Assembly (NCBI GenBank): GCA_977017645.1
Contig: OZ360222.1
Coordinates: 124,930,001 to 124,994,000 of the forward strand
Source: Torpedo marmorata
Lineage: Eukaryota
DNA: 64,000 nt
Reading direction: 5' to 3'
Positions 1 through 64,000 of the stretch are shown here, in pieces. The notes beneath the pieces were generated by a model. The model had not been told where the DNA came from. It searched no databases and saw only the letters and a list, made by a program, of their open reading frames with translations. Both the position numbers and the translations under genes were made by a program. The first letter of the stretch is position 1. Every line of letters starts with the position of its first letter.

Positions 1-1516
1 ATCTCAGGGATCAACCTAGTAAACCTCCTCTGGACTGCCTCCCAGGCCAGTATATCCTTCCTCAAATATGGAGACCAGAACTGCACACAGTACTCCAGGT
101 GCGGTCTCACCAGTACCTTGTACAGTTGCAACATTACCTCCCTGCTCCTGAATTCAATTCCTCTAGCGATGAAGGCCAACATTCCATTTGCCTTCTTAAT
201 AACCTGCTGCACCTGCAACCCAACTTTTTGCGATTTGTGCACAAGCACTCCCAAGTCCTTCTGCACAACAGCATGCTGCAGTTTTTCACCACTTAAATAA
301 TACTCTGCTCTTTTATTTTTCTTGCCAAAGTGGATAACCTCGCACTTAATAACATTGTACTCCATCTGCCAGACCTTTGCCCACTCATCTGACTTAACTA
401 TATCCCTCTGCAGACTCTCCACATCATCAGTACAATTTGCTCTTTCACTCAATTTAGTATCATCCGCAAACTTGGCTACACCACATTTTGTCCCCTTCTC
501 CAAATCATCAATGTAAATGATGAACAGTTGTGGGCCCAGCACCGACCCCTGCGGCACCCCACTTACCACTGTCTGCCAATCAGAAAAACACCCATTTATC
601 CCGACTCTCTGCCTCCTTTCAGACAACCAATCCTCAATCCATGCCAATATACTTCCCTGGACTCCATTCACCTGTAACTTACTGATAAGTCTCTTGTGCG
701 GCACCTTATCAAACGCTTTCTGGAAATCCAAATATACAACATCAACCTGTTCCCCTCTATCTACCACACCCATTATGTCCTCTGTTACAAAATCAAACCA
801 GCAACGACGAAGACGCAATGCAAAAGGGGTAAAATTGAAATTACTATTTATTAAAGACAATTAAACATATAATTTCACAACAATTAACCCCACTATAAGC
901 ATCTATAAACACTATTCTTATCTAAAAGGTGTGTGTGTGTGTGTGTGTGTGTGTAAAGCCCAGACCATTACAGTCTGTGCCCAACCCTTATGTAAGAATG
1001 GAAAAAAACTTTCCCCAAAAACCCCAGGTCAGTCATAAAAAACAAGTCAGTCAAAAAAAAAAAAGAATAAGACAGTCCACAAGATTCACTCTCTAAGTTC
1101 AGGCTTCAATTCAACTCTGTGTCTGGTAGAAGTACTTCTGAATGAACGTTGGAGAGAGACAATGACTGTTTATGCTTACAAATACTTGTTTTCTTCTCTG
1201 ATGACGTCCCCTTCTTGTAGGTTCATAAGGATTGCAAGTTCCAGATCAGTATACCACTGATTTAGGCGTATGCTTGAATCTCACAGCTAGTCTCGCTGAT
1301 CTCACGCCTGTTCTCCACAGAAGTTGCTTTTTCTCAGAATTTCTCTGAGACAGGAGGCCATGTGCTATCCTGTCAGTCTTTTCTCTGACTTGCACACGCC
1401 TGGATTTGGCTGTGTCCTGTAGCCTTTGCAACTCACAACTGTTTGCTTTGCAGAGATCTGCCCCTGCTTTTTGCAAAAGTGCAACAATGTATCTTTTCCA
1501 CAGTCTGTCTCTCTCT

Positions 1517-1549
<33 letters not shown>

Positions 1550-3330
1550 GTACACCAAGTCCTGGGGAAGTTAACTTTTTCAGTACCTGGCCCCAGTGTG
1601 TACTCCAAAAGACTTCATCCTTCCTGCTGACCGTCCGCAGTCCAAATGGTCAGTCATGGTCCATAACACCTCAAACAACTCTAACAAGTTTGCCAACAAG
1701 ATCTGCCCTTCCTAAACCCATGCTGCGTCTGCCTGATTGAACCCTTTCGTTCTAAATGTCTCACTATTTCATCCTTAATGACAGCTTCAAGCATTTTCCC
1801 AACTACAGACGTTAAGCTAATTGGCCGATAGTTCCTAGTCTTCTGCCTACATCCCTTCTTAAAAAGTGGCGTGACATTTGCTGTCTTCCAATCTGCCGGG
1901 ACCTGCCCAGAATCCAGAGAATTTTGGTATATGACCACCAATGCATCGACTATAACTTCTGCCATCTCCCTCAGAACCCTGGGATGCATTTCATCAGGAC
2001 CAGGGGATTTGTCCGGCTTTAGTCCCATTAGTTTTTTCATCACTATCTCCTTTGTGACAACTATTTTATCACGGCCTTCACCAACATTCGCATCCCTATC
2101 TCCACTCTTTGGCATGCTGGACGTGTCTTCCACCGTGAAGACTGACACAAAATATTTGTTCAAGGCCTCGGCCATTTCCTCATTATTCAATATCAATTTC
2201 CGCTTCTCATCTTCCAAGGGTCCTATGTTAACTCTAGCCACCCTCTTCCGTTTTATATATTTATAAAAAATTTTGCTATGTTTTTATATTTGTGCCAACT
2301 TACCTTCATAATCCTTTCTCCCCTTTCTTATTACCTGCTTTGTTGTCCCTTGTTTTCTTTTAAAGTTTTCCCAATCTTCCAGTTTCCCACTACTCTTTGC
2401 AACTTTGTACACCTGAGCTTTTAATTTTATACTCTCCTTTATTTCCTTAGTTAACCACGGCTGACTCTTCCCTCTCTTGCTGCCCAAATTCTTAACTGGA
2501 ATATATTTTTGTTGAGCATTGTAAAAAATCTCCTTGAAAATCATCCACTGTTCCTCAACTGTTCTACCAACTAGCCTGTGCTCCCAGTCCACGCTGACCA
2601 ATTCCTCCCTCATCCTGTGATAGTCTCCCCTGTTTAAGCATAATACATTAGTTTTAGATCTAACTATTTCTCCTTCCATCTGTATGAGAAATTCAATCAT
2701 ACTATGATCGCTATTTCCAAGAGGGTCCCTAACTATTACATCATTTACTCTACCTATCTCATTGCATAATACTAGATCCAAAATAGCATTCACTCTTGTT
2801 GGTTCCTTAACATGCTGCTCAAGAAAGCTATCACGGATGCATTCTATGAAGTCTTCTTCCAGACTCCCGCGACCAACTTGATTTTCCCAATCTACGTGGT
2901 AGTTAAAGTCCCCCATGACAACTGCCGTTCCATTCTTACATGCCTCACTTATCTCTCTGTTTACTGCTTGTGCCACTGTACTATTGTTATTTGGTGGGCG
3001 AAAGACAACACCCACCAGTGATTTTTTTCCCTTTGTTATTCTTAATCTCCACCCAGATGGACTCAACATTATGTTCCTTAGATCTTATATCATCTCTCAC
3101 TATTGCCTTGAACTCATCCTTGATTAAGAGCACCACACCTCCTCCCTTACCATCCTGTCTATGGTTTCGTACTACCTGATACCCTTGAAAGTTTAGTTCC
3201 CAATCATGGTCATCTTCTAGCCATGTTTCTGCAATAGCCACTAAATCATATGCCTGGGTACCGATTTGCGCCTCAAGTTCACTAACCTTGTTTCTAATAC
3301 TGCGGGCATTCAGATAAAGTTCCCTTATGC
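1..3330 (-). pseudogene. CR1 ORF2 (APE endonuclease-RT), frameshifted and split by an LTR insertion
   Basis: ORFs 2987-3466, 2284-3069 and 1681-2241 are consecutive CR1 ORF2 pieces in different frames. Confidence 0.9.
783..1668 (-). mobile_element. Solo LTR of the Gmr1-like family
   Basis: Reverse complement of the 20077-21001 LTR; TG..CA ends; 4-bp TSD CCTC at 779-782 and 1669-1672. Confidence 0.93.
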
Positions 3331-3637
3331 TCATTGACCTTTTAGAATCTAGTGACTTCTGTATCCTTTGCTTTTGATTTTGATTTTTTTGCCCTCCTTG
3401 TCTTTTTCCTAACACTTTCTTTGGTCTCTGTACCACCTTCCTCATTTTTACTGTGTAGGTTCCCATTCCCCTGCCCCACTAATTTAAACCTTCCCCAACA
3501 GCACTAGCAAAAGAACTCCCAAGTATATTTATCCCGCCCCTGCCCAGATGTAGACCTTCTGGCCTGTATTGGTCCCATCTGCCCCAGAACCGGTTCCAAT
3601 GCTTCAAGAAACTGAAACCTTCCCTCCAGCACCACTG

Positions 3638-4462
3638 TTAAAGCCATATATTCATTCTGACAATTCTGTTATTTGTATTCTCAGTAGCTCGTGGTACTGG
3701 TAATAATCCTGAGATTATTACTTTTAAGGTCCTACTCCTTAATCTATTTCCTAGCTCCCTAAATTCAGATTGTAGGAGCTCATCTCGCATTTTTACTATA
3801 TCGTTGGTACCAATATGGACCACGACAGCTGGCTGTTCACCCTCCCCTTCCAGAATGTCCTGCAGCCGCTCCGAGACATCCTTGACCCTTGCACCCGGGA
3901 GGCAGCACACCATCCGGGAGTCCTTTTTGCGGCCGCAGAAGCTCCTGTTTGTTCCTCTCACCATAGAGTCCCCTATAACTATTGCTCTACCTGACTTTTT
4001 CCTTCCCTCTTTCATAGCTGAGCCACTCACAGAGCAAGGATCCTGGCTTTTACTGCCTTCTCCTGGTGGGCCATCTCCCCCAACCATATCTAAAGCGGTA
4101 TATCTGTTACGAAGGGTGATGACCGCAGGAGACTCCCGCACTACCTTTCTGTTTACGCTCTTGCTGCTGGTCATCCAGTCCTTATCTACTTCTGCTCTCT
4201 TAAACTGCAGCGTGATCAACTCACTGAATGTCCTATCCACCATCATCTCCGCATCCCGGATGCTCCAAAGTGAGTCCACCTGCAGCTCCAGTGCCGTCAT
4301 GCGGTCTATCAGCAGTTGTAGCTGTACACACTTTGTGCACACGTAAACCTCAGGGACACTATCAGTCGTCCTGAGTTCCCACATGGCACAGGAGGAACAT
4401 GACACGGGTTGGAGCTCACCTGCCATGTCTGAAACGTGCACAGTTGTTTTGTTACTAATCAA
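3638..4462 (-). pseudogene. CR1 ORF1p: N-terminal Cys motif/coiled coil plus SGNH/GDSL esterase domain, premature stop
   Basis: CSSC...CTKC, IVIGDSMVRG (GDS block I), VHIGTND (block III), ISGLLP. Confidence 0.85.
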
Positions 4463-4511
4463 AGTGTCAAATTAGAAAGAAGAAACTTACCCTCAACCTC
4501 TCTGCGCCGAA

Positions 4512-4589
4512 GCCTGATGAGCCAAAGCCTGGAAGTCCCACTCCTTCGCTGCCTGATGAGCCAAAGCCTGGAAGTCCCACTCCTTCGCT
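4512..4589. repeat. 39-bp perfect tandem duplication in CR1 5'UTR
   Basis: GCCTGATGAGCCAAAGCCTGGAAGTCCCACTCCTTCGCT x2. Confidence 0.95.
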
Positions 4590-5239
4590 GTGCCACTCAC
4601 TCGCTGGGCTGCTCCCTGTCCCTCTTATTTATTGGCCTTTTACCAATTAACCCCGACACCCTCTCCTGTACGCCCGACCAATGGCCGCCTCCGACTCCTC
4701 CTCTGACCCTTGCCGCAGGCCCCGGTAAGTAACTTTTAAAAAAGCCTCCTTACCTTCTCTCCGACTCTTTTCTCCTCTGTCGTCACAAGGAGTATGTTAA
4801 ATTCAGCAGCCAAAATGTTGCTATGTATCGTTAAGATAAGGATTTCCAGGCAGAAATTAGCTCAAGTTATTTCCTCCAGAAGTGAGTATCCCCACATGAT
4901 GGGGCTCCCTATAAGGTTGCCAAAAGGGAAAGGCAAAAGGGTATTATTTTGGAGACAAATGTCATGATTTTCAGTTTGTGTATTTTGAATATTACAATCA
5001 ATTCTCAAGACTAGCAATGTTTAGGTCTGCTCTCATTTGTATGCAGAGCTAAGTAATAGCGGTGTGGCAGTTGCAGTTATTGCTGCATATACCCCAGTGC
5101 CTTAATGCCTTTTCTCAACATGGTTAAGAGAAACCGAGATTGCCCCTTGACTCTGTGATATATTTCCGTAAAAATTATGGCCTCACTACCACAGACCAGA
5201 TGGTTATTACATCATTGGACTGATGTAATCGCTGCCACG

Positions 5240-5594
5240 TTATTCTGACGGGGCAATACTTGAGTGCGGCATCATCCTGGGTGTTGTCTTTGAGATATGA
5301 TGTTAAACTGAAGCCCCGTTGGTTAGTCATAAAATATCAAAAACCCCACTATCCTGAAGAAGAACAAGGAGGATTCCCCTCTGTGAATTAGTAGCCAATA
5401 ACCATATCCCTCAATCAACATCACTGTAACAGTTTGTCTGATCATTATCACATTGCTGTTTGTGGGAGCCTGCCGCATGCAAATTAGTTGCCAAGTTCCT
5501 TATATCACAAAAGATAAGTCCTTCATTGGCTCTAAAATGTTTGGGAAGGTTCTTAAATTATGAAAGGTTTTATAGAAATGGATGTCTTTCTTTC
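5240..5594 (+). mobile_element. DeuSINE (AmnSINE1/SacSINE1-like) Deu domain and 3' tail
   Basis: Blocks GATGTTAAAC-GA-GCCCCGT, TATCCCTCAATCAACATCACT, ATCATTATCACATTGCTGTTTGTGGGAG, TTCATTGGCT and tail GTCTTTCTTTC follow the remembered DeuSINE consensus. Confidence 0.8.
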
Positions 5595-8039
5595 ATTAAT
5601 CACACACTGGAAGTGCAAATAACGTAGAAAGCTAACTGATGATAAATGGCGGCAATTTGCTGCTTTGGAGGCTGATAGTTATGTTGCTTTGCAGAATATA
5701 GGAGAGTAGGCCATTGAAATCCTTTGGGCAAAGAAAGACATTATTTTAAGGAGTTCTGCTGCCTGATCAGCAAAAGTTTCCTCTTCGGCAAGACATGCCA
5801 GACTACGCTGGAAGGATCATCTCCCATAATCTTATCAGCAAAAATGATCAGTATTCAGAGGGTGCATGTGTACACAACTAGTTCACCACATTGTCAGCAT
5901 TGCAAGTATTGGGATGGGTATTAATAAACGCTAATCCACTTAATCCTAGATTACTGAACATTATAGTGGATATGGCAAATTCTTTCTTGAACAAATATGT
6001 TTACATTTGTAATCATGTGTCAAGTAAACCCATTTGCTGAAGATATTTTTGTATGGTTGGGTCATTCACTAATGAAGAAAACCTGTAATGTGCTTTCTTT
6101 AACCTAATTATTAAAACCTTTTACTGAAGTGTGACCTTTCGCAGACTCTCCTTCGAACCAGCCAAGGCACTGATAGTTGCCCATGGGCAAAACACAAAAT
6201 ATTGTGATGCTACTATGAGGAGACTAAGGATTACACATAGTCATTTAAATGTCAGGACCTCAGGGCTACCTTGCTCTATTCTGAAATGTAGTTTAAAGGA
6301 TTCATGATATTCTGTTGTCAGTAAAATAGTTAATGCAATACGTGATTTTTTTTTTAGTTAAAAGAAAAAGCAGTAATGGAAGAACTTTGCCTTCTCAGCT
6401 AATTCCATCAAACGTATCCCATTCAACAAACTATAGCTTCCTGCAGAGTTGAACCTCATTTGTGTCATTAATTACAATGAAAAGAATCACAGTATTTTTA
6501 TTAGCAGCCAGTTCGTTTCACTTTATTCAGCAATATTTACTGAACAAAAGGTGCAAACCTTGATGTTGTATTGACTTAGATTGAAAGCTACTTTTCTAAT
6601 AGTTTTAATTCAACTCTGTTTAAAACTAATTTGCCAAATAATATGTACGTTCACAATGATTGGACCTTTATACAATCTCCATGCACCATTGTAATTTCCC
6701 AAGTAAATAATCAAGTTTTAATGTAGATTATACCATGAGGTTTTCATTCATACTGATCAAAATTGTATAGAAGGACTGCATACAACAGATTATGAAAGAT
6801 AATTAATTTCTGAAACAATATTATACCTGTACATGTCAAGAGCCAGGGCACTAACAATTCAGTATCTTCACCGCAGGCGGTTACTCATCGGCATTCATTG
6901 TATGTTCTATCAATTGCTGAAGGTTTCCAAAGAGTTCACATTTCTGTTGTAAAAAGAACTGCGGCATTCAGGGAAGACTGTAGAAGACATTGGAATTCTA
7001 ACTTATATTAAAGCCTTTATGTAGTATTTTTAACATGATAATGGAGGGTGCAGATGAATCAATATGGAATTGTTCATTTTTAGGCGTAAGGAAAGAGTGA
7101 GGGCATGGCCTCAAAAGGAAGAAAGTTACTGAGAAACGTGGATGAAAGAAGAAGAACTACAAAGCAACCATGAGTCCTCCCAAAGCTGGCTTGGCCAAAG
7201 TTCTTCCTCAATTTTACTTTCTTTAAATCCGTTGTTGCCCCAGATCTCTTATCTTGAGTATATTTTACATGATATCATCATTTAATTGGTCAAAACATGA
7301 AAATACTGTAACACAAATTATGATGCATTTTGAAGTGGTTCAAAGTATGCAAACCATATTTTCAACTATTATTACTGAGTAGCCACCTCTGCACTCGAAT
7401 GTTCTATTTCACAGACACATATGTCTGATGCAATCTGATCTCTTTCTTCACATAGAACCATAGAACAACACAATAGCACAGAAACAGACCCTTTGGCCCA
7501 TCTAGTCCATGCCAAACTATTTACATGCATTTAATAAATGCACACAACAGCCAAAAAAAAGGTCAAAAGGCATGTTAAGTACAAAACTATGAAACTAATA
7601 GCTGTAAATCCAGGAGTGGACTATCCTGGTATGTTACTCATTATTACTCTGCAAGGTTTATTCTACCATTTACAATTAATTATAATTAATGCCTTCACTA
7701 TTCTCAAATTTAACCTATCTGGCAGCTTTCTCACTTTGAGAAGGATATAGCTGAGGTTATAATGGAACAACACTGCTGAATGTAGAATCTTGAGGTATAT
7801 CCTTTTTCACCATGTCAGTAGAAGTTAAAAGTGAGAAAAATTCTGCTTTCAACACATACGCATCTGGTTGAGCTGATGAATGTGACAAGTATTGTCTTAC
7901 ATTGTCTTGATGAGACTTCAACATGCTACTATCTTCTAGATGAATGTTGAATAAAACTGGTCCAGTGCAATCAATGGCACATCCAGATGACCAGATTCCA
8001 GATTCTAACATCTCATACAAATGCAGAATCATTTAGTTC

Positions 8040-8690
8040 AAAGGTTGCCGCACATCTGATAGGGTGGTTAAGGTGTATGGTGTGCTGGCCTTCATTAGTT
8101 AGGGGACTGAATTCAAGAACTACGGTAATATTGAAGCCCTATAAAACTCTGTTTTGACCACAGTCGGAAAATTGTATTCGGCTCTGGTCACCTCATTGCA
8201 GGAAGGATGTGAAAGCTTTGGAGAGGGTGCAGAGGTTATTTACCAGGATGTTGCCTGGATTGCAGAACATGTCTTATGAAGCACGGTTGACTGAGCTTGG
8301 GCTTTTCTCTCTGGAGCGATGAAAGATGAGAGATGACTTAATAGAGGTATGTAAGATTATAAGAAGGATATATAGGGTGGACAGCCAGTAGTTTATTCCC
8401 CATGGTGACAATAGTAAATAGCAGAGGAGTTTAAGGTGAGTGGAGGAAAGTTTAGGGGAGATGTCAGAGATAAGTTTTATTTTACAGAGAGAGTGGTGGA
8501 TGCCTGGAATGCATTGCCAGGGGTGGTGGTGGAGGCTGGTACAATAGGGACATTTAAAAGACCCTTAGATAGACACATGGATACAAGAAAAATAGAGGGT
8601 AATGGGCTGTGTCAGGAAGGATTAGATTGATGTGGAGTAGGTTTATCGTGGGCTGAAGGGTCCGTGCTGTGCTGTTATGTTCTATGTACT
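8040..8690 (+). mobile_element. CR1 3' fragment (RT C-terminus and 3'UTR)
   Basis: LERVQR-like and FTERVVDAWNALP motifs; 3' end GGGCTGAAGGG...TGTTCTATG. Confidence 0.85.
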
Positions 8691-8729
8691 CCTTTGAACA
8701 TTTATCAAATTTGATCGGATGGTAAAAAT

Positions 8730-10970
8730 ATGAAGAATATATTGGAACTAGAAAAGCAATGTTGGGAGATCAGAGGCAGCTGTAGGAATAATAAGGTTGT
8801 AACAGTAGGTAATTTTAATTTCCCACATATTGACCTAGAATTCCATCGTGCTAAGGCATTGAATGGGGCAGTATTTTTTAAAACTGTCTGGGAAAGTTTT
8901 CTTAAGCAATATGTAGATAGCCCTAAAAGAGAGGGGCTAAAACTGGACCTCCTTTGGGGAAATGAGGCTGGTCAAAAGACTTAAGTGTCTGTGGGGAAGC
9001 ACTTGGAGACCAGTGACCATAATTCTATTTGTTTTATTTATGGAATCAAATATGACTGCTTTACAAGTCAAAGTCCTACATTAGGGAAGATGGAGATTTT
9101 GGGGAATGAAGGTTGATGTCTTGAAATATATTCACATTACAGAAGAGGAAGTGCTGACGATCTTTAAGCATATAAATGTAGACAAATCCCCAGGACCTGA
9201 CCAAGTGTATCCTAGATGATGTTGGGAAGTTAAGAAAGAACTTGTTGGAGCCCTGGCAGAGATCTTTGTGTCATAGTTAGCCACAGGTGAGCAACTAGAA
9301 GACTGGATGGTGGATAAAGCTGCACCTTTATTTAAGAAGGGATGCAAGGACAAGCCAGGGAATTATAGGCTGGTGAGCCTAATATCAGCAGTGGGTAAGT
9401 TACTGAAGAGGATTCTGAGAGTCAGAATCAATCTGCATGTGGAAAGGCAAGGAACAATTAGGGACACTCAGCATGGCTTTGTGCATGGAAAGCATGTCCC
9501 ACTAATTTGAGTTTTCGATTGTGATGACCAAAAGGAGTGATGAGGGAAGGGTGATGGTCATTGTCTACAAAGTCTTTAGCAAGGCATTTGACAACGTCCC
9601 ACATAGTAGGATGTTGCAGAAAGTTAAATCACCTGGCATCCATGGTGAGCTAGCCTACTGAGTACAAAATTGACTTGGAGGGGGAATGAGAAGGAGGGAG
9701 TAGAGATTATTTATCAGATTGAAGATCTGTGACCAGCTAGGTGCTGTAAGGATTGCTGCTGGTTCCACTGTTATTGTCATCTATTTTAATGATAGGAGGA
9801 TGGAGATTGACTACTACACGTCAATGGCTCCATTGTGGAGAGGGTTAGAGCACAAAATTCCTTGGTGTGTTCCTGGATAACCTTTCCTGAACCCACAACA
9901 TCTCCTCATTAGTCAGGAAGGCACAGCAAGCCTGAAGTAGGTTGAAGAGAGCAAGCAACCAGCCCCCATCTTGACCACTTTCTACTGGATCACAAATGAG
10001 AGTGTCCTGTCTGGCTGCATCATTGCATGGTATGGTAGCTGCAAAGCATTGGACCAGAAGTCAATACAGAGGATGATTAAAATGGACGAGAAGAGCACCC
10101 TTTCTTCTTATGAAATTCACCAGGAGCGTTTCTTAAATAGGGCTCAAAGAATTATTGAGGAACCTTATCCATCAACAGTAACTTTGTCCTCCTACCATCT
10201 GGAGCATCAAAATCAGGACTGTCAGGCTGGGAAATAGATTCTTCTTGCAGGCTGTGAATTTGATAAACGATATCCTGTAACTTGGGTCTCTTATAAATGA
10301 AACTGCTGAAATTATTTATACATAATTATTTTATTTTATATTTTAATGTATATGTGTGATTACTGTATGCTGAGTTTGTGAGAGATATATTGTGTGTTTA
10401 TGTGTGTGCACCATGGTCCGGAGAAACACTGCTTCATTGGGTTGTATATGTGCAGTCAAAACTAAACTTGAACTTGAACTTAATGATTTGGAAAAAATGC
10501 AGTAGACATGATTAGTAAGGTTGCGGGTGACACCAAAATTGACGGTATAGTGGATAGTGACTGAGGTTATCCAAGATTACAACAAGATCTAGATCAGCTG
10601 GGGAAGTAGACCAAAGAATGGCAGACATCATTTTATTCAGACAAGCATGAGTTGTTGCATTTTGGAAAGTTAAACCGAAGCAGGACATAACCAGTGAATG
10701 ACAGTGTCCTGATGAGTGTTGTAGAACAAAGGCGACTCGCGGTACAAGTACATAGTTTCCTGAAAGTGGCCATCCAGGTAGACAAGATGGAGAAGCAGGT
10801 GTATGATATGCTTACCTTCATTGGATGGGACATGGAATACAAGAGTTTAGATGTCATATCCAGGCTTTCATGAGATCACACTAGGAATATTAGATGCAGT
10901 TCTGGATGCTATTCTGTAGGAAGGATGTGATTACAATGGAGAAGTTGCAGAAAAGTTTCAGAAGTGTTAA
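8730..10970 (+). mobile_element. Degraded CR1 ORF2 fragments, interrupted by a Rex1 piece
   Basis: VGNFNFPHID, DKSPGPD, PLFKKGCKDKPGNYRLVSL, QHGF motifs. Confidence 0.82.
9795..10482 (+). mobile_element. Rex1/Babar-like LINE 3' fragment
   Basis: ESVLSGCIIAWYGSC motif; (AACTTG)n tail near 10465-10482. Confidence 0.72.
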
Positions 10971-11019
10971 CAATAGCTTCACTTTTCTTCCCGTTAGGTT
11001 CTCCGTGGCAAAGTTAAAA

Positions 11020-11853
11020 AATGGTGGCGCTGCCAGAGCTGCCGCAACAGCAGCGTTGCCACTGGTGCGGACCCACGGAGAGGAGACACAACGCTCCTCC
11101 GCAGGGTTCCACCGCCCAGTCCAACTACTGACAGCTCCGTACATGCTTTAATCGGCCTGTTAAAGGAGCTGATGACGGTATATTTTAAGATCCTGCGACT
11201 GCAGGCTCTGGGCCCAAGATGGCAGCGCCTGTGTTTGGCAGCAGACTCCAGGGGTTACAGACTCCGGGGAAGCAGAGGACTGGCACAGGGCACCAGAAAA
11301 AGGGGAGGCCATCTCTCATTTGAGAAAGAGAAGCAGAGGAGACAACCCATGGGATGGTGACCATGGCGGCGGACCAGTGGGAGGCTCTGCAGCTGGAAAA
11401 CGCACAGGCGTCGAGCTGTTGATGACTCGAGCAACGTACCCCCACAGGCTGAGGGCTGCTGGCAACAGCAGTCAAAGGACTCACACCAGGCTGTGGACTG
11501 CTGGAGTGGCTCAAGACTGGCTGAAGGGGTGCCAGGTATCAGAACTGGAATGCGAGAGGGTGCCTAGTGCGTTGAAGGCTTCCTGATCATGTCAGAGGTT
11601 TGGATCTGGCGCTTGGGTTGCCGATGGTTTGGACTGATGTCTGTGTGGATGCAGAGGCTGCGGCAACGCTGGAGGCGAATTCACGGATACTCAGTAACTC
11701 TAAAGGGACTCTCTTTTGCTTCTCTTTCTCTGACTGTAAGGGGCACTGGGCAATTTCTGCTGATGGCGAATCTTTGTCTGCATTATGGCAGACTAAATTT
11801 CGTGTAATATTACATCAGTTTTATTACATGACAGTAAAAGAATCTTGAATCTT
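11020..11853 (+). mobile_element. Non-autonomous ~830-bp retroposon with Rex1-type tail, copy 1
   Basis: Collinear with the reverse complement of 27254-28090; ends ACATGACAGTAAAAG(AATCTTG)n. Confidence 0.75.
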
Positions 11854-11969
11854 GCTTGTGCTCAACTTAGCCTTCATTTGCTTTCACGGTGGAGAGTGTG
11901 GAAAGCTTCAGCTACTAAGGAGTAAACATCCTGTCCTGGTCAAACCACATCCATGTTACAATCAAGAAA

Positions 11970-12745
11970 GTGCACCAATGATTCTACTGCCACAGAAGCC
12001 TGAGGAAATTCAGCATGCCACAATTTCTCTTATCAACATATACAGATGCACCAGAGAACGTATCCTGTCTGGATGCATTACAGTTTGGTAGTGGAAATGC
12101 TCTTCCCAAAACTGCAAGAAACTACAGGGAGTTGTGAACTCAGCTCAAGCCATCATGCAAACCAAGCTCCCCTCCAACAACTCTGTCTACACCTCCCATT
12201 GGATTAAAGGACCCATCCCATCCCAGTCACACTCTTCTTCAACCTTCTGTCAGTCAGAAGATGCATGAGCTTGAAAACATTCAAGGACAGTTTCTTTCCT
12301 GCTGTTATCTAACTCTTAAGTGGATCTCTCACTGGTAAAAGAGATGCCATTGTGCTGTTTTTAACTGTACTTTTCTCCATACTCTGTACTTTATTTTTGA
12401 ATTTAAATTTTTTTTAGAGATACAGCACAGTAACAGGTTCTTCTGGTCCACAAGCCCACCCTCCCCAAATATATCCACGTGACCAATTAACCTTCCAACC
12501 CTTGTACATCTTAGGAATGTGGGAGGAAACTGGAGCACCTGGAGGAAACCCACACAGACATGAGGAGAACATACAAACTTCTTATAGACAGCACTGAATT
12601 CAAACTTGCACTATTTGACTTATTGTACCAGTACTCCCTGCACTTTTGTTTATTAATACATGCTGTATTTTGGCTTGCCTGGATAGCACACAAAACAAAC
12701 CTCTTTACTGTATCTCACTACATGTGACAATCAACAATTCAAACA
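11970..12745 (+). mobile_element. Rex1-like LINE 3' fragment containing a V-SINE
   Basis: YRCTRERILSGCITVW motif; Rex1-like 3'UTR ending CATGTGACAAT. Confidence 0.68.
12410..12605 (-). mobile_element. V-SINE (HE1-like)
   Basis: Reverse complement contains V-domain GTTTGTATGTTCTCC-CATGTCTGTGTGGGTTTCCTCCAGGTGCTCCAGTTTCCTCCCACATTCC. Confidence 0.82.
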
Positions 12746-13164
12746 GTTTCCAGATGTCCTGTGATACCACACATATGGCCAATGGATTCTTTAGCCTTGA
12801 AATTGAATTTGTCCTGTAGTGTGCAAAAACTTCACCATGCACAATGTTCATGCCCAAACAATTCCCCCATGAAAATACTTGTGCAGTTGGATAAAAATAC
12901 ACCATTATTTTTTTGAAATAAAATTGTGCACTATAACACAGGAGTACACAAAGAGCTTGCAATTGCCATGATGTTGGCTTGTTGATAACTTCAGACTTTA
13001 AAGACTCTCCCAATGTCAAGAATTGAGCAAATCCACCAAAAGCTGCCATGAAGGTAAGAGGAATGCTAGGGATGGGGTGAATGGCAATCTTTGTGCCTGG
13101 GTCCTCCCTATGCAATCTGCCATCTACAGATTAAGTCCTGAACACAGACATGAGACTGGAGCAA

Positions 13165-13280
13165 AAATCAAAGGAGTAACTCTGCAAGTCAGGCAGCATC
13201 GGTGGAGGGAAATAGACTGTCAATGTTTCAGGTCAAAACCTTGCTTCAGGACTGAGAAAGGAGAGGAAAGACAAGTGGTA
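13165..13280 (-). mobile_element. Penelope-like pLTR remnant with degenerate hammerhead core
   Basis: Reverse complement CCTGAAGCAAGGTTTTGACCTGAAACATTGAC...GATGCTGCCTGAC. Confidence 0.6.
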
Positions 13281-15004
13281 TTGTAAACTGGAGTTAGCCC
13301 CCTGGTCTTTGCTGCTGCAGGCAACGTGTTCATTGACTTGAAAGAAAGCTCAATTATTTCTATATATTTAGTCCATTGAATTAATGAAGGATTCCAAAAT
13401 GCTGTTTGTGGACATCTTGACTTGCAATGCAAAAGGCACTGATGCTCTCTTTGGCCATGGGCCATGGTCTTAGACTGGAAACTTGCATGTAACATGGTGA
13501 GAGCTCGATTCACATCCCCCTTATTTTTGGTAACCACAACTAGACTGAAAAATTGCAAAGAAAGTCAATGAAAAATAAGTCAAATACACTTCCAAAAATA
13601 ACATCCTGCTTTGCCATTGCAGCCTGTTATCATAATAGAACCTTTCAATTGATCCACATACATGTAGAAACAATGTAAAGTTGTGATTCATTGTGATATG
13701 TTGTCATCTTTTTTATTATTATTGAATAGACTTCTGCACACCATATGATTCTGTTCCAAATTCAATGCAATGACAAGCGACACAGGACCTGAATGCCCTT
13801 TGGTTACACGATATTCAACTCTTTGAAACCCACAGCACTCTATTGCAAGGAAGTCCAAAATAACACATATATCTAAGTGAATTAACTCCTCAGTTGCAAA
13901 TATCCCAGCCCTTCTCCTGAAACCATTATTCTGCACAGATCAAGTTGGGGGAAAAAAACCATCATCTTTGCTGATAAAGGTACAAGAATACAAGAATAAG
14001 AAAATTTTAAAAATCCAGAAATTAGTGTTAATGTTATAGTACTGTGAGTTGTTTTGATTCGCCATTATAGAATCTGATATAGACTAGAATAGAATAGCTT
14101 TAAGCATGCTATGATTTTTATTTCAAAAGTGTAAAGAAAGAAAAAATCTAGAAATTGAAGAACTGAGCATGACATAGATCCTGAAGTTAAAGAAAGAGTT
14201 TGATGTACTTCGACCAAATTTAAAAAAAACATAAATAAGGTAGTCACTGATAAATCTAAAATGGAATTCAGGAGAATCTTCTTTGTGAAGAGAGTGGTGT
14301 TACTAGTGCATGTTATATTTAGCCATGGGGATTGACTGAGGATGAGATTATTACATTTTATAAAGGTTAATTGGATAAATGTTTGAATCAGAGGAAGAAT
14401 TACAGTTGTGGACGAAGAGCAAGATCCTGCAATTAGTTTAGGATTGCTTGACTAAGTAATTCCATCTTTCCAGGGAAAAATTTGAACAATGATAAAAAAT
14501 AATTTGCTTGACAAAGTTCAGTACCCTTATGAATGAAATTGAAAACATTGTAACTCTAAATGTCTGGGAATGATTGCTGCATTTGTTTTAAAAAAATATT
14601 ATTTGCTAAATTATTTTCTTTCAAATAAAAGGTGGCTAATGTTTCTACAGCTCTCTCAAACAAAGGATGTTTGTGCTAAATATCTTCAAAGTCAATATAA
14701 TCCCACTGTGACTGCTGATTTACACCCAGAATTGCCTTCATTGTGCAGTCAGATGAGGACTAATGTTCTCACAAAGGGCTTTAAAGGTGAATCTCTAAGA
14801 CATTTTGTATTGGAATAGTTTGTTCACAAAACAAATGTTTTACCAAGGGCTTGTAACGTACCAAACATTTTCATGATCAAATAAATGCCATTACTTTTGA
14901 ACATCATTTTTTGAAATGGCACGAGCAGGTATCACCCACCAGTCAGGAGAATAATGACTTTGCATTTGGTATCTGCTTGACATGCCCACATTCGACCCAT
15001 ATCA

Positions 15005-15785
15005 AGATTGTGAAATAAATGGCTTTGTGGCTAAGTTTGCAGATAATACAAAGATAGGAGGAGGCATGGGTAATGATGAGGAAATGGAGGAAATGGAGAG
15101 GCTGCAGAGAGACTTAGATAGATTAAGAGAATGGGCAAAGAATTGGCAAATGAAATACAATGTTGGAAATTGTATGGTCATGCACTTTGGTAGAAGGAAT
15201 AAAAGGGCAGACTATTATTTGGAAGTGGAGAAAATTCAAAATTCGGAGGTGTAAAGGGACTTGGGAGTTCTCGAGCAGGATACACTAAAGGTTAACCTCC
15301 AGGTTGAGTCAGTGCTAAAAAAGGAATAGCATATAAGAGCAAGGATGTGTTGTTGAGGCTTTATAAGGCACTGTTGAGGCATCACTTGGAGTATGGGGTA
15401 GTGTTTTGGGCTCCTTATTTAAGAAAGGATGTGCTGGCATGGCAGAGGGTTCAGAGAAGATTCACAAGAGTAATTCCTAGAATGAAGGGATTAGCATGTG
15501 AGGACTGTTTGACGGCTCTTGGACTGTACTTGAAATCAGAAGAATTTATTTTTAGACATACAGCACGGTAACAGGCCATTTCGGCCCATGAGAATGAGGG
15601 GGGACCTCATGAGGGGGGAAGCATTTCAAATGTTGCAAGGCCTAGACAGAGTAGATGTGGCTAAGTTGTTTCCCATGGTAGGGGGGGGGTCTAGGACAAG
15701 AGGGCACAACTTCAAGACAGAAGGGTGCCCATTTAAAACAGAGATGCGTTGGAATTTCTTTAGCCAGAAATTGGTGAATGTCTTT
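15005..15785 (+). mobile_element. CR1 RT C-terminal fragment
   Basis: AKFADNTKIGG, LQRDLDRL, RVQRRFTR, RTRGH motifs. Confidence 0.88.
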
Positions 15786-16229
15786 TCAGCATATTGCCTT
15801 AGGGGTCAGGAGGTTCCGCCAGCATTGATGAACTGAGGCCACAGTTTTTTGGTGGCTTTTTTGATTGGGGATAGAGGACATTTACATTACATTTACAAAT
15901 GTGGTCCCGACCCAAAACGTTGTTTGACTATTTTCTCCATAGATCCTGCCTGACCTGCTGAGTGCCTCCAGCTCATCTTTGTTTGCTCAAGATTCCAACA
16001 GTTGTGTTCCTCCAGTCTATGTTGCTGTTGTCTGACTGCTGTTGGTGTGAGCCCTTCTGTTTGTCAGCAGCAGACCTGAATTTAGTATATTCTCGTCAGA
16101 AGCTATTTCAGTTACATTTATTTGTCATCCTAAACCTGGTATAGTGAGGAGGGTTCTGCAAGCAGTCTAACAGGCTAATCTCTGACATTAATACAGCCAT
16201 ATAAAGAAAAACAAGAGCAGAATCACAGA

Positions 16230-17430
16230 GTATTGAGTTACAATAAAAAAAATCAATTAATTCCAAGCAAGGGCAGACTGCTAGCACTGTTGTGGGGTTT
16301 GGTCAGGAGCCTGATGGCTGTGGAGAAGAAATTGTCTTTAGGCTTGTTGGTGTCTGATTTCATAATTGTGAGTCTTATCCCTGATGGGAGGACGTAAGAG
16401 AGTGTGCCCAAGGTGTGATGAGTCCTTCAGAATGCTGGCGACCTTTCCTGGGTTGGAGTTCACGAAGGGGAGGGAAGTTTGCGTTGTGCTCTGGGCCGCA
16501 TTCACTACCTTCTACAGCTTCTTCCTACCTTGAGCAGAGCAGCTCCCATGCCACACTGTGATGCATCCAACAAGTATGCTTCCAATGTTGCATGTCTAGA
16601 CGTTGTTGAGGGAAAAAGGAGGGATGGTGAATGTCCTTAGTCTTCAATGAAATTAGAGGTATTTGTGCACTTTCTTGACTGTTGCATCAACAGGTTAATC
16701 CAGGTGAGGTCATTGGAGATGTTTATTCTGAAGAACTTGAAGCAATCTACTCTTTCCACATTAGCAGCATTGTAGAGTCATGCAGCAGGAAAACAGGCCC
16801 TTCACCCCAACTTGCCCCATGCCAACTGAAATGTCCATCCACACTCGATCCACCTAGCGGCATTTGGCCCATATCCTTCTGAACCCATCGTATCCATGTA
16901 TCCGTTCAATTTTTTCTTAAACATTGCTATTGATGTGGACAAGAATGTGATCTCCTGAAGTCAACGATCATCTCCTTCACCTACTGACATTGAGAGAAAT
17001 ATTATTAGCTTGGAACCATTGCACTAGACTTTCAATCTTCTTCCTGTATTCTGTCTCCTTGTTACTTGATACCCAACCTACAATTGTGGTGCCGCCAGTA
17101 AATTGGAAGATGGAGTTGAAAGGTTGTTTAGCTTTACAACTATGGGTGTAAAGGAAGTAAAGAAGGAGATAAAGTGAACATCCTTGGCGATAGCCAGTGC
17201 AGGTGTGATTGTGGAGGAGACCCATTGTGGATGACATTACCCATCCTCACTGATTGCAGTCTGTTGGTTGGGGTCCAGTATCCAGTTGCAGAGGGGAATG
17301 CTGAGTCTTAGACCCCGAAGTTTGGAGATGTGTTTGCGAGAGACTATGATATTCAAGGTGGAGTTGTAATCTATGAACAGTAGTCTGACATAAATGTCCT
17401 TGGCATCCAGGTGTACAAGAGCCAAGGTTA
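16230..17430 (-). mobile_element. Rex1-like LINE fragment (RT to 3' end), with small CR1-tail insert near 16770-16925
   Basis: YVRLLFIDYNSTLNII, LCNWILD, QGCSLYLLLYFLYTH, NNISLNVS motifs. Confidence 0.75.
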
Positions 17431-17632
17431 TGTTCATTGTGAAATTGTGCAGGTTCTGTTCATACGTTCCTTTCAGAATGTAAATATTCTAAACTTTTTG
17501 AACAGTTTTCTGATTTATTTATCGGCATCCTGAGTTAGCAAGAGTCTATGTGATTCAGGGTAGAATCTAATTTCTAGGGTCATCTGTCTGAATTAAAATA
17601 TTCCTGATTATTCCATCACACCCTTCCATAAC

Positions 17633-17865
17633 TGATACGCCCATCAATAAATCCAAAAGACTGGAAGTTGTATACGAACTGAAAGGCTTTTATTAGTTAT
17701 AGAATGGAGCTACATTCGAGCTGATGATCTGTCCCGGACTGGGGGAGGAGTTGTGGCACTATGGCCTTTATTCAAGGGGGTTTGTGGGAGGAGCCACCGG
17801 GACAGTCAGCAGGGCATGTCCAAACCTATCACCAGCCCACAATACATATACAGTGGTTTACCACA
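17633..17865 (-). mobile_element. 233-bp solo LTR (family unassigned)
   Basis: TG..CA ends; perfect 5-bp TSD ATAAC at 17628-17632 and 17866-17870; AATAAA on minus strand. Confidence 0.8.
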
Positions 17866-20076
17866 ATAACCTTAACGACTTCCATCAGTCCACTCTTCAA
17901 CTCCTTCTTTGTGAGATAAGAATCGTCTTTGGGATATTGGGTGAGGCATGCAACTGGGATGCCATTTCATCCCATTGGATTTCCTCCCAACTAGTTAGGC
18001 ACAAATGGCCCTCCTGATCATGCCTGGTGTGTTGTCAATTAATGTTGTCTTCCATTACATAGAAATGTGACTCAGGACCCATTTAATATGATTTTCATTT
18101 CTTTAAAGAATGCTAAGCACAGCATTTCCTAACTTCAACGATGTTAAAATAACAACTCAGTCCACTCATAAACAAAAGGACAATTCACAAACCTCTTCCT
18201 AAATAGACCTTTCAGCTGGATAGTCAAAAGGGCCACAGTGGGCTAACAAAATGATCATCATAGACATCATTATCCTCTTCTGTTCAGTTATTGTTCAATA
18301 TGCCTCCTTTCCTTCTTTTGTGTTCAACAAACCTCGTGCTGCTCATGGCTGCCAAGAGCAAGGTAATTAAAACTCCCCCTTGTCTTATTTTAGTGACTAA
18401 TAAATAAATCCCCATTTTACAACCATGTGAAGTGCAAATAGCTACCTAGGGTTATGGGAAGAGAAAAATCTGTGTGACTACAGGGAGCTGTTTAACAACA
18501 ACAATGTGTGATAGCTTGATAAGTGTTCTGGCATGTTTTGAATGGGGTAGTTGTAATGTAATACATTCTTTATTCTTCCCATATCTAAGATCCCCATTGA
18601 TGGACACTATCGCATGCAGACTCAACTTTTCACTTCTTTAAACCTCAAATTTTGTCACTTCTTTTTCTTAACGAAATCATTTTCATTCTACTTTTTCTTT
18701 CGGTTACTGAAGACCTTTTTATGAGCTAAAGTATGGTGGAGTTTTCAGGTGAATGATTAATATTATTCCTTGGGGTAATGTTGAATAAAGCTGGAATGTT
18801 GAAAAAGATCAAGCAAATGTATCCACTGTCTAAATATAGCAGACACTGGGAATCTAAATAGAACTGAAAATGTGAATATACTCAATGAGTCAGGTGCCAT
18901 TTGTGGGGAGAACAACAGAATTAATATTTCAAGCAAATGACTTTTTGTTGGAACTGAGAAAACTGAAAATAAAGAAAGTTTTAAGCGACAGAGAGTACAC
19001 AAAGTAAAGTTTGCGATATGGTAGTGGACAGGAGAAATTAAATTACAAAAGGTATGATGGACTTGCATGAAAGAGGGTTGCTGAATTATTCGGGAATAAT
19101 AAAAACCCAGGTCTGAAAAAGGTATATTTACAAGAGGCTGAGTAGTAATCTGTAGAATATCTGTGAATATGTGGAAGGAATTTGTCTCCTTCTCTTTCTG
19201 TCTCCATATGTCAATCCCTCTAGATGCCCACTCATCTTTATCTCCTTAGCCATTGAATTGTCTATCCAGCCAACTCTTCAATGGTTCAAATAGGGCATAT
19301 GCATTTTGTGCCAGATATTAGAGTTAATGATCATAAGTGTGTCCTGGGTTTGTGAAAGTCAATAAAGACTGAGAATTTCACTGTGTGTTTCATAGAGCAG
19401 CATTTTTCAGTTTCCTTGTGCAATGCTGAGTTGAACTTAACAATATCTCTTTCAGCGCAGCATTCTCTACTGACCAGAGAACCATAGAACACTACAGCAC
19501 AGAAACAGGCCCTTCAGCCCTTGTAGTCTGTGCTGAACTATTTTTCTGCCTAGTCTTACTGATCTGTACCTGGACCATATCCCTCCATACCCCTCCTGTC
19601 CATGTAACTGTCCAAAGTTTTCTTAAATGTCAAAATTGAGCCTGCATTTACCAATTCAGCTGGAAACTTATTCCACACTCCTACCATTTTCTGTATGAAG
19701 AAGTTCCCCCTAATGTTCCCTTTAAACTTTTCCCCTCTCACCCTTAACCAATGTACTCTACTTTTTATCTCACCTAACCTCGGTGGAAAAAGCCTGCTTG
19801 TAATTACTCTCTTTACCCATCATAATTTTAAATACCTCTATCAAATCTCCCCTCATTCTTCTGCACTCCAGGGAATAAAGTCCTAACCTGTCTAACCTTT
19901 CCCTGTAAAAACACAGAAATGCTGGAGGAACTCCGCAGCTCTCTCAGCATAAAGGAGGTAAAGATATAAAACCGACATTCAGGCCTGAGCCCTTCTTCAA
20001 GGTATGAGTAAAAAGCAGGCAGGCGCATGAACTAATAGGCTGGGAGGGAAGTATGGGCAGGGGGAGGAGTACAGAC

Positions 20077-21001
20077 TGTTATGGACTATGACTGACCATT
20101 TGGACTGCGGAGAGTCAGCAGGAAGGATGAAGTATTTTGGAGTATACACTGGGGCCAGGTACTGAAAGAGTTAACTTCCCCAGGACTTGGTGTACCCAGA
20201 CAGAGAGAGAGAGACAGGCTGTGGACAAAGATACATTGTTGCACTTTTGGTGTACCCAGACAGAGAGAGACCAGAGAGAGAGAGAGACAGGCTGTGGACA
20301 AAAATACATTGTGGCACTTTTGCAAAAGCAGGTGCAGACCTCTGCAAAAAGCAGATAGTTGGGAGTTGCAAAGGCTAGAGAACACAGCCAAATCCAGGCT
20401 TGTGCATAGTCAGAGAAAAGACTGGCAGAATAGCACATGACCTCCTGTCTCAGAGAAATTTTGAGTTAAAAGCAACTTCTGTGGAGAACAGACGTGAGAT
20501 CAGCGAGACTAGCTGTGAGATCCAAGCACACGCCTAAATCAGTGGTATACTGATCTGAACTCGCAATCCTTATGAACACACAAGAAGGGGACGTCATCAG
20601 AGAAGAAAACAAGTATTTGTAAGCATAAACAGTCATTTTCTCTCTCCAACGTTCATTCAGAAGTACTACCAGACACAGAGCTGAATTTGAAGCCTGAACT
20701 TAGAGAGTGAATTTTGTGGACTGTATTATTATTTTTTTTGACTGACTTGTTTTTTTATGACTGACCTGGGGTTTTAGGGGAAGGTTTTTCCATTTTTACA
20801 TAAGGGTTGGGCACAGACTGTAATGGTCTGGGCTTTACACACACACACACACACCTTTTAGATAAGAATAGTGTTTATAGACGTTTATAGTGGGGTTAAT
20901 TGTTGTGAAATTATATGTTTAATTGTGTTTAATAAATAGTAATTTCAATTTTACCCCTTTTGCATTGCGTCTTCTGTCGTTGCTGGTTTGATTTTGTAAC
21001 A
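20077..21001 (+). repeat. 5' LTR of Gmr1-like element
   Basis: TGTTATGG...TTTTGTAACA; direct repeat of 25143-26074. Confidence 0.95.
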
Positions 21002-21004
21002 AAT

Positions 21005-21027
21005 TGGGGGCTCGTCCGGGATTTGAA
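21005..21027 (+). promoter_or_regulatory. Primer-binding site, tRNA-Pro
   Basis: TGGGGGCTCGTCCGGGATTTGAA is complementary to the tRNA-Pro 3' end; degenerate second copy at 21154. Confidence 0.92.
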
Positions 21028-21255
21028 TTAAAAATCCATCTTGGTAATTGAAGGAATCCCAGTTTGGTTTAAGGCATTCCTTTTGTAAAGCTAATTAAAA
21101 GCTAGTGTGTGTGTAAAAAAAAAAAAAACCAGCAACAATGGATGTAGAACATTTGGGGGCTCGTTGCGGGATTTGAATCAAAATCCATCTTGGTAATTGA
21201 AGGAATCCCAGTTTGGTTTAAGGCATTCCTTTTGTAAAGCTAATTAAAAGCTAGT

Positions 21256-22340
21256 GTGTGTGTAACAAAAAAACCAGCAACAATGGATGTAGAACATTTT
21301 TTGGAATCACCTGAACCTGATACTTTAAAAAAGGCGAAAAAGGAACAGTTAGTGGCTATAGCAACAGAGTTGGGCATTGCTTCTGTAAAACCATCTATGA
21401 AAAAGGCAGAGATTGGGAGAAAAATAGTCAAATACTATATAAAAGAAAAAAAGTTTGAGGAGAGCATGTTAGAGCAGTTTCCCAAGGGTAAACCTTCTGA
21501 AAACATACAGTTGGAACTAAAGAAATTAGAATTGGAATTGGAACAAAAGAGACACGAGAACGATGAGAGAAATAGGAGATATATGCTGGAAAAGATGAGG
21601 TTGGAAAATGAGAGGAGACAAGAAGAGCGCCAAGATCAAATTCGTCATCCTGCTGAGGGGTTTTTGGCTAGTAGAGAAGTTAGGTTGGTTCCTCCATTTG
21701 AGGAGGCAGAAATAGATAAGTACTTCCAACATTTTGAGAAGGTGGCTGTGAAATTAAAATGGCCACAAGACCAATGGTCTCTTATGTTACAAAGTGTAAT
21801 AAAAGGAAAAGCTCAGCAAGCTTATTGTACTCTTACCACGGAGCAAGCTGCTGATTATGAAATGGTGAAAAAGGCTATACTCCAGGCTTATGAGTTAGTT
21901 CCAGAGGCTTATAGACAGAAGTTTAGAAATTTAAAAAGATCAGCAACCCAATCTTATACAGAGTTTGCCTATGAAAAAGTTGTGTGTTTTGACAGGTGGT
22001 GCACATCTAAGGCAGTAAACAATGATTACAATCAATTGAGAGAATTGATAATAATCGAGGTGTGTTCCTGAGGATATTAAGGCATACTTAGATGAAAAGG
22101 AGGTGAAAACTTGGCAAAATTCAGCTAAGTTAGCAGATGAATATGCTTTAACCCACAAGCCGAAGTGGACGTCAGGTAGAATTTTCCAAAAGGTCACTGT
22201 GGATAATCAGAAGCAAGTGTAAAGTAAATTTGGAAGTGGTGTTAAGGAAAGGGATGAAGGAAAGTGGAAAAGGGAAAACAATTCGGGTCCCATTTGCCAC
22301 TACTGTAGGAAGGCTGGTCATATGATAGCAAGCTGTCCAG
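21256..22340 (+). pseudogene. Gag with SCAN-like capsid region and CCHC knuckle, frameshifted near 22060
   Basis: LVPPFEEAEIDKYFQHFEKVA, ELVPEAYRQKFRNL; CHYCRKAGHMIASC near 22295-22336. Confidence 0.82.
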
Positions 22341-24230
22341 TGTTGAAAAAGAAGAGAGAAAAGGATGCAACACCTAATGCATGTATTCAGAGTGAGAAGA
22401 TGTATAACACCCAGGAAGGAGATAAATTTACTGACAAAGTTAAAGATGTATTTAAACCTTTTGTGACTGATGGTTTTGATTCAGTTAAGGCAGGATCAAA
22501 ACAAGTTCCAGTGAAAATCTTGCGAGATACTGGAGCTGCTCAGTCACATGTGTTAGATAGTGTCTTGGAATTTTGTGAAGCTACTGACACCAGTGACATA
22601 AATTTAATTAAAGGAATTGGTGGTGAAGTTGAGTCCATTCCTTTGCACAAAATAGTATTGGACTCAGACTTGGTGGAAGGACCAGTTATAATAGGAGTGA
22701 GATCAGAGTTGCCCATAGAAGGAGTCTCACTGTTGTTAGGCAATGACTTGGCCAAGGGTAAAGTAGTTCCTGCAGTGCGAATGACCACTAAGCCAGTCAT
22801 TGATAAGTCAGAGAAAGACTCTGATATTTATCCGGCATGTGCCATAACCATGGCTATGTCTAAGAAAAATGTCACTGTAGAGAAGGCAGTGGAAAATAAC
22901 TTGGTAAAAGAAAAAGACAGTGATAATCAAGAAAACCTGGAAAAGGTTGAGCAATCTCCTATGTTACACCCATCCACTGATAAGACACCTAAAGGCACAG
23001 ATTTGTCACTATCCCATCAGGAGTTAATAGCAAGGCAAAAGGACAATCCTGATCTTGCTGAGGTGAGGGATAAGGTTCTCTCTGAAGAGGAGATTAAAAA
23101 GGTGCCAGTGGGTTATTATGAAAAAGATGGGGTGTTGATGAGAAAGTGGAGACCATGTGATGTTCCTTCCAATGAAGAATGGGCAGTAGTGCAGCAGGTT
23201 GTGATCCCTAAAGTATATAGGGATGCAATAATAACTTTGGCTCATAGTACACCCTTAGGTGGTCATCTTGGGGTGAAGAAAACTATAAGGAAGATAATGA
23301 AACAATTTTATTGGCCCAGTTTGAGAAGGGAGGTTGTAAGCTTTTGCCGGGCCTGTCACACTTGTCAGGTGGTGGGTAAACCTAATCATGGTCCCCTGGT
23401 GGCACCCTTGCAACCTATCCCTTCTTTCAGTGAGCCTTTCTCGAGAGTAATTGTGGACTGTGTTGGCCCATTGCCCAAAACCAAAGCGGGGAATGAGTAT
23501 TTGTTAACAATTATGTGTGCAGCCACCAGATTTCCTGAGGCCATTCCTCTGAGAAACATTAAAGCAAAGTCAATTGTAAAGGCTATGGTAAAGTTTTTCA
23601 CCTTGGTAGGTTTGCCAAGGGAAATTCAATCAGATCAGGGCAGTAATTTCATGTCAGGCGTTTTCCAACAAGTGGTTGATGGACTAGGAGTTAAACAGAT
23701 TGTATCCTCTGCGTACCATCCAGAAAGTCAAGGGGCCTTGGAGAGGTTCCATTCGACTTTGAAAACCATGATTAGAACCTATTGTTGTGAGAAGGAAAAG
23801 GATTGGGATGAGGGGGTTCATTTGTTGTTATTTGCAGCGAGGGAGTCTGTCCATTTGAGTTAGTTTTCGGACATGAGGTGAGAGGTCCTTTAAGATTATT
23901 AAAAGAACAGTGTATTAATCGTGATGTGCATTTAAATCTGTTAGATTATGTTTCCAAATTTAAGGATCGGTTACATAGGGCTTGTGAGATGGCAAAGGAG
24001 AATTCAAAGGCCACTCAACAGAGAATGAAGGTTTGGTATGATCGAAAGGCAAAGATGAGAACTTTTAAACCTGGTGAGAACGTATTAGTTCTGTTTCCCA
24101 TCCATTGAAATCCTCTTAGGGCTAGATTTTCAGGACCCTATAGAGTTAAGTCAAAAATTAATGATGTCACCTATGTCATAGAAACACCTAATCGCAGACG
24201 AGACATGTGAATATGATTAAGCCATATTTT
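22322..24230 (+). pseudogene. Protease-integrase of Gmr1-like pol
   Basis: ILRDTGA; H..GGHLG..C..C zinc motif; IVDCVGP, SDQGSNF, YHPESQGALERFH; GPY. Confidence 0.9.
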
Positions 24231-25010
24231 GAACAGGTGCCACACAAAGGGACTGAAAATGTACCAGAGGTACTGGTTATTGACAGGGGTAAGGAGGAGA
24301 CAGATAAAACAAGTTTCAGAGAGGGTCATGGGACTATTAATTCTCGGAGTTATGTAGTAGGACAGGGGCAGTTGGCACCAGTAGAGGCAAAGGTTGTGGC
24401 TATTTCCGAGTTCCCTGTTCCAACTGGTAAGAAAACTCTGAGGAGGTTCCTGGGAATGATTGGCTACTACCGCAAGTTCTGTAAATACTTTGCTGATCTT
24501 GCGCTCCCTCTCACAAATTTGCTTAGAAAGAAAGAAAAATTTGTATGGTCAACAGGTTGTCAGGAAGCATTTGCCAAATTGAAAGCCATGTTATGCCACC
24601 AACCTGTGCTTAAGTCACCTAATTTAGAACAGCCGTTTTCTTTAGCCGTGGATGCCAGCGATGAAGCTGTGGGTGCGGTGCTGTTACAGAAGAAGAACGA
24701 AGAGGACATTGACCATCCGGTATCCTACTTCTCGAAGAAGTTCAATGATCATCAAAGGAATTATTCAACCATAGAAAAAGAGTTGTTGGCTCTTGTGTTG
24801 GCTCTACAACACTTTGATGTGTATATCTGTACAGCTCAAAAACCACTCATAGTGTATACTGACCATAATCCATTGGTTTTTCTTTGTAAAATGAAAAATA
24901 AGAATCGACGGTTGTTGAATTGGAGTCTAATTTTGCAAGAATATAATTTGGTAATCACACATATAAAAGGGAAAGATAATGTAATTGCTGATTGTCTTTC
25001 TCGATGTTAA
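24207..25010 (+). pseudogene. RT thumb/connection and RNase H; RT palm absent
   Basis: LRRFLGMIGYYRKF, AVDASDEAVGAVLLQ, YSTIEKELLA, YTDHNPL, IADCLSR; no YxDD anywhere in the element. Confidence 0.88.
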
Positions 25011-25130
25011 ACTTTATCAATGAAAATAGTTCATATTTTGTATTTGTGGATGAACATTGTAGATTTGGTTTATATTGTGACACCTCAATTACTTTCCAAA
25101 ATTTTGTTCTTGCAGACCAAAATTTCCTTT

Positions 25131-25142
25131 GTGGGTGGGAGG
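25131..25142 (+). promoter_or_regulatory. Polypurine tract
   Basis: GTGGGTGGGAGG abutting the 3' LTR. Confidence 0.8.
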
Positions 25143-26074
25143 TGTTATGGACCATGACTGACCATTTGGACTGCGGACAGTCAGCAGGAAGGATGAAGTA
25201 TTTTGGAGTATACACTGGGGCCAGGTAATGAAAGAGTTAACTTCCCCAGGACTTGGTGTACACAGTCAGAGAGAGAGAGAGAGACAGGCTGTGGACAAAG
25301 ATACATTGTTGCACTTTTGGTGTACCCAGACAGAGAGAGACCAGAGAGAGAGAGAGAGAGACAGGCTGTGGACAAAGATACACTGTGGCACTTTTGCAAA
25401 AGCAGGTGCAGACCTCTGCAAAAAGCAGACAGTTGGGAGTTGCAAAGGCTAGAGAACACAGCCAAATCCAGGCTTGTGCATAGTCAGAGAAAAGACTGGC
25501 AGAATAGCACATGGCCTCCTGTCTCAGAGAAATTCTGAGTTAAAAGCAACTTCTGTGCAGTACAGGCGTGAGATCAGCGAGACTAGCTGTGAGATCCAAG
25601 CACACGCCTAAATCAGTGGTATACTGATCTGAACTCGCAATCCTTATGAACACACAAGAAGGGGACGTCATCAGAGAAGAAAACAAGTATTTGTAAGCAT
25701 AAACAGTCATTGTCTCTCTCCAACGTTCATTCAGAAGTACTTCTACCAGACACAGAGCTGAATTTGAAGCCTGAACTTAGAGAGTGAATTTTGTGGACTG
25801 TATTATTATTTTTTTTGACTGACTTGTTTTTTATGACTGACCTGGGGTTTTTGGGTAAGTTTTTCCATTTTTACATAAGGGTTGGGCACAGACTGTAATG
25901 GTCTGGGCTTTACACACACACACACACCTTTTAGATAAGAATAGTGTTTATAGACGTTTATAGTGGGGTTAATTGTTGTGAAATTATATGTTTAATTGTG
26001 TTTAATAAATATAAATTTCAATTTTACCCCTTTTGCATTGCGTCTTCTGTCGTTGCTGGTTTGATTTTGTAACA
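25143..26074 (+). repeat. 3' LTR of Gmr1-like element
   Basis: Direct repeat of 20077-21001, roughly 97-98% identical by eye. Confidence 0.95.
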
Positions 26075-26211
26075 AGACCAACAGACAAAAGGTGTTAATT
26101 GGATATGGATGAGACACAGTAGAGAGAAAAGATGAGAATTGACTGGGGAGGGGAGGTTGTTTTTGGCTCTGTGGAAACAGAGCTGGGGGAAAAGAGGCAG
26201 AGAAAAGGGGG

Positions 26212-26247
<36 letters not shown>

Positions 26248-27253
26248 CAGAGACAGAGAGCTAGAGGAGACATAGGGAAAGAAGGGAAGGTGTCTAATGG
26301 AAACCAGAGAAGTCAATGTTAATGCCCCAGCAGGCCCATTGTTTCTGCATGCTCCTGGCCCACCAAACTGGTATCTGCTTAACTTGACTCCACTTTGTCT
26401 CCCCCGGTCCAGTGCCTCACCAACTACATCCGTGATACTTCACATGCCCTCCATCACTTCAATAACTTCCAGTTCTCTGAACTCCACTGCCTCATCTTTA
26501 CCATGGACATCCAATCACACATCAAAGCTCTTTGTTTCTTTCTCAACAATAGACCCAACTAATACACCTGCACCACCACCCTCCTCCAGCTGGCGGAACT
26601 TGTCCTCACTCTCAATAACTTCTCCTTTGACTCATCCCACTTTCTCCAAATCAAAGGGGTCGCCATGGATACCCACAAGGGCCCCAGCTATGCCTGCCTT
26701 TTTGTTGGATACTTGGAGCAATCCATGCTAAAAGCATTCACAGGCAAGGCACCTCAACTCTTCCTCTCTACATCGATAACTACTTTGGTGCTGCCTCATC
26801 CACCCAAGATCACCTCATCGAATTTATCCACTGAGCTGCCAACTTTCCCCCCCACCCCACCTCAAATTCACTTGTTTCATCTCTAACAAAACTGTCCCAT
26901 TTCTCGATCTCTCTGTGTCTCCATCTCAGGAGACAACTCTCGACAGACATCTTCTACAAACCCATCAACTCCCACAACTACCTTGACTACATCTCTTCAC
27001 ACCCTGTTCCCTGTAAGGATTCCATTCCTTTCTCTAATTCCTCCGTCTCCATCGCATATGCTCCCAGGACAAGATCTTCTATGCCAGATCATCAGAGATA
27101 TCCTCCTTCTTCAAAATCATGCCTTCCACTCTTACCACCAGCAACTCGTCCCTCACCCGCATATCCTGCATTATCCGTATATCTGCCCTGGCCCCCTCCA
27201 CCCCCACACACTTCAGGGACAGGATTCCCCTTAACCTCACCTACCACCTCACC

Positions 27254-28090
27254 AAGATTCAAGATTCAAGATTCAATTTATTGTCATGTAATAAAAAAGT
27301 GTCATATTACACATAATTGCTTTTGCCTGCTGTAAGGCAGACAGATTCGCCATCGGCAGAAATTGCCTGAAGCGCCTCTTACAGTCAGAGAAAGAGAAGC
27401 AAAAGAGAGTTCCCCCCAAAGTCACCAAGTGTCCCTAGATTCGCCTCCAGCGCTTCCACAGCCTCCACAGCCACACAGAGTCCAGTCCAAACCATTGGCA
27501 ATCCGAGCTCCAGATCCGAACCTCCGACACGATCAGGAAACCTACAGCGCCTGCGGCACCCCCTCGCATCCCGCTTCCAATACCTGGTACCCCTTCAGCC
27601 AGTTCGAGCCAGTCTCCAGCAGTCCACAGCCCGGCGCGAGTCCCCCAACAGCAGTCTCCAGCAGCCCACAGCCTCCGTGAGTTCCTCGCCTCGAGTCGCC
27701 AGCAGCCCACCGCATGCATTGGTCTTTCAGCCGCAGAGCCCCCTCACTGGTCCGCCGCCGTGGTCACCGTCTCGTGGGTCGTCTCCTCTGCTTCTCCTTC
27801 TCAGACGGGGGGTGATCTCCCCATTTTATGGTGCCCTGTACCAGTCCTCCGCTTACCTGGAGTCTGCAACCCCTCGTGGCTGCTGCCAATTATAGACACC
27901 GCCATCTTGGGTGCAGACCCCGCGGTCGCAAGATTTTAAATAAAACTACCGTCAGCTCCTTTAACGGGCCATTCAAAGCCTGTGTGGAGCTGATGGCAGT
28001 TGACTGGGTGCTTGGACCCCGCGGGAGCACTGTATCTCCATTCCTCGCTCTCCGTGGGTCCGCACCAGCGGCAGCGCTGCCGTTACAGCA
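27254..28090 (-). mobile_element. Non-autonomous ~830-bp retroposon, copy 2, inserted in Penelope
   Basis: (CAAGATT)n tail at 27254; homologous to 11020-11853; Penelope sequence resumes on both sides. Confidence 0.78.
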
Positions 28091-29329
28091 GCTCCAACGT
28101 ATTATCCTCCGCCATTTCCTCCACCTACCACATGATCAGACCACCAGACACATCTTCCCTTCTCCTCCCGTTGTCCCCCTTCTGCAGGGTCAGCTCCCTC
28201 TGTGACTCCCTCGTTCACTCCTCCATTCCCACCAATCGCCCCCTTGGCACCTACCCCTGTGACCACAGGAGGTGCTCCACTTGCGCCCACATCTCCTCCC
28301 TCACCACCATTCAGGACCCCAAACAGTCCTTCCAAGTGAAGCAACACTTCACTTGTAAATCTGTAGGGGTCATCTACTGCATCTGGTGCTCCTTTTGTGG
28401 TCTCCTCTACATCGGAGTGACTGGATGCAGACTGTGAGATCGCTTAGTTGAGTACATCAGATCTGTCCGCAGCAATAACAGGGACGTCCCAGTGGCCAAC
28501 TATTTCAACTCCCCACCCCATTCTCTTGCTGACATGCTTGTCCATGGTCTCATCCACTGCCGGACTGAGACCACCCGCAAATTGGAGGAACAACACCTCA
28601 TATTCCATCTGGGCACCCTCCAACCGATGGCATTAAAATCGGCTTCTCCGGTTTGCATTAGCCCACCCCCCCCTACTTCTTTCCCTATGTCTCCTTTACT
28701 CAAGCTATGAGTGTCTCTCACTCTTTCCTTTTCCCCCTGTCTCCTTTCTCCCAGTTCTGCTTCCACAGAGCTAAAAACAAGCTCCCCTTCCCCAATCAAT
28801 TCTCACATTTCCTCTCTCCTGTGTCCCATCCATATCCAATTAACACCACTTTGTCTGTTGGTCTGCACTCCTCTCCTGCCCTTTCTTCCCTTCTCCCCAA
28901 CCTTTTAATTCATGTGCCTGCCTGCTTTTTACTCATACCTTTAAGAAGGGCTCAAGCCCAAAACATCAATTTGTAACGGCAGTGATTTACCACAGCTTAC
29001 AAACAAATAAAGAATGCACTCACTCGTTTCTTTCAGCACACCATGAAGTCGACTTTTTTTTATTATTCACAAGACACAACGTTGCATTCTTCAACTCCCC
29101 AAACACCACCCAGCCAAACTCCTCTGACCTTCTCATTGGCTCACTGCCACACGGGTGATCCTAACACTCTCACTCTCCTCCTCCTGCAACTGAGATTCCT
29201 CACCCATATACTGACGCTTAACACACCCGCGCATGCACGCTATTACCCCCGCGTGTTGCATCGCTTACGTCATCAGCGGCAGCTCACCCCGCTCCTGACG
29301 AAAGTAAGAACGCGACCGCGACAGCCCCC

Positions 29330-32087
29330 CTTAGCCTCCGATCTATGCAAGGAGGCAACTGATTGGAACTGTCCCGCTACGTAATGGTCCGGAGGGCTGA
29401 CAGTTCCGCCCAACCTCGTACGATAATGCAAGAAAGGCGATGCACAGTCTGACTGGCAAGGGTGCAACTGGTCCTCTGACTCTGGCTCCGACGCAGAACA
29501 TGGACCGTCGATATATGCCGGCGTCAACCTGTCGATGGAAACCGTGTCAGCTTTTCCATTCCTGTCGATCACAAAAGTCTTTGGGTGGCGCCGTAACACC
29601 TGAAAAGGACCATCGTAAACAGGCTGAAGTTCTTTGCGAATAGCATCATGCCAGAGGAACACAGGAGTACAGCGTTGTAAATCATTCGGCACATACACTG
29701 CAGGTGATACCTGCCGCGTAGGAGTAGGTTGGAGTAATCTCATGTTTTCCCGAAGACGATCAACATAACTAGCCGGATCATAGAGCGTTGTGCTTGGACT
29801 CGGATTCACAAACTCACCTGGCAAGGTTAACGTAGTGCCATATACTAGCTCTGTCGCTGACCATCCAAGATCTGCCTTAACAGTAGTACGCACTCCAAGG
29901 AGAGCCATGGACAAACGTTAACTCCACGTAGATGCATCACCACCTGCTGTTAATGCTGCCTTCAATTGTCAATGGAAACGCTCAACGAGGCTGTTGGCCT
30001 GCGGATGGTAAGCCGTAGTGCGAATACGGGTAATGCCCAGAAGATCAGTGAGAACTCGGAACAACACCGACTCGAACTGAAACCCTCGATCCTTCGTAAC
30101 ACCAAAAGATGGAATCCAATGATCCACGAAAGCCCTAGCGACCGTCTCCGCAGAGATGTCAGTGATAGGAATGGCCTCCTGCCACCTGGTAGTCTGGTCT
30201 TCACACGTGAGCAGATAAGTATATCCCTGAAATGGCAGAAGTGGGCCTACCAAGTCTAGGTGCACGTGCTGGAAACAGGAATCTGGAACAACAAAATCCC
30301 CCAGCTTGGATTTCGGGTGTCTGGAGACATTAGAGCATTGACACAGCAAGCAGGTCCTTGCTCATAATCCAACATCCTGTTTAACATGAGGCCAGGTAAA
30401 ACGTTCCGTAACTAGTTTGATTGATGCTCTTCTACCAGGATGCGATAGATTGTGAAGAGACTCAAAAATTTCCCGCTTCATAGCCACCGGCACAAAAGGC
30501 CTAGGCCTTCCTGTGGTAAAATCGCAGACTGACTTTTCACCCAATTCATCCAGGGTCAAATCTTGAAGATAAAGACCAGAGTTGATCCGACGATACCGGA
30601 TGTGATCGGGATCGGTATGCTGATCACGAGCCTTGGCGGTGAAATCGATGGCAGTAGTTGTATGTAAGGCGTCAATGTCGCGCCTGGGCAGGGCGTCGGC
30701 CACGGCATTCACTTTTCCTTGGATGTGCCGTATGTCCGATGAAAATTGTAGCATGAAGTCCAAGCGCCGAATCTCTCTGGGCGAGTGGAGATGTGTGCTT
30801 GTACTCGCAGTATGCGTAAGAGGCTGGTGGTCTGTATAAATGGTGAAAGGACGACCTTCCAATAAAAAGCGGAAATGTTTCACTGCGAGATAGATGGCCA
30901 AGAGTTCTCGACCAAACGTACTATACTTTGCCTAAGCCTATGACAGCTTGGCTGAAAAAAACGCCAGAGGTTTAAATTGCCCACAGACTCGTTGTTCTAA
31001 CACTGCTCCCACAGCACTGACAGATGCAAGGCATTGGGCTTTTGATGTACAAGCATCGTGGCATTCGCAAGCACAGTCTTTACATCGTTGAAAGCCCGCA
31101 CAGCATTGTCTCCCAAAGTTAATGGCCTTTTGGACACGGACTTATCAGATCATTTTAGTTGTGCAGTCAGGGGTAATAGAGATGCTGCAGCATTCGGCAG
31201 GAAATGGCGATAAAAGTTCATCATGCCTAAAAAACGTCGCAACTAGCCAAACGTAACGGGTGTAGGAAATTCTCAAATCTCTCGCATTTTCGATTCACCG
31301 GGCAAAATACCATGTTGTGTAACTGTGTCCCAAAAATATAAGATCAGCAGCGCCAAAAACGCATTTACTGGGATTGATCACAATAGCAAACTCATCAAGC
31401 CTCTGATACAATGAGATAAGGTGGCGCTTGTGCTCCTCTTCATCCACACTTGCGACCAGAGTATCGTCGATGTAAACAAACACAAAATCGAGGCTGGCAA
31501 GTATGTGGTCCATAAACTGCTGGAATGTCTGAGCTGCATTCCGTAGAACAAATGGCATTCGCAGAAACTCAAACGTGATGAAAGGGTAGTTACTGCCATC
31601 TTCACGACATCAGAAGGCTCAACTGGAATCGAATAGTAAGCACATACTAGATCTATTTTCGCAAATACATGTTGGCCATGGAGGTTTGCTGAAAAGTCTT
31701 GTAAATTGGGGATGTTGTATCGGTCAGGCACGGTAGAATCGTTCAGGGCAGGATACTTACCACAAGGTCGCCAATCCCCAGGAGATTTTTTTGGAACCAT
31801 ATGCAACGGTGAAGCCCAGCAGCTGTCAGATCTGCGGATGATGTCCAACTCTTGCATGTGGTCGAATTCCAATTTCGCGATTTTAAGACGGTCCAGGGTA
31901 ATCTACAAGCCTGCTCTACTACCAGAGGACCCCGAGTTTTTATATGGTTGGTTACTGTATGTTTAACGTCTGTGTGATGATACGATGGGGTCACTAGGAG
32001 AGGGAAATACTTGAGTAAGGCTCGGAAAGGTCAGGAGCCAGGTTGAAGGCTCGTCAGGCGGCTGACGACATTGGAGGGATGACAGAT
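29330..32087 (-). pseudogene. Gypsy pol (RT, RNase H, integrase), frameshifted
   Basis: WASPLHMVPKK, MPFVLRNAAQTFQ, YIDD, HNLSHPG, YDGPF. Confidence 0.88.
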
Positions 32088-32370
32088 GCAGCTCACTTTT
32101 TTTTTTTGCTTTTAAATATTTTATTTAAAATTTTAAATCACAAAATACATAAAGTAAAATATGAAATTATTAAAATACTTGTGATACATTTTCACCCCCC
32201 CCACCTTCCCTCCCCTCCCTAACCCTCCCATCCCTACTAAACTACTAAAGTAAAAAGAAAAAAGAAAAAAAAAGATAGAATAAGGAGAATGTCAATCTAA
32301 AAAACACATCTATAAACTGATTTTATTGTGGAGGATAGGTTCACCAGTCAGATCCGATGTCCAGAGATCT

Positions 32371-35300
32371 TCAAATCCTTAAACCAACAGCCTTCATATA
32401 TGAGCTCCATATTTTCAAAAAGAAATGATATTTATTACGTAAATTATAAGTAATTTTTTCAAGTGGTATAGCTGAACGAAGTTCTGCATGCCATCTTTCT
32501 AACCCTAAATCTAGATCAGATTTCCAAGTAATAGCAATACATTTCTTTGAAACAGCTAAAGCAATTCGCAGAAATTCTATTTGATACATATTTAATTTCA
32601 TCTTAATACTAACTCTTTTAATATCTCCAAACAAAAATATCATAGGGTCCATTGGGAATGTAATTTTTAATACTTTATCAAAAAACTTTTTAACTTTCAA
32701 CCAAAAATCATAAACCTTTGGACAAAACCATGTAGAATGTACAAAAGAACCTTCCTCTCTATTACATCTAAAACATAAGCCTGATAATGTCGCGTTAAAT
32801 TTCTTTAATTCTTGATTTATGAATTCCTACTTTAGGGATTTTTCTCTGAAACAATCTATACATTTGAGAAATAAATTTATTTACACCTCCGTTAGTAACT
32901 AATAATTCTAGTTCACTCTGTCTTGGTAAAGTCAAACTATAGCCTAACTTCCCAACTAAAAATGCTCTAATTTGATAATAAGCAAAAAGTGTATTATTCA
33001 ATACATTAAACTTATCTTTCATTCTTTGAAAAGTAATAAATTTACCAGCTTCAAAACAATCATTTATTTTCTTAATTCCCTTTTGAAACCAAATTTTAAA
33101 TAATTGATTATCAACGGTAAATGGAATAAGTTTATTTTGATGTAAAGGCATTTTTGGAGAAATCAACCCTTTCCTTCCTATCTCCCTATGCACTCTATTC
33201 CATATTTCTAACAAATGTTTAAAAATAGGAGAGTTCTTCCCTCTTGTTAATAATAATTTAGAATTACATTTATAAATAACTTCTTCTTTCAAATCTTCTC
33301 CTATATATTATTTAGTTCTATTCTAATCCAAAGCAGAAGACTTAGTTAAATCAAACAATTCATTAACAAATTTTAATTGAGCTGCTTTATAATAATTTTG
33401 AAAATTAGGAAGTTGCAAACCACCCATTTCATATTTCCAAGTTAACTTCTCCATACCTACTCTAGCCAACTTTCCTTTCCACAAAAACTTCCTAATAATT
33501 AAATTTAAATCTTTGAAAATTTTTTGAGGAATTTCATAAGGAATTGATTGAAAAAGATATTGAATTCTTGGAAAAACATTCATTTTAATACAATTTACCC
33601 TTCCTATTAAAGTTATAGGTAAATCCTTCCAGCTTTCTAAATCTTTTTTAATTTTCATAAATAATGGTAAATAATTTAATTTATATAGATTAGTTAATTT
33701 AGTATCAATCTTTATTCCCAAGTATTTAATTCCTTCCTTTGACCATTTAACTTGTGTAATTTCTTTACATTTACTATAATCCCCTTGTGTTAATGCCATA
33801 ATTTCACTTTTATCAGAATTAATCTTATAACCAGATATTTCCCCATATTCTCTCAATAAAACAGTCAATTGTATTAAAGAAGTAATAGGTTTTGTCATAT
33901 AAATCAATACATCATCTGCAAATAAACTAATTTTATGCTCTTCTCATCCAACTTTAATACCTGCAATTTTAATATCCTGTCTAATTAATTCTGCCAAAGG
34001 TTCTATTGCTAAAATAAACAATGCTGGCGACAAAGGACATCCTTGTCTAGTTGACCTAGTCAAAGAAAATTTTGAAGAAATTTGTCCATTTGTCACCACT
34101 TTAGCAGATGGTTCTTTATATATAGTTTTAATCCAATTAATAAATGTAGTTCCAAAACCAAATTTCCCAAATACCTTAAATAAATAATTCCACTCTAATC
34201 TATCAAAAGCCTTTTCAGAATCTAATGTTAATACTAATGCTAAATCATCTTTCTTTTTTTCCACATTAATTAAACTAATTAATCTAGCTATGTTATCCTT
34301 TGAATATCTATTCTTAATAAACCCGGCTTGGTCTACATGGATTAAATCTGGTAAATAATTAGCCACTCTATTTGCTAAAATTTTTGCCATTATCTTATAA
34401 TCCACATTTAACAATGAAATTGGTCTATATGATTCTGTTTTCAACACATCTCTATCTTTTTTAGGTATAACTGTAATTATTGCATTCGAAAATGTTTCCG
34501 GTAACGAGTGAGTTTCCGTTATTTGTTTCAACACATCCATATATGGAGGTATCAATAAATCTTTAAACTCCTTATAAAATTTTGATGGGAAACCATCCTC
34601 CCCTGGAGATTTACCACTCGTTAAAGAACTAAGAACATCGTTAACTTCCCTCATTGAGAAAGACGAGTCTAAAAATTCTTTACTTTGAGTATTTAATCTA
34701 GGTAACTTAATTTTAGATAGAAATTCATTAATTTTAGAATCATCTTCATCAATCTGAGATTTATATAAATTCAAATAATAATCCTTAAAAGAATCATTTA
34801 TTTCTCGAGGTTTATATGTTATTTTCTTAGAATTCTTTTTTATAGCATTTATAGTTCTAGAAGTTTGATCTTTCTTTAGTTGCCACGCCAACACTTTGTG
34901 CTCTTTCTCCCAATTCATAATATCTTTGCTTAGTTCTTTCAATTAATTTTTCCATTTTATATGTTTGTAACAAATTATAATGCAATTTTTTCCCAACTAA
35001 ATTTTTCCTCTTTTCTTCTGATCTCTTTTTTTGCAAATCCTACTCCAAAAATTCAATCTCCCTCTCCAAATTATCTACCTCCCGAACATAGTCCTTCTTA
35101 ATTTTTGCTGAATAATTTATTATTTGGCCTCTTAAATAAGCCTTTAAAGCTTCCCAAATAATAAATTTATTATCAATCGAATTATAATTTATTTTTAAAA
35201 ATTCTTGAATTTCTCTTCTTATATAATCACAAAAATCCATTCTTTTTAATAAAGAAGAATTAAATATCCACCTATATATAGTTTTTTCTTTTTCTGGAAT

Positions 35301-36013
35301 TATACAAGACTTTAATAAAGGCGAATGATCAGAAATTATTCTTGCTTTATAATGTGATTGTGTTACCCTATCTTGTACTTGTGAGGACAATAAAACATAT
35401 CTATCCTAGAATATGAATCATGTCTAAAAGAATAAAAAGAATAATCTTTTTCTCTAGGGTTCAATTTTCTCCAAATATCTATTAAGTTTAAGTCTTTCAT
35501 CAAACTAAGAACTCTTTTAGCAATTTTAGATTTAACAACTGATCTCGATGTTTTATCCATTATCGGATCTAAACAACAATTAAAATCCCCACCAATTAAA
35601 ATGTTATCATTAGCTTCTGACAAATGCATAAAAGAATCTTGAATAAATTGTTCATCTTCCATATTTGGTACATATATATTTATACGTGTCCACAATTCTG
35701 AATATATCTGACAATGTTTTAAAACATATCTACCTACCACATCTATAACCACAGATTGTATTTTAAAAGGTAACTTTTTATTAACTAATATAGTCTCTCC
35801 TCTTGCTTTAGAATTAAATGAAGAAGAAACCACTTGGCCAACCCATTCTCTCTTCAACTTCTGATGTTCTAAATCTGTCAAATGCGTCTCTTGTAAAAAA
35901 GCTATATCTACATTTAACTTTTTAATATACGCTAAAGTTCTCTTCCTTTTAATCGGATTTTTTAGCCCATTTATATTAATACTTACTACATTTATTGTTT
36001 TACTATCCAGCAT
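32371..36013 (-). pseudogene. L1 ORF2p (APE endonuclease, RT, C-terminal Cys region), frameshifted
   Basis: SININGL, FLQETH, GGDFN, SRID, SDH, KSPGEDG, YRPISLLNVD, RQGCPLSP, FADD, GGLQLPN. Confidence 0.92.
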
Positions 36014-36336
36014 TACTAAATCTTAATAAGTCTCTCTCCATCCGATCCACCAGCACCCTCCTCCACATTCGTAATCTATTTGACATCTCCTTGAAAAGAA
36101 AAAGAAAGAAAAAGAAAATAGAAAAGAAACAAAACCCCACTGTATACAATACTGGCAAAATTACCCCAGTATTTCCCCCCTCCATTACTCGAGAAGTGGC
36201 CCTCACCACTAAGGTGGTATGGGGCCAGCTAGGAAGGAGAAAACAAAAAGTCCACCCCCCCCCAACAGATTTTACACAACATTTATTATCATGTCTTCAT
36301 TTAGCTTCTTCAAGATCCTTATGAACTTGTTCTTCA

Positions 36337-37749
36337 TCAATCTCGATCTCGGCCTCCTCTTCTTTTCCTGAAGTACTTGGCAAAGAAACTTGCGACGGTG
36401 AAATATCTTGAACTTGGTGATGTTCCATCAAATCTTGATCTTTCTTCAAATACGGAAGAAAATTTGCATGTTGGAGCGCTTGTTGACAATCCGTAAAAAA
36501 AACAAGATTGATTTTCTGTAGACTGAACCTTCAAAACCGCAGGATATCTAAACGAAAACTTATATCCCTTATTCCAAAGAATCGCTTTTGCTGGATTAAA
36601 TTCCTTTAGTTTTTTAACTATAACTGAACTCAAATCAGGATTTAAAAAAACTCTATTCCCCTGAACCATCAATGGACCATTCTGCGATTTAGCGTTTTGA
36701 ATAGCTAATTTCAATGCCTTCTCTTTATCCGGATATCGAAGACATTTAACTAAAACTGAACGTGGTCTTTGACCAACATACGGTTTCCCCCTACCAACTC
36801 TATGTGCTCTCTCTAACTCCAGTCCATACTGAAAATTATCAATACCCAGAGCATCTGGAATCCATTTTTGAAAGAATTTGTCGTATCGTAGTCTTCAAAA
36901 TTTCCATGTAGTCCCACAATTTTAATATTGTTCCTCCGGCTCTGATTGTCCAATACATCCAGCTTTTGTAAAAGTTCATTTCTTTGCTGCTCCCAACCTG
37001 TGAATGAGTCTTCTACTTTATCAACTCTATCTTTATAATCCACCATTTCTTCATAGTGTTCTTTAACCTCTTTTTCAATTTCTTGAACTTTCACTTTTAC
37101 TGTATTCACAGTATTTGTCTGTCTTCTCATATCTTGTTTATTATTTTTAATTTCTTCTTCAACTTCATTAAGTCTAAGTTCAAAACGATATTCCATCTTT
37201 GAGATCCTTTGTCATATTATCAATAGCCTTAAGTATTTGTTGAGCAACCGATATTTCAATCTCTTCTCCACTTGAATCTTCAGCCTCTCCCTCCATTTCT
37301 CCCATTTCTTCTTCCATCATTCCTTTCTTCTCTTTCTTCTTATCCTCTGAATCTGATGAAGTTTCAAGTCTCACAACATATTGTAATGGTTGTGGGACGT
37401 CTCCTTTGCTGTCAGCTTTATCTGACAGCTCCCGTTGTCTATCGCGCATGCGCACCGTTTCGCGCATGCGCGGTTGCTCAGTTAAGATTTGTAGTTTTGT
37501 AGTCTTTTTTCGAGCACCGGCGCCATCTTCCCCAGCTCCCCGGGACGGCAGCGTCGGCGCTTCAGTCGATCTAGGCGCCCTCGTCCGAGTAGTTCTGGGA
37601 GGGAGAGAAACTTGAACCTGAGGCTCCATCAAGCAGGTAGGCCGATCTTCTTCTTGAAATAAACTTTGTTGAAGCATTGCTTTCCTTGCCTGTTGTTCTT
37701 TCGTTTTTCTTGTGGCCATTATTAGGCTTTTAATAAACACTCTTAACAT
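36337..37749 (-). pseudogene. L1 ORF1p (coiled coil, RRM, CTD), frameshifted
   Basis: LDNQSRRNNIKIVGL, RVFLNPDLS, FRYPAVLKV. Confidence 0.85.
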
Positions 37750-38202
37750 TTTAAAACTAAATAAAGTATCTTATAAACAGTTTTTGATTAAATCTGTGGG
37801 GAGAGGTGTATTTCAACGACTCCGACCTACGCCATCAAACCACGCCCCCCGCAGCTCACTTGCAGACAAGAACTGTGGTCCACGACGCAGCGATTTTTCA
37901 AATCCACCAACAAAGAAAAATGTGACATGAAACCATTCCCAAAATAGAATTTGCCACCTTGAAAACCCACCGAAAAGGTTTATTGAGACCAAACTCCAGT
38001 GTGAGTGACCTCTGGCCATATGTTTGAGCATGAGAATCATTCGCGGCCGAAAGAACACATGACATATTGGAGTGTCTGCGTTCCTCCGTGGTTGGAGGGA
38101 CCACTGAAATCTCTGCTCCGGAATCGACAAGAAATTGAACACCCGAGAGACGGTCTTTGAGGAAAAAACGGCGACCGACGTGCCCATGGGCAGCAGTTGC
38201 CT

Positions 38203-39120
38203 CTACTGCTGGGCCTGGTCATTTCCTGGCTGCCATTTGTAGAAGTCGCAAGGTGGCTGACAGGACCAGGCAGCAGCACCAAATCTCCGATGCTTCCAAC
38301 AAATACGCCGTCTGTCGCCTCCACCACATCCTCGACCACCATGATTCCAACCAGGTCGACGGAAGGAATTCCGTTGCATGCCCAAAGCCTGGACCTGCAT
38401 AGTCAGTGCTGCCATTTGCTGCTCCAACTCAGTTATCTTCGATTGATATGGTGCTGGTGCTATCTTCGATTGAGAAGGTGCTGGCGCTACCTTCGATTGA
38501 TAAGGTGCTGGTGCTTCACAAGACACAGTAAGCAGTCATTCCAGTTCCATTTGCTCCTGTCAACTGGGGGAAGAAGCCAATCCTTCTATCTTCAATGTAG
38601 AGGTCATGGACATAACGAGGTCGGCATGATCCGCCAACTGATCGAGAGTGGACATTCGAAAGACCATCACCAAATGCTCTTGAACATGATGAGGTAAACA
38701 TCGAAGGAACCTTTGTTTCCAAAAATCGCCTTCGACAGGGTCTGCTCCAGCTAGCCTGCGCCACCTCCTCAACATCTGTGACGGTTGTCTATCACATAGG
38801 TTGTCATCAGCTAGTAATTGGGCAATACGAGTCTCCCTAGATGGCTGAGTACGCCGCAGAATAGCCACCTTAAGCATGTCGTATGGGAGATTACCATCCA
38901 GATCCACTAAGACATCCTCCACTTCACAGGCAATCTGCTCTGGAAGACGCTCCACAAGTAAATTGTACTTCGTCTTCTGACTCGTCACACTGAGGGCAGA
39001 GAAACGCGCTTCGAGGATCATGAACCATGCTGGTGCATTGTTAATAAAAAGGGGGGGGGAATCTTTAGTTTGACCTCCCCAACTGCTCCTGTAAAGGGTT
39101 TATCCTCATCACTATCCATT
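38203..39120 (-). pseudogene. CsRn1-type Gag with CHCC zinc finger
   Basis: ORFs 38560-39021 and 38203-38526. Confidence 0.78.
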
Positions 39121-39690
39121 TTAAATTAGAAGGTACTATGAACTCACAGGGTCACCACTTGTAATGGCACTGACTTACCACAGCTTACAAACAAATAAAG
39201 AATACACTCACTCGTTTCTTTCAGCACACCATGAAGTCGACTTTCTTTATTATTCACTAGACACAACATTGCATTCTGCAACTCCCCAAACACCACCCAG
39301 CCAAACTCCTCTAACCTTCTCATTAGCTCACTGCCACTCGGGTGACCCTGACACTCTCACTCTCCTCCTCCTGCATCTGAGATTCCTCACCCGTATACTA
39401 ACGCTTAACACACCCGCACATGCGCGCTATTACTCCCGCAAGTCGCATCGCTTACGTCATCAGCGGCGGCCGGCACCGCTCCTGACGAAGGTAAGTACGT
39501 GACCATGACAAGTTACCTCATCTTTACCTCCTATGGATGCTGCAAGACCTGTTGAGTTCTTCCAGCTTCCCAGTGTTTATACTACAATCACAGCGACTAC
39601 GGAGTTTTTCGTGTTTCAACCTTTCCCTTAACTCAGTTCTTCAAGTCCTGGCAACATCCTTGTAAATCTCCTCTGCACTCTTTCAAACTT

Positions 39691-40639
39691 TTTATTTATT
39701 TTTTTTAATTTTTTTTTTTAACCACCAAATAGAATTTACAATACAAGTCTTTAAAATAGTCTAATCCATTATACATGTGGTATATATATAAATCCCGCTC
39801 ACCCCACCCCCTCCCCCTAAAGCCCCAAGAAAGAAGGAAGAAAGAATGAAAAAGATACAAGATATAAGAAAAAAGACCAGAGATTGTCAAGAGAGTCCTT
39901 TTCCAGAAATCATATTTATCATGAAATAAAGGAGTTCACCAAGGATTGAGGTTACCAGAGAAATGGTTAAACATTCATTCCAACACTCTGCAAATATTGG
40001 CACCATATTTTCCAAAATATATGGTATCTATTCCTTAAGCTATATGTAATTTTTTCAAGTGGTATACAACTACGAATTTCCGCATTCCATCTCTCCATTC
40101 CTAAGTCTGTATCTGATTTCCAAGTTATAGCAATACATTTCCTAGATACTGCTAAGGCTTTTTTTTTGTAACAGTAATATACATAAATTTATCTCTGTAA
40201 TGTATGTTTTGTTACAAAAGGGATCTTCAAAAGAAGGGATGCATAAGTCAAGAGAGAGATTGGAAGTTGATTTGAATAGGCAAATAGATGAGTGAAATTG
40301 GATGGAGTTGTGTAGGGATAGTATAACAAATACAATTAATGTAAGATATAGATTGGTACAATATAATTTTTTACATCAGTTATACCTTACCCCGCAAAAG
40401 TTACATAGATTGGTGTTTTAGATGTGGACAAGAGGTTGGTACATTTTTGCATTCTACTTGGCAGTGTCCTAAGGTAAAACCTTTCTGGCTTGATGTGAGT
40501 AATTTATTACAACGAATAACAGGGATCAAATTCCCGCAGGATCCAATGCTATTTTTGTTAGGCAATATTAAAGGAATTACACCTAAATTAAAATTAAATA
40601 TGTATCAAATAAAGTTTGTAAAAATTGCTTTAGCAGTAT
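39691..40639 (-). mobile_element. 5'-truncated L1 with 5' inversion
   Basis: 13-bp TSD CTCTTTCAAACTT (39678-39690, 40640-40652); 39691-40158 is minus-sense L1 3' end; 40160-40639 is plus-sense upstream ORF2. Confidence 0.88.
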
Positions 40640-41065
40640 CTCTTTCAAACTTACTGATATCCATCCTGTAGTTAGGTGACCAAACTGCACACAATACTCA
40701 AAATTTGACCTCACCAATGTCTTATACAACTTCACCATAACATCCCAACTCCAACAGTCAATGCTTTGATTTATGAAGGCCAATGTGCCAAAAGCTCTCT
40801 TTATGACCTTATCTACCTGTGATGTCACTTTCAGGGAATTATGTATCTGTATTCCCAGATCCCTCTGTTCTACCGCACTCCTCAGTGCCCTACCATTTAC
40901 CGTGTATGTCTTTCCTTGGTTTGTCCTTCCAAAGTGCAACACCTCACATTTGTCTGCATTAAATTCCACCTGCCATTTGCAGCCCACTTTTCCAGCTGGT
41001 CCAAATCCCTCTGCAAGCTTTGAAACCCTTCCTCGCTGTCCACAACACCTCCAAACTGTGTGCGG

Positions 41066-41757
41066 TATAAGTAACGGTGACTTCGCTCCACCAATAGTCA
41101 CCTGGAGGCTAAGTGTGGTCCTTGCTTTTGACGCGTTTTATTTAATTTACTGACAAAGTCCAATATGTTCAAAAACCTTTATTTTCACACATGACTTGCA
41201 GTAATCTTCAATGACTTTAATATAAACAGTTCTTGTAAACGATGTATAATGAGTTCCTTTAAATTATTCCTTAAACAATTCCAAAACGATATGAAACACT
41301 GTAGATGATGTTAAAGTTATAGAAACATTATAAAACGGTATAAAAAGGTCAATAAAGATGTGGAGACCAGACTCACCCCCCATACATCTCTATCCTTTCT
41401 TTGTTCTCTCTCTCCAATGGTTCTGCGCATGCTCCAACGCGCATACTACAATTCCCAGCCTCCCACGCGCACTATGACGTCACTCTATACTGCGCATGCG
41501 CCCGTCGGCACTCCCGCGCATGCGCATATCAAAGAACGGGCCGACGACGGCCCACAGAACAACGCAAGCGCTCCAAGGCCCGACGTGGCCTCGGAGCGCT
41601 CAGAGGACGGCCCAGTGAACAACGCGAGCGCTCAATGGCCCGACGTGGCCTAGGAGCGCTCCGAGGACGGCCTACCGAACTACGCGAGCGCTCCAAGGCC
41701 CGACGAGACATCGGAGCGCCGCAACAACGGTAAGTCAATGAGCCTACGGCTCTTACA
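41066..41757 (-). repeat. 3' LTR of BEL element
   Basis: Direct repeat of 46513-47204; about 2 mismatches seen by eye. Confidence 0.96.
41541..41720. repeat. Three 60-bp GC-rich tandem units in LTR (copy at 46988-47167)
   Basis: Exact 60-bp period: GACGGCC..GAAC.ACGC.AGCGCTC.A.GGCCCGACG..GGAGCGC. Confidence 0.92.
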
Positions 41758-41959
41758 CCGGCCCCTAATTATTATAATTAGACGTAATGTCTTGAATAAT
41801 AATTACACTATAAATAATAATAACCATAACATTCAAAACAATACAAATCTTCTTTCTTCCTTCTTCATAAATCTAGAGTTTACCATAACTCTGATTCAAC
41901 AAAAGTCTGTAACCTGTGAAATGTACAACAACAAATAAAGTCAGTTCACATTTATCAAA

Positions 41960-42140
41960 GTTCCTCTGTCTCCAACAAAAGACAGACCTTATTAATAGGT
42001 CTGTTTAGAAAAACCAGTCTTAGTTTTAATTCGCACTTGACGCACAAGTCCTCTTTGTCTTGAAAAGTCTCAATAATCTTTTCCAAGTAACCAGGAATTT
42101 CTTGAAGTTGAATTATCCATAATAATCACAATGTCTCTTT
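41960..42140 (-). pseudogene. BEL integrase C-terminal (DUF5641-like) remnant
   Basis: Translating across frameshifts gives DIVIIMDNSTSRNSWLLG..IIETF..GLVRQVRIKTKTG..RPINKVCLLLE. Confidence 0.8.
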
Positions 42141-42188
42141 AAAGTTCTTTTATCTTCAAATCCGAGTCAAAACGTTAACCAGTAAACC

Positions 42189-43136
42189 TCAAATCCTCCT
42201 CAGATAAAATAGATACAGTTTTTTTTTGAATTTAACACAAGGCACTTCTTCAGCACGTCGTTTCACTTTATTCCTTTCTTCAGTATTCCACTTCTCATGT
42301 GAAAAATTTAAACTCTTAGAATTAGAATTTGAATATTTATCTGATTCTTTCGATTTTAAACAGGTCTGTTTAACCACTCTGGTTTCTATGGCTCTTTCCT
42401 GCAATTCTAAATCCAATTTTGCAATTTTCAATTCAGTCTCAGCTCCTTCCGAGAAATTAATAATTTGATCTGAAGTCAAAATATCATATGGTACATTGAT
42501 ATTTCCATTGTCAATCCTGTCGCGACAAACTTGAAATTTTTTAATTTCTTCATCTTGTTTGTTACATTTCTGCAATGCAATCTCACATTCTTTCTGCATT
42601 GTTAATTGTTGAACATTCAATTTACATTCTTGATTGATTTTTAAAGTCAACTGTTTTGTGTTATTAACCAATAACTTGTTCTCTTTCAAAACATTAATCT
42701 CTTCTTCCAACCTTTTACATTTTGATAATGCTGAATCTCTTTCCTCAATAACTGTATTCATTTCTTCAGCAGTTATTCTTTTCTTCCGCTTTCTGACTTT
42801 GCGAGTTTTACTTACAATTAAATCTTTCTGTTTACTGTTTTCTTGATTATCTAATATTTCCAATTCCCCTTTCAACATTTTGTTCTCTGGATTCAATTGC
42901 ATTGAATTATCATTCACATTATTCTTTATTCCATCAGCACAATTTTCTGTGTTCTCCAGTTTTACATCACATTGCAATATTTCTTCATTAGCTTTGTCTG
43001 TTGTAATCTCTGAACTACAAAATCTACATTCAGATTTGTTTTCAGTCACTTGTTTTATTCCTGTATCTGATTCAATTACACATGAATGATCAATAGTATT
43101 ATTTGCAATATCTTCTAATACTTCACTTTCATCCAT
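42189..43136 (-). CDS. Coiled-coil protein with MIPOL1-like segments, in place of pol
   Basis: Open 315 aa; RITAEEMNTVIEERDSALSKCKRLEEE closely resembles remembered vertebrate MIPOL1 RITAEEMSALIEERDAALSKCKRLEQE; basic NLS-like KTRKVRKRKKR. Confidence 0.75.
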   Translation of the reverse strand: MDESEVLEDIANNTIDHSCVIESDTGIKQVTENKSECRFCSSEITTDKANEEILQCDVKLENTENCADGIKNNVNDNSMQLNPENKMLKGELEILDNQENSKQKDLIVSKTRKVRKRKKRITAEEMNTVIEERDSALSKCKRLEEEINVLKENKLLVNNTKQLTLKINQECKLNVQQLTMQKECEIALQKCNKQDEEIKKFQVCRDRIDNGNINVPYDILTSDQIINFSEGAETELKIAKLDLELQERAIETRVVKQTCLKSKESDKYSNSNSKSLNFSHEKWNTEERNKVKRRAEEVPCVKFKKKLYLFYLRRI

Positions 43137-43142
43137 TTCTGA

Positions 43143-46127
43143 CTAAATTAATTCCTTCAATGTTGTTTTAAATACCATTGATTTATTTTCACATTGATCT
43201 GTTTTCTTTTCTTCATAAGTGATTTTCTTATTCACGGTTTTTTGCTCTTCGCTTAACTCTTCAACTTTCTCAACTGAAATTTTATTAATATTTATCGCTA
43301 CCTGTTCCTGAGCAATATCATTATTTCTTTCCATTGGTCCATTGATTGCCCAACCAAGTATGGTTCTTATAGCGTAAGGTCCATTCCTTTTACTTTCTAT
43401 TACTTCTTTTGGTACCAAAACCTTTGGCACATCTGAACCAATCAGCATTTCTATCTCAGAATTAATTTCAGGTAAATAAACCTTCCACAGATAAGCTAAA
43501 TGATGGATATCACTTTGATGAGGAATATTTCCTTCGTTCACAGGCATAGTCTTCTGAGTATATACACTTGGAAGATCACAAAATTTTTTGTCATCCAATC
43601 CAGCAACCTCTAAGCCTGAAACAATGTTAGTTTCAACAACCTTTTCTTGTCCCATGGTTTTTAACATAATTCTTGATTTTCTTCCTTGAATATTAAGTTT
43701 ATTCATTAGTCTTTCCGTGCAAAAAGATGCAGTGCTACCTGGGTCTAGAAATGCATATGTTTTTACTATTGCATCCCCTTTCTTGGCCTTAACTTGTACA
43801 GGCACTATTGAAAGTTTGCAGTTATTCACCCCGGCCCCAGTAAGACCACTTGTCTGAACCGAGGTTATAACATTATTTTCTGTTGTTTCCTTTGTTTCTG
43901 TTTGCTCCTTTTCCAATTCCTTGTTTCTGTTATGGACATGCAAAATTCTAGGATGTTTAAAATTGCATATGTCACAATTAATTTGCTTCTCGCAGTTTTT
44001 ACTGATGTGCCCTTTACACAGACAGCTAAAACATATTCCATTTTCCTTTAAGAAAGCGATCCTTTCTTTATGTTCCTTCCTTTCCAATTGTAAACACATT
44101 TCCAAAGCATGTCCACCTTTACAGAACAAACAACTCTTTTCATTAGGCAAACTTTCCTTTTCCTTATTTATTTTGTCCTTTTCTTTACTTATAACTTGCA
44201 CATTAGTAGCAAAAGTACTCCTTTTCACTTTCGGACTAGACTGTGAATTAGACTTCCTTACATCTTTGCTCATTGAATTATCTCTGGTATTTCCATATAG
44301 TGGATCTGTTTCAACATACACTTGTCGTTCTAGAAAATTTACCAAATCCTTTAAAGTAATTCTTCGACCATAATTTACTTGTAAATCACAAGCCAAATTT
44401 CTCCATCTATCCCATACCTTGTAAGGTAATTTTTCTAAAATGATTCGCATATTACTATGCACATCAAGCTCACGAATACCATCGATTTCTTCCATAGCAT
44501 TACAACATCCTCTTAAAAACAAAGTATATTCTTGCAAAGCCTTTACATCATTTTGTTTTATTGATGTCCATTTAAGAGCTTTATCCATATAAGCTAAAGC
44601 AATTCGATGTTTGTTGCCAAAATATTGTTCCAATAAATCCTTAGCTTTTTCTAATCCTCTTCCTGAAGACATTTGGTTACAACTTTTTACCAGTTCTTTT
44701 GGATGTCCCTTTGTGAACATTTCCAAATAATAAAGACATTCATCACGATCTTGACATTTATCTTCAATATTGCGTTTGAAAGATCTCATAAACGATTGAT
44801 ATTGAAGTGGATCACCATCAAAAGTTTGTATCTCTTTCTTGGGTAAAGAAGAGAGAGACTGTAACTGAAACAATGATGCAGCAATTTCATTTTGTCTTTC
44901 CTTGGATGACAATACATTACTCTGTTCACTGTCTCGTGTTGTATGCAATGTATCTGGAAACCTTACTGGTGTAGTTTCTTCCATATTTCTGATGCTTGGC
45001 TCATATAACAAAGAAGCTGCTTCGTTCGACCGTACCCAATCCGCAGCTTTGCTTTCAGATGTTATTATTGGTACATGTGACTCGATACCAATATGCTCTT
45101 GAAAGGTTTGTCCTTGTATACGTAAGTTTTGTATCCTTGGTTCTAAAATATCTATCCTTTTGGTTGGTTTCTTTTCCTGTGATTCCTTTTTTAAATATGA
45201 CCTTTTATTATCAGATAATTTAGATAATTTACTGCTAGCACCAGATACCATTGAGCCTTCTATTGCTTTCTTTTCTGCCTTGGCAATAGCAATGTTTGCT
45301 TCCAGCTCCTGCAGTTCTTTTCTCTGTCTTAGCTGCTCCTTCTCTTGTCTTAGCTGCTCCTTTAGCTGCTTCTCATTTTGTCTTAGCTGCTCCTTTAGCT
45401 GCTCCTCATTTTGTCTTAGCTGCTCCTCCTCTTGTCTTAGCTGCTCCTCCTTTCGTCTTAGCTGCTCCTCCTTTTGTCTTAGCTGCTCCTTTAGCTGCTT
45501 CTCATTTTGTCTTAGCTGCTCCTTTAGCTGCTCCTCATTTTGTCTTAGCTGCTCCTCCTCTTGTTCTAATATAAATTTATCCTTAAGCGTTTTTTGTTGT
45601 GCAAGAAGAGCGGCCAATTTAACATCAACCTTTGTACGTGACGATGCAGAACTTGAAGTACGAGAAACTCTGGAGCTTGAACCAGAACTTCTTTTGCTTC
45701 TCCTGCTTTCAGCATTTGAGACACTGTCACTTGCTTGTATTTCGTCCTGCAGTTCATATGTTGTCTTCATACTTACCTCTTTATCCAATTCAAATTGTTC
45801 ATCATTTGTTGACACAATTTCAGCCATTTCCAAGTTATCTTCTTGTTCAACTAATGAAGCTGCCTCTTCATCCTTTGCCAGCTTCAATCTTTCAATAAGA
45901 ACCTTTTTATTTCCACTTATGTCCTTATTCAGTCGCTTCAATTCTTCTTTAATATCCGCAACCTTCATGTCTTCAATACGTTGGTCCTCAACAGCAACAT
46001 CAGCGGTTGCTGCGTCAGCTGCTGATAAATCAGTAGCTGCTGTATCAGTGGCTGCTGCGGCCATTTTACTCGTCTTGTTCCTCTTTCCTTCAAGCATACA
46101 CAACACTAGCCAAACAACAGTCCCCAA
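43143..46127 (-). CDS. SAP domain, coiled coil, BEL Gag (DUF1759-like, 3 zinc knuckles) and aspartic protease polyprotein; likely ATG at 46064
   Basis: Open 994 aa: MKVADIKEELKRLNKDISGNKKVLIERL (SAP); LPKKEIQTFDGDPLQY; CLFCKGGHALEMC, CFSCLCKGHISKNC, CDICNFKHPRILH; YAFLDPGSTASF; RTILGWAINGP. Confidence 0.9.
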   Translation of the reverse strand: MGTVVWLVLCMLEGKRNKTSKMAAAATDTAATDLSAADAATADVAVEDQRIEDMKVADIKEELKRLNKDISGNKKVLIERLKLAKDEEAASLVEQEDNLEMAEIVSTNDEQFELDKEVSMKTTYELQDEIQASDSVSNAESRRSKRSSGSSSRVSRTSSSASSRTKVDVKLAALLAQQKTLKDKFILEQEEEQLRQNEEQLKEQLRQNEKQLKEQLRQKEEQLRRKEEQLRQEEEQLRQNEEQLKEQLRQNEKQLKEQLRQEKEQLRQRKELQELEANIAIAKAEKKAIEGSMVSGASSKLSKLSDNKRSYLKKESQEKKPTKRIDILEPRIQNLRIQGQTFQEHIGIESHVPIITSESKAADWVRSNEAASLLYEPSIRNMEETTPVRFPDTLHTTRDSEQSNVLSSKERQNEIAASLFQLQSLSSLPKKEIQTFDGDPLQYQSFMRSFKRNIEDKCQDRDECLYYLEMFTKGHPKELVKSCNQMSSGRGLEKAKDLLEQYFGNKHRIALAYMDKALKWTSIKQNDVKALQEYTLFLRGCCNAMEEIDGIRELDVHSNMRIILEKLPYKVWDRWRNLACDLQVNYGRRITLKDLVNFLERQVYVETDPLYGNTRDNSMSKDVRKSNSQSSPKVKRSTFATNVQVISKEKDKINKEKESLPNEKSCLFCKGGHALEMCLQLERKEHKERIAFLKENGICFSCLCKGHISKNCEKQINCDICNFKHPRILHVHNRNKELEKEQTETKETTENNVITSVQTSGLTGAGVNNCKLSIVPVQVKAKKGDAIVKTYAFLDPGSTASFCTERLMNKLNIQGRKSRIMLKTMGQEKVVETNIVSGLEVAGLDDKKFCDLPSVYTQKTMPVNEGNIPHQSDIHHLAYLWKVYLPEINSEIEMLIGSDVPKVLVPKEVIESKRNGPYAIRTILGWAINGPMERNNDIAQEQVAININKISVEKVEELSEEQKTVNKKITYEEKKTDQCENKSMVFKTTLKELI
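45320..45562. repeat. In-frame 21/12-bp minisatellite encoding EEQLRQ/KEQL coiled coil
   Basis: Reiterated TGTCTTAGCTGCTCC and TTTAGCTGCT units. Confidence 0.9.
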
Positions 46128-46512
46128 TGGACCAGCGGCAGCAATTCCAATCTGTGTTCTTACTTGCTAAAGATACACAGAAGGAGTCCACAGACTTATG
46201 CCTACCACTTCAAATGACTGTAATGTGCTGCAATCCACAAACGAGTTTCAACCACAACATCCGTCACTAATATCACTGATTTTCCAAAAAATAGTTTCTC
46301 CAACGTATTTATAGGACACTTTATTATAAAATTTGAAGCTTTAAATCCCTCTCTGGCTGTTATTCATGGCAGATGGATGTGGATTACAAACTGCCCCCAA
46401 CTCGAGGCATCTCCAAAATGGCCACCACCTTTATATCAGTCCAAAGCACAGAGAGTTTTTTCTATCTTCTTTCCTTCAAACTTCTGTTCCAAACAGCCAG
46501 CTCTTTATTGAC

Positions 46513-47204
46513 TATAAGTAACGGTGACTTCGCTCCACCAATAGTCACCTGGAGGCTAAGTGTGGTCCTTGCTTTTGACGCGTTTTATTTAATTTACTGA
46601 CAAAGTCCAATATGTTCAAAAACCTTTATTTTCACACATGACTTGCAGTAATCTTCAATGACTTTAATATAAACAGTTCTTGTAAACGATGTATAATGAG
46701 TTCCTTTAAATTATTCCTTAAACAATTCCAAAACGATATGAAACACTGTAGATGATGTTAAAGTTATAGAAACATTATAAAACGGTATAAAACGGTCAAT
46801 AAAGATGTGGAGACCAGACTCACCCCCCATACATCTCTATCCTTTCTTTGTTCTCTCTCTCCAATGGTTCTGCGCATGCTCCAACGCGCATACTACAATT
46901 CCCAGCCTCCCACGCGCACTATGACGTCACTCTATACTGCGCATGCGCCCGTCGGCACTCCCGCGCATGCGCATATCAAAGAACGGGCCGACGACGGCCC
47001 ACAGAACAACGCAAGCGCTCCAAGGCCCGACGTGGCCTCGGAGCGCTCAGAGGACGGCCCAGTGAACAACGCGAGCGCTCAATGGCCCGACGTGGCCTAG
47101 GAGCGCTCCGAGGACGGCCTACCGAACTACGTGAGCGCTCCAAGGCCCGACGAGACATCGGAGCGCCGCAACAACGGTAAGTCAATGAGCCTACGGCTCT
47201 TACA
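46513..47204 (-). repeat. 5' LTR of BEL element
   Basis: TGTAAGAG...CTTATA on minus strand. Confidence 0.96.
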
Positions 47205-47821
47205 TGCGGTCTACAAACTTGCTGATCCAATTGACCACATTATCATCCAGATCATTGATATAAATGTCAAACAACAATGTACCCAGCACCGATCCTTGAG
47301 GCACATCACTAGTCACAGGCCTCTAGGCCGCCACAACCCCCTCTGGCTTCTCCCTTCTCTCCGACCTTCTGTTAGTTCTCTTATTCACCAGCATTTAGCC
47401 TTGTTGGTATGATCTCAGCAGCCAGCTCTTAAAGGGATTGACCACCATTTATGTAATACTCTTCCATTTATGGAAATAACTTGCTTCTGAATGAATGAGG
47501 GGGAGAGTGAGTGCTCCAAGGCAATGAGAAGTTGGATGGTTGGCAGGCACTTTGGTTGCAGGGATACAAATACTTTCCAAGTCCATAGCCAAACCTTCCT
47601 GGCAGGAGATTTACAGAAAAGTCCGTGTAAAGACATGAGCAGAATCTATGAGTGCCTGCACTTTGGGAAGGTCTCTAACATTGTGCCCACTCTACCACTC
47701 CTGTGGTGCAAGGGAAATGTAAATGAATTCTTTCTCCTGGAGATTGTAATTTTTGGTGAAAGTCCCCATGCAGCAGTGAGTGGTGAGAAGTTTCAAAGAT
47801 TGGCAAATGATGCCAAAGACA

Positions 47822-47995
47822 GGGGCTGCACGATGTGGCAGCAGTTAGTCCTGCTGCCTCACAGCTCAGCATCTCATGTTCAATCCTGACTTCCAGTGCT
47901 GTTGTGTGTACAGTACATACTCCCTGTGATTACATGGCTTTCCTCCCACATCCCAAAAAATCTACCAATAGATAAATTTGTGATTGTTAATTGCA
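47822..47995 (+). mobile_element. Old V-SINE fragment
   Basis: tRNA-like head GTGGCAGCAG..CTGCTGCCTCACAGCTC..GTTCAATCCTG followed by TTTCCTCCCACATCCCAAA. Confidence 0.62.
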
Positions 47996-48221
47996 CCTCG
48001 TGAAGCTGACGTGATGGTGACCTTGACCTGCACAGACAAATCACTCCAGGCACACGTTTGAGGTTGTATTTGAGGTCACAGGTGATCAGAGGTCTCATTG
48101 AGAATACATTATGCAGTTTAGAAAGCACACTAACAGGGAAAAGTGGATTAATAAACCATGGTTATTCTACAAAACTAGAAGTACAATCCTTTTCAAACCA
48201 GTGAGGTTGGAAAAGGACATC

Positions 48222-48458
48222 ATGGTTAGCGTAGTGGTTAGTGCAGTGCTATTACAATGCCAGCGACCCGAGTTAAAATCCCACACAGTCTGTAAAGAGT
48301 TTGTACGATCTCCCCGTGTCTGCATGGGTTTCCTCTCACATTCCAAAGACGTGCAGGTTTAGTAGGTTAATTGATTACATGGGCGTATTTGAGTGGCATG
48401 GGCTTGTGAGTTAGAAGGGCCTGTTACTGTGCTGTATCACTAAATTTAAAAAAAAATC
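48222..48458 (+). mobile_element. V-SINE (HE1-like)
   Basis: A-box TAGCGTAGTGG, V-domain TCTCCCCGTGTCTGCATGGGTTTCC, tail GAAGGGCCTGTTACTGTGCTGTA and A-run. Confidence 0.85.
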
Positions 48459-49344
48459 ATACTGTAAAAGTGGTCCTTAGACAAATGAAAATACAACAGT
48501 GGTTCTATTTGAGTTGTGCAAAGGAATTTCTACAAGTCTTAACCCATGTTACCAGGAATTTCTTACATTTTTACAAGGATTCAACACTTACCTCTAAGGC
48601 TGCCTGTAAAAATATTTGATGTCACTGACCCATGTTTTTTGTTCACTTTTTTTCAATGACATATTTAAAATAAAATTCCAAACAAAATAAATAATTCAAT
48701 AAACGGAATGATTTACCCTAACATCGTAAAAATTATCTCGTGGGGTCCCATTCATGCACTAACAAAAAACACAATTTATCATTATACAGTTTTACAACAC
48801 ATGCATAAATGAGCAAGTTCCTGTTGGTGAATTTGTATGACATTACACATTTTGACTTTCCTCAGTGTATAAAATATGAAGTTTTTCTTAATGTCTACAG
48901 AGGCCTGACCATTCCCTCTTGGTTTAAAACTGAAAAAACGTGAACAGGTAACTAATGCACCCTGACCAATTTTCATTCGAACTACATCATGGAACATTGA
49001 ACAGCACAGGAACAAACACTCAGCCCTCGTTGTCTGTGCCAAACATGATGGTAAATTCAACTAAATCTCTTCTGCCTGCACTTAATCCATATCTCTCTAT
49101 TCCCTTTATGTGCCTATATAGAATCCTCTTAAGCATCAGTTCGTAGAACATTTGCCCACGAGTGAAACAACCAGTTTCAATCTCATTCCAGAGACCCAAG
49201 TACAATAATTTAGGGTGAGATCTTGGCACAGTACTGAGGTCGTTCATGCTGCCAAACTACTGTTTTACCAATAAGGTGATAAATCAGGGCCCCGCCAGCT
49301 TACTGAGGTGGGTGCTACTATTTCAAAGTAGAGCAGAGAAGTAA

Positions 49345-51257
49345 ATCTCTGCCTTCTGTTGGTTAATCAATCCTTTATCCATGCTAATCCACTATCTCAA
49401 TTCCATGCATCATTATTTTATGGATTAGTCTTTTATGCAGCACATTATCTTGAAATCTAAGTATACAACATCCACCTGTTCCCCTTTATCCACTGTGCTC
49501 ATTATATACTCAAAGAGCTCCAGTAAACTTGTCAAGCACGACTTGCTTTTCCTGAATCCTGATGGAACAAGTTCCATCTAGATGTCTCACTATTTCTTCC
49601 ATAATGTTGACTTCAATCATTTTTCCAACTACAAATGTTAAGATAAATAGTTATCTGCCTTTTGCTAACATCCTTTTTTAAACAGTGGTGTGATATTTGC
49701 TGTCTTCAAATTCAACAGGACATGCCCAGAGTCCAGAGAATTTTGGTGAATATCACAAATTCTTTGACTGTCATTTATATCAGTATGCTGAAATGCATTC
49801 CATTAAGACCAGGGGATTTATCTAACTTTAAACTTTAGATTGCTCAGCATTACCACTTTAGTGATAGAGATTGTGTCAAGGTCCTCACCTCCCATCGCAT
49901 CCATAACATCTCTCCTTGGCATATCTTCCACCGTGAAACCAACACAAAATAACTGTTCAAGGCCTCAGCCATTTCCGCATTACCCAACATGAATTTCCCC
50001 TTTTCATCTTGCAAAAGATCAATGTTCACCTAAGCCACTCTTTTCTGCTTTATATAATTATTTTTTTTAAATTACTGTCTGTATTTTGTGCTAATGTACT
50101 TTGCCTTGTAGGTTTGGTAACATGCTGTTCAAGAAAGCTATGTCAAGTCAAGTCACCTTTATTTGTCGTTCATTACCATATACACAGTAAGACGAGATAG
50201 CGTTTCTCCAGGACCATGGGCAGATGTACATAAATATCATAATACAATAGAAAAAACTATAACATGCTAATACACATATATATCTAGGCATTGAGGAGCC
50301 TGATGGCTTGGGTGAAAAAACTGTTGCACAGTCTGGACGTACGAGCCCGAGTGCTTCGGTACCTCCTTCCAGATGGCAAAAGGGAAAACAGTTTACCAAA
50401 GGGGTGTGAGAAGTCCTTCACAATGTTTTTAGCCTTCCTCATGCATCGTGTGTTGTAGATGTCTGTCATGGTGGGGAGAGAGACTCCAATAATTTTCTCC
50501 GCTGCCCTCACTATCCTCTGCAGGGTCTTTCGGTCCGAGGTGGAACAGTTACCAAACCAAGCGGTGATGCAATTGCTCAGAATACTCTCAATACATCCCC
50601 TATAGAATGTAGTAAGGATAAATATTAAACCCTCCTCGAGAGTGCCTTGACCAACTTGATTCGCCCAATCAATGTACAAGTTAAAGTCGCCCATAACAAC
50701 TGCCATTGCATTGTTATATGCATCAGATATTTATTGGTTTATTGCCTGTGCCACTGTAATATTATTATTGAGTGGTCCACAGACACTCCCACCAGTGATT
50801 TTCTTCCCCTTACTATTCCTAATCTCTTTCTAAATGAATTCAACATTCTGCTCCTTGGATCTCATATAATCTCTCACTATCACCTAATCTCATCCTTAAT
50901 TAAGAGCACCAGCCCTCACCCCCTCCCTTGCCTTCCTGCCTATGCTCCCGCGTTACCTCATACACTTGGATATTCATTTCCCATTCTTCTCCACCCTGCA
51001 GGCATGTTTGTCTGATGACCAGAAAATCATTCGGCTTCGTAATGATTTGTGCTACAAGTTCACTGATTTGTTTCGCATACTACAGGCAATCAGAAAAAGA
51101 GCCCTTACCCTCATTTCATTTTTAGAATCCAGTAAACTTTGTGTCTTTTGCACTTGTAGTTCTGTACTTAATTTTTACTTTTCTATTTTATAACTTTTGC
51201 TCAGTTCTCTGCATTTCTTCCCTCTGTCTTTCTGCATGTATTCCCATCCCAGTGCCA
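49345..51257 (-). mobile_element. Degraded CR1 ORF2 fragments with Rex1 insert
   Basis: Similar to 600-3470; VVMGDFNLYIDW motif. Confidence 0.8.
50142..50625 (-). mobile_element. Rex1-like 3' fragment
   Basis: FYRGCIESILSNCITAWFGNC, LPSGRRYRS, NSFFTQAIRLLN; (GTCAA)n tail. Confidence 0.85.
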
Positions 51258-51349
51258 CTAGCTAGGGAAAGTCAGAACAGGAAGATAGTGCAGCCAAATG
51301 TGTGGCTGAAAAGATGGTGCAGGAACCTTTTCTGGGGAAGGGGTGACCT

Positions 51350-51466
51350 CAGTGCCGGATTTAGGCATAAGCTAAACAAGCTACAGCTTAGGGCCTCACA
51401 ATCCGCAGGGGCCTCAAAAAATGTCAGAATTTTTTGGGGGGCTTTTAAAATTTTATGTGTACTTAC

Positions 51467-51499
<33 letters not shown>

Positions 51500-51892
51500 G
51501 TTACGCCCACACGAATATTTTCTATTTAGAGCTTCACATTTATTTTATATTTTTCCGCTTTGTATTTTCCGAATTTTGTATTTAATTTCAGGCCATCAGT
51601 AATTTGGAGACTTTTCAACTCACATGCATCACTGCATTCTATTTAATTTAGTTGTGTTTAGCTTTCGATCTACGCATTGGGATTACGGGCTCCGCCCAAT
51701 AGTGTTATTATTCGTTTGTTTACGGGTTCACACCCAAGATCCGATATGGGCCAGGGAAAGAAAGCACCAAAACGTGAGTATAACATTAAATTCAGTATAA
51801 ATATTTTGGCAAATAAAGCAAATAACAAAATAGCACAGGGGCCTCCAAGCTTTATATAGCTTAGGGCCTCACCAAGTCTGAATCCGGCACAG
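51350..51892. mobile_element. hAT-superfamily MITE
   Basis: TIR CAGTGCCGGATT / AATCCGGCACAG (1 mismatch); 8-bp TSD GGTGACCT/TGTGACCT; subterminal GCTTAGGGCCTC repeats; no transposase. Confidence 0.87.
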
Positions 51893-53466
51893 TGTGACCT
51901 GCACAAGTGGGGTGGGTTGCCCTCTGAACTCGAGCGGAACCAATAGCCAGCAGAGACGTTTGCTAATGCTGTTGGGGGGGGGGGGGGTTTAAAACTAGAT
52001 TCGCAGAGGGGAGGGAACCAAAGTGAAGAAACAGAGGAAGAGGTGGTTGGTGCACAGGTAGGGACAGCTGTTAGGGATTTTGTGTGGAAGGACAGACAGA
52101 CACTGCAAAATTGCAGCCAGTGGGATGAGTTGCAATGCAACAGAGACGCAGAGTCAAAAGTAACAAATAAAGGGCTAAAGGTTTGTATTTAAATGCAGGC
52201 CGCATAAGAAATAAAGTGGTAACTTTGTAGTATAGCTACACAATGGCAGGTATGATGTTGTGGCCGTCACGGAGTCGTGGCTAAAGAATAGATGTCATTT
52301 AGAAATTAATGTCCAAGGACACACACTGTACAGAAAGGATAGGCGGGTAAGCAGAGGGTGCAGCATGGCTCTGTGGGTAAGGAATAACGTTAAATCATTG
52401 GAAAGAGGTGACATAGGATCAGAAGATATAGAATCATTGTGGGTTGATTTAAGAAACGGCAAGGGTCAAAAGACACTGCTGGCAGTTATATACAACAAAT
52501 TACAACAGCAAATAGAAAAGGTGTGTCAGAAGGGCAATGTTATGGTAGTCATGGGGGATTTTCACATGCAAGTAGATTGGGGAAAGCAGGTTGGGACTGG
52601 ATGTCAATAGAGAGAATTTGTAGAAAGCCTACGAGATGGCTTTTTAGAGCAGCTTGTTGATGAGCCTATGAGGGGATTGGCTGTACTGGGTTGGGTGTTG
52701 CATAATACTCCAGAGGTGATTAGAGATCTTAGAGTAAAGGAACAATTAGGGGGCAGTGATCACAATATGATTGAGTTCAATCTGAGATTTAACAAGGAGA
52801 AACTAAAGTCAGATGTGTCGGTATTTTAGTGGAGTAAAGGGAATTACAGTGGCATGAGAAAAGAACTGGCCAAAGAACATTGGAAGGAAGCACTGGTAGG
52901 GAAGACAGCAAAGCAGCAAAAGGATGGAGATTCAACAAGAAATGAGGAAGGTGCAGGATAAATACATATAAAAAAAGAGGAAATATTCAAATGGAAAAAT
53001 GTCACAACTGTAGCTGACTAGGGAAGTCAAAACCAAAAGCAAAAAAGGGCATACAAGAAAGAAAAAATTAGTGGAAAGATAGAGGACTGGCAAGTTTTAA
53101 AAAACTTGCAGAAGGCAACTAAAAAACTCCGAAGGGGAGAAAAGATGAAGTACGAAAGTAGGCTAGCAAATAATATCAAAGCGGATACAAAAAGCTTCTT
53201 CAAGTATTTAAAGAGTAAAAGAGAGGTGAGAGTAGATATAGGACCACTGGAAACTGATGCTGGAGAAATAATATTGGGAGAAAAGGAGATGGCAAAGGAA
53301 CTAAATGAGTATTTTGCATCAATCTTCACTGTGGAAGTCATTAGCAGTGTGCCAGATGTCGAAGGGTATCAGGGAAGGGAAGTGAGTGCATTTACTATTT
53401 CAAGGGAGAAGGTGCCCAGAAAGCTGAATAGTCTAAGGGTGGATAAGTCTCCCGGTCATGATGGAT

Positions 53467-55417
53467 TCAGAATCAGAATCAGAATCAGAATTTATTGTCA
53501 TGAACAAGTCATGAAATTTGGTGTTTTGCGGCAGCATCATAGTGCAATTAACATTCATATTAACCATCTTACGAGATTACTATAAAAAAATTATAAACAA
53601 TAGTGCACGAAAAGTAAGGTTATGTCTTTGGTTCATTGATTATTCAGGAATCTGATGCCAGCAGGGAAGAAATTGTCCTTGTGCCGTTGAGTGCTGGTCT
53701 TTAGGCTCCTGTACCTTTTTCCCCGATGGAAGCAGAGTGAAGAGGGTATGGCCTGCGTGGTGGGGGTCTTTGAGGATAGAGGCTGCTTTTTTAAGACACT
53801 GCCTCATGTAGATGTCCTCGATGGAGTGAAGTTTGGTGCCTGTGATGTCACAGGCCGAGTTAACAACCCTCTGGAGTTTACTCTTGTCCTGGGTGTTGGC
53901 GCCTCCATAGCAGGCAGTGATGCAACCAGCCAGAATGCTCTCCACTATACACCTGTAGAAGTTTACGAGAGTCTTTGGTGACATACCGAATCTCCGCAGA
54001 CACCTCACAAAGTATAGCCGCTGACAAGCCTTCTTTGTGATTGCATCAACGTGGATGCTCCAGGACAGATCCTCGGATGTGTTGACACGCAGGAATTTGA
54101 AGTTCTTGACCCTCTCCACTACTGAGCCCTCGATGAGGACTGGGTCGTGTTCCCCTGACTTCCTCCTGAAGTCCACAATCATCTCCTTGGTTTTGCTGAC
54201 GTTGAGCTCAAGGTTGTTGCCATTACACCATTCAACGAGCTGATCTATCTCCCTCCTGTACGCTTCCTCATTGCCGTTTGTGATTCAGTCTCTGCTTGTA
54301 CGCCGGGAGTAGAAGTACAGCCAGGTGATCAGACTTGCTGAAGTGCGGTCGTGGTATGGCTCGGTATGCGTTCTTCACGTTGGTGTAGCAGTGGTCGAGT
54401 GTGTTGGTTCCCCTGGTCTCGCATGTGATGTGTTGGTGGTAGTTTGTCAGTGACTTCTTCAGATTGACCTGATTGAAGTCTCCCACAATGATCGGGAAGG
54501 CATCAGGATGTGCTGTCTCATGGCAGTGCTCAGTCCCTCTAGTGCCAGCCTGACGTTAGCCTGGGGCGGAATGTACACTGCGACCAGGATGATGACGGTG
54601 AACTCCCTCAGCAGATAGAATGGGCGACACTTGATCGCCAGATGTTCCAGGTCAGGGGAGCAGGACTGGGACATGACCATCACGTCTGTGCACCACAAAC
54701 GCCGCCTCCCCTGGTTTTTCCATACGCCGGTGTTCGGTCAGCGCGATGGAGGGTGTAGTCCTTGGGCTGCAGCGCCGTGTCCAGAATGTCCGCGTTTAGC
54801 CACGTTTCTGTAAAGCACATCACGCAGCACTCCCTGATGACCCTCTGATGTTGAAGTCTGGCTTGGAGTTCATCAAGTTTGTTCTCCAAGGATTGTACGT
54901 TGGCCAGGAGGATGGTAGGGAGCGGAAGCTTCAGGTCCCCGCGTCTCAGCTTGACCTGAAGCCCCCCTCTGCATCCTTGTGGTCGGGTCTACTTTACCTG
55001 GCCCATGGGTCCGCTGCTGGTAGTTCCCGCTGTGTTTAAATGGTCCGTGCGCTGTCCCTTTAAATCCTTCGCGATGTTTAAGTGTGCTGAGTGCCTGCTG
55101 TCTGCGACTCCCGCAAAGTTTAAATGGCCCATTCTCTGGCTGTTTAAAACTCCCGCGGTGTTGTTGTTGTACTTGCGTGAGCTGTTTAAAGATCCCGCGG
55201 CCCGACATAGACTGCTTCTTCTGCCGATTCCAAGGTCTGCCAGCGATCTTTGTACATCCATGTTGTCGGGTAAGTTTGATTTTATGTTTCTTATTTTTTG
55301 TTTGATTTTTAGAAGTTCTGAACAGGAATATTTGATTATTCCCTTCAGAGCTCCACACAAAGAGTCGCCGCTGTAAGGCGCCATCTTAGTATTCAGTATT
55401 AGTACTTAGTATTTCAG
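53467..55417 (-). mobile_element. Rex1/Babar-like LINE with intact ends and internal RT deletion
   Basis: 5' AAGATGGCGCC; CFTETWL, DLEHLAIKCRPFYL, GDFNQ, SDHLAV; fused near 54285 to NVSKTKEMIVDFRR and FYRCIVESIL; (ATTCTG)n tail. Confidence 0.85.
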
Positions 55418-55741
55418 CACCCGCAGGTCCTGAAAGAAGTAATGGTAGAGATTGTGGAAGCATTGGTAATGATCTTTCAGGAATCAATGGATTCTGGCAT
55501 GGTCCTGGAGGACTGGAAAATCCCAAATGTCACCCCACTATTCAAGAAACAAGGGAGGCAACAGAAATAAAATTATAGACCAGTTAGCATGACTCAGTGG
55601 CTGGGAAGATGTTGGAGTCGATTGTCAAGGATGAAATTACAGAGTACTTGGAGGCATATGACAAGATAGGCCAAAGCCAGCATGGTTTCCTCATAGGAAA
55701 ACCTTGCTTGGCAAACCTATTGGAATTATTTGAAGAAGTTG

Positions 55742-58700
55742 TGTTATTATGTGTGTATAATAAAGAACTACATTGCCCAGTAAGCAATGCGCGCGGTTGG
55801 CACGGGATCACAAAGGCAGACCACGACGGAAGTCGAGTGCGCTGTGGGTTCAAGGAGCTCGAAAAATAAAGTTGTTTAAGCATTAACACCATGCAAGTTT
55901 GTTCTTCTTCAAGGAACAAACATAACGGTGTCAGAAGTGTGTAAGTAAGAAAAGACAATAGTTCCCGTCATGGATAAGTTAAGTCCTCCCTCACCGATGC
56001 AGTTTATCGGCAATCTAACTGATAATTGGAAACGCTTCAAACAGTGATTCAACATTTATTTAGAGGCTGGTGGAGCGGGATAGACCGATGAAAAACGGAA
56101 AGCGTGATGGGTGAAGATGCCTTGGACATCTATAACAGTTTTAAAATTGATGAGAAAGCTTTCACGTTGGACACTCTGATGACAAAAGTTGAGGAGCATT
56201 TTGTTCCAAGTGAAAACGTCATGTTTGAGAGATTCAAGTTTTTCTCCTGTGACCAGAAACAAGGTATGAGCTTCGACCAATACTTAGCCGAGCTTCACAC
56301 ACTGAGTAAGTCCTGTGAATTTGGAGATTTGAAAAACTCACTCATTAGAGACAGAATAGTTTGCGGAATCCCAGATAATGGGCTTAGAGAAAGACTGTTG
56401 CGTGAAAAAGATTTGACACTGGAAAAGGCTGTGAATATGTGTAGGGCAGCAGAGACCACACGAGCACAAGCTATGGAGCTGCACAGGATAGACACAACAG
56501 TGCATGTGGTGAAAACAGAGAAGCAGAGCACCAGGAATTTTCCCAAAGCTACAGCAAAGCAAAGTGGTGAGCTCAAACAGCAAATGCAGCAGGTGCGGAG
56601 GTAGACATATTCCAAAGATGTGTCCTGCCTATGGAAAGTCCTGCAATAAATGTGGGAAGGAGAATCATTTTGTAAAGTGCTGCAAAGCAGGGAATGCCAA
56701 GAGAAAGGTGCACACAGTGAATGAAGAAATGAAGGAATTCTTCGTGGATTCACTACAGACTGCTGCTGCTGGTAAAATGGAATGGATCGTTCCAGTGACT
56801 ATGAATGAGACAGTAATTCCATTTAAGCTCGACACCGAAGCCCAGGTGAATCTATTATCTATGGATGATTACAAGACCCTCACCATTAAGAGCAAGATTT
56901 ATCCAGTGAAATTAAAAGTGACAGGCTACACTGGAGAGAACGTTCCAGTAAAAGGGGGCTGTATGGTGATCTTCAAACACAAAGGGTGGCATCTAAAGTC
57001 ACAGCTACTGATTGTAGAAAAGAGAGTACAGCCAATCTGAGTGCATGTGAAGAGCTCAACCTGGTGAAAAGTTTTCATAGTGGCTTCACAGACCGAAGAT
57101 GAGCACACAACACTCATGGAAGAGTACGCAGATGTCTTTGAGGGTCTTGGATGTTTACCTGGTGTACACAAGATCCACGTAGATGAGACAGTGGCTCCTG
57201 TTGTCCATTCATGCAGGAAAGTTCCATTTCCACTTAGAGGCAAACTTAAAAAAGAACTAACACGCATGGAACAAATGCAAGTCATACAGAAAATTGAAGA
57301 ACCTACAGATCAGGTCAGCTCACTGGTCATCGTGCAAAAGAAAGATGGAGCATTGCGTATATGTCTGGGCCCAAGAGATCTCAATAAAGCCATCAAAAGA
57401 TAGCATTTTAAATCGCCGACACGGGAAGAAATCATGTCCCGGTTTGCAGGTGCCAAATAGGGGTTTTGGCAGATGAAGCTTGGTAAGGCAAGTTCGAGAC
57501 TATGCACTTTCAATACTCCACAAGGAAGATACCGCTTTCTTCGGCTACCATATGGGATCTTGTCCGCACCAGAAGTCTACCATAAAACCATCCACATGAT
57601 CTTTGAAAGTATACCTGGAGTTGAGACCATGATGGATGACATCATTGTATGGGAGTCCACCAAGAATGAACATGATACGCGACTAACGCAAGTGCTTGAC
57701 ATGAAACGGAATGTCAATTTGAAATTAAATAAAGAGAAATGTGAGTTTGGCATAAAGACACTGACCTTCATAGGACATGTCATACTGAACAGGGAATGAA
57801 GCCTGATCCAAGAAAGACATCAGCCATTGAGAATTTTGTGAGGCCCCAAAACAAAGAGGAGGTGAGACGTTTCTTGGGGATGGTGACTTACCTGGCTAAG
57901 TTCATCCCTCGTCTGTCGACTGTGTCAGCACCACGTAGGTCACTCCTTGAGCAGAAAAATGAGTGGATCTGGTCGCACGAGCAAGAAGAGTGCTTCCATG
58001 CACTCAAAAAAGTCCTAACAGAAGAGCCTGTACTAAACTTTTTTGATCCGGATAGGCGCACCAGGATCTCGGCTGATGCATCCCGACATGGTCTTGGAGC
58101 AGTACTACTGCAGAAGCATGAGGACACATGGCAACCTGTGGCCTATGCATCAAGGGCTTTACAAGTGCAGAAGCCAACTGTGCCCACATAGAGAAAGAGC
58201 TTCTTGCCAACACTTATGCATGCGAAAGGTTCCATCAATACATTTATGGACAAGCTCTTGAAGTGGAGACATATCATAAACCACTGGTCTCAATTACCGG
58301 TATGTCCAAACTACTGAATGACTGTCCCATGAGAGTACAGCGCATGTTGATAAGGCTACAGAAATACGATGTGAAAATGATCTACACGCCAGGAAAATAC
58401 ATGTTTGCAGCTGATGCACCATCTCGAGCAGTTGACAAGAAAGAAAAGAGCGACCAAGAGGTTAATGCAGAGATACAGGCCTATGTTGACATGATTATCA
58501 TCTCATTTCCAGTATCCCGGGATAGAACAGAGCAGATAAGGAAAGCAACAGAGATAAATGAAACAATAAAAGAGCTCAAAGATACAGTACAGAAAAAATG
58601 GCCAGCAGCTAAGAATGACTGTCCAATGGGTATTCAGGATTATTGGGCATGCAGAGATTAACTGTCAGTTGTGAAAGATATGGTCTTCAAAGGGAACAGG

Positions 58701-59488
58701 TTTGTGATTCCAGTGTTGCTATGCAAGGAGATGCTCCAGAAGATACATGAAGGACATCTTGGTGAGGAAAAATGCAAACATAGAGCTTGAGAGGTGATGT
58801 ACTGGCCAAGAATGAACCAAGACATAAGCCAGACCACTGCTTCATGCGAAATATGCCTTACCTATAGACCAAAGCAGCAAGCAAAACCGCTTACACCACA
58901 CCCTGTACATGACAGGCTGTACTTCAAAGTTGGAGTAGATTTATTTGACTGTAATGGGAAGAGTCATATAGTAGTAACAGACTATTTTTCCAACTACACA
59001 GAGGTAGCAACACTGCAGTCAACATCCAGCAAAGCAGTTATCACTTTCATGAAAAATGTGTTTGCGAGGCATGGAGTTCCTTGTAAAGTAGTATCAGACA
59101 ATGGTCCACAATTTTTGAGCAGTGAATTTGAGTCCTTTGCCAATACTTGGGGGTTTCGATGTATAACCAAGCCCACATCACCCAAAGTCTAATGGCCTAG
59201 CAGAGCGTTCTGTCAAGGTAGTGAAGAGCCTCATGAAGAAAGCGCATGATGGACGAGAGGATTTTCACAGAAGTCTAATGATTCACAGAAGTGCGCCACT
59301 ACAGATTGGCCTTTCTCCAGCCCAAATGCTGATGGGTCGATGCATACGGACCAACCTTCCAATGCATGAAAATCTGTTGACACCTAAAGGAGCACACAAG
59401 GTCAAACAGGTTAAAGTGGAAGAGAAAGTAAAACAGAAACAGTATCATGATAAGACTGCGAAAAGCCTAGCAGTCCTGAAGCCTGGAG
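55742..59488 (+). mobile_element. Mag-type Gypsy LTR retrotransposon, degraded, 3'-truncated
   Basis: ~185-bp LTR; PBS GGTGTCAGAAGTG (tRNA-Leu-like); IRDRIVCGI; two Cys knuckles; FKLDTEA; MMDD; ADAS; HEGHLG; VGVDLF; SDNGPQF. Confidence 0.88.
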
Positions 59489-59489
59489 T

Positions 59490-60305
59490 TCTTTTATTTT
59501 TAAAATATTTTTATTGATTTTGTAGAGAGAAATATTACAAGATATATATTAATTACATATTGAATACATAACATTTACAAAATGTAATATAGAACATGAA
59601 CCATAATTATCTAGTACATTGTCTTATGCACAACGATAGATAGAATAGAAAATCTCTTATAAGTGAGGACTTCATATCATATTCTTATATTACAGTACAT
59701 TCATTATTAGTTGTCTAGAGTAAACTCGTCTCTTCTACTTATAGGAAATTAATTTTTAAAAAAAGAAAAAGATAAAAAAAAACCATACTAATCCTACACC
59801 TCCCGCTAACCAAGGTCACCGGCAAATAATATATAGAGAATCCAGTCTCGGCTCTCAGACATCAACCAGGAAACCCTCAACGCATCCTCGCCTAAGTTTT
59901 CAAGTTATGATAATAATCCATGAATGGGCCCCATGTCTTGTCAAATTCAACCTTAACCTCTTTGATATTGTACCTAATTTTCTCCAAACTCAAGCAAGAC
60001 ATAATATCCTGTAACCATTGCATATGAGTAGGTGCTGAACTATCTTTCCATTTCATCAAAATTGCTCGTCTGGCTATCAATGAAGTAAAAGCTAATATTC
60101 TTTTTTGGGTTGAAATCAAGGAAATACCCTCTTCTTGAGAGTAACCAAACAAACAATAAAAGGGCACGGTTCTATTTTAATCTTAAGAATCACTGATAAA
60201 GTTTGGAAGAATTGTTACCAAAATTCTTTTAGTTTTGGACATTCCCAAAATATATGAATCAATGAGGCCTCAAAGATTTTACATTTATCACATAGTGGAT
60301 CAATC
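59490..60305 (-). mobile_element. L1 3' fragment
   Basis: LIARRAILMKWK..LSLEKIRY..WGPF; T-rich tail at left end. Confidence 0.83.
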
Positions 60306-60604
60306 TAATATATATTTGTGCATGCATGTCTGTTTGTCTGTTCTCCTTGCAAATCAATATGGAGCACTCTAAAAATGTCCAAGGAGGTTCAGCAGGGGTA
60401 ACATTTGATGCTGAATGTCATGACCACATTGAATTTAACCTTTAAGGTCATCTGAAATGGCAGGAGGACAAAATGGTGAAAATGACTGTACAGCCTCAGG
60501 GAATTGATATAGCGATTTTTATGAAGTTCAAAAGTGTTTTTTGACCAGCTGAAAGCACTCTAGAAATGTCCAAGGAGGTTCAGTAGGGGTAACATTTGAT
60601 GATT

Positions 60605-61213
60605 TCTTTTCAATTTTATTTATTGATTTTTAAAACAAATAAGGTCAAACAATACAGAGGCAGTCAGTGCAAAAGTATACAATAAGTACAATACAAGGAT
60701 AATAATAAAGAAAATTATAATTACAAATGTCATTAAGTCCCCTCTCAGAAGTAATAATACAAGGAAAGAGCAATCAAGGAATGGCCACATAAAACTGACA
60801 TACCCCCAAAACATAAAAGCAAAGGAAAAAAAAGGAAAAGAAAAAAAAAGGAATCTAAACTACAACTAACTAACTAACAGAAAAGGGGAGGAAATCTAAA
60901 CCCTAATCCATGCGCGTCTGAAACTGGCTAAGATAAAGAAAAAAGAAAGAGTGAATGTTATAAAGCCCGTATTACAATGTCGGAAAGAGGCTCATAAACA
61001 AACCCCATATCCTCTGAAAATTGAGATTCTTATCGAGATTAGAACAACAAATTTTTTCCAATGTCAAGCATGACATCACACAGTTGAGCCAGTGGCGATG
61101 TGAAGGGGGATCAACGTCTTTCCAGTGTAAAAGAATATTTTTTGTAGCAATGAGTGACGTAAATGCTACCACATGCAATTGTGACTTCGTAAGTTCAGAG
61201 TCATTCACTTTAT
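60605..61213 (-). mobile_element. L1 3' fragment
   Basis: LIATKNILLHWK..LTLEKI..IWGLF; T-rich tail. Confidence 0.8.
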
Positions 61214-61358
61214 TGTTACAAATTCAAACCAGCAACAACAGAAGACGCAATGCAAAAGGGGTAAAATTAAAATTTTTATTTATTAAAGACAATTAAACAT
61301 ATAATTTCACAATAATTAACCCCACTATAAACGTCTATAAACACTATTCTTATCTAAA

Positions 61359-61401
<43 letters not shown>

Positions 61402-62280
61402 TGTGTAAAGCCCAGACCATTACAGTCTGTGCCCAACCCTCATGTAAAAATGGAAAAACTTTTCCCAAAAACCCCAGGTCAGTCATAAAAACAAGTGGGT
61501 CCCAAAAATACAGTCCACAAAAATTTACTCTCTATGTTCAGGGTCCAAATTCAGCTCTGTGTGCTGGCAAGAAGGACTTTTTAATGAACGTTGGAGAGAG
61601 AGACAATGACTGTTTATGCTTCCGAATGCTTGGCTTGCTTTTCTTCTCTGATGACTTTCCCTTCTGGTGTTTTCACAAGGATTGCGACTCCAAATCCGTT
61701 TTGGATTGAGGCGTGTACTTGGATCTCACAGCCTGTCTCACTGATCTCACTTCTGTTCTTCACAAAAGCTGCCCTCAACTCAGGATTTTGCTGAATCACC
61801 AAGGCCATGTTTTTGGTTCCAACCTTTTCCCCTGGGATGCACATGCCTGGATTTTTTTCTGATTCAGGAGGCTCTGTGTTCTTCTCCTAACATTTTCTCT
61901 GAGATGCACAAGCCTGGATTCTGCTGAGTTCTCCCGCCTTTGCAACTCCAAAACTGCCACTGATTCAGTTTTCCACGACTGAAATTTAAGGCCTTCCTGC
62001 AGAGGTCTTCACCTGCCTTTTTCAAAAGTTCAACCAAGTATCTCTCTTTTCACAGTCTGTCTCCCCCTGGTGTCTCTCTCTGGTAAGTACAAGAAGTCCT
62101 GGGCAAGTTAACTCTTTCAGTACCAGGTCCCAATGTGTACTCCAAAAGACTTCATCCTTCCTGCTGACCGTCCGCAGTCCAAATGGTCAGTCATGGTCCA
62201 TAACACCTCCCACCCACAAAGAAAATTTTGGTCTGCAAGAACAAAATTTTGAAAATTGAGGTGTTACAATATAAACAAAA
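61214..62280 (-). mobile_element. 3' LTR (61214-62205), PPT and ~75 bp of internal sequence of a divergent Gmr1-family element
   Basis: Same termini as the 20077 LTR; CCTCCCACCCAC (PPT reverse complement) and match to 25065-25142 follow; cut by CR1. Confidence 0.88.
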
Positions 62281-62289
62281 CCCACAATA

Positions 62290-64000
62290 TAACCATATAA
62301 CATTTACAGCACAGAAATAGGCCAGTTCGGCCCTTCGCGTCCATGCTGAACACATTCTCCCACCTAGTCCCACTGACCCGCACCCGGCCCATAACCCTCC
62401 ACACCTCTATCGTCCATATACCTATCCAACTTTTCCTTAAACATTAAAATTGAACCTGCATCTACCACTTTGGCCGGAAGCTCGTTCCACCCTCCTACCA
62501 CCCTCTGAGTGCAGAAATTCCCCCTCATGTTTCCTCTAAACTATTCCCCCTTCAATCTCAATCCATGCCCTCTTGTTTGAATCTTCCCCTCTGTCAATGG
62601 AAAAAGCCTGTCCACATTGACTCTTTCTTTCCCCTTCATAATTTTAAATACCTCTATCAAATCACCCCTCAACCTTCTACGCTCCAGGGAATAAAGTCCC
62701 AGCCTGTTCAACCTTTCCCTATAACTCAAACCCAGAAACCCAGGCAACATTCTTGTAAATCTCCTCTGCACTCTCTCTATTCTGTTTATAACCTTCCTAT
62801 AATTCGGTGACCAAAACTGCACACAATATTCCAAATTTGGCCTCACCAATGCCTTATACAACTTCAACATGACATCCCAACTCCTATATTCAATACTCTG
62901 ATTTATGAAGGCCAACATACCAAATGCCTTCTTCACCACCCTATCTACGTGTGACTCAACTTTCAGGGAATTATGTACCAGAATTCCTAAATCCCTCTGT
63001 TCTACTGCACTTCTCAATTGTCTTCCATTTAACATGTATCACCTTTGCTGATTAATCCTACCAAAATGTAGCACCTCACATTTATCAGTATTAAATTCCA
63101 TCTGCCATGTTTCCGCCCACTCTTCTAACTGTCCAATATCCCCCTGCAAGCTTTGATATCCTTCTTCACTGTCCACAACACCACCAATCTTCGTATCATC
63201 TGCATACTTACTAATCCAATTTACCACCCTATCATCTAGACCATTAATATATATGACAAACAACAATGGACCCAATACCGATCCCTGAGGCACTCCACTA
63301 GTCACCGGCCTCCAATTTGACAAACAATTTTCCACCACTACTCTCTGGCATCTCCTATCCAACCATTGTTGAATCCATTTCACTACTTCGTCGTTAATAC
63401 CTAATGCTTGAACCTTCCTAACGAGCCTCTTATGCGGAACCTTGTCAAATGCCTTACTAAAGTCCATATAGACAACATCCACAGCCTTCCCCTCGTCAAC
63501 CCTCTTAGTAACCTCATCGAAAAACTCTATGAGATTTGTCAAGCATGATCTACCACGAACAAAACTGTGTTGACTACTCCTAATCAATGCTTGTCTTTCC
63601 AAATAACTGTATACACCATCTCTAAGAACACTCTCCATTAATTTACCCACCACTGATGTCAGACTCACAGGCCTATAATTTCCAGGTTTACTTTTGGAGC
63701 CCTTCTTAAACAGCGGGACAACATGCGCTACCCTCCAATACTCCGGCACCTCCCCCGTGGCCAGTGACATTTTAAATATTTCTGTCAGAGCCCCTACTAT
63801 TTGTACACTAACCTCCCTCAGGGTCCTCGGGAATATCCTGTCAGGACCTGGAGATTTATCTACATTTATACTCTTTAAAATAGCCAATACTACCTCCTCA
63901 TTAATCTTTATATTATCCATGACCTCCCTGCCAGATTGCTTTACTTCACCTGGCTCAAAATTCCTTTCCTTTGTAAATACTGAAGAAAAAAATCATTTAA
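62290..64000 (-). mobile_element. CR1 3' half, well-preserved RT with one in-frame stop; continues past window end
   Basis: ORFs 63039-63920 and 62541-63035 share a frame: YMDFSKAFD, GVPQGSVLGP, KYADD; CR1 3'UTR. Confidence 0.93.

Follow-up and report, generated by a model that had tools for sequence, protein, structure and literature searches.

A non-autonomous BEL/Pao family in Torpedo marmorata with an in-frame BRCA1–MIPOL1–Elongin A cargo, its MIPOL1 part likely derived from a circular RNA

Does an LTR element with almost identical LTRs, no reverse transcriptase (RT) and host-like sequence in the place of its pol genes represent an accident at one locus or a mobile family, and where does its cargo come from? 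The window that raises this question is a stretch of 64,000 nucleotides of the Torpedo marmorata genome, for which an earlier note had proposed that the deleted chimeric form itself was being mobilised. We consider it highly probable that the element belongs to a BEL/Pao family that is non-autonomous, its RT, RNase H and integrase having given way to an in-frame fusion of BRCA1, MIPOL1 and Elongin A sequences, with the MIPOL1 part likely derived from a circular RNA and the family likely mobilised in trans.

Sequence comparison places the element at positions 41066-47204 of the window, on the minus strand (6.1 kb). Its LTRs of 692 nt each (5′ LTR, 46513-47204; 3′ LTR, 41066-41757; both minus strand) differ only at positions 41346 and 41685, and the 5′ LTR is 97-98% identical to the LTRs of autonomous copies. 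It is flanked by a perfect 5-bp target site duplication (TSD; 41061-41065 and 47205-47209) and has, directly before the 3′ LTR, a polypurine tract (PPT; 41758-41770, minus strand) identical to that of the autonomous copies, with which it also shares the stretch following the 5′ LTR. The LTR termini are TG...TA, not TG...CA; the TA end is found in intact and RT-less members of this young family alike (window 41066-41069 and 46513-46516; L100-L107), versus CA in the older family described below. Native BEL sequence encoding Gag and an aspartic protease occupies 43242-46166 (minus strand), as supported by Pfam and by comparison with an autonomous relative, and the Gag region contains a SAP domain (about 45882-45977, minus strand), a Q/E/K/R coiled-coil repeat, DUF1759 and zinc knuckles, followed by the protease (about 43347-43787, minus strand), which is matched by weak DUF1758/Asp-protease models. 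The LTRs, the 5-bp TSD, the PPT and the DUF1759/DUF1758 Gag-protease place the element in the BEL/Pao lineage, and its Gag-protease is highly identical to that of an element bearing Peptidase_A17 and DUF5641. The coiled-coil repeat (window 45293-45597), with units of 12, 21 and 33 nt, varies in length among copies, and nearly all of these changes are in frame.

Beyond SAP, DUF1759 and the weak DUF1758/Asp-protease matches, the Pfam scan of the window element detected no RT, RNase H or rve domain, and only residues 1-1011 and 2076-2126 of the autonomous relative could be aligned with it, the latter in two frames. These last residues correspond to an out-of-frame relic of the integrase C-terminus (41955-42137, minus strand) derived from the current autonomous family. 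At the nucleotide level, element positions 1-3963 and 5068-6139 align with intact copies, and 1104 nt (window 42138-43241) stand in place of about 3.2 kb of the latter. The element is thus not an autonomous BEL/Pao retrotransposon, RT, RNase H and integrase being absent from its ORF. The earlier note had described this architecture correctly from the letters alone, including the near-identical LTRs, TSD, PPT, own Gag and protease, missing enzymes and frameshifted integrase relic. It erred in counting the SAP domain as cargo: intact copies carry SAP in their Gag, so the domain is native.

The insertion appears to interrupt a LINE fragment (40586-41065 and 47205-47330), which we presume to be of CR1 type. 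Other LINE fragments lie at 2284-4471, 33944-34942 and 63039-63992, the last two with an RVT_1 domain, and the left flank resembles the end of the LINE RT at 63039-63992 (17/22 aa), so that the element likely inserted into a LINE. Elsewhere in the window (21244-25010, plus strand) there is a decayed Gypsy-type element with a SCAN-like Gag and its integrase before the RT/RNase H part, an order that we take to be that of the Gmr1 clade.

A single post-insertion deletion or a misassembly could produce one such structure, and the earlier note had named a single copy as a ground for abandoning its reading. We searched the genome with the 3′ internal part, which gave 40 best places at 97-100% identity; all 39 other than the window copy were retrieved, and all 39 proved identical in internal structure from end to end. 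A search with Gag-protease only pointed to 39 other places, and the 20 retrieved from these all lacked pol and carried the cargo. The structure is therefore common to all 59 further copies examined, which rules out a unique deletion or assembly error. Both LTRs could be aligned in 57 of them, with 0-1 mismatches between the LTRs in 38 of these 57 pairs, and a TSD was called in 43 of the 59, 41 of the TSDs being different. These copies were chosen as top-scoring matches, so the sample leans towards young and intact ones. Some of them (L050, L055, L047, L119) adjoin or sit inside copies of the same family, as nested or tandem insertions. Sequencing-run contigs under three organism labels (X2, X5, X6) cover 30/30 bins of the element at 80% likeness, and X4 covers 27/30, a coverage that we do not read as expression or depth.

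The RT-less chimeric form is hence a family of scattered insertions, with TSDs of their own and LTR pairs that are almost identical. As for the enzymes, a Peptidase_A17 profile search returned 150 scored matches, from which we retrieved eight with long frames. All eight have a single ORF, 2043-2134 codons long, and share LTR family and PPT with the window element, to which intact relatives are 94-100% identical outside the cargo; the one intact copy that we scanned contains SAP, RT, A17, rve and DUF5641. There are thus both many dispersed copies with their own TSDs and a helper sharing their cis-acting ends, which is what defines a non-autonomous, trans-mobilised LTR element, and these comparisons suggest that the RT-less family was likely moved in trans by the intact elements. 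The core of the earlier proposal, mobilisation of the deleted form itself, holds up, and the autonomous BEL elements that it had suggested looking for do exist.

In the window copy, two ORFs, 1007 and 317 codons long when counted from stop to stop, abut at one stop, and the earlier note had accordingly reported two ORFs totalling about 1310 codons. That description is accurate for this copy and fails as a family trait: in 45 of 60 copies one uninterrupted frame runs from Gag through protease to cargo, and in the other 15, the window copy included, it is broken or shortened; the stop at 43143-43145 and the 1-nt frameshift near 42218 are both private to the window copy. ORFs broken in other copies, together with a dN/dS near 1, had been proposed as an argument against the mobile chimera; most copies keep the frame, and the substitution ratios are considered below.

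The second ORF of the window copy matches MIPOL1 proteins (35 matches, best E 4e-13), in agreement with the MIPOL1-like ORF of the earlier note, although MIPOL1 is only one of its sources, as the ORF consists of BRCA1, permuted MIPOL1 and Elongin A. These could be told apart thanks to an older family, found by searching the genome with MIPOL1, that has Gag-protease, a fuller cargo and other LTRs (TG...CA). It is 74-80% identical to the window element, and its LTR pairs are 88-92% identical in the three of six loci where both LTRs were found. As lower bounds, the genome holds at least 60 young and at least 170 older copies. The cargo derives from three host genes, spliced and in frame, and forward exon junctions of MIPOL1, BRCA1 and Elongin A are crossed without introns inside the LTR element. 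The best protein matches of the older-family cargo are from rays.

The 5′ cargo of the older family corresponds to about residues 204-384 of the ray BRCA1 protein, and in the window element to a fragment shortened relative to the older family (42825-43241, minus strand), which holds the private stop. An alternative assignment of this part to Elongin A was rejected. The host BRCA1 gene was singled out by a PF12820 search, whereas BRCT and DNA searches did not single it out; the cargo crosses the acceptor of the host BRCA1 exon (on contig C61) without intron, and genome searches did not locate the upstream BRCA1 exon of the cargo in the host gene. The 3′ cargo of the older family corresponds to about residues 373-622 of Elongin A; the host exon (on contig C41) ends at residue 478 and the cargo continues, spliced, beyond it. 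In the window element, the Elongin A fragment (42165-42374, minus strand) ends the fusion ORF and contains the private frameshift. The older family carried the start of the Elongin_A domain in frame, whereas the young ORF ends before this domain, in which the BC-box of Elongin A presumably lies. Older sub-lineages (e.g. L151 and L162) are set apart by an in-frame deletion of 111 nt within the Elongin A part, so that in-frame shrinkage of the cargo had already begun in the older family. Between the MIPOL1 and Elongin A parts, the older family has a linker of 17-18 nt whose best non-self match is the start of the older LTR in all five older loci (13-16 of 18 nt). The BRCA1/MIPOL1, MIPOL1/LTR and LTR/Elongin A joints all fall mid-exon. 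At the inner switch points, microsimilarity amounts to no more than 2 exact nt for BRCA1/MIPOL1 and 1 nt for MIPOL1/LTR, and an 8-nt repeat is found at a later deletion.

The MIPOL1 part is organised differently. In older copies, residues 444-553 are followed directly by residues 295-380, such that exon order is permuted. The host exon ending at residue 553 has its GT donor at C40:64385709-743, the sole match to the donor pattern in the whole genome, and the host exon starting at residue 295 has a tandem acceptor at C40:64591861-894, 206 kb upstream of the donor (this acceptor pattern has six matches, the five others on other contigs, two of which were examined and are cargo copies). The host exon preceding the residue-295 exon ends at a GT donor. 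The older cargo joins the host donor exactly to the upstream AG of the tandem acceptor, in frame, and this exact 23-nt joint has 170 matches genome-wide; tens of thousands of copies, as candidate counts had suggested, are not supported. Five host MIPOL1 exons are matched at 91-98% by the older copies; one internal cargo exon of about 99 nt was not located in the host gene. Donor patterns for one MIPOL1 exon gave no host match, and that exon was found inside locus L155. In the window element, the downstream exons (residues about 450-553; 42520-42824, minus strand) end at the host donor and the upstream exons (from residue 295; 42375-42519, minus strand) start at the host acceptor; the joint at 42520/42519 is eroded yet can be aligned to that of the older copies. 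Three near-identical, diverged cargo copies (L157-L159, G000:C80:15.6-16.7 Mb) have a short deletion at this joint and a different Gag junction; they may represent a third sub-lineage or have arisen by segmental duplication.

A downstream donor joined to an upstream acceptor, with no exon from outside the putative circle, is the hallmark of a retrocopy derived from a circular RNA, and we think that the MIPOL1 part was likely copied from such a back-spliced molecule. All MIPOL1 residues in the cargo fall within 295-553, with a gap at 381-443, the pattern that an RT stopping short of one full round on a circular template would leave. The same family, mobilised in the same way, might instead owe its permutation to trans-splicing or to a backward RT template switch on linear MIPOL1 mRNA, where the AG at both exon ends offers 2 nt of microsimilarity. 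The element does have several other template-switch joints, and other routes to non-colinear joints have been noted (Dong et al. 2016, PMC4897178), but those other joints lie mid-exon, whereas both MIPOL1 breakpoints coincide exactly with splice sites, including the upstream AG of the tandem acceptor. As this origin also has to accommodate the single-copy donor pattern and the absence of any MIPOL1 sequence from beyond the putative circle, we regard it as unlikely.

How did a cargo assembled in the older family come to reside between the ends of the younger one? The window element is 94-100% identical to intact copies as far as about element position 3790 and 79-83% identical between 3800 and 3950, shows no identity over the cargo, and is again 96-100% identical after 5100; compared with the older family, it is 64-90% identical throughout Gag and cargo and shows no identity over 5050-5200. 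This profile shows two switch points. The tail of the protease (43242-43420, minus strand), which shares only about 80% identity with the autonomous family and with the older one alike, is likely the left edge of a cassette brought from the older backbone. Synonymous distance between the young and old families is 0.44 in the protease versus 0.24 in the cargo. From these identity patterns, the cassette was likely captured on the older BEL backbone and then moved to the current one by recombination, in a double crossover.

The fate of the cargo after capture can be read from substitutions and indels. Using 15 and 6 older loci and column-wise yardsticks, Ka/Ks between young and old copies is 0.30-0.32 in the protease, 0.62 in the Gag core and 1.06 in the cargo (BRCA1 1.19, MIPOL1 1.08, Elongin A 0.93). 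Within the young family, where uncorrected pN/pS, already 0.36-0.73 for singletons, was replaced by degeneracy-class counts, the 0-fold/4-fold ratios of shared variants are 0.12 in the protease (p 6e-4), 0.59 in the Gag core (p 0.047) and 0.95 in the cargo; ratios below 1 are likewise seen for singletons in several regions (0.40-0.62), so these within-family tests carry less weight. The protease is 98% identical in amino acids to that of intact elements, and its purifying signal may have been imported by recombination with them. The 213 differences over 355 codons include no stop where 12.9 would be expected (P about 8e-7 under an independent-site model), and all seven fixed deletions (family-wide positions, compared with at least two of five older loci) are multiples of three, with a chance of (1/3)^7. 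Among the 60 young copies, the nine nonsense variants are all singletons, and four of the five shared indels in the ORF outside the Gag repeat are multiples of three, the fifth being located 14 codons before the end, whereas this holds for only 1 of 12 in the leader and 3′ relic, our non-coding control. Some older copies add private frameshifts. The cargo frame has thus been kept open while its amino acids drift neutrally, and no protein function is supported: of the two objections of the earlier note, a ratio near 1 does apply to the cargo and shows no sign of protein selection, with the frame still open.

Two other explanations bear on this pattern. The cargo protein could be functional, as a coiled-coil tail aiding Gag-protease assembly or, for the Elongin A part, as a decoy or adaptor for host factors, which would fit the strongly kept frame, the in-frame joints and the domain start once held by the older family. 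Ratios close to 1 in each of the three parts, large deletions through every one of them and a young ORF that stops short of the Elongin_A domain make this quite unlikely. Alternatively, the frame might be open by chance in an untranslated cargo, breaks being rare if few source lineages underlie the young family, and the stop expectation does rest on independent sites and column-wise yardsticks; given the two chance values above and the different behaviour of the non-coding control, we find this very improbable. We favour instead a cargo acting as a stuffer tail, under selection for translatability rather than for its amino acids, the most likely reason being that an early stop would leave the genomic RNA with a long, destabilising 3′ UTR.

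These elements can be assembled into a scenario. An older BEL lineage would have taken up the three RNAs one after the other, as RT changed template within particles; on the MIPOL1 circle, RT would have copied less than one round, through the back-splice joint, and the 17-18-nt piece of the lineage's own LTR start would be the trace of an intermediate chimera. The cassette would then have passed to the backbone of the now-active family by crossovers in the protease tail and the integrase C-terminus, and the resulting copies may produce Gag and protease themselves and assemble together with a helper polyprotein that brings in RT and integrase. It seems reasonably probable that a vertebrate LTR retrotransposon captured a circular RNA in its particle, fixed the joint in frame in a three-gene Gag-protease fusion, amplified it to hundreds of copies and passed the translatable cassette to a younger helper lineage, leaving a direct record of circRNA retrocopying and of a satellite outliving its helper. 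The family would also preserve, in fossil form, a circRNA isoform of the germ line, and would illustrate neatly how an open frame can be selected without selection on its amino acids. Its hundreds of BRCA1-, MIPOL1- and Elongin A-like fragments are bound to mislead both gene annotation and the calling of circRNAs in this genome.

Among titles and opening lines of abstracts in the open literature, outside repeat databases and supplements, we found no paper on this family or on a back-splice joint inside an amplifying LTR element. Gene-transducing non-autonomous LTR elements are already known, and the present family differs from them by its back-splice-type joint, copy number and backbone transfer. 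Maize Bs1 is an LTR element that contains segments of three host genes in a chimeric ORF and has 1-5 copies per Zea genome (PMC13317346, PMC5131818). Our family resembles it in the three host genes, in switch points common to the copies and in secondary retroposition, and differs by its at least 60 young and at least 170 older copies, its vertebrate BEL/Pao setting, the back-splice-type joint and the second backbone, so that it is an animal counterpart of Bs1 at much higher copy number; with regard to a Bs1-like functional chimeric gene, what it shows is a kept frame together with a cargo Ka/Ks of about 1. Animal LTR-mediated retrocopies (Tan et al. 2016, PMC5131818) include multi-gene chimeras, among them one in Pao BATUMI and one in BEL18, and likewise have host mRNA pieces replacing part of the internal ORF of a non-autonomous element; those described are young, low-copy and mostly decaying when older, whereas in our family the frame has withstood about 0.24 substitutions per site, and no word beginning with "circ" occurs in that paper. 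Plant TR-GAG elements are mobile and non-autonomous, keep Gag and have lost the enzymes, as in our case, but are shorter than 4 kb, related to Copia/Gypsy and presented in their abstract without host cargo (PMC4350172), in contrast with a cargo-bearing BEL element of 6.1 kb. The circRNA-derived pseudogenes of mouse circRFWD2 share with our family a non-colinear exon joint at splice sites, many copies and nearby LTR sequence (Dong et al. 2016, PMC4897178). In that study the LTR enrichment of their flanks was a correlation and the mechanism was called unknown, so that the route by which circRNAs, lacking a poly(A) tail, return to the genome was not settled. Unlike in those pseudogenes, the joint described here is in frame and enclosed by a complete LTR element that has its TSD, PPT and Gag-protease and a helper that can be identified, a context that points to packaging and template switching and that hundreds of dated copies make open to testing.
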